NCBI GenBank assembly: GCA_018657495.1
Contig: JABHXA010000003.1
Coordinates: forward strand, 146,937 to 210,936
DNA from: Fidelibacterota bacterium
Lineage (GTDB): Bacteria > Fidelibacterota > Marinisomatia > SCGC-AAA003-L08 > JACNLC01
Direction: 5' to 3'
Length of the DNA stretch: 64,000 nucleotides
The translations under genes and the position numbers were made by a program. This document shows positions 1 to 64,000 of the stretch, piece by piece (position 1 is the first letter of the stretch; each line of letters begins with the position of its first letter). Below the pieces are notes generated by a model. That model made no database searches. It was not told the origin of the DNA and worked only from the letters and a program-made list of their open reading frames with translations.

Positions 1-1
1 T

Positions 2-502
2 GATAACGAAGATGATTATTATTGTGCCTATTACCAGAACAATTAGCGGCATTTTCCAGGCCAGCTGGTGGATACCCGTTTCCGGTGGGGCCGACATGAT
101 GAGGGGGCTATGTATCCAAGCAAATATATCGACGATTTCTGCAAGTGACATATTTGGATGTATAGTGCGCTTAACATGATCAAGAACTTGCCTTACCGGT
201 TTTGTAGCTGGGGCAAATCCCAAGCGATAAATCCCTTGATTACTATAGGTAGTTTCGAACAAGTTGAGTATGTTTTTTTCATTATACTCATTCATTATTA
301 GCGCATTAATTGCCATTTTCATGTTTAGAGTATGTTGATTGTCATCATGTTCTGCCATGGTACCACCACCACAACACGGCGCCATGAGGATGCTTTCAAG
401 TTCCTTTTGTCGCTCGGTCTTAAATTGACCTGATACCATATTTATGGTAAATAAGACCATCATGATAAAAAATAATTTATTTGGCGATTTTAATAAACTC
501 AT
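2..502 (-). CDS. CcmH/NrfF-like cytochrome c biogenesis protein (partial; C-terminus runs off the window start)
   Basis: Minus-strand ORF with ATG at 502-500, 43 nt after the ccmF stop. It is open to position 2, so it is absent from the ORF track. My translation: MSLLKSPNKLFFIMMVLFTINMVSG (signal) ...ELESILMAPCCGGGTMAEH...SAPPETGIHQLAWKMPLIVLVIGTIIIIFVI (TM). The layout (signal, Cys motif, helical domain, PP..T..LW..P plus a TM) and the position after ccmF fit CcmH. The Cys motif is CC rather than the canonical CXXC. Confidence 0.5.
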   Translation of the reverse strand, partial: MSLLKSPNKLFFIMMVLFTINMVSGQFKTERQKELESILMAPCCGGGTMAEHDDNQHTLNMKMAINALIMNEYNEKNILNLFETTYSNQGIYRLGFAPATKPVRQVLDHVKRTIHPNMSLAEIVDIFAWIHSPLIMSAPPETGIHQLAWKMPLIVLVIGTIIIIFVI

Positions 503-545
503 GGTTATCCTCTCATTTGGGATGTCATAAATGCTGAATAGATAA

Positions 546-2534
546 TCATTTGGATTTTCTTCTAAAAAATTCCTCAATATTGATACTTACCAAAGTTCCA
601 ATCAGAAGAACCAGTGTACCCAACCAAACCCAGGTGACCATGGGGTTTATTCTCACTTTCATCGTTGCCAGCCCTGTTTTCAAATCGACATCACCAAGAA
701 CAATATAAAAATCTTCATTCAATGTCGTTTTCACTGCCACTTCCGAATGAGGTTGATTATTCTGATCGGTATAGAACCGCTTTTCCGGCTCCATGATATG
801 AAACTTTTTTCCATTTTTCTTTACATCCAGTTTGACAATTTTTGCTACATGATTTGATCGAGTATCAGGATTGCTGTCAGGCGATTCAAACCACTGTTTT
901 ACATAGGTAATCTCGTAATTACTTAATGTTTGGATATCTCCTGGCATCATGGACAGATCTGCTTCTTTATCAAATGCTTTCCCGGTAAATCCGGCAAACA
1001 TCATGATAATACCTACATGGACAATATAACCACCATAGCGACTGCGATTTTTATCTATCATAGTGAATAATGATTTGAACATACCTTCACCAGTCATCCG
1101 CATTCTTGCCTTCATACCTCGGTAGAATTCTGACAGAATAGTCATTGAAACAAATACCATTAAGCCAATTGAGACAAGAGGATATACCATCTTTAAATCC
1201 ATACTGACAGCAATGATCGCTGTGAGAAGTAAGGCTGATACGATTGGAAGAATAAAATTTCTTTTTAGACTGCGGATAGATGTTTTTCGCCAGGCAAGTA
1301 GTGGTCCAATTCCGGTTAGAGCCAATGTGAGGAGTCCAAGGGGAATCATGATTCGATTAAAATAAGGAGAACCAACGGTAATTTTGAATCCCGTTACAGC
1401 TTCTGAAAAAATAGGATACATTGTACCCCAGATTACTGCCAGCATCATGGATATAAAGAGCATATTATTGAAGAGGAATCCACTTTCTCTACTGACAAAA
1501 GATTCAAGTTTGTTTTTTGATTCCAGTTCTTTTCTTCTAATTATTAATAATACTGCGTTGACGACAATGATTAAAATTATAAATCCAAAGAACCATATTC
1601 CAAGATCAGTAGCAGCAAAGGCATGTACAGATGAAACGATTCCGCTCCGGGTTAGATATGTCCCAAATATTGTCAGGGTAAATGTCAACATGATAAGTAT
1701 CATATTCCATAATCTCAACATGTTTTTCTTTTCCTGGATCAGGACTGAATGCAAATACGCTGTAGCGGTAAGCCATGGCAGGAGTGATGCATTTTCCACT
1801 GGGTCCCAGGCCCAGTATCCACCCCAACCAAGTTCCACATAAGCCCATTTTCCACCCATTATAATTGCTATTGTAAGTAACACCCAGGTCATCAATGTCC
1901 AGCGCCGGGTCGTTTGTATCCAAACAGCATCCAAATTTTTAGTAATTATGGCAGCCATGGCAAAAGCAAATGGAACAGAGAAACCGATAAACCCTAAATA
2001 TAGTGCTGGCGGATGAAGAACCATAGCCCAATGCTGGAGCAATGGGTTTAATCCTTGTCCATTGACTACCATCCCTTTTTGAACAGGATCAAATGGGTTT
2101 TCATAGAAATTTATCAGGATAAGAAAAAACATTTGAATTACTGCCATGGTAATCATTACCCACGGCATAAGCCTCGGGTGTTTTTTCCTGTTTTGCAGAA
2201 TTACCAGAATGAAAAAGAATGATTGAATAACGAGCCAGAATAAAAGAGAGCCTTCCATTCCAGCCCACAATCCCGTAAACTTATATAATAAAGGTGTTTC
2301 AATACTTGTATACTTGGCAACATAAATAATTGAAAAATTACTGGTCATCAATTCATAAACAAGAATTATTGTGCTGAATACAACCAATGTGGAACTAGAG
2401 AGAAAGGCCATTCTACCAGATTTCAAAAACCGATAATCATTGTCACCAATCAAACTTAAGGAAACAATAATAATTCCAAAGGCACCAAATAACAGGGACA
2501 TTGCCAGCATAGCATTTCCGAGGACTGAGAACAT
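546..2534 (-). CDS. ccmF: Cytochrome c-type biogenesis protein CcmF (heme lyase component)
   Basis: 662-aa polytopic membrane protein with the WWD heme-handling motif WGGYWAWDPVENASLLPWL. It lies directly downstream of ccmE with a 3-nt gap. Confidence 0.95.
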   Translation of the reverse strand: MFSVLGNAMLAMSLLFGAFGIIIVSLSLIGDNDYRFLKSGRMAFLSSSTLVVFSTIILVYELMTSNFSIIYVAKYTSIETPLLYKFTGLWAGMEGSLLFWLVIQSFFFILVILQNRKKHPRLMPWVMITMAVIQMFFLILINFYENPFDPVQKGMVVNGQGLNPLLQHWAMVLHPPALYLGFIGFSVPFAFAMAAIITKNLDAVWIQTTRRWTLMTWVLLTIAIIMGGKWAYVELGWGGYWAWDPVENASLLPWLTATAYLHSVLIQEKKNMLRLWNMILIMLTFTLTIFGTYLTRSGIVSSVHAFAATDLGIWFFGFIILIIVVNAVLLIIRRKELESKNKLESFVSRESGFLFNNMLFISMMLAVIWGTMYPIFSEAVTGFKITVGSPYFNRIMIPLGLLTLALTGIGPLLAWRKTSIRSLKRNFILPIVSALLLTAIIAVSMDLKMVYPLVSIGLMVFVSMTILSEFYRGMKARMRMTGEGMFKSLFTMIDKNRSRYGGYIVHVGIIMMFAGFTGKAFDKEADLSMMPGDIQTLSNYEITYVKQWFESPDSNPDTRSNHVAKIVKLDVKKNGKKFHIMEPEKRFYTDQNNQPHSEVAVKTTLNEDFYIVLGDVDLKTGLATMKVRINPMVTWVWLGTLVLLIGTLVSINIEEFFRRKSK

Positions 2535-2537
2535 ATT

Positions 2538-2954
2538 TTATCCTTCCATTTCGGGCGTCTGATACTCACCTTCTTCATCATATCGTGAAGCACATTTCGT
2601 CATAAGATTATCTGCATGAAAAACACCTTCTTCGTAGGCTCCTTCAACAATAACTTCTGCACCATCTTTAAACAGGTCCGGTATTTCTGCACTTGTGAAA
2701 TTCACAGGAAGCAAACTCTCATCCTGCTTTAGCAGGAAACTCACGGTCAATTTATCATCAGAATACAAAATAGATCCATCGTCAACATTTCCACCAAGGC
2801 GAAACCGCGCCTGTGTGAACTGGTCATGTTTTTCAAGCAGGTCATTAACAGAAATAAATGGAACTTCTTCTGATTTAAATTCCACGGATATCCAGGCGGC
2901 TACAAGCACACCAAAAACGACGACGACTAAAGCAAATTTCTTCTGAAAACTCAT
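2538..2954 (-). CDS. ccmE: Heme chaperone CcmE, variant with CxxxY instead of HxxxY
   Basis: N-terminal membrane anchor, an OB-fold-like core (FRLGGNVDDGS) and a C-terminal ...NLMTKCASRYDEE that aligns with E. coli LAKHDENY. The likely start is the ATG at 2954, preceded by GGAG 6 nt upstream; the ORF-track start at 2975 is a TTG. Confidence 0.9.
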   Translation of the reverse strand: MSFQKKFALVVVVFGVLVAAWISVEFKSEEVPFISVNDLLEKHDQFTQARFRLGGNVDDGSILYSDDKLTVSFLLKQDESLLPVNFTSAEIPDLFKDGAEVIVEGAYEEGVFHADNLMTKCASRYDEEGEYQTPEMEG

Positions 2955-3251
2955 GTTATCTCCAAATATTATCAATTTTATTGGCGTTAATTTACAGACT
3001 TTACAATATGTTTTAATGACATAATTGTGAAAGATAGATATTTAGGTGTACTTTGTCTTAATATCATATATACATATTTATTTATTTTTAAAATTAAATT
3101 AATCCAATAATATACTATTATCATATATTAACAGCGTGTTAGGGTGATGATATTATATATATCATCAAGAAATATTGGATACCCTATTTTAAGACATAAT
3201 AATCCGGTCTAATATAATTATTAATTTTTATTTTAATAATTACGCATCATT

Positions 3252-5075
3252 TCAACTGAACTTTTCCTTTTTATGAATGGCTGCGCGTTTTGTGGCATCC
3301 AATTCCATATTTCTTAAGCGGATGTTTGTAGGTGTTACTTCAACTAATTCATTTTCTGAAATGAATTCAAGTGATTGATCCAGGGATAGATTTCTTGGAG
3401 GTCTTAGTGTAACTGTTGCATCCGAAGTAGCGCTTCTCATATTTGTCAGTTTTTTCTCCCGTGTGATATTTACAGTAAGATCCTGATTACGATTTCGTTC
3501 TCCAATGATCATACCGGCGTAAACCTCCGTTCCGACTCCAACAATTAATTCTCCACGATCGACCATAGCCAGGCAAGCATAACCTGTAATCTTTCCCTGT
3601 CTGTCAGATAGTAGTGACCCATTTTGCCTTTGTGGTATTTTTCCAAACCAGGCTGCATATCCATCAAATAACTTATTCATTATTCCTGCACCTTTTGTAT
3701 CTGTGAGGAACTGACTCCTAAATCCAATAAGTCCCCTTGACGGGATGACAAATTCCATAGTTACCCGGCCATGGCCATGGTTTTGCATATTTGTCATTCG
3801 ACCTTTTTTCTTTGTAAGCTTTTCTGTAATCACACCAACATTGTCTTCAGGAATATCGAAAAAGACTTTTTCCATAGGTTCTAATAATTTACCGTCAACC
3901 TCTTTGGTTATCACCTGTGGTTTTGACACCATAAACTCAAACCCTTCCCGTCTCATGGTTTCAATGAGGATTGCCATTTGCAGCTCCCCACGGCCCCAAA
4001 CCTCAAATGCATCAGCGCGATGAGTAGATTTCACCTGTAAAGACACATTGGTGAGAACTTCCCTTTCAAGGCGTGCCTTCAAATGTCGGGAAGTAAGATA
4101 CTTACCTTCTTTCCCGGCAAAAGGACCATTGTTTACGTAGAAAATCATAGAAACAGTAGGTTCATCTACTTCAATTCTGGGTAATGGCTCAGGATTCTCA
4201 TTTGAAGATATCGTATCGCCAATTTTAATATTTTCGACACCGGCAATGGCGATAATATCCCCTGCCACAAGCTTATCTACTTTTAATTTCTGCAGACCTA
4301 CAAAAGTATAACAGGCAGAAAATTTTAAACCACTCGTGATTTTATCTTTGCCGCAGAGACTATATTTTTCATTCATTTCCAGAATACCGTTGTTTAAACG
4401 ACCAACTGCAATTTGTCCAACGTATGGATCATAATCCAGGTTAGTAATCAGGAATTGAGGCGTATAATTTTCATCAGCGATTGGGCCCGGGATTCTGGAT
4501 ATAATTGTTTCAAAAAGAGGTTTTAAGTTTGATGACCCATCCTCCAGATCCATGTGCCCAACACCGTCCTTGGCAATAGTATAAAGAATGGGGAAATCGA
4601 TTTGATCATCGGTAGCATCTAAATCAATAAATAAATCATATACCTCATTTACAACTTCCTCAATCCTTGCATCTTTTCGATCTATTTTATTGATAACCAA
4701 GATAACCGGCAGGTTTTTATCAAGTGCTTTTTTTACAACAAATCTGGTCTGAGGCAATGGTCCTTCACTGGCATCCACCAATAGAAGCACCCCATCCACT
4801 AGGTTGAGTCCCCTCTCGACCTCGCCGCCAAAATCGGCATGACCAGGAGTATCAATTATATTGATTTTTACACCATTATAATTTACCGCCGTGTTTTTTG
4901 CGGTTATGGTTATCCCGCGTTCCCGTTCAAGGTCCATAGAATCCATCACCCGATCAGCAACTTGCTGATGATCACTGAATGTACCGCTTTGTTTCAACAG
5001 CCCATCTACCAAAGTAGTTTTGCCATGATCCACGTGGGCAATGATGGCTATATTTCTTATATTTTCTTTTCTCAT
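3252..5075 (-). CDS. typA: Translational GTPase TypA/BipA
   Basis: 607 aa. G-domain motifs [17 protein letters not shown] and NKID, plus EF-G-like domains. Length and sequence are typical of BipA. Confidence 0.95.
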
Positions 5076-5465
5076 TTCCTATTTCCTGTCATATAATCCT
5101 ATTGAAAAACATGCATACTCATGTTTTCTGCATGTTTTGCAGAGCGCGAAATTTACTTCAAGCCAAGTTTCTTTTTTAAAAAAGTATTTATATTTATTAT
5201 AATCCATACCAGTTTCGACACAATGTCTCAGTATCTATAATCAAATGGATCATATTTAATTCAAAATTTATATTGATTGGGTTTGAGAGATATTTCTTAA
5301 GAAAAAGGTCATGTCCTTACATTAATAAATATTAAATTTTTTAAGTTAATAATTGATGTTTATGAAATTAACAAGTTAGAGAAATATACCGGATTCTACT
5401 TTGGATAAATTGAACATGTATTTTGTTAATAAACCCAAACCCGCAAAATAAAAAAAGGAATAACA

Positions 5466-6149
5466 TTGAATAATCAGAAGAACTCTTTTTCGATGGAGTC
5501 AAATGTCTTTAATAGAACCGAGACTACCGGCAAGCTGATCAGTGAAAATGTATATAATCTTACCATCGGCCTCGTTCTTGCTTGGGGTTTTCTCTTAAAT
5601 TGGTTATTGGTTACATCGATATCTCCATCCTCACTATTATCATTTGGCTTTTGGCCACTTATAATTGGATATTTTGTTTCTTGCTTTATTGGAATCAGAA
5701 TTTATACAAAATCAGATGACCCCTTTATCAGTTTTATCGGTTATAATTTTGTGGTAATACCCTTTGGGTTGATTCTGAATATTATTGTGAGCAGTTATGA
5801 TCCAGTCATCGTTCAGGATGCTATCCGGGTAACAGGCATTGTCACCTGTATCATGATGATTCTAGGCTCTGCATTCCCAGCATTTTTTCAGAAAATATCC
5901 GGCGCACTTACTGTTGCCTTAATTGCAGTTATTATTGTTGAGATGGTAGAAATATTTATCTTTAAAACTCATCATGGTGTATTAGACTGGATAGTGGCAC
6001 TAATTTTTTGTGGATATATAGGATATGACTGGGGAAGGGCAAACAGTATACCAAAAACATTGGATAATGCCGTTGATAGCGCTGCTTCACTTTATATGGA
6101 TATCATTAATTTATTTATTCGTATTTTGAGAATTATGGGCAGAAGATAA
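5466..6149 (+). CDS. BAX inhibitor-1/YccA family membrane protein
   Basis: 227 aa with about 7 hydrophobic helices. The C-terminus ...AASLYMDIINLFIRILRIMGRR matches the BI-1 family tail (LYLDxINLFLxxLRIxG). The start codon is TTG; an in-frame ATG lies 9 codons downstream. Confidence 0.7.
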   Translation: MNNQKNSFSMESNVFNRTETTGKLISENVYNLTIGLVLAWGFLLNWLLVTSISPSSLLSFGFWPLIIGYFVSCFIGIRIYTKSDDPFISFIGYNFVVIPFGLILNIIVSSYDPVIVQDAIRVTGIVTCIMMILGSAFPAFFQKISGALTVALIAVIIVEMVEIFIFKTHHGVLDWIVALIFCGYIGYDWGRANSIPKTLDNAVDSAASLYMDIINLFIRILRIMGRR

Positions 6150-6195
6150 TTGAGAAAAGGAGTATCGAAATCATTTTCTAATTTCAAAATTGGCG

Positions 6196-7464
6196 TTACT
6201 TTCGAATCGCAGTATTGGGATCTTCATTCATCTTGATTTCGTATGTGATATTGTCATTTACAATCAACTGAATAATATCCTTTGTCTGAATATCAATACT
6301 GGTCTGACCAAAATCAGATTGTTCAAGAGAATTGCCTGTTTGGAGATTAATAATTAAATTCTGTTTTTTGTCTTCAAATATATCAACAGCCAACTGATCA
6401 GGAAAAATCTTTGAGCCAGAGTCCATGGCTAATTGATTTGAGCTTTGTAATTGAAGAATAATTTTCGATGCATCATTGTATTTTTTGACAAATATTATCG
6501 CTTTGGCATTATTTGTCATGGTTGCAAACTTCATCTCTTCATAGGAATCTTCTATACTTAATTGTAGATAGGATCCAGTAATCGATCCCGACCAGAACGA
6601 ATCCCTGATAGCTTTGTCACTTATCAAATTATCTTTATGAGTATCTGTTACAAATATTGTGGGCTGATCCAAAACCTCTGTGCCGTGATAAAGGCTATCC
6701 ATTTTTAACGAAAGGTTTGGTATAGTTGAATCATCCTCCCTGAATTCCATCACGACGATATCATCATTATTAGTTTCAGAGATTTCTGGAATTGAATCTT
6801 CATAAATTTCAGAAACTACACTCATTTCGTCACTCTCTATAGCAATTGATGGATGCATACGAACAATGGGATATGATTTATTTATTTTCTCCGAATCATC
6901 ATTTGTAAAACCCTTGTTAGTTGCCTTTGGAGTGTTCCCTTCAATTAATTCTTTTGATTTTTCTACTGTCCATAAGGACATATCTTCATCTTCTTTATGA
7001 CTACCTTCGGAATATTCATTCTCAATGTCTACGGCCACTTCAGGATTTTCTATTAAGTTCAATGGTTCTACTTTTGATTCAGATAATTCATCAGTTTGCA
7101 TTTCAAATTTTGCTGGTGCTTTAATAATCAAACCGGGTTTATCTTCAGTAATTTTTTTATACAATTGTGGAAGGGCAAGGAATAAAATAATTATTGCAGC
7201 AATTTTAAGAATATTTTCAGAATAATAAATAAATCTGCCCTGATGAGTTTTACGAGTGCTAACCTGCTGGCGGATTTCATTTTTCATTGCATCTTTAGCG
7301 CTATCGTTGATGCCTGCTAGAAGCAGCATTTGAAATTCAAGTTCTCCTTTACAACTCTCACATCCATGGAGATGTTCATCACAGGCCTTGCGATCCTTTT
7401 TATCAAGTGTATCAGCTATATATTTTTCGAGGATTTGCTCTTCTATAACTGACTTACAGTCCAT
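6196..7464 (-). CDS. Anti-sigma factor (zf-HC2 N-terminus, single TM, uncharacterised extracytoplasmic domain)
   Basis: N-terminal CDEHLHGCESC zinc-finger-type anti-sigma motif and a TM segment ILKIAAIIILFLALPQLY. Its ATG overlaps the stop of the upstream ECF sigma gene by 1 nt (TAATG). Confidence 0.7.
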   Translation of the reverse strand: MDCKSVIEEQILEKYIADTLDKKDRKACDEHLHGCESCKGELEFQMLLLAGINDSAKDAMKNEIRQQVSTRKTHQGRFIYYSENILKIAAIIILFLALPQLYKKITEDKPGLIIKAPAKFEMQTDELSESKVEPLNLIENPEVAVDIENEYSEGSHKEDEDMSLWTVEKSKELIEGNTPKATNKGFTNDDSEKINKSYPIVRMHPSIAIESDEMSVVSEIYEDSIPEISETNNDDIVVMEFREDDSTIPNLSLKMDSLYHGTEVLDQPTIFVTDTHKDNLISDKAIRDSFWSGSITGSYLQLSIEDSYEEMKFATMTNNAKAIIFVKKYNDASKIILQLQSSNQLAMDSGSKIFPDQLAVDIFEDKKQNLIINLQTGNSLEQSDFGQTSIDIQTKDIIQLIVNDNITYEIKMNEDPNTAIRK

Positions 7465-8039
7465 TATATCACTCCCCCTTCTTCGGATAACAGATTTCTA
7501 ACTTTCAACTCCAATTTTTTCTTACACTGATACTTCTTTGACTTGGCAGTATTCTCATTGGCAAAATGCATCACACCGGCAATCTCTTTCATATTTCTGC
7601 CCTCATAATAAAAAAGATATAACAGTTTTCGGCATAGTTCACCAATCATTGTCAGAGCTTCCCGGACCAGTTCATTACGCTGATCATTTTCTTGACTCAA
7701 TGTTGATGATGGTTCTGCTACTTGGTCTTCCATCGATTCGAAAGTGTTTTTTATCCTCGAGCGCTTCCTCTGTATCGCCATCCACTTATTCCTGATAATA
7801 GCCATTATATAAGTACTTAATTTTGAAGTTAGACCAAAATTCCCAGAAGAGACTTTTAGCCATAAAACAATTATTGTTTCCTGAAGTACATCCTCCACAT
7901 CTTCTTTTGTCCCGCCGTTTGAGATAATATAACTGGTGGTCATTCTTCTATAGTTTATATACAAATCGCCAAGTACAGTCCGATCATTTGAGCGAATCCG
8001 GTTGATAATGGACTGATCTTTAGAGAAAAATATTTTCAA
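7464..8039 (-). CDS. ECF-type RNA polymerase sigma-70 family factor
   Basis: 191 aa. Region 2 (EDVLQETIIVLWLK) and region 4 HTH (GRNMKEIAGVMHFANENTAKSKKYQCKKKL). TTG start. Translationally coupled to the anti-sigma gene. Confidence 0.85.
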   Translation of the reverse strand: MKIFFSKDQSIINRIRSNDRTVLGDLYINYRRMTTSYIISNGGTKEDVEDVLQETIIVLWLKVSSGNFGLTSKLSTYIMAIIRNKWMAIQRKRSRIKNTFESMEDQVAEPSSTLSQENDQRNELVREALTMIGELCRKLLYLFYYEGRNMKEIAGVMHFANENTAKSKKYQCKKKLELKVRNLLSEEGGVI

Positions 8040-8180
8040 CGTTTACCTTTTAATTGTTTATGTCATTAATAAGATGAATGTAAACGATGCATGTCATACA
8101 GCACATTAATCGTTAGATCATTCAATAAGATAACAGTGAAAACTATCAAGAATATGAATAAGAATAAAAGGAGTATCAAG

Positions 8181-10178
8181 ATGAAGAAGTCAAATTTTAA
8201 AAGATGGATAGTCATTATAATCATGGGTTCATTAATCATTGGTGGATTGTACAAAACTGAAACAGGTAGCTTGAGAGGAAAAGTTACCGATATGAAAGGA
8301 AGCTCAATACCGGGTGCTACTGTATATTTTCCTTCATTGAAAATTGGAGCTGCAGCAGATATAAATGGTAATTATATCATTTTGGATATTCCTGTGGGGA
8401 CTTATGAGATTCATTATTCTATGATAGGTTATCAGAAAAAAGTTGTTAAAAATATAACCATTTCAATAGATAAAATCGCTTGGTTAAATATGTCGCTATT
8501 AACACAAGTAATAGAGGGCGAAACTGTGGAGATTCTTGCTCAAAAACCACCAACTGAGTTTAATCAAACTTCAAGTCATATGACTTATAATAGTAGTGTC
8601 CTTCCTGTTCTACCGATGGCAGATTCTGATGAATCAATGACGCTTCAATGTGATGAATTCAATTTCGATACACAAAAACATAATATTATGCAAAAAGGAA
8701 GAATGTATAGTCAGCCGCTTATAAATCCAAAACAGCAATTTCAATTCAATAATTCAGAAGATTATGGTCTCATCAGGGAAAACACCTTTCAGGATGCTTT
8801 ACACAATCCATTATCGACTTTTTCTATTGACGTGGATAATGCTTCTTATGCAAATATCCGTAGATATTTAATGCAGAATAGATTGATGCCTCCAAAAGAT
8901 GCAGTGCGTATCGAGGAGATGATCAACTATTTTACTTATGACTATCCACAGCCTGACCGAAGACATCCATTTTCTATTAATACTGAATTATCTGACTGCC
9001 CGTGGAACAGAAATCATCAGCTGGTTCATATTGGTCTACAGGGACGTCAGGTTGATTATAAAAATCTAAAACCTTCAAACCTTGTCTTTCTTTTGGATGT
9101 TTCTGGATCGATGAATTCAAGAAATAAACTGCCATTGTTAAAAAAATCTTTCAAAATGCTTGCTAAGGAGCTTAGCCGGGAAGACAAAATCGCTATTGTA
9201 GTTTATGCCGGTGCCGCTGGGTTGGTGCTTGATTCCACACCTGCAAACTATAGAGCCGATATTATCTCAGCCCTGGATAATCTACAAGCAGGCGGCAGTA
9301 CAGCCGGTGGTGCTGGTTTAAAACTTGCCTATGATATCGCTTATGAAAATTACATTCCCGGGGGTAATAATCGAGTGATACTTGCCACTGACGGCGATTT
9401 TAATGTTGGACCATCTTCGAATGCCGAAATGGTTCGACTCATTGAAGAAAGAAGAGATAAAGGGATTTTCCTGACAATCACCGGATTTGGTATGGGTAAT
9501 TATAAAGACAGCAAAATGGAAGAAATCAGTAATGCAGGCAATGGTAATTATTTTTATATTGATGACATCAAAGAGGCCAAGAAGGTTTTTGTCAATGAAA
9601 TGCGAGCTAATTTATTTACAATTGCCAAGGATGTGAAAATACAGATTGAATTTAATCCTGAATTTGTTAGCCAGTATCGCTTGATTGGTTATGAAAATCG
9701 AATACTCAATGACAGGGATTTTAATGATGATAAAATTGATGCTGGTGAACTTGGTGCTGGACATACTGTAACCGCATTGTATGAAATAATACCGGTTGGA
9801 AACTCATATATGGGTCCTGGAATTGATGATTTGAAATATCGTAAATCAAAGTTATTCAAGGCTGATGATTTTTCTGATGAATTATTAACTGTGAAATTCC
9901 GTTATAAAAAACCCAATGGAAGCCGAAGCAGATTGATTGAGGAAGTTTTGTATAATGATCCTGTTAGATTCAAATATTCTTCAGATAATTTCCGGTTTTC
10001 TGCAGCAGTTGCCGGATTTGGAATGTTGCTTCGAGATTCTAAATATGTAGTGGGATTTACCTTTGATGATGTGTACCGAATCGCAAAAAACGCCAAGGGT
10101 AAAGATGAATTTGGGTATCGTGCAGAATTTTTAAAAATGGTTGATACCTGTAGTGATGCAGCCTCGCTCATTGACTAA
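8181..10178 (+). CDS. Secreted/anchored CarboxypepD_reg-like + von Willebrand factor A domain protein (YfbK-like)
   Basis: Signal/anchor MKKSNFKRWIVIIIMGSLIIGG. CarboxypepD_reg-like segment (GKVTDMKGSSIPGATVY...GTYEIHYSMIGYQ). vWA MIDAS motif LVFLLDVSGSMNS...ATDGDFNVG, followed by a YfbK-type C-terminal region. The ATG at 8181 has AAAGGAG 8 nt upstream; the ORF track extends to 8091. Confidence 0.85.
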   Translation: MKKSNFKRWIVIIIMGSLIIGGLYKTETGSLRGKVTDMKGSSIPGATVYFPSLKIGAAADINGNYIILDIPVGTYEIHYSMIGYQKKVVKNITISIDKIAWLNMSLLTQVIEGETVEILAQKPPTEFNQTSSHMTYNSSVLPVLPMADSDESMTLQCDEFNFDTQKHNIMQKGRMYSQPLINPKQQFQFNNSEDYGLIRENTFQDALHNPLSTFSIDVDNASYANIRRYLMQNRLMPPKDAVRIEEMINYFTYDYPQPDRRHPFSINTELSDCPWNRNHQLVHIGLQGRQVDYKNLKPSNLVFLLDVSGSMNSRNKLPLLKKSFKMLAKELSREDKIAIVVYAGAAGLVLDSTPANYRADIISALDNLQAGGSTAGGAGLKLAYDIAYENYIPGGNNRVILATDGDFNVGPSSNAEMVRLIEERRDKGIFLTITGFGMGNYKDSKMEEISNAGNGNYFYIDDIKEAKKVFVNEMRANLFTIAKDVKIQIEFNPEFVSQYRLIGYENRILNDRDFNDDKIDAGELGAGHTVTALYEIIPVGNSYMGPGIDDLKYRKSKLFKADDFSDELLTVKFRYKKPNGSRSRLIEEVLYNDPVRFKYSSDNFRFSAAVAGFGMLLRDSKYVVGFTFDDVYRIAKNAKGKDEFGYRAEFLKMVDTCSDAASLID

Positions 10179-10361
10179 CAATGATCAATATTTATTCATT
10201 ACCTTTGAAATTCGGCAGCCAACACTCATATGGGAATATTTATGTTTATTTCTGTGCTCACATGAGATGGATTTTACATAAATGGATTTCCAGATGATAA
10301 CCTAAAAGATATGGGGTAAGCTGGAAATAGTGAAGAAAAGGTGAGGAAAAAAGGGCTTAAA

Positions 10362-10398
10362 ACACAGATGTCAAAAGCATTGCTTTTGACATCTGTGT
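10362..10398. terminator. Bidirectional stem-loop terminator between convergent vWA and RRM genes
   Basis: Near-perfect 37-nt palindrome ACACAGATGTCAAAAGCA-T-TGCTTTTGACATCTGTGT. It lies 16 nt beyond the stop of the minus-strand RRM gene. Confidence 0.6.
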
Positions 10399-10414
10399 AT
10401 AAGATTGATAGGTT

Positions 10415-10690
10415 TTACCACCTACGAGGTTTTGGTCGGGACCTTTCCTCTCTTGGACGGGCTTCGTTAACTTTAACGTCCCGGCCTTTGATTGAGCTTC
10501 CGTCTAATTCTTTTATGGCTTTTTCGCCATCGGCTTGGTTTTCCATTTCTATAAATCCAAACCCTTTAGAGTTTCCAGTTTCTCTGTCTTTAATAATATT
10601 AACGTTCACTACGGCACCAAATGCGCCAAATTGTTCCTGAAGTTCTTCTTCAGTAACTCCGTAAGACAGATTTCCTACATATATTTTCAT
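10415..10690 (-). CDS. RRM (RNP-1) single-domain RNA-binding protein
   Basis: 91 aa. RNP-2 KIYVGNLSY and RNP-1 KGFGFIEM motifs, with a basic C-terminal tail. Confidence 0.9.
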   Translation of the reverse strand: MKIYVGNLSYGVTEEELQEQFGAFGAVVNVNIIKDRETGNSKGFGFIEMENQADGEKAIKELDGSSIKGRDVKVNEARPREERSRPKPRRW

Positions 10691-11222
10691 GTTTTTCCTA
10701 ATCTAAGTTCAATGTGCATTTTCTTGTTGCTTCTATCGAATATTAAAACGCACGAAATTACCGATAGATATTTGCCACGTGTCGGCAAAATTATGAAACG
10801 TTTGTTACCTTTTATTTTTCTACTTGTGTATTTATTGATTGTTGATCAATAACAAAAATAGTAAAAAGGTCTCAAATGAATCGCAGTAATTTACGATAGA
10901 AAGGATACTTTAGTGAAATTAAAACATTTATTCATAGGCCCCCCTCGTGAAATCATCGAATCACAGTGTTAATTCATTAATATTATCCAATATTTAAACG
11001 AATCTCGCCCGTTTATTGTGAGAATTAAACATTTTATTATTATAATTGAATACATTATTCAAAACGATCTAATCAGTCATACTTGAACTAATTCAGGATT
11101 ACCCGATTAATAAATTTGTATGTACGACTGGTAGAGATTATTTGATGAGGGAATAATTACAGGCAACCTGTATTCATAAAATAAAAATGTTTGAGGAAAG
11201 GAGTGTAACTATTAAACTCCAT

Positions 11223-12623
11223 TTACAATTCATAACCAATTTGAAATGAAAGATAATTAATAGATATTGAAGTTGTAAATATAGTTTTACTAAATGGGGT
11301 ATTTAGATTAATATCAATTACTGGGGTAAATTGCATTTCATCCTCACGTATTTTTCTTTCAACCAATCCACTGGCATATGCATCAGTATACCAAATATTT
11401 TCCACCGAATTCCATTCTTCTACATACCAATAATATTGGTATGAGAGATCATACTCAACCATCTTGTAAGTAATTGTTGATCCAATTTCTATGGTCAGTA
11501 ATTTTAGTCTAAGATAGACAGGGGTTGTGATTTTAACTTCTGCTAAGTATATATTGTCTATTGTCACATCATTTGAGATGATGTTAATAATTTCATAATA
11601 TGGGCTAAAATAATTTGGATCTCCGATACTCAAATATTCAAATTGACCTTGGTGAAATTCTGTAAAATTTTTCCCAATAGAAAACATGGACTCAACAGAA
11701 ATATAGGACAGGGGAACTGCAAAAATATTTAACCAATACTTAAACTTAAAACTGCTACCATAAAAGTTATTGGTATTATGACTTGTGAGATTTATTTTAA
11801 TAAAAAAATTGTTATCTCCTGCGTGTGAAATTCTAAAATTGAAATCGGTAGATATATTCGGTCGATATAGAACACTGACTTGGCGATTTGTATAATTACT
11901 ATTTGATAATTGATATTCATATGCTTCAATAAAATATTTGTGAGGTTTAATATTAGTCGATACAAATGGATCTATTAATAAATAAGCATGATTGAATAAA
12001 ATTTTGAAATCAGAATTATGAACAGGTAAATTTGCAATTGAGAATGTTGATAATGCATCTTTGATCTGTATTAATATTTTGGCTTCATAATTATCTCTCA
12101 TCAAAGCATAATCAATATCTGAATTGTATTCCAAATCGGGATCTTTGTGGTAATATTTAGTAACAAGATAATCTACTTGATTTCTATCAGTATTTATAGT
12201 CGTTAGACTTTGATTTTTACCCTCATTAGTTTTTATTAAATTTGATTTATAAATTTTCTTTATCTTCTTTTTAATATAAAAATCCGTTTCAGCCTTCTCT
12301 AATAATTCCATTTCGCTGTGTATCCAATCATTGTAGGCCTTTATTGATTCTGATTCTAATTCAGCTATGTAATTATAATAGAGAGTAACTGAGTCGGGCT
12401 TTGTACCTTCAAATAACAGATCTATGTATTTCAAATAAAAGTAAATCAAATCTGGGTTAACAGAGGCCTTTGTATTTAATCCATGACGGACCATTTTCAC
12501 ATTAGCAGTATATTGTAGAAAATTTTTATGGATATCGTTCTTAAAAACATCGACAATATCATATGAGAATAGTGTTTGAGTGATTAATAAAATAGGTAAA
12601 AATGTTAACAATTTATTTTTCAT
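11223..12623 (-). CDS. Hypothetical secreted protein (N/Y/I/K-rich, beta-rich C-terminal half)
   Basis: 466-aa ORF with signal peptide MKNKLLTFLPILLITQTLFS. I recognise no family motif. It is bounded on one side by a 530-bp AT-rich non-coding stretch. Confidence 0.55.
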   Translation of the reverse strand: MKNKLLTFLPILLITQTLFSYDIVDVFKNDIHKNFLQYTANVKMVRHGLNTKASVNPDLIYFYLKYIDLLFEGTKPDSVTLYYNYIAELESESIKAYNDWIHSEMELLEKAETDFYIKKKIKKIYKSNLIKTNEGKNQSLTTINTDRNQVDYLVTKYYHKDPDLEYNSDIDYALMRDNYEAKILIQIKDALSTFSIANLPVHNSDFKILFNHAYLLIDPFVSTNIKPHKYFIEAYEYQLSNSNYTNRQVSVLYRPNISTDFNFRISHAGDNNFFIKINLTSHNTNNFYGSSFKFKYWLNIFAVPLSYISVESMFSIGKNFTEFHQGQFEYLSIGDPNYFSPYYEIINIISNDVTIDNIYLAEVKITTPVYLRLKLLTIEIGSTITYKMVEYDLSYQYYWYVEEWNSVENIWYTDAYASGLVERKIREDEMQFTPVIDINLNTPFSKTIFTTSISINYLSFQIGYEL

Positions 12624-12721
12624 GGTTTATAACTCGTTATAATAATATATGTTTGTAATTCACCAAGAGAGATTAGCGTGAAAATTAGTATCCTGGCTTG
12701 GTTAAAGAATCTATAGATTCG

Positions 12722-14107
12722 TCACAACACCTGACTCTTAAAAACCATCAATTTCTCCCGGGTCATTTCATGCATAGAATACTGAATCCCTCCCATGCCA
12801 AAACCGGATGAGTCTCTACCGCCAAATGGCATCCAATCTACACGGAAGGCAGTGTGATCATTTACCATTACCGCCGTTGCATTGAGTTTTTTTACACAAT
12901 CTAAGGCAACATCAATATTCTTTGTGTAAACAGCGGCTTGAAAATGGACATCCAAACAATTGGCAATTTTAATAGCTTCTTCACGGTTGGAATAGGAATA
13001 CACACACACAACCGGGCCAAATATTTCGTCTGTTGATACTTTTGCCGAATCCGGTGGGTTTAATAAAACTGTCGGTTCGTAACAGGTGTTTGAAATTCGC
13101 TTTCCCCCACATAATAGTTTCGCACCGCCGTCAATCGCTTCATTGACCCAGTCTTCAACTCTGTCCACTTCCTCTGGTAAAATTAAGGGACCAACATCAG
13201 TGTTTTCATCCATGGGGTCACCGACAACTAATTTCTCAGCCATTTCTACCAGACGATCCGCCACTTCATTACAAATGCATTCGTGAACAAAAACTTTTTG
13301 TACTGACACACAGACTTGGCCGGCATGATAAAAACCTCCCTTTACCAACGCTGGAAGCATATCCTCCACGTCTGCATCTTTCTCGACAATAACGGGAGCT
13401 ACACCACCATGTTCTAAAGCACATCGGGTTCCTGGTGATAATTTGGACTTTAGATACCAACCAACATTTCCAGAACCAATAAAAGAGAAATAATTCACTC
13501 TGTTATCTGTGACTAAATATTCCCCTGTTTTTCTATCACATATTATTGTCTGACACCAGCCATCGGGGAGACCAGCCTCTTTTAAAATTCCAATTAACGC
13601 CAAACATGATAATGGTGTGGTCGATGCCGGTTTTATAATTACTGGACAGCCGGCGGCTATTGCGGTAATAACCTGATGCACAATTAAATTTAATGGGTGA
13701 TTAAATGCACTTACTGAAACAACCACACCAATTGGTTCTCTTGTTGTAAAAGCCAATCTGTTTTCAGAGGCTTTTGTAAGACCCATTGGAATTTGCTCAC
13801 CCTTTAATTGACCAATATGCTCTATAGCTATCTTGACACCATTTATTGCACGCAGCACCTCAACCCTAGAATCAATGAGGGGTTTTCCGCCTTCTTGGGC
13901 AGCCGTTTTTGTTAGCTTATCAATCCGCGTTTTCATAATTTCTGCAGTACGTTCCAAAATGGCAATGCGCTGATGAGCCGGGAGCCAATTTGATTGATCG
14001 AGAAATAAATTGTATGCTGTTGTCAAAGCATCTTCTGCCTCTGCTTTTCCAGCTAATGGAATTTCTTTTATGAGACTCAAATCGTATGGTGATTGTATTT
14101 TTATCAT
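12722..14107 (-). CDS. NAD(P)-dependent aldehyde dehydrogenase family protein
   Basis: 461 aa. ALDH motifs FNHPLN, ALEHGG (ELGG-type), the catalytic Cys in GQVCVS and EIFGPV. Confidence 0.9.
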   Translation of the reverse strand: MIKIQSPYDLSLIKEIPLAGKAEAEDALTTAYNLFLDQSNWLPAHQRIAILERTAEIMKTRIDKLTKTAAQEGGKPLIDSRVEVLRAINGVKIAIEHIGQLKGEQIPMGLTKASENRLAFTTREPIGVVVSVSAFNHPLNLIVHQVITAIAAGCPVIIKPASTTPLSCLALIGILKEAGLPDGWCQTIICDRKTGEYLVTDNRVNYFSFIGSGNVGWYLKSKLSPGTRCALEHGGVAPVIVEKDADVEDMLPALVKGGFYHAGQVCVSVQKVFVHECICNEVADRLVEMAEKLVVGDPMDENTDVGPLILPEEVDRVEDWVNEAIDGGAKLLCGGKRISNTCYEPTVLLNPPDSAKVSTDEIFGPVVCVYSYSNREEAIKIANCLDVHFQAAVYTKNIDVALDCVKKLNATAVMVNDHTAFRVDWMPFGGRDSSGFGMGGIQYSMHEMTREKLMVFKSQVL

Positions 14108-14315
14108 AATATTAGATTTTTGTTTTTAAGGTTTTAATGATAATGACTATTGGGCCATGATGCATAGATTATTAGATATTTATTGTAAAGACAAAATTTA
14201 AAAGGAATCAATCATCTGTTTTATAAAAAAACATAGTTTACTATCAGATTTAATTTTTACCTGCCATCAATTAATGTAATCGTCATTTTTCTGTAGTTTC
14301 ATTTATATCTCCTGA

Positions 14316-15956
14316 TTATAAAATACAGGTTTTTTCCTTTAACAATACATTTAGAATGGAATGATTTAGAGAATAATCAATGGCTAAATCGATTACATGA
14401 ACACCCTCTGAACCCAGGCATCTATTCAATATATCCAAGAAATTTTCATCATTTTCCGGTCTATAACCATTGGCACCATAACTTTCGGCATATTTGACAA
14501 AGTCTGGATTTTTGTAATCCAAGCCATAATTCTCAAACCCCATTCCCTCCTGTTTCCATTTTATCATTCCATATGCAGAGTCATTAAGAATTATTACGAT
14601 TACATTTAAGCCAAGACGCACGGCTGTTTCCAATTCCTGGGAATTCATCATAAAACCCCCATCACCACAAACAGAAATTACTTTTTTGTGAGGATTTAAT
14701 AATTTTGCACATAAAGCAGACGCCAAACCTGCTCCCATCGTTGCAAGAGCATTATCCAATAACAATGTGTTTGGTTGATAACATTTATAGTTCCGTGCAA
14801 ACCAAATTTTATAAACACCGTTATCCAATGTTACAATGTCTTCATCTGAAAGATTTTCTCGAATAATGTGCACCAATCTTTGAGGTAAAATTGGAAATCG
14901 CTTATCTTGAGAGTATTTGGTTAAATGGCTTTCAATCTCTGTTTGAATTCTTTGATAATATGATAAATCCCAATTACTGAAATCATTCATGTATTTAGCG
15001 ATTTTTGTAATTGATGTTGCAATATCTCCAATTACATTTAATTGAGGAAAATACACTTCATCCACCTGTGCCTGGAAAAAGTTGATATGTATGACCTTCG
15101 TTCCTCCTTCTTCCATAAAAAAGGGCGGTTTCTCGACGACATCGTGACCGACATTGACAATCAAATCAGCTCTGTTTATGGCACAATGCAGAAAATCATT
15201 ATCGGATAATGCTGCCGTACCTAAAAACTTAGGATTACGTTCATCGATCACACCTTTTCCCAATTGTGTATTAAAAAAGGGGATCCCCGTTTTTTCAATG
15301 AATTCGGTTAAAGCTCTGCTGGTTCTTTTCCGATTAGCGCCGACGCCAATTAACAATAACGGCATTTTGGCATTTTCGATCATTTTTGCTGCTCTCTGAA
15401 TTGTCAGTTCATCGGCATCCGGTCTTCTAAAATCGACCACATCAAATATTCTTTCATCGCAATCCTCAGCGGCAATATCTTCAGGTAATTCTAGGTGTAC
15501 TGCACCCGGTCGTTCTTCCATCGCCAGTCGAAATGCTTCTCTTACCATTGAGGGAATATTATTTCCATTGACAATCTGACGGGCATATTTTGTTATTGGT
15601 CGCAATAAATCAACAATGTCAACAATTTGGAATCTACCCTGCTTTGATTTTTTAATGGGTTTCTGTCCGGTAATCATCATCATTGGCATGGCGCCCAATT
15701 GCGCATAAGCAGCTGGTGTTGTAAAGTTTGTGGCTCCTGGACCCAACGTTGATAAACATACCCCTGGTTTCCCAGTCAATCGACCGTAAGTTGCAGCCAT
15801 AAATCCTGCAGCCTGCTCATGACGAGTAAGAATTAATTTTATTTTCGAATTTCTCATTGAATCCAAAAAATCAAGGTTTTCCTCCCCGGGTATCCCAAAG
15901 ATGTATTCCACTCCCTCGTTCTCTAAAGCTTTAATAAATAATTCTGAGGCTTTCAT
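14316..15956 (-). CDS. Thiamine-diphosphate enzyme, acetolactate synthase (AlsS)-like
   Basis: 546 aa. N-terminal Pyr domain (GIPGEENLDFLD...RHEQAAGFMAATYGRLTGKPGV...GPGATN) and ThDP-binding motif GDGGFMMNSQELETAVRLGLNVIVIILNDSAYG. The C-terminal stretch resembles B. subtilis AlsS (DFVKYAESYGA). Confidence 0.85.
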   Translation of the reverse strand: MKASELFIKALENEGVEYIFGIPGEENLDFLDSMRNSKIKLILTRHEQAAGFMAATYGRLTGKPGVCLSTLGPGATNFTTPAAYAQLGAMPMMMITGQKPIKKSKQGRFQIVDIVDLLRPITKYARQIVNGNNIPSMVREAFRLAMEERPGAVHLELPEDIAAEDCDERIFDVVDFRRPDADELTIQRAAKMIENAKMPLLLIGVGANRKRTSRALTEFIEKTGIPFFNTQLGKGVIDERNPKFLGTAALSDNDFLHCAINRADLIVNVGHDVVEKPPFFMEEGGTKVIHINFFQAQVDEVYFPQLNVIGDIATSITKIAKYMNDFSNWDLSYYQRIQTEIESHLTKYSQDKRFPILPQRLVHIIRENLSDEDIVTLDNGVYKIWFARNYKCYQPNTLLLDNALATMGAGLASALCAKLLNPHKKVISVCGDGGFMMNSQELETAVRLGLNVIVIILNDSAYGMIKWKQEGMGFENYGLDYKNPDFVKYAESYGANGYRPENDENFLDILNRCLGSEGVHVIDLAIDYSLNHSILNVLLKEKTCIL

Positions 15957-16041
15957 TTTTCTAATTCTATTCCTTTTTTATAAACTAATGATTGGTTCTG
16001 ATGTATCACTCTTAATTCTGTTTTCTAATTTGTTGTGTTAT

Positions 16042-16557
16042 TCAAGATGTTTTTTCATTTGAATAAAGCAATAAATCTGTATCGTATATATCCGGATGAA
16101 TTGCTCCTATCTCATGTAATCCAATTTTGTGTAGCAGTTTTTTTGATTTGCTGTTTTCAAAGGTAGTTATCGCAAAAATTGTCTTAATCTGCAAGGCTGA
16201 TAAACCATAGTTCATTGTTTCACACGCTGCTTCGTAAGCATACCCGTTTCCTTCATATTCTGGTAACAGGGCAAATCCTATATCGGCGTGATCTAAAAAA
16301 TCTCGTTTCACAAACCCACACAGGCCAATGGGTTTATCTTCTGCTTTTAATATCATCTTAAATAATCCATAGCCGTTTTTGACATAACTGTCAATTAAAA
16401 CTTTTTGGATATAATCAGCAACCTCTTTCGTGGTTGTTAATCCTCTGTCCCCAATAAATTCTATCCAGCCGGGACTATTTAATAATTCAAGAATAAATGG
16501 ACTATCATCAAGAGTGGCTTTCTCTATTCGAATCCTTTCAGTTTCATATAAAGGCAT
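16042..16557 (-). CDS. GNAT family N-acetyltransferase (RimJ/RimL-like)
   Basis: 171 aa. Acetyl-CoA-binding core with EYEGNGYAYEA and ...NSKSKKLLHKIGL, typical of RimJ-like GNATs. Confidence 0.8.
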   Translation of the reverse strand: MPLYETERIRIEKATLDDSPFILELLNSPGWIEFIGDRGLTTTKEVADYIQKVLIDSYVKNGYGLFKMILKAEDKPIGLCGFVKRDFLDHADIGFALLPEYEGNGYAYEAACETMNYGLSALQIKTIFAITTFENSKSKKLLHKIGLHEIGAIHPDIYDTDLLLYSNEKTS

Positions 16558-16567
16558 GATAATTCAT

Positions 16568-17023
16568 CTATTTTTTGTAATTTTGCTCATATAGTTTTAT
16601 CCAGTCATCCACTGTCATCTTCTGCATTAAGTCACCGATAAGCTGGTAAGGGATTTGATCGATTTTTTTGAATCGGACACAACTTTTCCCCATATCCAAT
16701 TTGTATTTATTATGTTTTGGATATTCATTTACAAACCAGTCATATAATTTTGGATCTGCATATATGCCCATATGATAAAAACCAATAAAATGTTTTTGTG
16801 AAGCGATGTTAACAAATGGTAATGGTAACTGTGGGTCACAATGATATCCATCAGGATAAATACTGTGGGGAACTACATAACCAATCATTCCATAATTTAT
16901 TTGTTCAACAAACCCATCAGGAATATTTGAGAGAATCACTTTTCTGAGTTCTTCAAAATATCTTGTCCGCTCTTCGGGTATTTTTTCTAAGTATTCGTTT
17001 ACAGTTTTGGCCTTTATCTGCAT
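16568..17023 (-). CDS. DUF1801 (YdhG-like) domain protein
   Basis: 151 aa. The N-terminal pattern KTVNEYLEKIPEERTRYFEELRKVILSNIP...YGMIGY resembles the DUF1801 family. Confidence 0.55.
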   Translation of the reverse strand: MQIKAKTVNEYLEKIPEERTRYFEELRKVILSNIPDGFVEQINYGMIGYVVPHSIYPDGYHCDPQLPLPFVNIASQKHFIGFYHMGIYADPKLYDWFVNEYPKHNKYKLDMGKSCVRFKKIDQIPYQLIGDLMQKMTVDDWIKLYEQNYKK

Positions 17024-17059
17024 TTTAGACTTTCTTAAATATTTAAAGTAGGTTGGATT

Positions 17060-18142
17060 CTATATGCTTACCCATGTTCCCTCGTGATGTGATTTCTGAG
17101 CTGCATCAATAATTTCCTGCGTTTTTAATCCATCATAAAAACTCGGTATTGTTTTGGTATTATCTAAAATAGCATCTATGAAAGCTCGTGGTCCTGCTGA
17201 TTGTGACGTAAACGGATCATTGTTTTCCGTTTTATCAAGATTTTTTAGAAATTCACCCGGCACTTGAAGCTCTTTGAAAAACGTATCATTCTTTTGGATA
17301 CCCTTAATTGTGGTGCCCGCCTCTTTTCCAGATAGTATTTGTTTGACTTCAATCGTACCAGAATCGCCATGAAGGATAATGCCAATTTCTGCATTTCTGT
17401 CACCAGTATGGGTGACGGCAGTAACATGTACTAAACCATGAGCTCCGGACTCAAATTCAAGAGTGATGAATGCCGAATCATTGCTGGGAGTAATTGGATT
17501 GCCGTCAATCCCGGGGCGCTTAACTACTGTATTTAGTTGGGCACTTACTCGACTGATTTCACCCATGTACCATCTGGAAAAATCAAACATATGGGCACCC
17601 AAATCACCAAGGACACCATTTGCCCGGCTACCGTCAAATCTCCATAGGTATTCGGGTTGATTACCAAATCCACCGACAAATCTAAACTGCGCTTCAAAGC
17701 AACTGCCCAGATAACCATCATCAATCAAAGTCTTTATATATTTGAAATGCGGCATCCAGCGCCAGGTAAATAGGATCATGTTTATGACGTTTTTGCTTTT
17801 TGCTTTTTGATACATCTCTCTGGCTTGATCGACATTGAGCGCCATTGGTTTTTCGCATAACACATGTAAGTCATGATCAAGGGCATCCATGGTCATTTGA
17901 TGATGCAAATCATCCGGTGTAGAAATGATTATCGCATCCAAATTTGCCTTTTCAATCATTTGACGATAATTGGCAAATATTTGAGGGATATTATATTTAT
18001 CCGCCATCTCAGAGGCCCGATTTTGGTCACGCCCGCAAATGGCAATAATTTCTACAGATTCATGACTTTTTAGGCTTGGTAAAAACATTATCTCCGCCCA
18101 CCAGCTTGTGCCAATGATACCTACCCGAACTTTTTTTGACAT
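17060..18142 (-). CDS. Gfo/Idh/MocA family oxidoreductase
   Basis: 360 aa. N-terminal Rossmann fold VRVGIIGTSWWAE and the EKP motif (LCEKPMA). Confidence 0.9.
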   Translation of the reverse strand: MSKKVRVGIIGTSWWAEIMFLPSLKSHESVEIIAICGRDQNRASEMADKYNIPQIFANYRQMIEKANLDAIIISTPDDLHHQMTMDALDHDLHVLCEKPMALNVDQAREMYQKAKSKNVINMILFTWRWMPHFKYIKTLIDDGYLGSCFEAQFRFVGGFGNQPEYLWRFDGSRANGVLGDLGAHMFDFSRWYMGEISRVSAQLNTVVKRPGIDGNPITPSNDSAFITLEFESGAHGLVHVTAVTHTGDRNAEIGIILHGDSGTIEVKQILSGKEAGTTIKGIQKNDTFFKELQVPGEFLKNLDKTENNDPFTSQSAGPRAFIDAILDNTKTIPSFYDGLKTQEIIDAAQKSHHEGTWVSI

Positions 18143-18177
18143 TGAGGATACCTCTTAAATTTGAAGTTTAGACATTA

Positions 18178-18603
18178 TTATTTCAAAGCAAACCATGCTA
18201 GAACAATAGATAATATTAAAAATATGGGGGAGTAGAGTCTCGTATCCCAATAAGCGAATGGGCTATTTCTAATCTTTTTTGTGAAACCGGCATATTTGAA
18301 GTCTCCAATGGATCTCACTAGAAAAAATCCAGCACAAATTAGTAACATCCTCTTTATAAATATTTTGGGTATAAAATCGATATCTATTACATCGGCAAAC
18401 TCAAGAATTAATATTGATAGGAAATTCAATAGTACCGCAATCAATAATGTACTAAAAGTGCCAGGATTGAATAGCGGTTTGCCATCATTAGTGGGGATGG
18501 CTTTACGAATACCCTTCTCACCACCAAATGCCCAATAGATATGGATTACTGAAATGATAGAGAAAAATATGGTGAGACATATTGCAGGATAAGATTTAGA
18601 CAT
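18178..18603 (-). CDS. DUF3995-like small membrane protein
   Basis: 141 aa with 4 hydrophobic segments. The IHIYWAFGGEKG motif resembles DUF3995. Confidence 0.5.
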   Translation of the reverse strand: MSKSYPAICLTIFFSIISVIHIYWAFGGEKGIRKAIPTNDGKPLFNPGTFSTLLIAVLLNFLSILILEFADVIDIDFIPKIFIKRMLLICAGFFLVRSIGDFKYAGFTKKIRNSPFAYWDTRLYSPIFLILSIVLAWFALK

Positions 18604-18645
18604 TTGTATTAATGCACTTTGGGATTCTTGCCATCCAACAATTAG

Positions 18646-18951
18646 TTATTTATTCGTTTTTGCGTAATCCAAAGATTCATAGATATACGATTCATAATCG
18701 TTCTCAAAATCCAAAGGAATTAGTACCCATTCCTTGAATCGCTTTTTGGTAAAATTAAATTCCATACCAATGCCATTTTCAATGAGTTCATTGACACGAT
18801 CTGGAGATACTTTGATAATTAGGGATTCTTCTTTTTCAAACATCATGGCCATAAAATCTCCCTTATAACGAAGGCATGCAGTCTTCATCATGGTTGATTC
18901 CTCGACGCCGTTTTCGTTTAAGACTTTGGCGGTAGCTTCCAGGTAACCCAT
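18646..18951 (-). CDS. Small hypothetical protein (TfoX-N/YjbR-like pattern)
   Basis: 101-aa ORF on the same strand as its neighbours. There is only a loose pattern resemblance (MMFEKEESLIIKV...KEWVLIPL). Confidence 0.4.
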   Translation of the reverse strand: MGYLEATAKVLNENGVEESTMMKTACLRYKGDFMAMMFEKEESLIIKVSPDRVNELIENGIGMEFNFTKKRFKEWVLIPLDFENDYESYIYESLDYAKTNK

Positions 18952-19196
18952 TTATCGCTCCTATTTTCCTCAAGTGATGAAATATCTCTATATAGAGACG
19001 TCAAAAAATAAGGCTAATCTGTATAAACATTGATTGTGATATTCAATAATATTACTCGCATTAATTAGGTGTTTGTGGTACTTTCGATTTCAGTTTATAG
19101 CACAATGTATTTGAATGTGTGTATTCTTTTATACTGAATTACCTAAATTAAGATTGTTTGTATTTCAATCATCAGCTATGGAAAGATTTTTATCAC

Positions 19197-20375
19197 ATGA
19201 ATAATCTATCAATTTCGTTAACACAATATTTCAGAAATTTTCTGCCAATTTATATATTATTGACATTCTTAGTTGCCGGTGAAAAAGAACCATTAGTCAC
19301 TTTCGAAAGTGATGAAATGTCAATTACAGCTGAATTGGTTGCTGATGGTCTGGGAGTACCATGGGCATTGACTTTTCTCAATCCAGATGAAATATTATTT
19401 ACTGAGCGTGATGGCGACATGGGTATTCTAAATCCAAAAACCAGCAAAATAATTTGGCTGGAAGGTGTGCCTGAAATTAGACAAGATGGGCAGGGTGGTT
19501 TGATGGATGCAGCGGTAAGACCAGGTCACCAATCGGGAGACTGGATTTATTTTACTTATATCAAAGAAACCAAGAATGGGATGGTCACTGCACTGGCCAG
19601 AGCCCATCGATTGGGAAATTATATTGTGGGATGGCAAGACATGTTGGTGACAAAATCAGCAACAAATACGGGTCGACATTTTGGTAGTCGTATTACATTC
19701 GATAATGACGGACATCTCTATTTTACCGTTGGAGAGCGAGGTCATCGACCCAACGCACAGGATTTAACCACTCATGCCGGATCAATCCTTCGCCTAAACC
19801 TGGATGGCAGTGTGCCGAAAGATAATCCTTTCATCAATGTGGATAATACCCTTCCTGAAATATGGAGTTATGGGCATCGCAATCCCCAGGGCATTGTTTA
19901 CGACTCTCAGCATGATCGTCTTTGGTCGATTGAACATGGACCTCGAGGTGGCGATGAAATTAATCTCATTCTGGTTGGTAGAAATTATGGTTGGCCTATC
20001 GTCTCTTATGGCAAGGAATACTGGGGGCCAATATCGGTGGGAGAAGGAACAGAAAAAGATGGAATGGAGCCACCAGTGAAAGTATACATTCCATCCATTG
20101 CTCCCGGTAGCCTGATGCTCTATGGCGGGGATGCATTCCCATCCTGGAAGGGAAACCTTTTTGCCGGATCTCTCATACTAACCCATCTTAACCGGATAAT
20201 TCTTAATGAATCTGGAAAAGCCGTTAATGAAGAAAGATTGTTACTTAAATTGGAAGAGAGAATTCGTGCCATTGTTGAAAGTCCTGAGGGCTGGATCTAT
20301 CTTTCTACGGATAGCGGTAAGATTATTCGGCTGCGGCCATCCAATACTAATTTTCAAAATTCTGGCAACAAATGA
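19197..20375 (+). CDS. PQQ-dependent soluble sugar (aldose) dehydrogenase, YliI/sGDH-like
   Basis: Beta-propeller motifs GSRITFDNDGHLYFTVGERG, HRNPQGIVYD and EHGPRGGDEINLI..GRNYGWP. An N-terminal signal follows the ATG at 19197; the ORF track starts at a TTG at 19158. Confidence 0.85.
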   Translation: MNNLSISLTQYFRNFLPIYILLTFLVAGEKEPLVTFESDEMSITAELVADGLGVPWALTFLNPDEILFTERDGDMGILNPKTSKIIWLEGVPEIRQDGQGGLMDAAVRPGHQSGDWIYFTYIKETKNGMVTALARAHRLGNYIVGWQDMLVTKSATNTGRHFGSRITFDNDGHLYFTVGERGHRPNAQDLTTHAGSILRLNLDGSVPKDNPFINVDNTLPEIWSYGHRNPQGIVYDSQHDRLWSIEHGPRGGDEINLILVGRNYGWPIVSYGKEYWGPISVGEGTEKDGMEPPVKVYIPSIAPGSLMLYGGDAFPSWKGNLFAGSLILTHLNRIILNESGKAVNEERLLLKLEERIRAIVESPEGWIYLSTDSGKIIRLRPSNTNFQNSGNK

Positions 20376-20378
20376 TGA

Positions 20379-20993
20379 TTATTTTTTACGGTTGAAATGG
20401 TATACCAGTATTCCCGTAATCTCAAACGCCTTTGTGTTATATGAAGGATAATTCCCATCTGAAAATATTTGTCTGGTTCCGGAATATTTATATTGTCTCA
20501 TTGAAAAATTAATCGCCCAGTTATCAGCTGTTTTTAAAATGATACCAGCCAAAATGGTTATGCCATCACCAGTATGATCATAGACATACTTAGTCCAATT
20601 TATAGAATTATAGCTGAGTCCAATTCCCAGATAAGGTATGCTATTTTCCAATTGATTAATATTTCGAAATTGATACTGGTATGATAATGTAATACTGCTA
20701 AAATCAGCTGAATCCTTGGGGTAATAAATATCATATGTCGGGCCAACATCTAATCCTGCACCACCACCGGCAAACAACTCGAAAACATGACTTCGATTTC
20801 GAATACCCATAATTAGAGATATTCCCAGGAATGATTGATCATCTATCGAGGGATGTTTACTTTTTACAGAAAAATGGGAGAGGCCCAGTCCAATATATTT
20901 TACTTCGTTATTTTGAATATCCAGAGTCTGACTGAATAACTGTGTATGAAAAATAATTAATACTACTAATATTTTTATTGAAATTTTTACCAA
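20379..20993 (-). CDS. Outer-membrane beta-barrel (porin-family/OmpW-like) protein
   Basis: 204 aa. Signal peptide, alternating beta-strand pattern and an aromatic-rich C-terminal strand GILVYHF. TTG start with GGAG 8 nt upstream. Confidence 0.55.
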   Translation of the reverse strand: MVKISIKILVVLIIFHTQLFSQTLDIQNNEVKYIGLGLSHFSVKSKHPSIDDQSFLGISLIMGIRNRSHVFELFAGGGAGLDVGPTYDIYYPKDSADFSSITLSYQYQFRNINQLENSIPYLGIGLSYNSINWTKYVYDHTGDGITILAGIILKTADNWAINFSMRQYKYSGTRQIFSDGNYPSYNTKAFEITGILVYHFNRKK

Positions 20994-21318
20994 ATATGAT
21001 TCTCCAAATTTATTATGGGTTATTTTAGTATGCCAAATAATACAAAATATTTCATGTTTATTTTCAGTATTTATATATTTATGGCCATTTCCTTGATTTG
21101 AAAATGAAAACGGCTATCGTATCCTGATATTTTAAACACCTATACATTGTAGAAAGATGATTCATTCTATCACAATTTTATATTCATTAATTAACAAATG
21201 TGTGTCTTGAATCTTAATTATCAACTAATTTTAGTATTAGGAATTTTATAGTAAAAGGTATTCCTGTTGGATTTCATATTACTTGAGTTCGACATGCATA
21301 TCATTCTTAAAAAGGTAA

Positions 21319-22113
21319 ATGATGGATATACAAATATTTCAAATTGATGCCTTTACGGACGATGTATTCAAAGGTAATCCTGCTGCCATCTGTCCTCTTG
21401 AATATTGGTTAAATGATGATATTTTACAATCCATCGCTTCTGAAAATAATTTATCTGAAACAGCCTTTTTTGTCAAAACTGATGAGATATATTATCTACG
21501 GTGGTTCACTCCCGCCACAGAAGTTGATCTTTGCGGTCATGCCACTCTGGCAACAGCATGGGTTCTGTTTAATATTTTTGATCACACAGGACCGATTGAT
21601 TTTCAAACCAGGAGTGGAAGACTTATGGTCTCTCAAAATCACGATTACCTTCAAATGGATTTTCCTATATCCCCGCCACAAAAATGCCAACCTCCTCGTG
21701 GATTATTATCCGCACTGGCAGTAGAGAGTGATACTGTTCTGTTCGCTGAGGATTATTTTGTTGTTTTAGAATCTGAAGAAGATGTTGCTAATGTTAATCC
21801 TGATTTTAATGCCTTAGCAAAAATATCAATGCGCGGCGTGGCGGTAACTGCACCGGGGAATCAAGTTGATTTTGTGTCGCGTTGGTTTGGTCCCGCTGTT
21901 GGTGTCAATGAGGATCCGGTAACTGGCTCTTCCCATACATCTCTTGCTCCATACTGGTCTGAGGTTCTTTGTAAGACAAAATTAACCGCCAAACAGATAT
22001 CTCGGCGAGGTGGTTTTCTCAAATGCGAATTAATCAAAGACCGGGTAATGATTTCAGGTAAGGCGGTGAAATTTATGCAGGGAATACTAAGCGTGGATGT
22101 TGGCGATGACTAA
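21319..22113 (+). CDS. PhzF family isomerase-fold protein
   Basis: 264 aa. Starts FQIDAFTDDVFKGNPAA and has ...LSETAF...RWFTP..EVDLCGHATLA, typical of PhzF/YddE. Confidence 0.85.
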   Translation: MMDIQIFQIDAFTDDVFKGNPAAICPLEYWLNDDILQSIASENNLSETAFFVKTDEIYYLRWFTPATEVDLCGHATLATAWVLFNIFDHTGPIDFQTRSGRLMVSQNHDYLQMDFPISPPQKCQPPRGLLSALAVESDTVLFAEDYFVVLESEEDVANVNPDFNALAKISMRGVAVTAPGNQVDFVSRWFGPAVGVNEDPVTGSSHTSLAPYWSEVLCKTKLTAKQISRRGGFLKCELIKDRVMISGKAVKFMQGILSVDVGDD

Positions 22114-23401
22114 TAATAGATATCCATCCTGGGGTAATTTTCCTGTTGAAAACAACGCTGGAATTTTTGAGCAAAAATCAACATCAGATCTCTTACCAAA
22201 ATCAAAGGGTAAAATTCTCGCCCGTGGCCTCGGCCGCAGTTATGGTGACTCCTGCCTGAACAATAATCATAATTTATTACTCACTCATCATCTCAATCAC
22301 ATAATTGACTTTGATGTAAGCTCTGGTGAAATCTGCTGTGAGTCTGGCGTGACATTTGAACAATTATTTGCCCTGATTATACCACAGGGCTGGTTTGCAC
22401 CAGTGACACCGGGGACCAAATTTATCACCGTTGGCGGAGCGGTTGCCAATGATGTCCATGGGAAAAACCACCATAATGCCGGCACATTCGGCCGCCATGT
22501 TAAAAGTCTTGAATTACTCAGGTCAGATGGCGAACGAATTACTTGCGCCCATGATCAGGACCCTGACTTATTAAAAGCAACAATTGGCGGATTGGGATTA
22601 ACGGGATTTATTCTCAATGTGACGTTTCAATTAAAAAAAAATGAATGTGCATTTATTGAAACTGAGATAAACTGTTTTAAAAATTTGGAAGAATTTTCAG
22701 CTCTTTCCCAAAGTCACAAAAATGATGAATACCTGGTTTCCTGGGTTGATAGTCTTGCTTCTGGAGAGCATCTCGGCCGAGGCGTATTCATCAGTGGTCA
22801 GCATGTGCATTCCAAAACCGATTACCGGAAATCATCAGGCTTGAAGCTGTCTGTGCCATTTTATTTCCCCTCCTGGACCCTGAACAAGTATACCGTCGCC
22901 ATATTTAATAAATTATATTTTGCCATGAACAAAAAACAACATGATAAACATATCAAACATTATGAACCATTTTTCTTTCCCCTTGACAATATCGGCAATT
23001 GGAACCGTATTTACGGACGAGGTGGATTTGTCCAATATCAATGTGTTCTACCCCATAGCACAGATCATCGCTCTTTTCTGGAAACTGTCTCCAGCTCAGG
23101 ATTTGGCTCATTTCTCAGTGTCCTAAAAACTTTTGGTGATTTTCCATCAGAAGGATTGCTGAGCTTTCCCATGCCAGGAATCACAATTGCTCTCGACTTT
23201 CCCGTAAGCCGTCAATTACTTTCATTTTTAGATGAACTGGATAAACTGGTAATGGCGGCAGGAGGTCGGGTTTATATCGCTAAAGATGCACGGATGTCTG
23301 CAGAAGCCTTTCATGCATTTTATCCCCAGGTTGAGCAATTTCAATCTTATCTGGATCCCGAATTCAGTTCAAGTTTCTGGCGTCGAGTGATGGGAGATTA
23401 A
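22097..23401 (+). CDS. FAD-dependent oxidase homologous to decaprenylphosphoryl-beta-D-ribose 2'-oxidase DprE1
   Basis: Collinear with M. tuberculosis DprE1 by eye: GLGRSYGDS, VGGAVANDVHGKNHH, WNRIYG, GFVQYQ, LSFPMPGITIALDFP and YIAKDARMSAE. Candidate starts at 22097 and 22106 both overlap the phzF-like stop. Confidence 0.85.
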   Translation: MLAMTNNRYPSWGNFPVENNAGIFEQKSTSDLLPKSKGKILARGLGRSYGDSCLNNNHNLLLTHHLNHIIDFDVSSGEICCESGVTFEQLFALIIPQGWFAPVTPGTKFITVGGAVANDVHGKNHHNAGTFGRHVKSLELLRSDGERITCAHDQDPDLLKATIGGLGLTGFILNVTFQLKKNECAFIETEINCFKNLEEFSALSQSHKNDEYLVSWVDSLASGEHLGRGVFISGQHVHSKTDYRKSSGLKLSVPFYFPSWTLNKYTVAIFNKLYFAMNKKQHDKHIKHYEPFFFPLDNIGNWNRIYGRGGFVQYQCVLPHSTDHRSFLETVSSSGFGSFLSVLKTFGDFPSEGLLSFPMPGITIALDFPVSRQLLSFLDELDKLVMAAGGRVYIAKDARMSAEAFHAFYPQVEQFQSYLDPEFSSSFWRRVMGD

Positions 23402-23433
23402 TTCATATTGTACCGCTTAAAATGAGTAAGTGA

Positions 23434-25203
23434 ATGATTGCCAAATTGATTAGAATGACTGGCTTTACCCAAATCCAATGGCGTATCTGGAACAAAAGAG
23501 ATGTTGCTATAACCACTCTATTTGGACTGGGCAGTGGTTTTCTCTATTATTTTTTAGCCCAGGACTATCAAACCATTGTCGGTTTTCATTTCGATGATAA
23601 TATTTATTTTGGTCTCGATCAACTTGATGCATTCGCCGGTTGGGTAACTAATCACAAAGGCATCCATCCTCTTCTATTATTTATCGTTGTTCCACTGAGC
23701 AACGTTTTGGCCTTTTTTACCGGTTCCTATGAATCTGGGTTGATGGTTTTCTGCGGCCTTATCGGAGGACTAACTTCCGCTGGATTCTATCTTTTACTCC
23801 GACTAATCCTCAGCCGGCATCCATCAATAATTTTAAACTCATTTTTCATATTATCGATGAATCAGTTATTCTTTGCTGCCCTGGCAGATACTTACGAATT
23901 GGTGGCACTTAGTCTCATTTTAACTTTTATTCTGATGATATTATGTCTAAAAAATCAAAAACTATATTTCCCCATTTGGTTAATTGCCGGATTGTTTGCA
24001 TTTAGTATTACCATAACCAGTTCCATCCAGGTGGCTATATGTTTCAGCATCGTTCTTTTTTCTTTAAAAGATCGTCAGCTTACAATAAAAACACTCATTG
24101 TCTTTCCAATAATTATGCTAATAGGAGGATTGGTATTAAGCCTGTTCCAGGCTTGGATTTTCCCGGGTGCCCAGCATTTCTTTCAACCTGATGTTTATGA
24201 TCATGAAATGCAATATGTAAAACCACTCATTCTTGCTCAACCCATCCTGACCTTAATCGAAATATTCAAATCAATTTTTATTTATAGTTTTATTGGGCAG
24301 GATCCGAAAATTGTCTCATTTAAACCAGGTATCCATGTGATGATGGTTTATTATAAGACAGTAGCAAATTTTGGTTGGTTTGGTATTCTTTCCATTGCTC
24401 TTTGGCTGACTCTTTTATTTCGTGGAATCGTCTTCAATTTAAAGGACAGGGCGAATCAATTGATATTTTGGGCTGCCGCTATCGGAACCCTATCAAATCT
24501 GATATTGTTTTCAATTTTTAACACAAAGGAAATATTTCTCTACTCGCCGCATTTTTCATTTATTACCATACTTCTTATGGTGCATCCACATGTATTCAAG
24601 GGCCGGCTGCCTTTGGCTGCAGGATGGATTTTAATCGTATTTCTTATTTTAAATAATTTCGGTGTACAAAGTAGGTTAATGGCCAAATACCGCGCTGAAG
24701 ATCATACCACTATTATTGATAAAGGCGATATGTGGCGATATTTCCCTGGAGTCGAAAATCCTGGAGAATCATGGGCCTCCCTGGAATTTGATGATAGTTT
24801 ATGGTTAGAAGGACCAAGCGGTTTTGGTTATGGAGATGGTGATGATGCTACCATATTGCCAGATATGCAGGGTAATTATAGTACACTTTATATTCGAAAA
24901 TCATTCAATATTCAAAGTCCTGCCAGTATATCAAAACTCATCATTGATCTGAAATATGATGATGGTTTCGTATTATATCTTAATGACAGTTTAGTCTTAA
25001 AAAAGTATTCCCCATCTGAATTAGGATTTAAAGGTTTGGCAACTGGTGACCATTCGGCAGATGTAACAGAACGATTTCTATGTTCATCATCTCATCTTTT
25101 TGAAGGTGAAAACATCATTGCTATCATGGTTTTAAATTGGGATATCAATAGTAGTGATCTCACGATGATTCCAATTTTACATATAAAAAATGATGAGGAT
25201 TGA
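23434..25203 (+). CDS. Polytopic membrane protein, GT-C glycosyltransferase-like, with C-terminal soluble beta-sandwich-like domain
   Basis: 589 aa with roughly 10-13 hydrophobic helices. An acidic FDDNIYFGLD motif sits in the first loop. A soluble tail of about 170 aa carries WRYFPG...GPSGFGYGDGDD...YIRKSF. The function is inferred, not recognised from a named family. Confidence 0.55.
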   Translation: MIAKLIRMTGFTQIQWRIWNKRDVAITTLFGLGSGFLYYFLAQDYQTIVGFHFDDNIYFGLDQLDAFAGWVTNHKGIHPLLLFIVVPLSNVLAFFTGSYESGLMVFCGLIGGLTSAGFYLLLRLILSRHPSIILNSFFILSMNQLFFAALADTYELVALSLILTFILMILCLKNQKLYFPIWLIAGLFAFSITITSSIQVAICFSIVLFSLKDRQLTIKTLIVFPIIMLIGGLVLSLFQAWIFPGAQHFFQPDVYDHEMQYVKPLILAQPILTLIEIFKSIFIYSFIGQDPKIVSFKPGIHVMMVYYKTVANFGWFGILSIALWLTLLFRGIVFNLKDRANQLIFWAAAIGTLSNLILFSIFNTKEIFLYSPHFSFITILLMVHPHVFKGRLPLAAGWILIVFLILNNFGVQSRLMAKYRAEDHTTIIDKGDMWRYFPGVENPGESWASLEFDDSLWLEGPSGFGYGDGDDATILPDMQGNYSTLYIRKSFNIQSPASISKLIIDLKYDDGFVLYLNDSLVLKKYSPSELGFKGLATGDHSADVTERFLCSSSHLFEGENIIAIMVLNWDINSSDLTMIPILHIKNDED

Positions 25204-25322
25204 GATACATATTTTAGATTATCAGTTTACCATTGTCATTTCAGGGTTAATAAAATTATTTGCTAATTGTATGATATGGTAATGGATATTGTCGTTAACT
25301 TGCTCTTACAAGGGATGCTTTT

Positions 25323-26762
25323 ATGACTTCAAACGCAAAACCAAAACTGCTGACGCTTCAAGATTGTGAAAATCTGGATATTCAGAAAATCCGTTCACTT
25401 TATAAGGATTATGTCAACCCGGGATTAGAAAATATTTTATACAGTTTTGGTGCAGGTGAAATGCTTGTCGATCATGCTGAAGGAGTATGGATGTTCACAA
25501 CTGACGGCAGGAAGATTCTGGATGTATCAGGGGGTATGGGTGTTTTGACTTTGGGACATAACCATCCGCGAATTTTAGCAGCCCGCATTCGCTATCAGCA
25601 GCAAAAACGTATGGAAGTTCATAAGTCAGTCTTTTCGGCATATCAGGCCGTGTTAAGTCATAATATTGCACAGCTGCTTCCCGGTGATCTGGATTACCCC
25701 TTCTTTTGTAATTCCGGTGCTGAAGCTGTTGAGGGAGCAATGAAGATTGCTTATAAATATCACCGCGGGAAACGAAAATATATTCTCCATGCCGATATTT
25801 CATTCCACGGCAAGCTTTTGGGTTCAGGCGGTATGACCAATACTCAGGAAAATAGCTTTAATTTTTTGACGATACCGGGGATTAAATCATTTGACTATCA
25901 GGACATTAACTCTGTAAAAAACCAGGTTGCGCAACTCCGCCAATCCAATGGAGATTCGGATGTTTACGCCATAATTATCGAACCCTTTAATGCGATTACA
26001 GTCACCAATGCCAGTGATGAATATTTAAGACAGCTTCGGCAAATATGTGATGATGAAGGGATTCTTCTCATTATCGATGAAGTGTATTGTGGATGGTGTA
26101 AAACGGGAAATTATTTTCGATTTATGGACTCCGATATTATACCTGACATTCTTACCACATCAAAATCAATGGGCGGTGGGAAATCATCTATTTCTGCTTA
26201 CATCACCCGTAAACCTATTTTGATGAAAGCGTATGGGGATGTAAATAATGCCACATTGCATACAACAACATACAATGGGTTCGGAGAAGAATGTGCCACT
26301 GCCATTGAAACAATTAACATCATGGTAGAAGACAATTATCCGTCAAAAAGCCGAGAGCTTGAAAAATTGGTAAAAGCAAAAAGTAAAGCACTCATGGCAA
26401 AATATCCTGATCAGATAGAAGAAATCCGCGGCGGCGGCGCCCTTTGGGGTATCTTTTTAAAGAAAAACGATGGAGCTTTTTCTGCTTTGCTTCAGAAACT
26501 ACCTGTGGATATTTTAAAGGATGGCAGTTTTGTGAATAAAATCGTTGTGGCCAGCGTTGTGGATTGGTTATTCCGTAAACATAATATTTTTACTTTTTTT
26601 AATAATAATAAAGATGTGGCTATTATGTTTGCCCCGTCGCTGATTATCAATAAGGAAGAGGTTGAAACTTTTTTTAATGCTTTGGATGAAGTATTTGATC
26701 GTAGCCTTATCAAAATCACCGGTGAATTTGTAAAGAATAAACTTCTAAAAGTGTGGAAATAA
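25323..26762 (+). CDS. Class III PLP-dependent aminotransferase
   Basis: 479 aa. Motifs GHNHP, NSGAEAVEGAMK, DEVYCGW and the PLP-Lys region TTSKSMGGG. Confidence 0.85.
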   Translation: MTSNAKPKLLTLQDCENLDIQKIRSLYKDYVNPGLENILYSFGAGEMLVDHAEGVWMFTTDGRKILDVSGGMGVLTLGHNHPRILAARIRYQQQKRMEVHKSVFSAYQAVLSHNIAQLLPGDLDYPFFCNSGAEAVEGAMKIAYKYHRGKRKYILHADISFHGKLLGSGGMTNTQENSFNFLTIPGIKSFDYQDINSVKNQVAQLRQSNGDSDVYAIIIEPFNAITVTNASDEYLRQLRQICDDEGILLIIDEVYCGWCKTGNYFRFMDSDIIPDILTTSKSMGGGKSSISAYITRKPILMKAYGDVNNATLHTTTYNGFGEECATAIETINIMVEDNYPSKSRELEKLVKAKSKALMAKYPDQIEEIRGGGALWGIFLKKNDGAFSALLQKLPVDILKDGSFVNKIVVASVVDWLFRKHNIFTFFNNNKDVAIMFAPSLIINKEEVETFFNALDEVFDRSLIKITGEFVKNKLLKVWK

Positions 26763-26847
26763 TGGTCATTGAGCTAAGCCGAAGTAACAACCATTACTAT
26801 CAATAAGATTTTATAAATTATCATACCATCAATTAGGAGGAGATACC

Positions 26848-27252
26848 ATGAAATGGAAAAGAACAAACTTCTCTACAGGGACAAAATGGGAACCAATCGC
26901 TGGATACAGTCGAGCCGTAAAAATTGGACCATTTATACATGTGTCCGGCACTACTTCCACAGATGAGGAAGGATTTATCCTTCACAAACATGACCCATAC
27001 CTTCAGACTATTCAATGCTTAAAGAATATTGAATCTATTCTTAAAAATGCAGATGTTTCTCTCAAAGATATTATTCGGACCCGTATTTATGTTACGAATA
27101 TCAATGATTGGGAAAAAATCGCCAAAGCCCATGCAGAATACTTCAAAGTTATCATGCCGGCAACCAGCATGGTTGAGGTAAGTGGACTAATTTCCCCGGA
27201 TATTGTCGTTGAAATTGAAGCTGAGGCCATAAAAGGAGATGATAATGATTGA
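26848..27252 (+). CDS. RidA/YjgF/RutC family reactive-intermediate deaminase-like protein
   Basis: 134 aa. Pattern YSRAVKIGPFIHVSG...RIYV...VEIEAEA. AGGAGG RBS upstream. Confidence 0.8.
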   Translation: MKWKRTNFSTGTKWEPIAGYSRAVKIGPFIHVSGTTSTDEEGFILHKHDPYLQTIQCLKNIESILKNADVSLKDIIRTRIYVTNINDWEKIAKAHAEYFKVIMPATSMVEVSGLISPDIVVEIEAEAIKGDDND

Positions 27253-27934
27253 TAATTCCCTACGTATATATGAACAAATTATGCTGCTCGCACTCAAAGA
27301 TACTGAAGGCACTATCACGCCCATGGTGAATTATCATTATGCTTTGGCAGGTGCTTTTGTTGCTGAATTGTTATTGACCAAAAGTATTAAAGTGGAAAAA
27401 TCAAAACATGGAAGTACTTTGATCCAATATGTAAGTGACAGCGAGACTGACGATGAGATCCTAAAAGAATGTATCCAAAAGATAAAAACCACTAAGAGAA
27501 ATTGTCGTATCGAGACCTGGGTGAGTAAATTTGCAAATTTCCATCATTTAAAACATCGGGTTGCTGAAAAACTGGTTGCCAGAGGTATACTAAAGGCAGA
27601 TGAAGACAAAGTATTGTTAATATTTAAACGAAAAATTTATCCTGAGATAAATAGCGAACCCGAACAAAAAATCGTTGAAAATATCCGCAAGGTTATTCTG
27701 TTTGATACTGTGGATGTTGACCCTGAAATGGTTATTCTTATTTCTATTGCAAAAAGTACTAACCTGTTAAAAACACTTTTTTCGAAATCAGAATTAAAAA
27801 CCTATAAGGATAGAATCGATCAGGTTATCAATGGTGAGGTTACTGGTAAAGCAGCAAAAGAAGCAATTGATGCAATGCAGGCGGCCGTTATGGTTGCAGT
27901 CATAATTCCCACTGTAATCACTACAACTTCTTAG
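27245..27934 (+). CDS. GPP34/GOLPH3 family protein
   Basis: N-terminal IYEQIMLLALKDTEGT and an all-helical pattern typical of bacterial GPP34 proteins. The gene overlaps the ridA-like stop. The ATG at 27245 is better spaced from GGAG than the track start at 27239. Confidence 0.6.
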   Translation: MIDNSLRIYEQIMLLALKDTEGTITPMVNYHYALAGAFVAELLLTKSIKVEKSKHGSTLIQYVSDSETDDEILKECIQKIKTTKRNCRIETWVSKFANFHHLKHRVAEKLVARGILKADEDKVLLIFKRKIYPEINSEPEQKIVENIRKVILFDTVDVDPEMVILISIAKSTNLLKTLFSKSELKTYKDRIDQVINGEVTGKAAKEAIDAMQAAVMVAVIIPTVITTTS

Positions 27935-28046
27935 TAAAATTCTTTTGAAGCATGAAATGCTCAGCAAATATCTTCATGATACCATAATTTAACAATGAAG
28001 TATGATATTCAATTCAGATCGATGGTTATAAATTGAAAGAGGAATC

Positions 28047-28673
28047 ATGACAATTCAAAAAGTCATCGTCATTACAGCCATAATATCTCTCATCGTATGC
28101 ATCAACTGCAGTGATGATCATTCAATATCTAATCCACCAATTAAGCAAACACCATTTTACCAACTAAGTCCGGATTCGGTAAATATCGCCATTTTATTGA
28201 TGGATTTTCAGACATATGAGTTTGAAGGAGGCTCTTTTTCACACTATCCTCTCTGCGTCAATTGCGATCTTGAAAGTCTACCTTTTGTTGCAACTTTCGG
28301 GGGATGGGATATGCACCCACTTTTGTTCCTTTATCCTCCTGAAAATGATACAATTTTTTTCGCATATTCAGTTTGGATGGGAACGGGTCGCATCCATATT
28401 CCAAATGAATTTGCCAGTCCTGAATCTTTTCCACCTACTCAATTTTCACAAGATAAACCTCAATCGTCCGAATATTTTAATTATTGGGGACAGAGCTCGC
28501 CGGATACGCTTGCAGAAACAGATACAGTGTGGACTGCAATCCAAAATCTTGATATTGTAAATGAATTTGCAAAAAAGACATATAGGGTAGGATTCTATCT
28601 TTATCGGCCCACTGAAGGTGTTTTCGATCCAAACCCTGCAAAATGGATTGTATTCCTCTATAGAAGAAACTGA
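28047..28673 (+). CDS. Hypothetical lipoprotein
   Basis: 208 aa with a signal and lipobox-like ...IISLIVCINCSDD. No recognisable family. Confidence 0.5.
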   Translation: MTIQKVIVITAIISLIVCINCSDDHSISNPPIKQTPFYQLSPDSVNIAILLMDFQTYEFEGGSFSHYPLCVNCDLESLPFVATFGGWDMHPLLFLYPPENDTIFFAYSVWMGTGRIHIPNEFASPESFPPTQFSQDKPQSSEYFNYWGQSSPDTLAETDTVWTAIQNLDIVNEFAKKTYRVGFYLYRPTEGVFDPNPAKWIVFLYRRN

Positions 28674-28890
28674 GTTTCTATGAACATTAATTCTTCATAT
28701 CAAATTTAGCATTTTAATTATTATCCAATACATCATAGCCAGAAACACACTGAAATAATTATTCTGATAATTCTCCTGTAATATCATTAAAAAATCAAAT
28801 AAATTTGCTAGATGGCTACCAACCGAATATAATAATGTATCGTCGATCCGTGACTTTGAGAATCAAATTGAACATCCGAAAGAATATTCA

Positions 28891-31800
28891 TTGAAAACCC
28901 TAAGTAACCTGGGTACAATTATTGTCCGCCGCACAATTTCCAGTGTGAATTACTTTTATTCTCACAACAGATTTATCCTATTCATTTTATTATCTTTTAC
29001 CTTATCGGCAGATAATGATGATCGTCTAAAAATCCTTCAGGCAGGATCTCTTGAAAGGATGGAAATGGAGGGTGAAAAAGTCCAGCAGTTTGTCGGGGAT
29101 GTAATTCTCCAGCGCGGTACAATGACGCTGTATACTGATAAGGCAATCCATTATCTAAATCGAAATGAATATCATTTACTTGGTTCGGTAAAACTGGTTG
29201 ATGAAACAGATACACTCTTGAGTAAATCCATGTTTTTTTATAATGACAGGGTCAATTATCTCAAAGCGATGGATGATATATTCTTTACGCAGGATAATCA
29301 GGTCATTACCTGTGATTCCCTTTTGTACTGGACTGAACTTGATTCCGGTCTGGCTATGGGTAATGTGATTATGATGTCCAAAATGGATACAATGACTGCC
29401 ACTACTTTTAATTATTGGAAAACGGATGGATACCGCGGTACTTCGTTTGTCACATCCGGTGGTACTAAAATCTATGAGGATGAAAAAGTCATTGTTGCTG
29501 AGAGCATTTCATATGACGACAACGAACAGTTCATGTCTCTCAATGTAGGCAGCAGTTTGGAAGAACCGGGAAAGGGAATCAGCGGAAACAATATTCATAT
29601 TCAATACAACGATAGTCTAATTCAATCCATTTTTGTTGACGGTCAAACTCATGCTTATCAGGATATGAATGCCATGTTGTATAGCGGTGATACGGGCTCT
29701 CATAAATTCACTGACAATATGAGTGCCAGTTATATGTCCTCTTTTTTTGAGGATGGTGAAATGTACGAATTGAATCTGATTGGGATGGCTACAACTAAAT
29801 ATAATGTGGTAAAAGATTCTCTCCTGCAGGGATTAAATAAAGCAACGGGAGATACCATTACTGTTTCTTTTGAAGATGGTGATATGAACCGTATTCAGGT
29901 ATTTGGCGGTGGACGCGGTGTTTTCGAACCGGAGGTGGCAAATTCCCGAATAGATTCCGTTATCACTTATCAGGCTGATTATCTGGATTATCATGTGGAT
30001 GAGCAAATTACCTACCTGGAGAATGATGCCTCAGTGGATTATCAGGGCACAAAATTATCCGCTGGTTTTATAAAATCCAATTGGAATACAGATATGCTTG
30101 ATGCCCGCTTGAAAGGAGATGTTTATCCGACCATAGACTCTCCCACCAGTGATCCTATGAGCGGTGATCAAATGGAATTTAATCTCCTGACTCATCACGG
30201 CCGTGTAACACTGGGAAAAACAAGGCTGAATCAGGGTTATTATTACGGGAAAGAAATTTTTCGTGATGACCCAAATATTTTCCATGTGACGAAAAGCCGG
30301 TATACCTCTTGTGATCTGGATAGACCGCATTTTCATCTCGCCAGTCGAAAAATGAAAATGATCACCGGAGACAAAGTGGTGGCAAGACCTATTATTCTTT
30401 CCATTTATGATATCCCTTTATTTGGGATTCCATTGGCTGTTTTTCCCAATAAGGGCGGTGAACGCCACAGCGGTTGGATTATGCCAAGTTTTGGTCATTC
30501 CAAATCTGCCGGCACTTATTTTCATGGACTTGGCTACTATTGGGCTCCCAATGATTATCTGGATGGAAAAGTTTTGTTTAACTTTCGGGATCAACAGGGT
30601 TTTGATGTAAAGGGAAAACTGAATTATGTCAAACGATATAAGTTTTCAGGAAATATTTCATCAGATATCTTTCGTAATGTTGACAGTAATGAGATCGCTG
30701 ATATTTTTAAGGATAATGTCTCCAAACAATGGCGAATCCACTGGAACCATAATCACCGGATAGACCCCACTCAGAATGTGATAATTGATGCTAATTATGT
30801 TTCTGATAATAAAATAAATCAGGATTACGGATATGACCTGAAAACTCGCCTTGAGCAAAGATTGCGATCGCAGGCGATTTATTCCAAACATTGGGCATCC
30901 ACCAAAAACAGCCTTTCTTTAACTTTATCAGAAGATTTTGATCTATTGGCAGCGGAAAGTCTACCATCTGAAAAATCGAAATCACCTGGAGATAAACTGA
31001 TTGAAAGAACCCGTACATTTCCTTCCATCAGTTTCAGTCACAGTCTGACGCAGGTTTTTGGTAATGGTCCAAAATGGTATAATTCTATCTACTGGCGTAT
31101 GTCCAGTCTTCTTACTGCCAGGCAGGCGGTAAACCTGGTGGCGGCGACGGATTCCACCTGGTTCCAGGACCGTACCTATGACCGCACTTATCAGGCCCGG
31201 CATAATTTTACACTTACTTCACCACAGAAAGTCAGCGGTTGGCTTACACTGTCACCGTCATTTAAATTGACCAGCGACTGGGTTTTTAAATACAGGAAAG
31301 CCCAATTAGATGAATCTGGTGCATTTGTGAAGGATAGTGTTACCAGTGTAATTGTTTATGACGAAATTGAAAAATTTCTTCCTCGTAATACTTTCACTTT
31401 ATCAATTTCTGCTAATACAAAGATGTATGGCACATTCCCGGTGCGGATTGGTAAATTGGATGCCATCCGCCATGTTATGACCCCCAATATTAGTTTTTCA
31501 TGGAAGCCTGATTTTTCGAAAAATGTGTTAGGCGCTGATCCTGGATATTTTCAAAGAGATGTGAATGGTGAAAAATTTGACAAATTTACCGGAAGCACCG
31601 CTGGTTCTACCAGTAGTCGCGAATCAAAAACTATTGGCTATTCACTTCGAAATGAGTTCCAGACTAAATATCTTATCAGTGAGGATACATATTCAAAGGA
31701 AACAATCGCCACCTGGAATATGAACGGGAGTTATAATGCCACTGCAGACAGTCTGAGATTTTCACCCATCAGTTCAGGTATCCGGGCCGGAATTCCAGGA

Positions 31801-32418
31801 GGAATGGATATAGATGTATCCATGAGTCATAATCTTTATAAATTGAAACTGAATCCCGATATTTCTAAATTGGTGCCTGTAGATGAATTTTCCTCATATC
31901 CCCGTTTGACCAGTTTAAGTATTGGCACATCATTACGTCTCAGCGGAACCAGCCTGATTGAACCGGATCTCTCTACAGATCCAGTCGAACCAGATACAAT
32001 ATATACTGGCGCACTTCTGGATGAGGGTGTACAATTGGATACTGGAATTGAAAGTGCTGCACCATCTATTGGAAGAGCTAATCTCTGGGAAGCCACGTTG
32101 GGTTTGCGTTATTCATTAAATAAACGGGTTGAAGGCGAGGAAGTGGTGGATGATAAAACCTACTGGATGAATACAAATCTTACTCTGAGAATCACCAGAA
32201 ACTGGGTCATGAGATATAATGCTAGAATAAATATGCTTGAGAGAGAGTTGGTGACTCATTCATTTGATTTTTATCGAGAGCTGCATTGCTGGGAGCTTCG
32301 CTTTCAATGGTGGCCTTCAGGTGGTGGAAAAGGATTCATGCTAAGAATTAATGTGAAAAATCCAGATCTCCAGGATATCAAACTGAAATCTACTGGCGGT
32401 AGCATCTGGAGATTCTAG
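28891..32418 (+). CDS. lptD: LptD-like LPS-assembly outer-membrane protein (OstA N-terminal jellyroll + large beta-barrel)
   Basis: 1175 aa. OstA-like N-terminus (KVQQFVGDVILQRGTMTLYTDKAIHY...LLGSVKLVD), a barrel region with ERHSGWIMPSFGHS..GTYFHGLGYYWAPNDYLD, and a terminal aromatic (IWRF). TTG start. Confidence 0.7.
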   Translation: MKTLSNLGTIIVRRTISSVNYFYSHNRFILFILLSFTLSADNDDRLKILQAGSLERMEMEGEKVQQFVGDVILQRGTMTLYTDKAIHYLNRNEYHLLGSVKLVDETDTLLSKSMFFYNDRVNYLKAMDDIFFTQDNQVITCDSLLYWTELDSGLAMGNVIMMSKMDTMTATTFNYWKTDGYRGTSFVTSGGTKIYEDEKVIVAESISYDDNEQFMSLNVGSSLEEPGKGISGNNIHIQYNDSLIQSIFVDGQTHAYQDMNAMLYSGDTGSHKFTDNMSASYMSSFFEDGEMYELNLIGMATTKYNVVKDSLLQGLNKATGDTITVSFEDGDMNRIQVFGGGRGVFEPEVANSRIDSVITYQADYLDYHVDEQITYLENDASVDYQGTKLSAGFIKSNWNTDMLDARLKGDVYPTIDSPTSDPMSGDQMEFNLLTHHGRVTLGKTRLNQGYYYGKEIFRDDPNIFHVTKSRYTSCDLDRPHFHLASRKMKMITGDKVVARPIILSIYDIPLFGIPLAVFPNKGGERHSGWIMPSFGHSKSAGTYFHGLGYYWAPNDYLDGKVLFNFRDQQGFDVKGKLNYVKRYKFSGNISSDIFRNVDSNEIADIFKDNVSKQWRIHWNHNHRIDPTQNVIIDANYVSDNKINQDYGYDLKTRLEQRLRSQAIYSKHWASTKNSLSLTLSEDFDLLAAESLPSEKSKSPGDKLIERTRTFPSISFSHSLTQVFGNGPKWYNSIYWRMSSLLTARQAVNLVAATDSTWFQDRTYDRTYQARHNFTLTSPQKVSGWLTLSPSFKLTSDWVFKYRKAQLDESGAFVKDSVTSVIVYDEIEKFLPRNTFTLSISANTKMYGTFPVRIGKLDAIRHVMTPNISFSWKPDFSKNVLGADPGYFQRDVNGEKFDKFTGSTAGSTSSRESKTIGYSLRNEFQTKYLISEDTYSKETIATWNMNGSYNATADSLRFSPISSGIRAGIPGGMDIDVSMSHNLYKLKLNPDISKLVPVDEFSSYPRLTSLSIGTSLRLSGTSLIEPDLSTDPVEPDTIYTGALLDEGVQLDTGIESAAPSIGRANLWEATLGLRYSLNKRVEGEEVVDDKTYWMNTNLTLRITRNWVMRYNARINMLERELVTHSFDFYRELHCWELRFQWWPSGGGKGFMLRINVKNPDLQDIKLKSTGGSIWRF

Positions 32419-32511
32419 AATTTTATCTGCATCGCTGCAGAGACGCGAAATACTTCCTCATACGTGATCTAAAGAATTGTTAAAATTTAGGCCAGGCTGA
32501 AAAAGAGAGAA

Positions 32512-34050
32512 TTAACTATCGGTCAGAATAATACTTACCATAAGTACGACATCCAATACATCTACTGAATCATCCAGATTCACATCAAGACATGGGTCAT
32601 CGAGGGTACATTCATCACATAATATCAGACTCACCAGCAACACCACATCCAATACATCTACCGCACCATTTTCATCCACGTCCCCGGCAGGCAGACATTC
32701 AGAGGGATCCCCGATCACGAATGATAAATTTATCTCATCATCAGAATTACCGTCAGAAAACTGAAAAACTACATTATAGGCACCATCTTCCGGATCGATT
32801 AGAGCATATGAATACTCTACAACAGATTCATAATCATGGGAAGACGGGATCATTTCCCAGATTTCTCCCTGATGAGATATGTAATGATCAAAGGGCAGAT
32901 TGGCCTCAGGGTCACTATAGTTTACATGCAGAACCTGGTCAACATCATCAAAATAGACATCCGAGATATCCATCTGATTATTTCCAGCCTGATACTGAGA
33001 GTCCATAAGGAAAATACCGGCTTCTGTAGCATCATGAAATAACATGTTCTGATCTATATCTGCTGAGGCAGTAAGACCCATAACCGTAAAACCATTGAAT
33101 TCATTTGACCAATTCCCAAAATCAGGATCATCAACAATAGTGGCAATGGCCGTTGAGAGATATAGTGAGTTTCCACTGGTAACAAATTCAATATCATTCG
33201 AAATATAATCAGCACTGATAATCTCACCATCGGGCGTTCCGATTAGTTTCATCACACCGGGATAAAGATTACCAAAAGCGCCATTTCCATAACCAAGAGC
33301 ATAAATGATCAATTCATCGCTATTTAAATCTTGCTCAGGATTCAGAAAGCCAGCTCCATATAAAAACCATGGACCAAAAAATTCACCTACTGGAAATCCG
33401 CCATCAACTGTGAGAAGTTGTATAAAAACCCTATCCTCACTATAGCTAACTCGCAGATCAGTGATATCCAAAAAACTTTCGCCATTTTCCTGATCACCCT
33501 GATCTTCAATAGCAATACTGGCAAATAAACCATCCGAGGGTGGAAAGCTATTGTTGAGGTTGGCAGGACTTTGGGTAATGACTGCTCTCTCATTTTCAAA
33601 ATCATAGGATGCCTGAAAATACCAATTTAAATATGCTCCGCTAAAGGTCGTCACATCACATTGCCAGGTATTTTCATATCCCATTGTACCTAATTGAGAA
33701 CAGGTTTGTGAATTCCAAATCTCCTGTTGATTGTTCGAATAATACACAGATGCCAGTGGATTTAATGCCATAAGGGAATCATTAAAATCTATATTAAATC
33801 TTAGTGCAGGCGATGGAGCTGTATTGTAGAGATGATGAAATAATACCTCATCCCGGGTCACCCGATTGAATTCAGCAGTACGGTTTGCTATCGAACTATA
33901 TAAATACGCAGAAAACCGATTGAATATTTCTTTGCCCTGTTCTTCAAGTTGACAAAATGCCACAGAACTGAGGGAAAATCCCATCAGGATAACCAGCAAA
34001 TAATTGTTAATGATAAATTTTCTATTCATACGAATCATAAACTTAACCAA
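32512..34050 (-). CDS. Secreted protein with C-terminal dockerin-like double repeat
   Basis: 512 aa with a signal peptide. The C-terminus is GDVDENGAVDVLDVVLLVSLIL...DVNLDDSVDVLDVVLMVSIILTDS, two EF-hand-like Ca-binding loops each followed by a helix. There is no T9SS sorting domain. Confidence 0.7.
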   Translation of the reverse strand: MVKFMIRMNRKFIINNYLLVILMGFSLSSVAFCQLEEQGKEIFNRFSAYLYSSIANRTAEFNRVTRDEVLFHHLYNTAPSPALRFNIDFNDSLMALNPLASVYYSNNQQEIWNSQTCSQLGTMGYENTWQCDVTTFSGAYLNWYFQASYDFENERAVITQSPANLNNSFPPSDGLFASIAIEDQGDQENGESFLDITDLRVSYSEDRVFIQLLTVDGGFPVGEFFGPWFLYGAGFLNPEQDLNSDELIIYALGYGNGAFGNLYPGVMKLIGTPDGEIISADYISNDIEFVTSGNSLYLSTAIATIVDDPDFGNWSNEFNGFTVMGLTASADIDQNMLFHDATEAGIFLMDSQYQAGNNQMDISDVYFDDVDQVLHVNYSDPEANLPFDHYISHQGEIWEMIPSSHDYESVVEYSYALIDPEDGAYNVVFQFSDGNSDDEINLSFVIGDPSECLPAGDVDENGAVDVLDVVLLVSLILCDECTLDDPCLDVNLDDSVDVLDVVLMVSIILTDS

Positions 34051-34229
34051 TATCCCTGTGAATATTAGTATGCAAATAATCTCAAATTAAAAAATCGTTG
34101 CTGGTTTCAGTGTAAAGCAGCTTTACAGCAGGGATATTTCACTTCAATTTTTTCCCTTACAACCTGTATCAGTATTACATTAATTTTACTTATCAATTAA
34201 AACATATAATTAATGAACAGGATATTCAA

Positions 34230-37200
34230 ATGAAAAAATTGTCCAAAATCATACTAATCATATCAGGGTTTATATTTCTACAGGCCAATGAACCATCCTG
34301 GGTCCGGTATCCAGCTATTTCACCAAATGGGACAGAAATTATTTTCTCATATATGGGTGATCTGTATAAAGTCTCTTCTACTGGTGGCGAAGCACATTCA
34401 TTAACCCGGCACACAGCCCATGATTTTATGCCGGTATGGTCAAATGACGGCAGTAAAATAGCTTTTGCATCAGATCGTTTTGGGAATTACGATATATTTG
34501 TAATGTCAGCAAATGGCGGCAAACCAGATAGAATAACCTATCATTCATCAAATGATTATCCCTCATCCTGGCATCCTGATGATAATTCAATTCTATTCTC
34601 AAGCAGCCGCATGGATACCTATCTCAGCACATTATTTCCATCTGGAAGAATGACCGAATTATACAGCGCAACATTGGATGGAAAACTTCCAGTGAGGCTA
34701 CTCACCAGTCCGGCCGAAGATGCAATTTACGATGATAGGGCAAGGGAAATATTTTATCACGATCGAAACGGACTTGAAAATATATGGAGAAAGCACCATA
34801 CTTCTTCTGATACACGAGATATCTGGAAATATGAACTCAGATCCGGAAAACATACGCAACTCACCGATTTTGAAGGTGAAGACCGGTCACCACATTTATA
34901 TAATAAAAATGAAATATTCTTCCTTAGTGAACGTTTTGGTTCCTTCAATGTGTGGAAGATGAAAGATAACGGCAAGAATGTTAAACAGGTAACTTTTCAT
35001 ACCGAACATCCGGTACGTTTTCTTTCACAGGCTGATAATGGAACCATTTGTTATGCATTCAGAGGGGATATTTATATTTTGCCCCTCGAATGGACAGAAC
35101 CTGTTAAAGTTGAAGTTGCGCTCTATGCCGATGATCAGGAAAATGAAATTGAGTACAAAACATTTTCAAGCGGAGCTACCGAGATGGCTGTTTCCCCAGA
35201 TTCAAAAGAGATCGCTTTTATTGTTAGAGGCGAGGTTTTTGTTACATCAGCAGAATATGAAACAACCCGTCGTATTACGGCCACTCCTGAGCAGGAAAGG
35301 AATATAAGCTTTTCAAGTGATGGACGGAAACTACTCTATGCCGGTGAAAGAAATGGTTCATGGAATTTATATCAATCTTCAATTGTCAATGAAGATGATA
35401 AACATTTTGCTAGTGCGGATGAAATTATTGAAACACCTATACTAGTATCAGAACCTGAGACATTTCAACCTCAATTTTCTCCCAATGATTCTCTCATCGC
35501 CTATCTGCATGAACGGGATGAAATTCGCATTTTGGATGTGGCTTCCGGTGATACATGGATCGCCCTGCCTGCCAAAAATAATTACAGCTATTCCGACGGA
35601 GATCAATATTTTGAATGGTCGCCTGATGGAAAATGGCTGGTGGCAAACTATCTGCCCTCACCGGAAAGATGGGTTGAAGATATTGCCCTGATCTCAGTGG
35701 ATGGAAAAAAGCTCATCCCAGTGACTGAAAGCGGTTATCCCTACTGGGTTCCGCATTGGAGTGAAGACGGCAGTATGATTTATGCCTTCTCAAACGAATT
35801 AGGGATGCGTTCACATGGCAGTTGGGGATCGCAGACAGATGTGTTTGGATATTTTACCTCTGATTCAACGTATGATTTTTCAAAACTCAGTAAAGAAGAA
35901 GTGGAAAATATCGAGAATGAGGAAGAGGATGAATCAGAAAATGATGATGATGAGTCCGAAAAAGATGATGATGATGACGAGGAAGAAGATGAAGCCGAAA
36001 TCAAACCAATTAGGATTGAAGAGGAAAACTTTCGTGATCGAAAGCAACGTCTTACGGTTCACTCATCGCAATTGAGGGATGGTCGTGTTTCAACAGATGG
36101 AAAATATCTGGTGTACCTGGCTCGTTTTGAAAAAGGATTCGATTTATGGAAGGTGGATTTACGCGAAAGAACACCTTCTCTTGTGGCAAAAATGGGAGCT
36201 AAAAATGCCTCTTCCCTTCATTTTGATGAGGATGGGACTCATGTGTTTTTCCTCAAAGATGGCGGAAATATTGTCAAATATAATATTGAAAGCGGCGAGA
36301 TGACTGCCGTCAGTTATCATGCTGAAATGGAGTTGAATTATCCCGCCGAACGAGCTTATATGTTTGAACATGTGTGGCGACAGATGAAAAAGAAGTTTTA
36401 TGTGGAAGACATGCACGGCGTTGATTGGGATATGATGAAATCTGAGTATTCACAATTCTTGCCTGATATCAACAATAATCGTGATTTTTGTGAATTACTC
36501 TCAGAGATTCTTGGGGAGTTGAATGCTTCCCATACAGGATGTTACTATCGTGGTCGCGGTGGTGAGAATGATCAAACTTATTCACTTGGACTGTATTTGG
36601 ATTCTGGTGGTGATAGTGGAATTTTGGTGGATGAAGTAATCAATAACGGGCCATCAGACAAACATGATTTAAAAATCACCAAAGGTACAATCATCGAAGC
36701 CATTGACGGTAATTCTGTAACAGGCGGAGTAAACTATCATCGCTATCTTAACCGCATCAAAAACCGTAAAGTCCGTCTATCCTTATTAGATTCTGTCACT
36801 GGTGATCGCTGGGTCGAAAGCATTCAGCCTGTTTCCCGCGGTCAGTTATTCAACCTGGTGTATAATCGATGGATTGAAAACAAAAGAGTTCTTGTCGATT
36901 CACTGTCAAACGGCAGGCTGGGTTATGTCCATGTTAGAGGAATGAATGATAGTAGCTTTAGAAAAACTTTTGCCGAATTATTTGGTCGGCAGGTTGATAA
37001 AGAGGCTTTAATTATGGATACACGCTGGAACGGCGGTGGTTGGCTTCATGATGATTTGGCTAAGTTACTCAGCGGTACCGATTATTCCTGGGCAGTTCCC
37101 CGTGGCAAACAAGTGGGCAAGGAACCACAGAATCGCTGGACCAAACCTGTTGTACTCGTAATGGGTGAAGCCAATTATTCAGATGCACATTTCTTCCCAT

Positions 37201-37466
37201 ACGCTTACACTGCCCTAAATATTGGAAAAACCGTTGGTATGCCCATCCCCGGTACAGCAACGGCAGTTTGGTGGGAGAACCTCCTTGATCCATCACTTGT
37301 CTTTGGCATGCCCATGGTTGGTGTAAAAAATACAGATGGTGAATTTTTAGAAAACAATCAGCTTGAGCCAGACTACCGTGTCAAAAATGACCCCGAATCG
37401 ATTGCTAAAGGAAGAGACAAACAAATCGAGAAAGCGGTTGAAGTTCTCTTGGAGCAACTAGATTAA
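34230..37466 (+). CDS. Tricorn-like protease (beta-propellers + PDZ + S41 peptidase domain)
   Basis: 1078 aa with a signal peptide. TolB/WD40-like repeats (PAISPNGTEIIFSYMGDLY, PVWSNDGSKIAFASDR), a PDZ-like segment, and a C-terminal S41 core (RWNGGGW...ANYSDAHFFPYAY). Confidence 0.8.
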   Translation: MKKLSKIILIISGFIFLQANEPSWVRYPAISPNGTEIIFSYMGDLYKVSSTGGEAHSLTRHTAHDFMPVWSNDGSKIAFASDRFGNYDIFVMSANGGKPDRITYHSSNDYPSSWHPDDNSILFSSSRMDTYLSTLFPSGRMTELYSATLDGKLPVRLLTSPAEDAIYDDRAREIFYHDRNGLENIWRKHHTSSDTRDIWKYELRSGKHTQLTDFEGEDRSPHLYNKNEIFFLSERFGSFNVWKMKDNGKNVKQVTFHTEHPVRFLSQADNGTICYAFRGDIYILPLEWTEPVKVEVALYADDQENEIEYKTFSSGATEMAVSPDSKEIAFIVRGEVFVTSAEYETTRRITATPEQERNISFSSDGRKLLYAGERNGSWNLYQSSIVNEDDKHFASADEIIETPILVSEPETFQPQFSPNDSLIAYLHERDEIRILDVASGDTWIALPAKNNYSYSDGDQYFEWSPDGKWLVANYLPSPERWVEDIALISVDGKKLIPVTESGYPYWVPHWSEDGSMIYAFSNELGMRSHGSWGSQTDVFGYFTSDSTYDFSKLSKEEVENIENEEEDESENDDDESEKDDDDDEEEDEAEIKPIRIEEENFRDRKQRLTVHSSQLRDGRVSTDGKYLVYLARFEKGFDLWKVDLRERTPSLVAKMGAKNASSLHFDEDGTHVFFLKDGGNIVKYNIESGEMTAVSYHAEMELNYPAERAYMFEHVWRQMKKKFYVEDMHGVDWDMMKSEYSQFLPDINNNRDFCELLSEILGELNASHTGCYYRGRGGENDQTYSLGLYLDSGGDSGILVDEVINNGPSDKHDLKITKGTIIEAIDGNSVTGGVNYHRYLNRIKNRKVRLSLLDSVTGDRWVESIQPVSRGQLFNLVYNRWIENKRVLVDSLSNGRLGYVHVRGMNDSSFRKTFAELFGRQVDKEALIMDTRWNGGGWLHDDLAKLLSGTDYSWAVPRGKQVGKEPQNRWTKPVVLVMGEANYSDAHFFPYAYTALNIGKTVGMPIPGTATAVWWENLLDPSLVFGMPMVGVKNTDGEFLENNQLEPDYRVKNDPESIAKGRDKQIEKAVEVLLEQLD

Positions 37467-37662
37467 TAAAGAATTTCGATTGGTGAGTTGAAAAATTTTA
37501 CGGTGTAACTTCGACTTCTCTCAGAGACTCTTGATATACAGTTTAGATAGGAAAACTTTAAGCGATTAATTATTCGAGTACAGCTTGATATCACTAATCA
37601 TCGCTGCTGTATTCCTTGATTCCAGTTTAATATAATCTTAAAATTCAGAGGAAATTTTCACT

Positions 37663-38331
37663 ATGTCACCATATCCCTTCATACCATTTGAATTGAGAAT
37701 CAAATATTCAGAAGAAGAAGCCATTAATAAATCTCTATCATTTTACACTTTTATGAACTACCGCCGAACCATAAGAGAATTTTCTGATGTTCGTGTTTCG
37801 GACGAAGTTATCAAAAATTGTCTGCTTACTGCAGGAACGGCTCCAAGTGGTGCCAATCAGCAGCCCTGGAAATTTGTCGTGGTTTCAAATCCAGCCCTAA
37901 AACAAGAAATCAGGATGGGTGCAGAAGCAGAAGAGAAAGAATTTTATGAACATCGCGCCCCGGAAGAATGGTTAAAAGCACTAGAACCTCTGGGAACTGA
38001 TGATCACAAACCCTTTCTTGAAACAGCTCCCTGCCTGATTGTGATCTTTGAAGAAAAATACGGTCTGGATGATCTTGACAACAAAATTAAACGATATTAT
38101 TCTACAGAATCCACTGGTTTGGCAACGGGAATGCTGATTACTGCCATTCATAATGCTGGCATGGTTTCTCTCACCCATACGCCCAGCCCAATGAAATTTC
38201 TCAATACTATACTCGATATCCCGGTGAATTATAAACCATATCTCATCCTGGTTACCGGTTATCCGGCAGATGGCGTTACTGTCCCTGATATAACCCGGAA
38301 GTCGCTTGAGGATATTGCCGTATTTAGATAA
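37663..38331 (+). CDS. Nitroreductase-superfamily flavoprotein, iodotyrosine deiodinase (IYD)-like
   Basis: 222 aa, collinear by eye with human IYD: YSEEE..FY..MN.RR..R.FS, TAGTAPSGA..PW.FVVV, E..xFY, K.FLETAP and TVPD..RK.L. The IYD signature Glu/Tyr/Lys triad is present (EEKEFY; HKPFLETAP). Confidence 0.8.
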   Translation: MSPYPFIPFELRIKYSEEEAINKSLSFYTFMNYRRTIREFSDVRVSDEVIKNCLLTAGTAPSGANQQPWKFVVVSNPALKQEIRMGAEAEEKEFYEHRAPEEWLKALEPLGTDDHKPFLETAPCLIVIFEEKYGLDDLDNKIKRYYSTESTGLATGMLITAIHNAGMVSLTHTPSPMKFLNTILDIPVNYKPYLILVTGYPADGVTVPDITRKSLEDIAVFR

Positions 38332-38751
38332 CAATTGCGGAAGGAAAACCGAATCCGTAATGACGGACATCGCATCTATTTATAAAAGTGATTTCTTTAT
38401 GATGTGAGTGTTATTGGCATTTGGCTAAAGCCTTTTTCAGCCTGCCATCAATATACTTTTTTTGACCAGTATAACTTTCAAAAGCAAGGATCATGCATAT
38501 TGTTGATATCAATATTACTGACTTTGGATTTGTTTATTCCTGCCTACTATTACTTGACCACATTAAACAGCAATAACAGATAAGCATCAACATAATACAA
38601 TCATAATAATATATTTTTATCTTAATATAATGTTTATCATATTCCGTAAATTTACATAGTGAAATTCAGGTCAGAAACTCCCTTCTGCGAATAACAATTT
38701 CAGCGGGGATTTTATACCAATTGGAACTAATATTGAAAACGGGAAACCGAT

Positions 38752-39093
38752 ATGCATGAAATGACCATTGCGATGAATGTTGTGGATGCGGTAATCAAAC
38801 GCGCACAGGAAAATCATGCTTTATATGTGACCTCAATCGAATTGGAAATTGGCGAATTAGCCGGGATACTAAACGACTCACTTCTATTCTGCTTTGACTC
38901 TGTCTGTAAAAATACTATTGCAGAATCCTGCAAACTCAATATTCACTCAGTCCCTGCAATCGGAAAATGCCATCATTGTGAAATCACTTTTACTGTTGAA
39001 TCATTATTTGCATTTTGTCCGGATTGCAGCCAATTCCAGGTATTAATTGTTTCTGGAAAAGAACTTAAAATAAAATCTTTCAATTATGAATGA
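38752..39093 (+). CDS. hypA: Hydrogenase nickel incorporation protein HypA
   Basis: 113 aa. N-terminal MHE nickel motif and a CHHC...CPDC zinc site. Confidence 0.9.
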   Translation: MHEMTIAMNVVDAVIKRAQENHALYVTSIELEIGELAGILNDSLLFCFDSVCKNTIAESCKLNIHSVPAIGKCHHCEITFTVESLFAFCPDCSQFQVLIVSGKELKIKSFNYE

Positions 39094-39101
39094 GGTAAAA
39101 T

Positions 39102-39887
39102 ATGTGTGATACATGCGGATGTAATCAGCCTGATGGGGCAGTAACAATCACAAAAATAGGCGAAAAAAACCATGATCATTCCCATGGAATTGGAGATAAG
39201 ACTCATACCCACCAATCTCCTGCTTCTCATCATGTCCACACGGTAACGATGGAAGAAGATATTCTACTTAAGAACAACCTTACTGCCGAACGAAACCGTG
39301 GGTATCTGGAAGCAAAAAATATTCTGACACTTAATCTGGTGAGTTCACCGGGTTCAGGAAAAACCAGTATTCTTGAGAGAACTCTCAAAGATTTGAAGAG
39401 TGAAATGGAGTTCTATGTCATCGAAGGCGATCAGCAGACATCAAGAGATGCCGAACGGATCGATACTACTGGGGTTCCAGTTGTACAGGTAAATACTGGC
39501 ACAGGCTGTCACCTCGATTCAACGATGATCAGAACGGCAATAGGTAAACTAAATCCGAATGATCATTCAGTACTGCTTATCGAAAATGTTGGGAATCTCG
39601 TTTGCCCCGCATTGTTTGATCTTGGGGAGACCCTTAAGGTCGTTATCATTAGCACAACGGAAGGTGATGACAAACCCCTGAAATATCCGACGATGTTTTC
39701 AGCTGCGGATATCTGCATTATTAACAAAACAGACCTTCTGCCGTATGTAGAATTTGATATGGGACTTTGTCAGAAAAATGCTTTGAAAGTAAACCATCAT
39801 CTTGAATTTTTTCAGATCTCCGCCACCAATGGCAATGGGCTGGAAAAATGGTATGATTGGATAAGATCACAGGTTCCTGTAGGATAA
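39102..39887 (+). CDS. hypB: Hydrogenase nickel-inserting GTPase HypB
   Basis: N-terminal MCDTCGC high-affinity Ni site, a His-rich stretch (HDHSHGIGDKTHTHQSPASHHVH), P-loop GSPGSGKT and ENVGNLVCP. Confidence 0.95.
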   Translation: MCDTCGCNQPDGAVTITKIGEKNHDHSHGIGDKTHTHQSPASHHVHTVTMEEDILLKNNLTAERNRGYLEAKNILTLNLVSSPGSGKTSILERTLKDLKSEMEFYVIEGDQQTSRDAERIDTTGVPVVQVNTGTGCHLDSTMIRTAIGKLNPNDHSVLLIENVGNLVCPALFDLGETLKVVIISTTEGDDKPLKYPTMFSAADICIINKTDLLPYVEFDMGLCQKNALKVNHHLEFFQISATNGNGLEKWYDWIRSQVPVG

Positions 39888-39893
39888 TATTTA

Positions 39894-42173
39894 ATGACTA
39901 TAATGGATTCTATCATCAGACAAAGAATCAAAGTTAACGGGATTGTTCAGGGGGTTGGATTCCGACCATTTGTATATAATCTGGCGATCAAGAACAATCT
40001 TAATGGTTTTGTATCCAATACTTCCGATGGCGTCGTCATCGAGTTGGAGGGGGCAGCGGGAGTAGTCGATCAATTTCTGGAATCAATGAGTGATTCTCCT
40101 CCACCGTTATCCAGCATATTATCACTGGATGCGAATTATATTCAGGTGGCAAATGACTGCGGTTTTAAGATAATCACTTCAAAATCTAATAATGAGATTT
40201 CAACCCAAATTTCCCCTGATGCTGCCATTTGTAGGGATTGCCTCAATGAAATATCTGATGTTGATAATCGGCGCTTTGAGTATCCATTTACAAACTGCAC
40301 AAATTGCGGTCCCCGTTATACAATAATTAAAGAATTACCGTATGACAGACATCTAACAACAATGTCAGATTTTAAAATGTGCAGCCAATGCAAAGAGGAA
40401 TATGACAATCCCATGGATCGTCGTTTTCACGCTCAACCCAATGCTTGTCCTGATTGCGGCCCATCTTTGACATTAACAGCTCGAGATGGTAAATCAATCG
40501 CATCAAGTGATAAAATTTCAACCTGCATCTCTCTTTTGAAAAGTGGATTTATTGTAGCGATAAAAGGACTTGGCGGATTTCATCTGATGGTGGATGCCAC
40601 CAATAGCAATGCTGTATCCCGTCTGAGAACACGGAAGAATCGAGAAGAAAAACCCTTTGCGGTAATGGCAAAAAACCTTGACCATGCAAGGGACTTATGT
40701 CATATTTGTGGCACTGAGGAGATATGGCTTACTTCTATACAATCACCTATAATGTTATTGAAAAGCATTGAAAATAATAATATCGCCAGTAATGTTGCTC
40801 CAGGCAGTGAATTTCTCGGAGTAATGCTTCCATATACGCCTTTACATGATCTCCTTATGAACTGCATTGTCGATGTTCCACCTTTGGTGATGACAAGCGG
40901 CAATTTGAGTGATGAACCTATCTGTATTGACAATGATGAGGCATTGGATCAACTCGGTGATATTGCAGATTATTTTTTATTACATGACCGAAGGATACAC
41001 ATTCGTGCCGATGATTCTGTGGTGATGATTATCAATAACAAACCACGGGTTATTCGTCGTAGTAGGGGATTTGCACCGGCACCGGTCATTCTCAAAAATA
41101 ATGGTCCTTCTGTTCTTGCTGTCGGTGGAGATTTAAAGAACACTATTTGTCTTCTAAAAAATAAAAATGCCCGGATTAGTCAGCATAATGGGGATTTGGA
41201 AAATCTTAAAGCGTATGAAACTTTCCAACAAACCATTCACCATCTTAAAGATATTTTTGATATTCAACCTGATATATTAGCCTGTGATATGCACCCTGGA
41301 TATTTTTCCACTCAGTGGGCAAAATCTATTTCCTATTTACCATTGTTTGAGGTGCAACATCATCACGCCCATCTTGCATCCGGCATGGCTGAATTTGGCC
41401 TGGAAAACCCTGTCATTGGCATAATCATGGACGGAACGGGTTATGGATTGGATAAAACAATTTGGGGCGGTGAGTTCCTTGTTGGAGATTATCATGGTTT
41501 TCAAAGGATAAATAAGTTCCAAAATATGCCCCTTCCCGGTGGTGATGCCGCTATCAAATCTCCCTGGAGAACGGCAATTGGATACCTCTTTAAAACGTAT
41601 GGAGATAGTCTGCCTGATTTGCCATTTATGATGTTACATGATTATGAACCGGTAATACAGATTGTTCAAAAGGGAATCAACAGTCCATTAACCAGTAGTT
41701 GCGGTCGATTATTTGATGCTGTTTCGGCTATGTGCGGCGGTAAGCAGGAAATCCGTTATGAAGGGCAGGCAGCGATTGAATTCATGAATGCAGCGGCGGC
41801 AGCAGGTGGTCGTTCATGTCTTGATTTTGAAATTATAGGTGATGTTGTTTCAGTGGAAAGTATTATCCGGTCGATTGTAAAATGTCTAAAAATGGATGAT
41901 AATTTATCTGTCATCAGCAGGAAGTTTCATAATACGATGATCAAAATATTTACGCAGGTGGCGATTCAAATATCTAAAGATACCGGTATAAATGACGTGG
42001 TACTCAGCGGTGGGGTTTTCCAGAATCGAATTTTACTTTCAGGAGTGAACGCCGCTTTAGAAAAGAACGGGTTATCCGTTTTCTCTCATGAACAGATACC
42101 CACAAATGACGGTGGGATTTCTCTGGGTCAGGCAATGATTGCCAGAAATAAATTACATAATAATAAAAATTGA
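39894..42173 (+). CDS. hypF: Carbamoyltransferase HypF
   Basis: 759 aa. Acylphosphatase domain (VNGIVQGVGFRPFVY), two CxxC zinc-finger pairs, then YrdC-like and Kae1-like domains. Confidence 0.95.
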   Translation: MTIMDSIIRQRIKVNGIVQGVGFRPFVYNLAIKNNLNGFVSNTSDGVVIELEGAAGVVDQFLESMSDSPPPLSSILSLDANYIQVANDCGFKIITSKSNNEISTQISPDAAICRDCLNEISDVDNRRFEYPFTNCTNCGPRYTIIKELPYDRHLTTMSDFKMCSQCKEEYDNPMDRRFHAQPNACPDCGPSLTLTARDGKSIASSDKISTCISLLKSGFIVAIKGLGGFHLMVDATNSNAVSRLRTRKNREEKPFAVMAKNLDHARDLCHICGTEEIWLTSIQSPIMLLKSIENNNIASNVAPGSEFLGVMLPYTPLHDLLMNCIVDVPPLVMTSGNLSDEPICIDNDEALDQLGDIADYFLLHDRRIHIRADDSVVMIINNKPRVIRRSRGFAPAPVILKNNGPSVLAVGGDLKNTICLLKNKNARISQHNGDLENLKAYETFQQTIHHLKDIFDIQPDILACDMHPGYFSTQWAKSISYLPLFEVQHHHAHLASGMAEFGLENPVIGIIMDGTGYGLDKTIWGGEFLVGDYHGFQRINKFQNMPLPGGDAAIKSPWRTAIGYLFKTYGDSLPDLPFMMLHDYEPVIQIVQKGINSPLTSSCGRLFDAVSAMCGGKQEIRYEGQAAIEFMNAAAAAGGRSCLDFEIIGDVVSVESIIRSIVKCLKMDDNLSVISRKFHNTMIKIFTQVAIQISKDTGINDVVLSGGVFQNRILLSGVNAALEKNGLSVFSHEQIPTNDGGISLGQAMIARNKLHNNKN

Positions 42174-42185
42174 TACGAGGATAAT

Positions 42186-42422
42186 ATGTGTCTTGCAATG
42201 CCGGGAAAAGTGATAAAAGTTTTTGAGGAGAATGGTCTGAAAATGGCCAATATTGATTACAGCGGCACTATCAATAAAGCCTGCATTGAATATGTTCCTG
42301 AGATTACTGCCGGTGAATACACTATCATCCACGCTGGTTTTGCTATTTCCGTTATCAATGAAGATGAAGCAATGAAATCATTCGAAGCCTGGCAGGAGTT
42401 GGAGAAAAGGATAAATGAATAA
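42186..42422 (+). CDS. hypC: Hydrogenase assembly chaperone HypC/HupF
   Basis: 78 aa starting with MCLAMPGKV. Confidence 0.9.
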   Translation: MCLAMPGKVIKVFEENGLKMANIDYSGTINKACIEYVPEITAGEYTIIHAGFAISVINEDEAMKSFEAWQELEKRINE

Positions 42423-42465
42423 AGAGTCATTTCTACTTCAACAAAAAAGAAAAACCAATTAATTT

Positions 42466-43557
42466 ATGATAAAATATTTGGATGAGTTCCGGGACCCGAT
42501 TGTGGCAAAGCGGATACTGGAAACAATCAAGAATACGGTAACCCAACCCTGGGTGATAATGGAGATTTGTGGTGGTCAGACTCATTCCATCATCCGAAAT
42601 GGGATTGATCAACTATTACCAAAGGAAATCGAATTGGTTCATGGACCTGGATGCCCCGTCTGCGTCACACCTATCGAAATTATCGATAAGGCGATGGCTC
42701 TGGCATCCAAACCGAATGTGATATTTACCAGTTTTGGCGATATGTTGAGAGTTCCCGGCTCAGATAAAGATTTGTTCATGATCAAATCCACAGGTGCCGA
42801 TGTGAGATCGGTTTATTCACCATTGGAATCTCTGAATATTGCGAGGAAAAACCCAAGTAAGGAAGTAATATTTCTTGCAGTAGGATTTGAAACAACTGCA
42901 CCGGGAAATGCTATGGCAATCCATCAGGCATCAAAAGAAGGTATCACAAATTTTAGTGAATTAGTAAGTCATGTATTGGTGCCGCCTGCAATGGAAACAT
43001 TATTATCATCTCCGGCAAACCGCGTTCAGGGCTACCTTGCAGCCGGCCATGTATGCGCTGTCATGGGTTGGCAGGAATATGAACCCATCGCCGAAAAATA
43101 TATGGTCCCAATAGTACCAACGGGGTTTGAACCGGTTGATGTGCTTGAAGGAATTCTCATGGTGGTGGAGATGCTTGAGAAAAATGACTATAGCGTAAAA
43201 AATCAATACCTTCGCACGGTGAGGCGTCAAGGAAATATTCCAGCACAAAAGATTATTCAGGATGTTTTTGAGGTCACCAATCAGGCCTGGCGCGGTATTG
43301 GCAATATTGCTTTAAGCGGACTTAAAATTCGTCAAAAATATCATCATTATGATGCTGCCAAAAAGTTTTCTGTTGATGATATACATTCCCAGGAATCAGA
43401 ATTATGTCTGAGCGGCATCATTTTGCAGGGAGTCAAAAAACCAAACCAATGTCCTGCTTTTGGAAAAGAATGCACCCCTATGCATCCATTAGGTGCAACT
43501 ATGGTATCGAATGAGGGCGCCTGTGCGGCATATTATAAATACCAGCGTTTGAAATGA
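42466..43557 (+). CDS. hypD: Hydrogenase maturation Fe-S protein HypD
   Basis: 363 aa. Motifs [17 protein letters not shown] and FETT. Confidence 0.95.
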
Positions 43558-43611
43558 ATATTCTCTCGTTAAATGCTGAGAAGAATCAAAAAAACATAAC
43601 TATACATTTAG

Positions 43612-44664
43612 ATGAACAATAATATGAAAGACTTCACCTGTCCGGTACCAATTTTAGAACATGATACAATCCAACTTGCCCATGGTGCTGGTGGACAATT
43701 ATCTTCAAAATTAATCGAAACCATGTTTCTTCCCAGGTTTGGCAATAAAATTCTCAATGATCTTGAAGACCAGGCTGTAGTACCCCTAAATGCCGGTAGA
43801 CTGGCAATTTCTACAGACTCATTTGTCGTAGATCCAATATTTTTTCCAGGTGGTAATATCGGTGAATTGGCCGTCAACGGTACTGTGAATGATGTAGCCA
43901 TGTCGGGAGCAAAACCCCTTTATCTCACTGTTGGATTTATACTGGAAGAAGGATTACCGATGGAAATATTGCATCGGATTCTATTGTCAATGGAGGCTGC
44001 AGCAAAAAAGGCTGGTGTTACCATTATTACCGGTGACACAAAAGTAGTAAACCACGGCTCTTGCGATCAGATATTTATTAATACAACCGGAATTGGGCAA
44101 GTGCCTGACAATGTAAATATTTCTGCATCATCATTAAGACCCGGAGACAAGATAATTATTTCCGGAACCGTTGCTGATCATGGAATGGCAGTTATGACCA
44201 GTCGCGAAGGATTATCTTTTCAAAGCCGGGTGAACAGTGACACTGCAGCCTTAAATCACATGATATCCAAAATGATAGAAGTATCACCGAATATACATGC
44301 ACTCCGCGATCCTACAAGAGGCGGTGTTGCCACCACTTTGAATGAATTTGCCAAATCTTCCAATATCGGGATAAGAATTCTCGAAGGAAGCATTCCGATA
44401 CTCCCTGATACCAGGGCTGCCTGTGAGGTCCTCGGTATTGATCCACTGAATGTAGCTAACGAAGGTAAACTTATCGCCGCAGTACCTGGGGAGATCGCCG
44501 CAGATATGCTTCAGGTTATCAAACGTTGCGAATATGGTAATAATGCAGAAATTATTGGTGAAGTTATCGACGATCACCCCGGAATGGTTACTATGAAAAC
44601 GGCATTGGGAGCCCTGAGGATTATTGATATGCCTCTTGGTGAACAATTACCGCGGATTTGTTAA
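43612..44664 (+). CDS. hypE: Hydrogenase maturation carbamoyl dehydratase HypE
   Basis: 350 aa with a PurM-like fold. It ends with the conserved PRIC. Confidence 0.95.
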   Translation: MNNNMKDFTCPVPILEHDTIQLAHGAGGQLSSKLIETMFLPRFGNKILNDLEDQAVVPLNAGRLAISTDSFVVDPIFFPGGNIGELAVNGTVNDVAMSGAKPLYLTVGFILEEGLPMEILHRILLSMEAAAKKAGVTIITGDTKVVNHGSCDQIFINTTGIGQVPDNVNISASSLRPGDKIIISGTVADHGMAVMTSREGLSFQSRVNSDTAALNHMISKMIEVSPNIHALRDPTRGGVATTLNEFAKSSNIGIRILEGSIPILPDTRAACEVLGIDPLNVANEGKLIAAVPGEIAADMLQVIKRCEYGNNAEIIGEVIDDHPGMVTMKTALGALRIIDMPLGEQLPRIC

Positions 44665-44755
44665 ACCATACAATTTGTCGTCAATAATTATTTCGAAATA
44701 ATCTTAATTTATAAATCTGATTATTCTTGATTAATTCGTTTCAGAGGACAGCAAT

Positions 44756-45214
44756 TTGGATCAAATCACATCGGCAATTTTTACAATTATTATTATATTC
44801 CTATCCGGACTTGGATGGACATTATCATTTTATTTCTACGGTGTCCATAAAAAGACCATTCCCGACATAGTTTGGTGGATTCCTAAATTTCTTCAAATGG
44901 CAAAATGTCGCTGCGGGGATATCGTCGAATCTAAGTATGGTAAAATCTTAGGAAGATCAAACAGCTTCTGGGGAATATGGTATTACCTGGCTTTGATCAT
45001 TATTTCGGCGGGCAATTATTTCTTTTTCTATCCACCATTCATATCGATTTTAATTATTTCAATTTTATCAGTCCTGTTCAGTATTTATCTGATGTGGGGA
45101 CTATATTCATTGAGAATTATCTGCCGGACCTGTTTGGGGGTTCATGTAATAAATATCTTAATTATGGCTGTAGCAATTTTACGAGCGATTCTCTATTCGT
45201 TAAATGTTACATAA
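44756..45214 (+). CDS. Vitamin K epoxide reductase (VKOR)-like 4-TM thiol oxidoreductase
   Basis: 152 aa with four hydrophobic helices. Loop cysteines lie in KCRCGDIVESKYGKILG, followed by the SNSFWGIWYY pattern. A CRTC (CXXC) motif sits at the start of the last helix. TTG start. Confidence 0.5.
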   Translation: MDQITSAIFTIIIIFLSGLGWTLSFYFYGVHKKTIPDIVWWIPKFLQMAKCRCGDIVESKYGKILGRSNSFWGIWYYLALIIISAGNYFFFYPPFISILIISILSVLFSIYLMWGLYSLRIICRTCLGVHVINILIMAVAILRAILYSLNVT

Positions 45215-45280
45215 TTATCTGTAATCATTAATTTACTCCGTCAATTTCCAAAACTCCATATAGTGAAAATTCAAGTTGAT

Positions 45281-45312
45281 AAAAAAAGCCTCTGCAGAAT
45301 ACAGAGGCTTTT
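45281..45312. terminator. Bidirectional rho-independent terminator between VKOR-like gene and rplI
   Basis: AAAAAAA-GCCTCTG-CAGAATA-CAGAGGC-TTTT. The GC-rich 7-bp stem is flanked by an A-run and a T-run, so it can serve both convergent transcription units. Confidence 0.75.
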
Positions 45313-45345
45313 AAATGTAAGGATTTTATCTTAGAATCGAATTAT

Positions 45346-45789
45346 TTATTCAGCTGCGACTTTAATCTTGACTCTTCCTGACACACCATGTCCAAGTTTC
45401 ACATTTACATAATGACTACCAATATGATTAATGGCCTCAGGAATTTCAACTTCCTTTTTATCGATTGGGTAACCTTTGGAAATCACTGCATCGGCAATCA
45501 TTGCTGATGTTACAGATCCGAATAATTTACCTTCTTCACCTGCTTTTAAAGTAAACTTCAGGGTAAGTTTGTTCAATCGTGCTGAGAGTGCTTCTAGGTT
45601 ATCTCGTTTTTTTGCTTCCTGGATACTCGCTTGCTCAACTGCAGTTGCAATGGCAGCAATATTTTTCTTATTGGCTTGACGGGCAAGGTCTTTCGGCAGA
45701 AGATAGTTTCTTGCATATCCATCTTTTACGATAACTACTTCACCTGCCTTACCGAGAGAATTTACATCTTTGGTTAGAATTATTTTCAT
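45346..45789 (-). CDS. rplI: 50S ribosomal protein L9
   Basis: 147 aa, MKIILTKDVNSLGKAGEVVIVKDGYARNYLLP. Confidence 0.95.
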   Translation of the reverse strand: MKIILTKDVNSLGKAGEVVIVKDGYARNYLLPKDLARQANKKNIAAIATAVEQASIQEAKKRDNLEALSARLNKLTLKFTLKAGEEGKLFGSVTSAMIADAVISKGYPIDKKEVEIPEAINHIGSHYVNVKLGHGVSGRVKIKVAAE

Positions 45790-45801
45790 ATATCTAATCT
45801 C

Positions 45802-46032
45802 CTAAATATCGCGGTAATCAACAGTAAAAGGCAGGAATGCGATGTTTCTTGCTCTTTTTATTGCCCGTGTGATATGTCTTTGATGTTTAGAACAAACACC
45901 GGTAACAAATCCCGGTATGATTTTACCCTGTTCAGTGAGGAATTTTCTTAATAGTTTATATTCTTTATAATTGATTACTATTTCTGAATTCTCACAAAAT
46001 GAACAAATTTTTCTTTGACTGATAAATGCCAT
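45802..46032 (-). CDS. rpsR: 30S ribosomal protein S18
   Basis: 76 aa. FCENSEIVINYKEYKLLRKFLTEQGKIIP...RAIKRARNIAFLPF. Confidence 0.9.
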   Translation of the reverse strand: MAFISQRKICSFCENSEIVINYKEYKLLRKFLTEQGKIIPGFVTGVCSKHQRHITRAIKRARNIAFLPFTVDYRDI

Positions 46033-46045
46033 TTAATATATCTCC

Positions 46046-46621
46046 TTACTCTTCTTTATTTTCTGGTTCGGTTTCACCCTCATCAGCTGTTGATTCGTCT
46101 GTATCTTCACTACTATCAGCTTCTTCTACAGATTCTTCAATTTTTGTTTCATCTGATTCCTCGGTCTGTTCATCCTGTTCTTCAGCAGGCTTCTCGGTTG
46201 ATTCTACTTCGGGAGTGTCTGAAGATTCTATCTTTGGTTTTTCGTCCGACTTTCTATCAGATTTATCAGAATCGGATGTCTTTGACTGACCGGCAATTTG
46301 AGTATCCAAATCACCAGGTTGCTCTCTCATCTCTGATTCTTCAATTTTTATAGTTTGATATGCTAAAACATTGGGATTATGCTCTAATTCAACATTCATT
46401 TCATTGATTATAACAGAGTCACCGGTGTACTGCATGTAAACGTATGTTCCATACTTCTGTTTGTCAATTAGATATGCAAGTTTTCGTCGTCCCCACACTT
46501 CGGTATTTTTTATTGAACCGCCCTTTCTTTCGAGCAAATTCTGTATTTCAACGATATCATCCTTTAAATGACCGCCTTCAAGAGCGGGGTGAATGATAAC
46601 AATTACTTCATAATATCTCAT
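46046..46621 (-). CDS. rpsF: 30S ribosomal protein S6 with ~95-aa acidic C-terminal extension
   Basis: The N-terminal ~95 aa are a typical S6 ([12 protein letters not shown]...WGRRKLAY). The rest is a D/E/S/T-rich tail. AAGGAA RBS upstream. Confidence 0.9.
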
Positions 46622-46642
46622 ATACTATTCCTTACTTCTAAA

Positions 46643-48802
46643 TTATTTTATAATTAATGGTGCTATTACCAGAGATACAACTGACATGAGCTTGATAAGA
46701 ATATTCAGCGATGGCCCGGATGTATCTTTAAATGGATCACCAACAGTATCACCAACAACTGCGGCTTTATGAGCTTCACTTCCTTTAGAATACTTTTCAC
46801 CGTTTATTGTGATACCTTCTTCAAACATTTTCTTGGCATTATCCCATGCACCTCCAGCATTGGATTGGAATATCGCCATAAGTACACCTGTAACCGTTAC
46901 ACCGGCTAATAATCCACCTAGGGTTTCGGGTCCAAATACAAAACCGACAAATACTGGTGTACATATAGCAAGAAGACCCGGTAAGAGCATTTGTCTAATT
47001 GCCGATGAAGTTGATATTTCAACACATTTTCCATATTCAGGTTTACCATCTGCTGTATCAAATATTTTCTGATCCGCATCTGACATTTTTTCATCTTCAC
47101 CATATTTTTTCATAACTTTTAATGCTGCGGCTAATTCAGGTATGTTTTTGAATTGTCTTCGAACTTCTTCAATCATTGCCATGGCTGCTTTACCAACAGC
47201 ATTCATTGCCAAAGAAGAGAATAGGAAGGGCAGCATACCACCAACAAAGAGACCGGCCATAACTCTGGCTTCAGTAATATTTATACTTAATGCTTCTCCA
47301 CTGATTGATTCGACTGTTGTTCTAAATGCAGCAAATAATGCTAATGATGTAAGAGCGGCAGAACCAATTGCAAATCCTTTTCCAATAGCAGCAGTTGTAT
47401 TTCCAACAGCATCCAACTTATCCGTACGTTGTCTAACTTCTTTTGGAAGGTTTGCCATTTCAGCAATACCACCAGCATTATCAGAAATTGGACCATAAGC
47501 ATCAACTGCAAGCTGAATTCCCATATTAGCCAACATTCCAAGTGCTGCCATTGCTATACCGTATAAACCGGCAAAATGATTTGCACCCATGATGGCAGCT
47601 GCTAAAATAAGAATTGGTATGGCAGTAGATTGCATTCCAACACCAAGACCGGCAATAAGATTTGTCGCCGGTCCGGTAAGTGACTGTCGGGTGATTGATC
47701 TTACTGGTCCAGTATCAGTGCCAGTATAATGTTCTGTAACCATTCCGATACCCAAACCGGCAAAGAGTCCAATCAAAGTAGCCCAAAAAACTCCCAGACT
47801 CGTATAGGTCTGACTGCCAAGGACAAATTCAGATGGCAGCGTTTTTGTGATAACGAAATAAATAATAATTAGAAGGATAAATGATGATCCAAACTCACCT
47901 CGATTTAAGGCTTTCTGCGGGTTACCTCCTTCTTTTACGGAAACCATAAACGTACCAAGGATAGATACTAGAATACCAACCCCTGCAATCATCATTGGGA
48001 GGAGTATGAAGCTGGTATCCATATTTCCAGCCACCAGAACGGAAGCTCCAAGAACCATAGAACCAACTATTGAACCAACATAAGATTCAAATAAATCGGC
48101 ACCCATACCGGCTACATCACCAACATTGTCACCAACATTGTCAGCTATTGTTGCTGGATTCAATGGATGATCTTCTGGAATACCCGCTTCAACCTTACCA
48201 ACAAGATCAGCACCAACATCGGCAGCTTTTGTATAAATACCGCCACCAACACGAGCAAATAATGCGATTGATGATGCACCTAACGAGAAACCTGAAAGAA
48301 CAGTGATGATTCGAACATAATCATTGTTAAAATGATTAGAATAGAATAAAAACAGTCCACTTAATCCGATAACCCCGAGGGCTACCACACTAAGACCCAT
48401 GACAGAACCACCGGTAAATGCAACATTCAGGGCATTTGCTAATCCTTTTCTTGCTGCATGAGTTGTTCTATTATTTGCTTTTGTAGCGACGCGCATTCCG
48501 AGGAATCCTGCCAAACCGGATGCAAAAGCACCGATAACAAAGGATAGTGAAATTAATACACTGGATTTTTCATTGCCAAAATTTGCCCAACCAAGTAAAA
48601 CAGCAATAACAATGACAAATATTGCGAGTACGCGATATTCTGCTTTTAAGAATGCCATGGCGCCTTCAGCTATATCAGCACCGATTCTTTTCATTTTGTC
48701 CGTTCCTTCATCCTGTTTATTTATCCATCCTGTTTTCCAGAATGAATAAAGAAGCCCAATAACTCCGGCTCCTATAATCCAATATAAATGACTATTGTCC
48801 AT
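46643..48802 (-). CDS. hppA: Membrane-integral ion-translocating pyrophosphatase, K+-dependent signature
   Basis: 719 aa with about 16 TM helices. Motifs DNVGDNVGD and [17 protein letters not shown] (Ala at the K+-dependence position). Confidence 0.95.
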
Positions 48803-48808
48803 TCAATC

Positions 48809-49366
48809 TTATCCTTTTTGATTATATTTATTCATTGTAGCTTCCAATCCATTATCAATAAGATATCCGATAGCTTCGCATGCAGTATCAACTACAGAAG
48901 CAATTGATTCATTATGTGATTTATGGAATGGGCGCAGTACATATTTTTCTGCAGGTCTCATATGGCCTTCAGTGGCAATGCCAAGTTTCAATCTATTAAA
49001 ATTCTCACTTCTAAGATGATAGATAATTGACTCAACCCCTCGATGACCTCCCGTACCTCCCTTTTGACGAAAGCGGATACTTCCCAAAGGCAAATCAATA
49101 TCATCGTAGGCCACAAGCATATTTTCTAAAGGGACATCAAAATATCGAATTGCATCTGCCACAGCTATTCCACTTTCATTCATATAGGTAACTGGTTTTA
49201 CCAATATCATTTTCCCTGAAATTTGGGCAAAAATATACTTGCCTTTTCCAGATCTAAAAGATATGCTGTTTTGCTCAGCGAGTTTGTCTGCCACCCAATA
49301 ACCGAAATTATGTTTGGTACTCTCGTATTTTTTACCAGGATTTCCAAGGGCGGCAATGAGTAACAC
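48809..49366 (-). CDS. pth: Peptidyl-tRNA hydrolase
   Basis: 185 aa. LIAALGNPGKKYESTKHNFG and the HRG motif. Confidence 0.95.
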   Translation of the reverse strand: MLLIAALGNPGKKYESTKHNFGYWVADKLAEQNSISFRSGKGKYIFAQISGKMILVKPVTYMNESGIAVADAIRYFDVPLENMLVAYDDIDLPLGSIRFRQKGGTGGHRGVESIIYHLRSENFNRLKLGIATEGHMRPAEKYVLRPFHKSHNESIASVVDTACEAIGYLIDNGLEATMNKYNQKG

Positions 49367-49380
49367 AAATAAAAGATGTC

Positions 49381-50040
49381 CTATTCAGATTTTTCTTCAG
49401 ATTCTTCTTCAGATGCTTCGTCAGATTCTTCGTCAAACAAGATATCATCTTCATCCAGTTCTTCAGCTGTTTCAACTTCTGTTTCTTTAATACCATGAGT
49501 AACACTGGCAACAGTCACGTCATCACCGGTAACACACTGAACTTTATCAGGTATGATAATATCAGATACATGAAGACTGCTTCCAAGTTCAAGATTGCTA
49601 ACGTCTAAACTGACAAAATCTGGAATATCAGACGGCAGGCAATTGATATCTAATTCCATCACCATTTGGGATAGATTACCACCCTGCTCTGAAACACCAA
49701 TGGCAATTCCTTCTAACTGAATAGGTATCTTGAAATCAATAGCTTCATCCATCCTGACACCATAGAGATCGATATGCAGTATATCATCCGTAACTGGATG
49801 ATATTGAATATCCTTAAAAATCACAGTCCTGGATTTTCCACCAACCTTAATATTAAAAAGGTGTGCTTCTGATTTTACTGCAGAGTACAACTCACCTGTC
49901 TCCAGCATAAATGGGATACTTTCTTTGGAAGCATGAGAATAATAGATACCTGGAATCTTGTCTTCCTTGCGTATTTGTCTCATCGCTTTTTTTCCGAAAT
50001 TTTCTCGTTTTTCTAGTTTTATAGTGTATTCATTTGCCAT
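49381..50040 (-). CDS. rplY: 50S ribosomal protein L25/general stress protein Ctc, acidic C-tail
   Basis: 219 aa in the conserved prs-ctc-pth context. L25 N-domain plus Ctc C-domain, with the tail EELDEDDILFDEESDEASEEESEEKSE. Confidence 0.9.
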   Translation of the reverse strand: MANEYTIKLEKRENFGKKAMRQIRKEDKIPGIYYSHASKESIPFMLETGELYSAVKSEAHLFNIKVGGKSRTVIFKDIQYHPVTDDILHIDLYGVRMDEAIDFKIPIQLEGIAIGVSEQGGNLSQMVMELDINCLPSDIPDFVSLDVSNLELGSSLHVSDIIIPDKVQCVTGDDVTVASVTHGIKETEVETAEELDEDDILFDEESDEASEEESEEKSE

Positions 50041-50060
50041 TTTATTTCCCTCAAATATTT

Positions 50061-50993
50061 TTATAATCTGAACATTGAGCTCAATGATTGTCCAGAATTA
50101 ATTCGTTTAATGGATTCCCCAAAGACCTCTCCTACTGAAATGATTTCCAGCTTATCAAACAATTTGTCTTTGGGCAGTTCAATTGTATCTGTAATGATTA
50201 CTTTTTCTATATCTGATTCTATTAACCTTTGCACAGAGTTTCCTGAAAGAACGGGATGTGTTGCAATACAAATTACGTTTTTTGCTCCTCGTTCCATTGC
50301 CAATTGTGCCGCATTACAAATAGTACCAGCCGTATCAATCATATCATCTATTATCAACACATGTTTATTTTCAAGATCACCAACAAGGTTTGCAACTTTT
50401 GCCTCATTTGGTCTTGGTCTTCTCTTATCAATCAAGGCAAAACCAACACCCAGTTTTGATGCATAGGATTGACTCATTTTAGCACTGCCCATATCGGGAG
50501 CCAAAACAACACCATCGTCAGCATTGAGACCAAAATCACGAAGTCTGTCTAAAAGAGCTATCCGCGAGTACAAATGATCAAATGGAATATTTGCAAATCC
50601 TTGGATCTGGGCAGAATGTAAATCCATGGTAATAACCCGGTCGACACCTGCAGAAATAATCATGTCAAGAATCATCCTGGCAGAGATTGGTACTCTGGGT
50701 GCGTGTTTTCTATCCTGTCGTCCATAACCAAAATACGGGATGACTGCGATTACCTTATGGGCAGAAGCCCTACGAGCAGCATCCAATATAAGGGTCAGTT
50801 CGATTATATTTTCAGCAGGTGGATTAGTAGATTGTATTATATATACATCTTCACTTCTAACATTCTCTTCGAATGCAGCACCGATTTCACCGTCACTGAA
50901 TTTAAAAATGGATAAATCACCCAAAGGCATATCCAAATAATTAGATATCCTTGTTGCGAGTTGTTTATTTGATCTTCCTGAAAATACTTTCAT
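50061..50993 (-). CDS. prs: Ribose-phosphate pyrophosphokinase
   Basis: 310 aa. MKVFSGRSN..LA, the PRPP-binding loop VLIIDDMIDTAGT and DLHS. Confidence 0.95.
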   Translation of the reverse strand: MKVFSGRSNKQLATRISNYLDMPLGDLSIFKFSDGEIGAAFEENVRSEDVYIIQSTNPPAENIIELTLILDAARRASAHKVIAVIPYFGYGRQDRKHAPRVPISARMILDMIISAGVDRVITMDLHSAQIQGFANIPFDHLYSRIALLDRLRDFGLNADDGVVLAPDMGSAKMSQSYASKLGVGFALIDKRRPRPNEAKVANLVGDLENKHVLIIDDMIDTAGTICNAAQLAMERGAKNVICIATHPVLSGNSVQRLIESDIEKVIITDTIELPKDKLFDKLEIISVGEVFGESIKRINSGQSLSSMFRL

Positions 50994-50995
50994 AG

Positions 50996-51066
50996 CTGGG
51001 GGACAGGGAGTCGAACCCCGATACCAAATACCAAAAACTTGTGTCCTACCATTGAACGATCCCCCA
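50996..51066 (-). tRNA. tRNA-Gln (anticodon UUG), CCA not encoded
   Basis: Folded by hand. Acceptor UGGGGGA/UCCCCCA; D-arm GUUC-AAUGGUA-GGAC; anticodon arm CAAGU-UUUUGGU-AUUUG; T-arm CGGGG-UUCGACU-CCCUG; discriminator G. U1-A72, G2-C71, G3-C70 and G73 match the GlnRS identity set. Confidence 0.9.
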
Positions 51067-51115
51067 AATTTTCCCGATTCTTATCGGTATTAGAAAATTT
51101 AGTATTACTTCTTAA

Positions 51116-51967
51116 TTAAGATGTGTTTATGACGGGTCTGGAAATACATGTCCAGTAAGGGTGGGTAGCAAAAGAGGACTGAACCTTCTCTGCTTCTTTT
51201 TGATTGTCAAAGATACCATACACAGTCGAGCCGCTCCCCGACAGGCTTGCAAATACGGAACCCGATTTAATCAATCGATGTTTGATTTTGCCTACCTCTG
51301 GATATGTTGATTCTATGACCCGTTCAAAGTCATTTTCAAATAACTGCCATTTTACAGGCGTTTCAAGGGGGGCAAAGTTAGATATGTTTTCTGGAATAAT
51401 CAAATATCTTTTTATTTGTTCATAGGCCCATGGTGTTGATATATCATATTCCGGTTTTATTAATAGTATATAAAACTGCGATAATATTTCCCCATCTTGC
51501 GGCGTGAGTTTGTCACCAATATTCTCAGCTAGTTGAAGACCTCCAGTTATAAAAAATGGAATATCTGCCCCCAGTTCAGTAGAGATTTTGATCATTTCCA
51601 TGTGTGGTATTTTTAATTCCCACAAATGAGTCAGCGCTTTCAGGGTTGCTGCCGCATCGCTGGAGCCTCCGCCTAAACCGGCACCAATTGGAATATTTTT
51701 ATCCAGATGGATCTTTACTCCCTTATTTATATGATATCGTTTTTTTAGTAGCTCTGCAGCTTTTACACATAGATTCAGACCGCTTCCAGGAATAGGAATA
51801 CCAGATGAAGTAAAGTCTATCTTATCCTCTTCCAGCAATGAGATTGAAAGGATGTCGTGCAGATCTATTTCTTGAAAGAGACTATATAGGGTGTGATATC
51901 CATTGGTTAAACGGCCGGTAATTTTCAAACCGATATTAATTTTTGCATAGGCAGGGATATTTATCAT
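51116..51967 (-). CDS. ispE: 4-diphosphocytidyl-2-C-methyl-D-erythritol kinase
   Basis: 283 aa. PAYAKINIGLKITGR..GYH and the GHMP kinase motif PIGAGLGGGSSDAA. Confidence 0.9.
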   Translation of the reverse strand: MINIPAYAKINIGLKITGRLTNGYHTLYSLFQEIDLHDILSISLLEEDKIDFTSSGIPIPGSGLNLCVKAAELLKKRYHINKGVKIHLDKNIPIGAGLGGGSSDAAATLKALTHLWELKIPHMEMIKISTELGADIPFFITGGLQLAENIGDKLTPQDGEILSQFYILLIKPEYDISTPWAYEQIKRYLIIPENISNFAPLETPVKWQLFENDFERVIESTYPEVGKIKHRLIKSGSVFASLSGSGSTVYGIFDNQKEAEKVQSSFATHPYWTCISRPVINTS

Positions 51968-52082
51968 CTCAATGTCATTTCAATGGAAAGGTTTACGTCT
52001 CTGAAAAATTTTGTAAGCGATGCGTTTATTAATTTAGTTTATGCTTTTCGTTCATTCCGGAAATTCTGTCCGGCTGGATTGG

Positions 52083-53765
52083 TTACTTATTTTTCTGTTT
52101 TCTCGCCCAGCTGTCTCGTAATGCAACGGTTCGATTAAAAATCAATTTTCCTTTGGAGCTATCCCTGTCAACACAGAAATATCCATGTCTCAGAAACTGA
52201 AACTGCGATTCAATATCTGCATCCTTTAAACTTGATTCTATTTTACAGCCTTTCATAACCAACAGCGAATCCGGATTTATATTATCCAGAAAATCACCGT
52301 CTTCCTCTACATCTTCAGGATTTTCTTTTGTAAAAAGATGATCGTACAATCTCACCTCGGCATCAATAGCATGTTTTTCCGAAACCCATTGCATGGTTCC
52401 GCGCACTTTTCGTCCATCATCAGACCAACCGCCTTTGGTTGCCGGATCATAAGTACAATGTAATTCTTTCACATTCCCTTCACTATCCTTGATTACATCG
52501 TTACAGGTCACATAATAAGCATGTTTGAGGCGTACTTCCTGGCCAACTGTCAATCTGAAAAATTTTCTGGGTGGATTCTCAACATAATCTGACCTTTCAA
52601 CCCACAATACTCTGCTGAAAGGAATTTCTCTTTTCCCTGCCGATTCATCCTCAGGGTTATTCTGTCCCGGCAGGAGCTCGTCTTGATTTTCAGGATAGTT
52701 GGTGATCACCAGCTTTAGAGGATCCAATACAGCCATTCGTCTTTCTGATACCTTATTCAATTCCTCACGAAGAGAGTGGTTCAACAGGGCAATATCGGCA
52801 ACACCATCGCGTTTGGCAACACCCGTTTTATCAGAAAACTCCCGAATAGATTTAGGCGTATATCCACGTCGGCGCAATGCAGATATGGTGGGCATCCGTG
52901 GGTCATCCCATCCGCTTACATGTCCTTCCTGGACTAGCCTGGCTAACTTACGTTTGCTGGTAATTGTATAGTTCACATTCAAGCGGGCAAATTCAATTTG
53001 CTGTGGTCGATAGACGTCTAATTTTATCAAGAACCAATCATATAGCGGGCGGTGATCTTCAAATTCCAATGTGCACACAGAATGTGTAATACCTTCAATG
53101 CTATCCTCAAGTCCATGTGCCCAATCATACATAGGATATATGCACCAGTCATTTCCAGTTCGATGATGAGATTCATGGAGGATACGATACATTACCGGAT
53201 CACGCATATTCAAATTTGCAGACGACATATCAATTTTGGCACGGAGAACTTTCTCGCCATCCTTAAACAGACCTTCTCTCATTTGTCGGAATAAAGTAAG
53301 ATTTTCCTCTACCGTTCGATTCCGAAAAGGACTGTCAGCTCCAGCTTTTGTAAGTGTCCCTCTGGTTGATCTTATATCTTCCGCTGATTGATCATCCACA
53401 TAGGCATCACCAGATTGAATTAACTGTTCTGCATAATTATAAAGCTGCTGAAAATATCCAGAAGCAAAGAAAATTCGATCTGTGAGATCAAACCCCAGCC
53501 ATTCCACATCTTTGATGATGGATTCCACAAATTCATCTTCTTCTTTTATTGGGTTGGTATCATCAAAGCGCAGATTACAAATTCCACCTTCATAATTGGC
53601 AGCGAAACCAAAATTCATACAAATCGATTTGGCGTGGCCAATATGCAGATATCCATTTGGTTCAGGCGGGAACCGAGTATGAACCCGTCCTTGATATTTG
53701 CCTGTTTTCAGGTCGTCGATTATGATTTCATCTATAAAGTTTGATGCTTTTTCGTTTTCGCTCAT
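52083..53765 (-). CDS. glnS: Glutaminyl-tRNA synthetase
   Basis: 560 aa. [17 protein letters not shown] (HIGH), ITSKRKL (KMSKS-type), and a C-terminal anticodon-binding beta-barrel region typical of GlnRS. Confidence 0.95.
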
Positions 53766-53767
53766 GA

Positions 53768-55201
53768 TTATCCTGTATGAAATTCAAGTGATGTTTTCAA
53801 TCTTAATTTTATGGTTTCAAGATCTAATAAATTAAATAATGTCGGCATATCCGGACCATGTACACTGCCGTATAATGCCAGCCTAAGTGGTGAATAAAGA
53901 TCCTTTCCCTTAACACCGGTTTCTTCTATCGTTCTTTTTAGAAGGGATTTCAGATCGTCTGCATTCCAGCTACTTTGCGTATCAAGTTCTTTCAACCAGA
54001 ATTGACATACAGAAAAGGATGTTTTTAATGATAGTATTTCCCCATCTTCATTGTTGAACTTTAGATCAAAGTAAAACATTCGGACCTCATCAGGTAGCTC
54101 ATTGAGGGTGTTTACTCTTTTCCGCGCATAATCCACAGCGCTTCTGAATTTATCATTATCTGATATATCAAAATTCTCTGATGTAAAAACAGATTCCACT
54201 TTTTTACAAATATTTTCAAGGCTCTCATTTTTTAGATAGAGACTGTTCATCCAATTGAGTTTATCCTGATCAAAAACGGCGCCGGATTTTTGGATTCGTT
54301 TTATACTGAATTCTTTTTCAAGGTTTTTTAAGCTGAAAATCTCTTTGTCATTGCCTGGATTCCAACCCAGCAGTGCCACAAAATTGAGCATGGTTTCCGC
54401 CAGAAATCCTTTATCAAGAAAGTCTTCAACTGCCACATCACCCTGTCTTTTTGATAACTTTGATTTATCCGGGTTGAGTAATAGTGGTAGATGAGCGAAC
54501 TTAGGGGGAGACCAACCAAGAAAACGATAGAGCAGAACATGTTTTGGTGTAGAGGATAACCATTCTTCACCACGGATGACATGACTGATTCCCATGAGAT
54601 GATCGTCGACAACATTGGCAAGATGATAGGTTGGAAATCCATCTGTTTTCAGGATGACCTGATCGTCAAGATCATTTGACTTAATAGAGACTTTATCCCG
54701 AACGATATCATAAAAAATAATATCTTCATCTGCTGGTGATTTCAATCGAATTATATGAGATTCAGTACTCATTCTGGTCATTGCTTCATCTCTGCTTAGC
54801 GATAGACAATGACGGTCATAAGGTGTATTTAACTTGTCTGTCAATCTTTGCTGCCGGACATTTTTCAGCCGCTCAGTATCGCAAAAACAAGGATAGGCAT
54901 TACCGGAATCGATTAACTCATTGATATATTTTTTGTAAGTATCTAATCGCTGACTTTGAAAATAGGGACCATTTTCACCACCCTGATCTGGTCCTTCATC
55001 AAATTGGATACCAATACGATTAAATGTACTAAGCAGGTTATCTACAGCTCCTTCAACTTTGCGGGATTGGTCAGTATCCTCAATACGAAGAACAAATGAT
55101 CCGCCAGTTTTTTTCGCATAGAGATAATTATATAATGCGGTTCTTAAACCACCCACATGAAGATAACCTGTTGGACTGGGAGCAAACCGGGTTTTAATCA
55201 T
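53768..55201 (-). CDS. gltX: Glutamyl-tRNA synthetase
   Basis: 477 aa. [22 protein letters not shown] and KLSKR. Confidence 0.95.
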
Positions 55202-55280
55202 TTACTTTTCTTTCCTGGTTCATTTTCTTTTTACTAATTTCTTCATTCATTATTCACAATATTATTTTCAGCCTATTGAA

Positions 55281-55320
55281 TTTCGAATTCCGAACTCAGA
55301 TCAACGATTTTAGATTTATA
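55281..55320. repeat. Direct repeat copy 1 (40 bp) bounding the four-helix-bundle gene
   Basis: TTTCGAATTCCGAACTCAGATCAACGATTTTAGATTTATA matches 55783-55822 at 36 of 40 positions in the same orientation, with weaker similarity extending about 7 nt further. Confidence 0.7.
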
Positions 55321-55335
55321 CTTTTTTCAAGATTT

Positions 55336-55680
55336 TTATGCAGTTTCAATGCTTTTAACAAAAATTGAAATCAGTTCATTGTTTTCAGTTTTTGCTTTTT
55401 GAATTCTACCTACTGATTTATACAGCTTAGTTCGCTGAATAATTTTTAGGCAAATAAATGTTTCTCTAAGTTCTTTTAAAATAATTTTCATTTTGTGGAT
55501 AAAATCTCTTTTTGATTCGGCACTTTGTGCTTCTCCATAATTTAACGATACAGATGTTCCTGACCGAACCAATTGCCCTGACAAGTGATTTCCCGCTTTT
55601 GTACTTAGCATTTCATTTACAATCTGAATTATTAATGTCGAAAATTCTATTAGTCTTTCTTCCAAATCATATTTATCCAT
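55336..55680 (-). CDS. Four-helix-bundle protein (23S rRNA intervening-sequence protein / Avd-like family)
   Basis: Family pattern ...LIEFSTLIIQIVNEM...GNHLSGQLVRSGTSVSLNYGEAQSAESKRDFIHKMKIILKELRETFICLKII. The likely start is the ATG at 55680, with AAGGAG 8 nt upstream; the ORF track extends to 55710. Confidence 0.85.
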   Translation of the reverse strand: MDKYDLEERLIEFSTLIIQIVNEMLSTKAGNHLSGQLVRSGTSVSLNYGEAQSAESKRDFIHKMKIILKELRETFICLKIIQRTKLYKSVGRIQKAKTENNELISIFVKSIETA

Positions 55681-55782
55681 AATTATTCTCCTTCTTGAAT
55701 AATTTTCCATACATTTTCTATGTTTAGTCTTGCCCTACCTACTCGAGAAACTTTGATTTTATATATTTAATTTTTTCGTTAT

Positions 55783-55822
55783 TTTCGAACTCCGAACTCA
55801 GATTAACGATTTTTGATTTATG
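55783..55822. repeat. Direct repeat copy 2 (40 bp) bounding the four-helix-bundle gene
   Basis: TTTCGAACTCCGAACTCAGATTAACGATTTTTGATTTATG; see copy 1. It contains a tandem CGAACTC heptad. Confidence 0.7.
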
Positions 55823-55867
55823 CTTCTTCTTCTACTTCTTTATTCATCATTCGTTAATCGATATTCA

Positions 55868-56350
55868 TCATTTACAAGTAGCAGAAACAATCGATAGTAC
55901 CTGTATTCCCTCACCTCGGCCAAAAGCAGTCATTTCTTCGCCGGATGTAGCCGTGATTCCAATATCTTCAGCATCGATACTGAGTATTTGAGATATGGAT
56001 TGTCTCATCTCGTCGATCTTTGGTGATATCTTAGGGGTTTTACATTCAATACTTATCGAAACGTGATTTATGTCATATTTCCCAAAACTCTTTAATGCTT
56101 CTTTTACATATTCTTTGCTATCAACAATGCCCATGTTTTTACACATATCATCGCTTACTTTTCCAAGAATATTTATATTTGTTATGCTGGAAATAGAGTT
56201 GGTGATTGCATGAAGAACAACATCTGCGTCGCTATTACCTTTTAGAGGTGAGTCATCGGGAAATATTACACCACCAAGAATGAGTTTTTTATTTTCATTT
56301 TTTAAATCGAAAACATGGCTATCCTGTCCCAATCCGACTTTCACCTTCAT
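55868..56350 (-). CDS. ispF: 2-C-methyl-D-erythritol 2,4-cyclodiphosphate synthase, divergent
   Basis: 160 aa. VGLGQDSHVF (the Asp/His metal motif), LILGGV, GNSDADVVLHAI, PKISP and ATSGEEMTAFGRGEGI are collinear with E. coli IspF. Asn replaces the His42 equivalent, and the GDIGK.FPDTDP motif is degenerate. Confidence 0.8.
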   Translation of the reverse strand: MKVKVGLGQDSHVFDLKNENKKLILGGVIFPDDSPLKGNSDADVVLHAITNSISSITNINILGKVSDDMCKNMGIVDSKEYVKEALKSFGKYDINHVSISIECKTPKISPKIDEMRQSISQILSIDAEDIGITATSGEEMTAFGRGEGIQVLSIVSATCK

Positions 56351-56430
56351 TTCACTATATCCATAAAATATAGATTAAGTGCATGAACCACACGATATGT
56401 ATCGATTCCCTGACCAATTCGAAAGCTCAT
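56347..56430 (-). other. 27-codon upstream ORF resembling a canonical IspF N-terminus; its stop overlaps the ispF start (ATGA)
   Basis: My translation: MSFRIGQGIDTYRVVHALNLYFMDIVK*. Compare B. subtilis IspF, MFRIGQGFDVHQLV. GGAG lies 9 nt upstream of its ATG, whereas ispF itself has no SD. Confidence 0.4.
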
Positions 56431-56454
56431 TTGGGAAATCTCCTTTATCTTTTA

Positions 56455-57513
56455 TCAGATAATCAGCATGGCATCGCCATAACTGTAAAAGCGATATTTT
56501 TCCTTTATTGCTTCTTCATAAGCTCTAAGAACGAAGTCTTTGGTTGCAAACGCCGCCACCATCATCATTAAGGTGGATTTTGGCTGATGGAAATTTGTTA
56601 CCAGTTTATCAGCCATCTTGAAATCGTAGGGTGGAAAGATGAATTTATCCGTCCATGCTTTCTTTGCGGTTATTTGTGTTTTGGATACTGAAACAGTTTC
56701 CAGTGCCCTCACAGTAGATGTGCCAACAGCCATAATTTTTCTCTTTTTTCTTCTGGCAGCATTAATAGTGGCAGCACCATCAACTGAAATATGAAAATAC
56801 TCTGAATCCATATTGTGTCGGGTCAGATCTTCAACCATTATTGGTCTAAATGTGCCCAGCCCAATATGCAGGGTTACTTCGACGACTTTTACGCCTTTCG
56901 CCTTAATTTTTTTGATAAGGTCTTTAGTAAAGTGAATACCTGCTGTCGGTGCAGCTACCGAACCTCGCTGTGAAGCGAATACGGTTTGATAATCATCCTT
57001 ATCTTCAGGGATAGGATCCCTTTTGATATAAGGTGGTAATGGTGATAAACCTTGAGAATCAATAAACGGATACAGGCTATCCTGTTTATATTCAAATCTT
57101 ACCACTCGTCCACCTGATATTGTATTATCAATAACATCACAAGTAATATCTTCGCCAAAATGGAGCTTGTTACCGATCCGGACTTTTCTCGCCGGTTTTA
57201 CCATGGCCTCCCAGAGATCCTTCTGCAGCTCACGAAGGAGAAAGACTTCTACGATGGAATCGTTATTATCTTTTCGAGCATATAATCTCGCTGGGTATAC
57301 TTTTGTATTATTGATAGCAAGTATATCCCCTTTCCGATAATAATCAACGATATCCTTGAATTTTCGATGGGTAATCGATTTATCTGATCTATCTAAAACC
57401 ATCAAACGACACTCATCTCGCACCTTTTCTGGATACATAGCGATGAGCTCCTCCGGTACTTCCATTTCGAATTCGGATAAACGGGGTGGTTTCTCAGGTG
57501 ACCCTATTAACAT
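56455..57513 (-). CDS. queA: S-adenosylmethionine:tRNA ribosyltransferase-isomerase
   Basis: 352 aa. LSEFEMEVPEELIA, AAPTAGIHFT and FFQPKS-like NFHQPKSTL. Confidence 0.95.
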   Translation of the reverse strand: MLIGSPEKPPRLSEFEMEVPEELIAMYPEKVRDECRLMVLDRSDKSITHRKFKDIVDYYRKGDILAINNTKVYPARLYARKDNNDSIVEVFLLRELQKDLWEAMVKPARKVRIGNKLHFGEDITCDVIDNTISGGRVVRFEYKQDSLYPFIDSQGLSPLPPYIKRDPIPEDKDDYQTVFASQRGSVAAPTAGIHFTKDLIKKIKAKGVKVVEVTLHIGLGTFRPIMVEDLTRHNMDSEYFHISVDGAATINAARRKKRKIMAVGTSTVRALETVSVSKTQITAKKAWTDKFIFPPYDFKMADKLVTNFHQPKSTLMMMVAAFATKDFVLRAYEEAIKEKYRFYSYGDAMLII

Positions 57514-57526
57514 ATGACCTCACTGT

Positions 57527-58573
57527 TTAGTTAAATAATTTTTGTTGTTTTATAAATTTTTCCACAGGCACATTCAATCTTTTGAATGTTTTCTCCATGG
57601 CAATTCGCCCTCTCGAGGTACGCTGAACAAACCCTTCTTTTATGAGATAGGGCTCGTATACTTCTTCGATGGTTCGTGCATCTTCTGATATCGCCACACC
57701 AAGCGAATCCAGCCCAACGGGCCCACCGCCGAATTTATGCACCAGGGCATCTAATATTCTTCTATCCATATCATCTAATCCCGTTTCATCAATACCCAGC
57801 CTGCTCATGGCTTCTTTGGCGATGGCAAGATCAATTTTCCCATTTGATTTTACTTGGGCAAAATCTCTTGCACGACGGAGAATTCTATTTGCAACCCTTG
57901 GAGTTCCCCGAGAACGTCGAGATATTTCATAACCACCTTCTTTATCTATTTTTACGCCAAGAATTTTTGAAGAGCGATTAATTATTTTTAGTAATTCTTC
58001 ATCACTATAGAAATCCAATCGAAGTACAACCCCAAAACGATCGCGCATTGGCGACGTCAGATTTCCCAATCTGGTGGTAGCTCCTACAAGTGTAAATGGA
58101 TTCAAATTTAATTGTATACTTCGGGCACTGGGACCTTTATCCAGCATGATATCGATAGTATAATCTTCCATGGCAGAATATAAATATTCTTCCACTACTG
58201 AACTAAGACGGTGAATTTCATCGATAAAAAACACATCATGTTCGGCAAGATTTGTAAGGATGCCGGCAAGATCACCTGGGCGATCAAGTACCGGTCCTGA
58301 TGACAGTTTGATATTTGCAGCCAGTTCATGGGCAATGATATTTGCCAATGTGGTTTTTCCGAGTCCTGGCGGGCCGAATAGCAGCACATGATCAAGTGCT
58401 TCTCCTCTTTGCTTTGCTGCCTGGATATATACTTTCAAATTCTGTATCGTTTCCTGTTGCCCAACGAAATCATCAAACATGGATGGGCGGAGAGATTTTT
58501 CAGTTAGAAAATCCTCTTCAAGTTTTTCGGGGGTATTAATTTTATCGATTGGATTTTTGGTAGATTCGATCAT
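57527..58573 (-). CDS. ruvB: Holliday junction branch migration helicase RuvB
   Basis: 348 aa. LRP..FDDFVGQ, Walker [10 protein letters not shown], Walker B FIDEIHRL and the winged-helix C-terminus. Confidence 0.95.
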
Positions 58574-58864
58574 AGAAAATATCGCTTAATATACATCTAT
58601 TTTCACCGTTTTTGAAAGAAATAATAGAGGTGAATTAATTCCACCAAAATTAACTTTTAATCCTTTTTGTATAATATTTCTTCAAAATATTATACAAATT
58701 ATTTATCATACTAGCGATGTTGTTCAGACAAAATATCTTACCGCATTAAATATTAGAAAATTGAAAAGGGCTGGTGATTTCAGAAAGAATTAATCAAATA
58801 GATGAACAAGAAAACCACATTGGAATCAAAAAATTAAGAGCTGAAGGGCAGAACAGGAAGAAAA

Positions 58865-58908
58865 ATTAAAGACAGCTAATCAATATAAATTGACCAGCTG
58901 TCTTTAAT
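58865..58908 (-). terminator. Rho-independent terminator downstream of the cohesin/T9SS gene
   Basis: 13-bp inverted repeat ATTAAAGACAGCT ... AGCTGTCTTTAAT with an 18-nt loop. It starts 14 nt after the stop and is followed on the minus strand by a T-run (TTTTTC). Confidence 0.7.
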
Positions 58909-58921
58909 TTTGAAAAGATTA

Positions 58922-59647
58922 TTATTTTAGAAGGATAATCCTCTGTGCGGATTGATATTCATTTGTTGTCATTCGAAGCATATAAATACCTGATGCAAAG
59001 TCGGTTGCATTCCATTTAATACTATAATGACCAGCTGACTGGAAACCATTCATCAATTCAGTTACTTGACGACCTTGTAGATCATAAACAGTAATTGATA
59101 AATCCCCATCCACTGATAAATCATACGAAATATTCGTTACAGGATTGAATGGATTTGGATAGCTTGCCAATAATGCGGTTTTTACCGGAATCGTTGGGTT
59201 TGTTGTAATGCTGAATGATGGTAGATCAGCAGGAATTTTTGTTCCGGAACTGCCAGCCAAAATCAGATCAGTAAATTGTACAAAGCTTTCACCTTGAAAA
59301 CCGGCAGCCGGTTCAAAATCAAATTGAATAACTTCTGCCAGTGCATCTGGATTTATTGATTCACCTGTCATGCTGAAAATTAATCCTTTAATTACACCGT
59401 TATCTTTTTCACGAAAATCAAAGGTGAAATCTTCAAGTAATGAAGCTGCGCCATTGAAAGCCAGTTCATCAGTATTGTATTGCAGGTTAAATTGTAAACC
59501 ATAAATCATCTCATCAGAATTTACAATCAGTTCCATTCCAAGTGAGTTTGTCAGGTCAGAGCTTTCTGATCTGCTTAGATTCACAGTTGTATTTGCGGCT
59601 ACAAGCATGGTAAAAACCACAGTTATAAGCATTAGTTTTGTTTTCAT
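58922..59647 (-). CDS. Secreted cohesin-like domain protein with T9SS C-terminal sorting domain
   Basis: 241 aa with a signal peptide. The central ~125 aa show a cohesin-like pattern (LGMELIVNSDEMIYGLQFNLQYNTDELAFNG...VIQFDFEPAAGFQGESFVQFTDLILAGSSG). The C-terminal ~80 aa match the T9SS type A domain (SYPNPFNPVTNISYDL...ITVYDLQGRQV...SGIYMLRM...ILLK). AGGAG RBS. Confidence 0.75.
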   Translation of the reverse strand: MKTKLMLITVVFTMLVAANTTVNLSRSESSDLTNSLGMELIVNSDEMIYGLQFNLQYNTDELAFNGAASLLEDFTFDFREKDNGVIKGLIFSMTGESINPDALAEVIQFDFEPAAGFQGESFVQFTDLILAGSSGTKIPADLPSFSITTNPTIPVKTALLASYPNPFNPVTNISYDLSVDGDLSITVYDLQGRQVTELMNGFQSAGHYSIKWNATDFASGIYMLRMTTNEYQSAQRIILLK

Positions 59648-59867
59648 CTTATTCTCCTACTTTTTTATCTAGCATGTTAATGCGTCTGATTGATAGTTCT
59701 TCAATAAGTATCGTACTGCCAGTTGGCATACTCTCTAATTTATTCAACTGTATGCATTAAGATGTCATTTTAATTGTATCAATATATAAAAAGTTTTTAT
59801 TAACGATTTTAGTAATGTATGAACCATTGATATTATACAACCACATGTTTCAAGATGGTTTCCAAGG

Positions 59868-62800
59868 TCAATCCTCTAATATATAATCAACTATGGTAAC
59901 AATATCCAGAACATCTACAAACCCATCGCTATTTGTATCAGCAGATATTCTCTGGCCCTGATTCAATTCCACATTCCCAAGAATATAACCAACCATTAAT
60001 ACAACGTCTAAAACATCTGCAGCGTTATCTCCATTTACGTCATAGGTCGTTTGGGAAACCGGTATCAATTGTGGGATGAATTGGTCATCAGGTGCCCAAG
60101 TGAGTATACCGGAATCCATATTGTAATACCCCTCATAAACCTGATCTTCTGATGATCGCCAGAATAGAACTTCAATGTTATTTCCTTCTATCCAGCCTGG
60201 ATATTGACCATATTCGTTTTCTTCATCATCACAGAAATCCATTGAACCATAAGTTGTGATCTCCAATGGTTCACCTTGCCAGACACCGGCACCAACGAGA
60301 ATTTCACCCAGCTCATCAGAGCAGTCGCCAAAATTGAGAATGCCATTGTAATCCAGTAACCCAATCTCATCACCAATATCAGCATCTTCAATGAAATCGA
60401 TACTAATCGTGGATTCAACAGTCAATCCGGTAGTATCAGCAAAGTTGAGATAGTCTTCAAGCTGACCGTTGAGGATATCTGTGAAGTATTCTAGGTCAAA
60501 TGTAATACAATCACCGATGGTAACTGTCAGGGCATCACCAGTAATTGTAAAAGCAGATGATTCAGTAATGCAGATATCCTCACCTGTTAATTCTGAAAAA
60601 TCTAAATTGGTTAACAGAGCATTACCGGGTGGAATAACTTCCTGAAACATACTGAACAAGGTGAAACCATTTGGAATTGATTCAGAATAGAAAAATCCAT
60701 ATTCTTGAGCAGTCCCGCCAGATAATCCTTCTATCTCAAATCCGACAAAATGTAAATTGACTGCAGCAACATTAACAAGATTGTCCATCCACAGTTCTAT
60801 GGTGTTATTCTCCAAGTTAAGATCACCGAAATACAATGTCACATCAGCTGTTTCAATAATTGGTAATATGAGAACCCAATACCACCCATCATCTGGATAT
60901 GTTATGACTATCTCCTCTGTATAATTAGATTCGTTTACTGGGGGAATACCCGTTATTGTCAATTGATAGGAGTTCTCAAATCCGGCATCGATATTCAGCC
61001 AATCCGGTACAGAAATGAATTCAAAGAATCCTTCCTCTGGTTCAAAAGGAAATTCAACAATTTCTGAATATTCTTCACCCATTATTGCCGGTTCCAGATA
61101 CACTGTTCTTGTTGAATCAATTACACCCAGCATCCCATCATTTCCAACAGCAGTATGTCCATAGGTACAACCCCCATTCACATGAATATTTTCGATTAAA
61201 ACAGGGGTTGTCTGAAGTTGTGCGGTTGCGGTGAAATGGACATCAAATAGCCTGCCAATATAATCATCGATCGCTGTGTAAACGAAGGTGAAAGAAATTG
61301 TCCGAATGCGATTGTTTTGATGATCAATCGAAACGAGAAATCCTTCTTCCTGTGGTAGTCCTTCATTAACGTAAACTGAATCAAATGCAGATAGCTCAGG
61401 GAAAACCAGATCAAATCCAAAAGCTTCTAAATAAGAACCACTCGGAACAGTAATATCAATAGGAATGACAAACTCATTGTTTGAACTATATGCAATTGTA
61501 TCTATCACTGTAAATTCAATTAATTCCCTTGTGGATAAATCTGAATTTTCATCAAATTCTGGAAAACCAGAAATACATGGATAATCATCAATATCGATGT
61601 TACCGTCTCCATTCAAGTCACCACAAGCCAGTTCCAGTTCAGTTGGTGTTTCGAAACTGAGTATTTGTGTGACTAATGCAACGATGTCCAATATATCAAA
61701 GCCGCCATCATTATTATAATCACCATATCCGCAATCAAATTCAGTTTGGTGGTAATAATATGCGCCCATATCAGCATTGGTGCCATCAGGATCAAGAGGT
61801 GCATAAGGATCACCAGCATCAATGCAAGGCGAAGATGTTTCAAGATGAAAATCACCTGTTTCAGGATCTACAAACTGGGGATTCAGATTCAAATTCCCTT
61901 CCAGCCAGAGTACTTCTCCATTATTATGGGTTTCGATACCGGATTCACCTCCTTGTACATTTGAATAGGCAAGGGAGATAAAATTTTCCGGATAGTATTC
62001 ATAGAATGACACTTCCGTGGGAAAGTTATTCCACAAAATGCTGTTGGTAACGTTGATATTGGAAATATCATAGGCATAAATCCCGCCACCGTCTGTTATT
62101 GCGGTGTTTCCTGATATAGTCATATTGACCATACTCATATCAGATCCATCGCAATATACGGCCCCACCTTCAGTAGCAGCGGAATTGTTTATAATTGCAA
62201 CTCCGGTCATATCGAGTTCTGAATAAATACAAAAAATCCCACCGCCCCGGCCATATTCTCCAATCGCTGCATTACCTGTGATAGTGATATCAGATAATAC
62301 AGGACTAGACATCCGGCAATAGATGCCTCCTCCCTCAATATTCAATCCTCCGGTAAGAGTGAGATTTGATACAGAACAGTGATTAACATGGTCAATAATC
62401 ATCGTGACGTCGGACTGCTCCGCATCCAGAATCACTGTGCTTTCCGAAGCGCCGTTGAGGGACACAAACTCAACCATTTCGACAGGGAATATCTCCCCGT
62501 TACTGGAAGAGCTGTAAAGTCCGTCAGCCAGATAGATTGTGTGCTGCTGGAGGCTATCAGCATGGATGGTTTCTAGGGCATGGTGAATGGTCATGAATGG
62601 CGTCTCAGGAGTAAGTCCATCATTGCCATCATCACCGTTAGGCGATACATACAAGTCCGCATCCACTTGTTGCTGAACGGCATGCCAGATATCAAAGGTG
62701 AATTCATTGATGGGGGACGCATGATAGTCGGTGGGAATCATTACCGAAAAAGTATCAACCACAACCGCAATATTTTCGGTGGTGGTAAAGATATCCGCAC

Positions 62801-64000
62801 CACTGCCGCGAGTATGAACGGTATTGGAGTAAATGTTACAGCGATTTTCCGCTGAAAAACCCAGATCAAAGGTATTAAAGGCATAAATCCCTCCGCCATA
62901 TCGATTGGCCTGATTCCTTGCGATAGTCACGTCCGTCAATGACGGTGCTGAATTAGCAAAATAGATACCACCACCATCTCCTTCCTCACCCGTGGCTGAA
63001 TTGCCCGAAATAGTCACATTTGTCAAGCTCATAGTGGAATACCCAAAGCTATAGATGCCCCCACCCTGGTCAATTACAGTGTTGCCAGAAACCGTCACCT
63101 GGGTGAGAATAGGACCAGATTCCCAACTATAAATCCCCCCACCTCCCTGAATGGCTGAATTGCCCATTATCTGCACCTGGGTCAGCAATGGAAATGAATT
63201 ATCCCGGCAATGTATTCCTCCGCCATACCACTCTGCAAAATTATTGATGACTATCAAGTTTGACAGTGTAGGACTGGCTTCATCACAGTAGACTCCACCT
63301 CCCCTGATTGCTAATCCATTCTGAATGGTCAAACCGATCAAAGCTGCAGATTCGGTTTCATCCTGATCAAATGTTACCACTGTGCCTGACTGATTTCCAT
63401 CAATGACCGTCTGACTGATATAGCTGGTATCACCGGTTGTAATGAATAGCGAACCGATCACAATATTTTGGCTGTCGAAATCAATATTTTCCAGATAGGT
63501 CCCCGGATACACCAAGACCGTATCACCATCTACAGTAGAATCAATACCAAGTTGAATAGATGCAAAGGGAAGATCAGAACTACCATCCCCAGATTCGTCA
63601 GAACCATCGGTAGAAATATGCCATACTGGACCATTATATTCTGGTTCTGGTTCTAAAATCTCACTTATAGTTAGCATTACATCAAGAATATTCACTATCT
63701 CATCATCATTAAAGGCATTGTTATCGCAAACATACCCATATCCGGCTGGATCCATGATCAAGTCAATCATTGTAAGCAAATGAGTCAATTGATAATTTCC
63801 ACATTCCTCCCATATGATATTATTAAAACATGCATATTCATCATAGTAATCACCACAGTCATCAGTACCGTTGCAAAGCAAATCGATACCTATACATTCG
63901 CTATTACCACATTGGAATTCATCATCTTCACAAACTGTCATTGTTGGAATAGAATTTCCAAGATTATCGGAGAAGATAATTGATGAAAACCCAGTGGGTT
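59868..64000 (-). CDS. Giant multidomain secreted protein: LDL-receptor class A-like module, two parallel beta-helix modules, dockerin-like and cohesin-like internal modules, C-terminal double dockerin (N-terminus outside window)
   Basis: The ORF track lists 1357 aa from the Met at 63941. The frame stays open upstream to the window end (...PTGFSSIIFSDNLGNSIPT-M), so the gene is probably 5'-truncated here. Domain evidence is given in the findings. Confidence 0.85.
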   Translation of the reverse strand, partial: PTGFSSIIFSDNLGNSIPTMTVCEDDEFQCGNSECIGIDLLCNGTDDCGDYYDEYACFNNIIWEECGNYQLTHLLTMIDLIMDPAGYGYVCDNNAFNDDEIVNILDVMLTISEILEPEPEYNGPVWHISTDGSDESGDGSSDLPFASIQLGIDSTVDGDTVLVYPGTYLENIDFDSQNIVIGSLFITTGDTSYISQTVIDGNQSGTVVTFDQDETESAALIGLTIQNGLAIRGGGVYCDEASPTLSNLIVINNFAEWYGGGIHCRDNSFPLLTQVQIMGNSAIQGGGGIYSWESGPILTQVTVSGNTVIDQGGGIYSFGYSTMSLTNVTISGNSATGEEGDGGGIYFANSAPSLTDVTIARNQANRYGGGIYAFNTFDLGFSAENRCNIYSNTVHTRGSGADIFTTTENIAVVVDTFSVMIPTDYHASPINEFTFDIWHAVQQQVDADLYVSPNGDDGNDGLTPETPFMTIHHALETIHADSLQQHTIYLADGLYSSSSNGEIFPVEMVEFVSLNGASESTVILDAEQSDVTMIIDHVNHCSVSNLTLTGGLNIEGGGIYCRMSSPVLSDITITGNAAIGEYGRGGGIFCIYSELDMTGVAIINNSAATEGGAVYCDGSDMSMVNMTISGNTAITDGGGIYAYDISNINVTNSILWNNFPTEVSFYEYYPENFISLAYSNVQGGESGIETHNNGEVLWLEGNLNLNPQFVDPETGDFHLETSSPCIDAGDPYAPLDPDGTNADMGAYYYHQTEFDCGYGDYNNDGGFDILDIVALVTQILSFETPTELELACGDLNGDGNIDIDDYPCISGFPEFDENSDLSTRELIEFTVIDTIAYSSNNEFVIPIDITVPSGSYLEAFGFDLVFPELSAFDSVYVNEGLPQEEGFLVSIDHQNNRIRTISFTFVYTAIDDYIGRLFDVHFTATAQLQTTPVLIENIHVNGGCTYGHTAVGNDGMLGVIDSTRTVYLEPAIMGEEYSEIVEFPFEPEEGFFEFISVPDWLNIDAGFENSYQLTITGIPPVNESNYTEEIVITYPDDGWYWVLILPIIETADVTLYFGDLNLENNTIELWMDNLVNVAAVNLHFVGFEIEGLSGGTAQEYGFFYSESIPNGFTLFSMFQEVIPPGNALLTNLDFSELTGEDICITESSAFTITGDALTVTIGDCITFDLEYFTDILNGQLEDYLNFADTTGLTVESTISIDFIEDADIGDEIGLLDYNGILNFGDCSDELGEILVGAGVWQGEPLEITTYGSMDFCDDEENEYGQYPGWIEGNNIEVLFWRSSEDQVYEGYYNMDSGILTWAPDDQFIPQLIPVSQTTYDVNGDNAADVLDVVLMVGYILGNVELNQGQRISADTNSDGFVDVLDIVTIVDYILED

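Follow-up and report, generated by a model that had tools for sequence, protein, structure and literature searches.

How a diderm bacterium could hold a very large secreted protein at its surface when that protein has no sorting domain of its own is the question raised by this locus. A small gene for a cohesin-like protein with a T9SS C-terminal sorting domain (CTD) lies directly behind a gene for a giant protein that ends in a dockerin. The window, meaning the whole 64,000-nucleotide stretch of DNA that was analysed, carries both genes on the minus strand, together with a third gene, on the same strand, for a dockerin-ended protein of 512 aa (Table 1). The domain content of the three proteins and the comparison with related genomes suggest that the bacterium probably hangs proteins on its surface in a cellulosome-like manner via T9SS, using the cohesin-CTD protein and the dockerin as a pair.

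Table 1. Features of the locus, with their positions in the window and the basis of each call.
Feature	Position	Strand	Basis or detail
Intrinsic terminator-like hairpin	58863..58910	(-)	20-bp stem and T run; 12 nt past the stop of the cohesin gene
241-aa gene (signal peptide, cohesin, T9SS CTD)	58922..59647	(-)	stop codon 58922-58924
Type-A T9SS C-terminal sorting domain, aa 163-241, YPNPFNP ... GIYMLRM ... ILLK	58925..59161	(-)	PF18962 and TIGR04183
Cohesin-fold module, aa 20-158	59174..59590	(-)	family profile against PDB cohesins, Pfam, Foldseek
Sec signal peptide, aa 1-19, MKTKLMLITVVFTMLVAAN	59591..59647	(-)	direct reading
Spacer between giant gene and cohesin gene, 220 bp	59648..59867	(-)	AGGAG ribosome-binding site 6 nt before ATG
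Giant gene, 3' two-thirds	59868..64000, open at window end	(-)	window holds aa 886-2261; at least 1376 codons
C-terminal type-I-like dockerin, DVNGDNAADVLD ... DTNSDGFVDVLD	59871..60044	(-)	PF00404, 34.3 bits alone
X module, conserved beta-sandwich directly before the dockerin	60051..60488	(-)	sequence and model comparisons
Three modules A, B and C, without family assignment	60492..61559	(-)	Pfam, homologue search, hhalign
Internal dockerin, Ca loops DYNNDGGFDILD and DLNGDGNIDIDD	61581..61727	(-)	PF00404, 31 bits, E 3e-7
Two right-handed beta-helix blocks, Chlamydia-PMP-type repeats	61737..63569	(-)	PF02415 E 6.5e-16; TIGR01376
LDL-receptor class A module	63828..63932	(-)	PF00057, E 6.8e-10
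512-aa secreted protein gene, dockerin-ended	32512..34050	(-)	dockerin at 32515-32688; no recognised fold

The first-pass annotation described the 241-aa protein as a signal peptide, a cohesin-like module and a T9SS CTD, and this architecture is borne out by profile searches, AF2 modelling with Foldseek, and direct reading. The N-terminus, MKTKLMLITVVFTMLVAA followed by N, reads by eye as a Sec signal peptide and contains no lipobox Cys; consequently, the protein is not a lipoprotein. At the other end, Por_Secre_tail (PF18962) matches aa 163-238 of 241 (E 3e-12, 47.1 bits, cut-off 27), as does TIGR04183 on the protein (E 1.1e-11, 44.6 bits, cut-off 23). The protein has both of these marks of T9SS cargo, a CTD at the extreme C-terminus by profile search and a Sec signal peptide at the N-terminus by direct reading. 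For the module between them, the fold match held up, while the score of the protein's own sequence against Pfam Cohesin (PF00963), at E 0.02 and 15.5 bits, fell below the cut-off of 24.1. The same profile matches all six members of the protein's family (best E 2.3e-6), and the family profile matches the solved C. perfringens cohesins 2jh2/2o4e/2ozn with E 5e-5. In the AF2 model (pLDDT 72.9), the module is a flattened beta-sandwich (jelly-roll) that superposes on solved cohesins. The top Foldseek matches are cohesins (2w1n, 8.9e-11; 2vo8, 2.1e-7; 2jh2, within 2-4e-7), with a TM of 0.75 for 2vo8 and 2jh2, and cellulosomal and archaeal cohesins come next after those of C. perfringens.

The giant protein is 2261 aa long in full and begins with an N-terminal Sec signal peptide. 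The 5' end of its gene lies 2.65 kb past the window edge, and the whole gene was read from contigs (L098) that are 100% identical to the window over 15,079 shared bases; the flanking sequence was obtained via an identical protein, and the last 60 bases of the window had no exact match in the genome contigs searched. The earlier claim of an upstream protein of more than 1370 aa, with a tandem dockerin at its end and no T9SS domain, agrees with its length in the window and the score of its C-terminal dockerin (Table 1). Dockerin_1 matches the whole protein with E 1.4e-14 and 54.4 bits, and a profile search for a CTD of type A or type B detected none. The same annotation overlooked the second, internal dockerin of the giant, at aa 739-787 when numbered from the in-window Met.

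Among the parts of the giant, the X-module-dockerin dyad (X-Doc) is the best conserved, with 64% identity to the beta-helix protein P0015 versus 38% for the beta-helix. No catalytic family was recognised in the beta-helix blocks by profile search. Sequence searches of the PDB gave no meaningful relatives for the beta-helix region or for the 512-aa protein, and therefore no catalytic function is assigned to them. At the cell surface, the giant probably serves as an adhesin or as a protein that binds or degrades polymers. It was also considered as an adaptor scaffoldin with cohesins of its own, a reading that gained no significant support: Pfam gave no match in the region of modules A-C, a homologue search with a 371-aa internal stretch found none, and module C is not significant against the cohesin profile in hhalign. 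Module A is collinear with a module of P0014 that is cohesin-like, and only that P0014 module reaches significance (hhalign E 8e-5, versus 0.057 for the window).

A dockerin was defined as two tandem segments of ~22 residues, each with an EF-hand-like Ca loop followed by a helix, and all three dockerins of the window have this arrangement. Their six repeats contain complete Ca loops, with D/N at positions 1, 3, 5, 9 and 12, and at positions 10-11 five of the six have V/I-L, a hydrophobic pair; the exception is repeat two of the internal dockerin, with I-D. The AF2 model of the giant's C-terminal dockerin comprises three helices and is nearly identical in predicted fold to C. thermocellum dockerins (1ohz_B, TM 0.91; 2ccl_B, TM 0.86; rmsd 0.8 A over 54-56 columns). 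The 512-aa protein, previously put forward as a second dockerin-ended secreted protein, does carry a signal peptide. Its dockerin is marginal when the whole protein is searched (E 0.3, 11.7 bits) and reaches 24.4 bits, against a cut-off of 22.9, when the last 66 aa are searched alone; both Ca-loop repeats, DVDENGAVDVLD and DVNLDDSVDVLD by direct reading, are intact. On this basis, the protein is a candidate second ligand of the cohesin.

The spacer that separates the cohesin gene from the giant gene, earlier estimated at about 220 bp on the same strand, is exactly that length. A search of the spacer for terminator-like sites found none, and the hairpin behind the cohesin gene is a strong terminator-like site that may close the transcription unit ahead of ruvB; the scan returned four overlapping registers of this hairpin and one other site, versus 0.7 expected from shuffles. 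Because the spacer is free of terminators and a strong one follows the cohesin gene directly, it is plausible that the two genes form one transcription unit. In full, the cassette also includes a TPR/helix-turn-helix-like regulator just past the window. This 493/496-aa TPR protein was also considered as a PorW/SprE-like lipoprotein of the T9SS, a reading that was rejected; since it has no signal peptide and its C-terminus is HTH-like, it is taken to be a cytoplasmic regulator. The RuvB protein is 87% identical to that of a Neomarinimicrobiota MAG, and public assemblies contain the identical 241-aa protein in 307 indexed blocks. It is rather likely that the locus represents a two-gene cassette under regulation in a marine bacterium of the Marinimicrobia (SAR406).

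The same cassette, running from the regulator through the beta-helix-X-dockerin gene to the cohesin-CTD gene, is found in another Marinimicrobia contig (L084), twice in tandem. The order there is regulator, beta-helix-X-Doc, beta-lactamase-fold-Doc and cohesin-CTD, and identities to the window locus are 59% for the regulator, 64% for X-Doc, 38% for the helix and 48-50% for cohesin-CTD. The dockerin partners in this contig are beta-helix, beta-lactamase-fold and C10 peptidase proteins. Natural fusions also occur: Doc-Coh-CTD forms a single chain in P0018 and in the C10 peptidase of L084, coh-Doc-CTD ORFs are present in MAGs, and P0085 (candidate division KSB1), named a dockerin protein by NCBI, reads as coh-Doc-coh-CTD by local HMMs. 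Elsewhere in the phylum, multi-cohesin proteins with a CTD are encoded (L148, L144), and CTD proteins are dense in related contigs.

A further line of evidence comes from the X module. In Marinimicrobia MAGs, local HMMs place a dockerin after X in about 10 ORFs and a CTD after X in more than 19, so that dockerin and CTD alternate in the same slot. Pfam bears out one example of either kind: L104, with Dockerin and Por_Secre_tail, and L110, with a CTD-like tail after X that has Por_Secre_tail at 25.7 bits, just under the cut-off of 27, and FlgD_ig at 32.5. Proteins with an X module are also present in seven of the eight MAGs that hold a cohesin-CTD gene. Judged from these architectures, X-dockerin plus cohesin-CTD would in effect be a two-piece version of the one-piece X-CTD tail of many Marinimicrobia proteins.

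The conserved, duplicated cassette of L084, which comes from another Marinimicrobia lineage, lends independent support to the view that the cohesin-CTD protein goes with the dockerin-ended giant; the natural fusions, the alternation of dockerin and CTD and the position of the terminator also favour it. The proposal of a surface-tethering pair is supported in part, as regards domain calls, cassette, fusions and the X slot; the pair is not generally syntenic. The orthologous cohesin-CTD gene has no adjoining dockerin gene at all eight of the other genome loci (+/-10 kb) and on three short metagenome contigs; consequently, adjacency is the exception. The closest relative by RuvB (L001, L002) lacks the pair at this position, and a tblastn search of 80 ruvB loci with the three proteins gave no syntenic copies in relatives, the match in L024 being only a CTD.

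In the proposed mechanism, the 241-aa protein would be exported by Sec, recognised by T9SS through its type-A CTD and delivered to the cell surface, where its single cohesin would be exposed. The 2261-aa beta-helix/PMP-repeat protein, which lacks a CTD and ends in the X-module-dockerin dyad, would likewise be exported by Sec. Its dockerin would bind the cohesin in a Ca-dependent manner, which would link the giant to a T9SS product and, through it, to the cell surface. The same receptor would likely serve further proteins of the genome that end in a dockerin, the 512-aa protein among them. Taken as a whole, this mechanism of a cohesin-CTD receptor and a dockerin-ended giant, served by Sec and T9SS, is considered moderately probable.

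CTD cleavage and the covalent attachment of cargo to the surface are known for P. gingivalis only, and covalent anchoring of the 241-aa protein would be an extrapolation from that species. In bacteria other than Porphyromonas, release instead of anchoring is the fate of many cargoes with a type-A CTD, and therefore the cohesin protein could end up soluble. None of the T9SS core genes (SprA/Sov, PorV, PorU, GldK/L/M/N) lies in the 64-kb window or in about 16 kb of flanks, and the search of the window and the flanks on both sides returned housekeeping, ccm and hyp genes only. T9SS genes have been reported in several FCB phyla (PMC9251779, PMC11285876). A literature search for Marinimicrobia or Marinisomatota with dockerin or T9SS found nothing relevant.

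How the giant would cross the outer membrane separates two accounts that both accept the pairing. Dockerin proteins may leave the cell by type II secretion, in vesicles or through lysis, and be captured later by surface cohesins; this was the simplest reading of the first-pass annotation and is quite possible, although its chances are put at somewhat less than even. It draws on the same domain evidence as the tethering mechanism, parallels the anchoring cohesins of Gram-positive bacteria and follows the route assumed in the Cloacimonadota proposal (PMC8542988). However, the sequence examined showed no other system for secretion across the outer membrane, and capture from open seawater would presumably be inefficient for a planktonic cell. 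Alternatively, the cohesin-CTD protein may meet the dockerin in the periplasm and carry the CTD-less X-dockerin cargo through the SprA translocon, so that it would act as a detachable T9SS signal and tethering after export would be a by-product. This account would answer how CTD-less cargo gets out. It fits the interchangeability of dockerin and CTD after the X module, the co-encoding in two lineages of one minimal cohesin-CTD gene with CTD-less, Sec-exported dockerin proteins, and the ability of T9SS to transport folded and very large proteins (PMC9251779). It is nevertheless unlikely: a literature search found no description of T9SS hitch-hiking, most cohesin-CTD genes are unlinked to a cargo gene, the single cohesin of each L084 cassette would need to handle at least two cargoes, and proteins with their own CTD also carry a dockerin and a cohesin, which suits surface assembly better than export. 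If true, it would be the first case of T9SS hitch-hiking and a new use of the cohesin-dockerin pair, with the dockerin functionally a CTD by proxy in this lineage.

The pairing itself may also be illusory. The cohesin-like module could be a generic beta-sandwich, serving as a spacer or glycan binder on T9SS cargo, the dockerin-like repeats could be Ca-stabilised modules with other partners or none, and their adjacency could be coincidental. The sub-threshold Pfam cohesin score of the 241-aa protein and the solitary position of most cohesin-CTD orthologues are in keeping with this, as is the common occurrence of non-cellulosomal dockerin-like modules that have no known partner (Peer et al. 2009, cited in PMC8542988). 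Against it, the closest folds are those of bona fide dockerin-binding cohesins, the cassette is conserved and duplicated with its regulator included, Doc-Coh-CTD fusions recur, and conservation in the giant is highest in X-Doc. A lack of cognate pairing is accordingly regarded as improbable.

With the tethering mechanism as the preferred reading, the locus can be compared with known systems. The label "cellulosome-style" had to be narrowed to the logic of tethering: none of the three proteins matched a GH or CBM family, and the locus has one cohesin and no multi-cohesin scaffoldin, the internal modules of the giant having no significant match to the cohesin profile. A cellulosome in the strict sense was rejected on these grounds. 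As in C. thermocellum SdbA, OlpA and OlpC, a single cohesin is joined to a module for attachment to the cell surface, and as in the (X-)dockerin ligands of that organism (type II X-Doc dyads), the dockerin of the giant is C-terminal and follows a conserved beta-sandwich X. In contrast, the attachment module is a T9SS CTD of a diderm FCB bacterium, where the clostridial proteins have SLH repeats for a Gram-positive wall. The ligand, a beta-helix/PMP-repeat protein without GH or CBM, is neither a scaffoldin nor a cellulase, and no relation between its X module and the clostridial one was detected. The closest matches of the cohesin module in both sequence and structure come from the non-cellulosomal pairs of the C. 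perfringens glycosidases NagJ/NagH (2jh2, 2o4e, 2ozn, 2w1n, 2vo8), at an identity of only 15-18%. In those pairs, as proposed here, cohesin and dockerin assemble non-cellulolytic proteins; unlike here, they form Gram-positive secreted toxin/enzyme complexes without such a membrane anchor. The 241-aa protein also resembles P. gingivalis RgpB and the secreted enzymes of F. johnsoniae in having a Sec signal peptide and a C-terminal beta-sandwich of ~80 aa (TIGR04183/PF18962), but its passenger is a protein-protein docking module and not an enzyme or adhesin. In P. gingivalis, the anchoring chemistry involves A-LPS.

The concept is not new, because a CTD-bearing cohesin scaffoldin with dockerin enzymes has been proposed in silico for 'Ca. 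Stygibacter' (Cloacimonadota) by Williams et al. 2021 (PMC8542988). That system consists of a 3755-aa multi-cohesin scaffoldin with CBMs and of dockerin-tagged GH18, GH57 and peptidases (PMC8542988). Both organisms belong to the FCB group, both combine a cohesin bearing a T9SS-type CTD with signal-peptide proteins that end in dockerins, and both cases are purely in silico. Here, unlike in 'Ca. Stygibacter', the cohesin protein is a minimal one of 241 aa with a single cohesin, its gene plausibly shares an operon with that of the putative ligand, the phylum is a different one, and comparative evidence is provided by cassette conservation and by the alternation of X-Doc and X-CTD.

What is known of cohesin-dockerin assembly comes almost entirely from Gram-positive cellulolytic bacteria. 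In this locus, it would be joined to T9SS in SAR406/Marinimicrobia, a group that ranks among the most widespread uncultured bacteria of the dark ocean. The locus offers a compact pair, a 139-aa cohesin and a 206-aa X-dockerin, for asking about non-covalent recruitment of T9SS cargo, which matters for the mechanism of T9SS and for surface-display engineering in Bacteroidota. A real pairing would define the way in which these cells display very large adhesin-like proteins, proteins of serine-hydrolase fold and proteases on their surface, and it would bear on particle attachment and the breakdown of organic matter.

The 241-aa cohesin-CTD protein begins with a typical Sec signal peptide, as read from the sequence (MKTKLMLITVVFTMLVAA{pipe}N), and is not a lipoprotein because this peptide contains no cysteine. 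Its C-terminal end (aa 163-238) is a type-A T9SS sorting domain (CTD), scoring 47.1 bits with PF18962 (cut-off 27) and 44.6 bits with TIGR04183 (cut-off 23). Scanned alone, the middle module (aa 20-158) reaches 15.5 bits with Pfam Cohesin, under the threshold of 24.1. Cohesin is matched by all six members of the protein's small family (best E 2.3e-6), and the family profile finds the solved C. perfringens cohesins 2jh2, 2o4e and 2ozn (E 5e-5). The best Foldseek matches of the AF2 model (pLDDT 72.9) are also cohesins: 2w1n (8.9e-11), then 2vo8 and 2jh2 (about 3e-7, TM 0.75), with cellulosomal and archaeal cohesins next in the ranking. Together, the family, profile and Foldseek matches make the predicted cohesin a sound assignment for both fold and family, and the signal peptide-cohesin-CTD architecture proposed in the first-pass annotation is borne out. 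Public assemblies contain an identical copy of the protein in 307 indexed blocks. When 1.8 billion representatives were searched with the profile, this type of cohesin turned up in 224 clusters, many of them signal peptide-cohesin-CTD proteins of 240-260 aa and others multi-cohesin proteins with a terminal CTD. Marinimicrobia MAGs also encode proteins of 2904 and 681 aa with Cohesin and Por_Secre_tail above the Pfam thresholds.

The whole gene of the neighboring giant protein was read from contigs of 250-323 kb, such as ENA ERZ27237574 k141_223000 and JGI Ga0427881_000004, matching the window at 100% across 15,079 shared bases. The complete protein has 2261 aa. A signal peptide (MKTYKYFRNTILLFCLSVIYS{pipe}QE) is followed by three Cys-bracketed GCTDPxAxNY..DDGSCEY motifs, an LDL-A module, two beta-helix blocks with PMP-type repeats, an internal dockerin, modules without assignment over about 350 aa, the 146-aa X module, and the C-terminal dockerin (Doc). 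An HMM search found no CTD of type A or type B, in agreement with the earlier claim of a dockerin-terminated giant devoid of its own T9SS domain; the internal dockerin had been overlooked. Cohesin-like modules were sought among the internal modules, with no Pfam match and no significant profile alignment, and a Pfam search of the N-terminal 905 aa matched no family. In the AF2 model (pLDDT 77.5) of X-Doc, which corresponds to aa 2055-2261 of the giant, the dockerin superimposes on C. thermocellum type I dockerins with an rmsd of 0.8 A (1ohz_B, TM 0.91; 2ccl_B, TM 0.86). The X module, a beta-sandwich in this model, yielded no Pfam match, no clear PDB match and no convincing relative by structure comparison. 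The motif GCTDPPALNYxPxAxxDDGSCEY, whose three copies separate repeats of about 110 aa, is seen again elsewhere (P0020; L084:19551-20414), in further dockerin proteins as well as a Fib_succ_major protein.

Features of the cohesin-dockerin locus, its surroundings and related contigs (window positions unless a contig is named; L098 is identical to the window over the bases they share and extends beyond its right end; L084 is a Marinimicrobia contig)
Feature	Position	Strand	Description
ECF partner	6196-7464	-	422 aa, matches no family
ECF sigma factor	7464-8039	-	
vWA protein	8091-10178	+	695 aa, CarboxypepD_reg and vWA; divergent from the preceding two genes
Long ORF	28891-32418	+	1175 aa, TTG start; weak LptA/OstA-like match (E 8.5e-7)
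512-aa protein gene	32512-34050	-	Signal peptide, C-terminal dockerin
Protease	34230-37466	+	1078 aa, TolB/PD40 propeller and S41-like (tricorn-type) protease; divergent from 512-aa protein gene
Hydrogenase maturation set	39102-44664	+	hypB-like cobW GTPase, hypF, hypD, hypE
Class Ic aminoacyl-tRNA synthetases	52083-55201	-	Back-to-back; 477-aa GluRS-type and 560-aa Glu/GlnRS-type
Cohesin-CTD gene	58922-59647	-	241-aa ORF
Giant gene	59868 to beyond 64000	-	ORF cut by window edge
X module	60051-60488		About 146 aa, unannotated beta-sandwich; also in L101-L152
TPR histidine kinase	L098:1-810		Beyond window's right end; divergent from 496-aa TPR gene
TPR protein	L098:1472-2962		496 aa, HTH-like C-terminus, no signal peptide; upstream of giant, beyond window
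Motif repeats of giant	L098:2995-4100		N-terminus of giant, beyond window
C10 peptidase protein	L084:16092-19451	-	1119 aa, inhibitor_I69-peptidase C10-beta-helix-dockerin-cohesin-T9SS CTD

The proposal that the anchored cohesin is a receptor capturing dockerin cargo was upheld in part. The 22-kb contig L084 carries the cassette in two tandem copies, each with the order TPR regulator, beta-helix-X-dockerin protein, beta-lactamase-fold protein with dockerin, and 240-aa cohesin-CTD protein. The regulator is 59% identical to the 496-aa TPR protein of the window organism, and the cohesin-CTD proteins are 48-50% identical to that of the window. The beta-helix-X-dockerin proteins (953 and 1096 aa) share 64% identity with the giant in X-Doc and only 38% in the helix. 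Dockerin, cohesin and CTD are fused in that order at the C-terminus of protein P0018, of the L084 C10 peptidase and of several ORFs from MAGs. By local HMMs, the protein P0085 from KSB1 has the order coh-Doc-coh-CTD. The C10 peptidase protein itself has both docking halves and its own sorting signal, and could therefore link up on the surface with further copies of itself or with other proteins.

The X module was found at 52 loci across about 30 Marinimicrobia MAGs, and in 7 of the 8 MAGs holding a cohesin-CTD gene. Among the window and L101-L152 it always stands directly before a dockerin or a CTD, sometimes in tandem (up to five copies). Both cases were read with local HMMs, the CTD case in more than 19 ORFs of Marinimicrobia MAGs; a Pfam check confirmed one example of each type, the CTD after X at locus L110 falling just under the Por_Secre_tail cut-off. 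Since X precedes either domain, the dockerin takes the slot of the CTD. The cassette, the fusions, this alternation, the joint presence of X proteins and cohesin-CTD genes in MAGs and the related cohesin clusters support the pair. No dockerin gene lies within reach of the cohesin-CTD gene in any of eight genome loci or three short metagenome contigs, and the nearest relatives have no cohesin/dockerin pair beside ruvB. Adjacency is not the rule, which fits a general receptor for dispersed dockerin proteins, yet weakens the case for a specific pair. The second dockerin-terminated secreted protein previously claimed, of 512 aa, does have a signal peptide and a dockerin, the latter clearing the Pfam cut-off of 22.9 bits, with 24.4 bits, only in a scan of the dockerin by itself. 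The protease encoded beside it includes a stretch of some 35 aa consisting almost entirely of Asp and Glu.

In the best-supported reading, which is favored with moderate confidence, the 241-aa protein would be a T9SS cargo displaying a cohesin. Both the giant, through its X-dockerin tail, and other secreted proteins, through their dockerins, would bind this cohesin in a Ca-dependent manner. X-Doc plus Coh-CTD would then be equivalent to the X-CTD tail, split into two pieces. By analogy with other phyla, this organism would possess T9SS machinery, cleave the CTD and anchor the protein covalently. T9SS genes are reported in several FCB phyla (PMC11285876); no core genes were found in the 64-kb window or the flanks read, and a literature search on T9SS in Marinimicrobia found nothing published. 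The CTD-less giant could cross the outer membrane by another route and be captured outside the cell. Alternatively, it could bind the cohesin in the periplasm and be co-exported, which is consistent with the ability of T9SS to move folded, very large proteins (PMC9251779); no description of hitch-hiking of this kind came up in a literature search.

No terminator-like site lies in the 220 bp that separate the giant and cohesin genes, and a hairpin with a 20-bp stem and a T run directly follows the cohesin stop codon. Consequently, the two genes probably form one transcription unit apart from ruvB. The 496-aa TPR protein is read as a regulator, likely forming with the TPR histidine kinase a dedicated regulatory pair for the cassette. 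The product of ruvB, the gene just downstream, shares 87% identity with the RuvB of a Candidatus Neomarinimicrobiota MAG, and the following 30 best loci are Marinimicrobia/FCB. Otherwise the window consists of housekeeping genes (ccm, typA, ECF sigma factor, hyp genes, aminoacyl-tRNA synthetases, H+-PPase, queA, ispF). Given the hyp set, this marine Marinimicrobia genome should encode a [NiFe] hydrogenase, the 560-aa synthetase carries tRNA-synt_1c_C domains, the ECF sigma factor, its partner and the vWA protein (6196-10178) may form a surface-signalling unit, and the 1175-aa ORF probably encodes an LptD-type outer-membrane protein of great length.

The logic is that of the single-cohesin anchoring proteins and X-dockerin ligands of C. 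thermocellum, with a T9SS CTD in place of the SLH anchor. In structure, the non-cellulosomal cohesins of C. perfringens come closest. The locus is not a cellulosome, and the earlier label "cellulosome-style" fits the tethering logic alone: there is one cohesin, with no GH and no CBM, and its partners comprise beta-helix proteins, beta-lactamase-fold proteins and peptidases. For Cloacimonadota, MAGs have already led to the proposal of a multi-cohesin scaffoldin that bears a CTD and works with dockerin enzymes (PMC8542988); therefore, the general idea is already published as an in-silico proposal. The novelty lies in the phylum, in a minimal form with a single cohesin that shares an operon with a likely ligand and a regulator, in the X-Doc/X-CTD alternation, and in the breadth of the family. 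If true, periplasmic binding followed by co-export would be new for T9SS.
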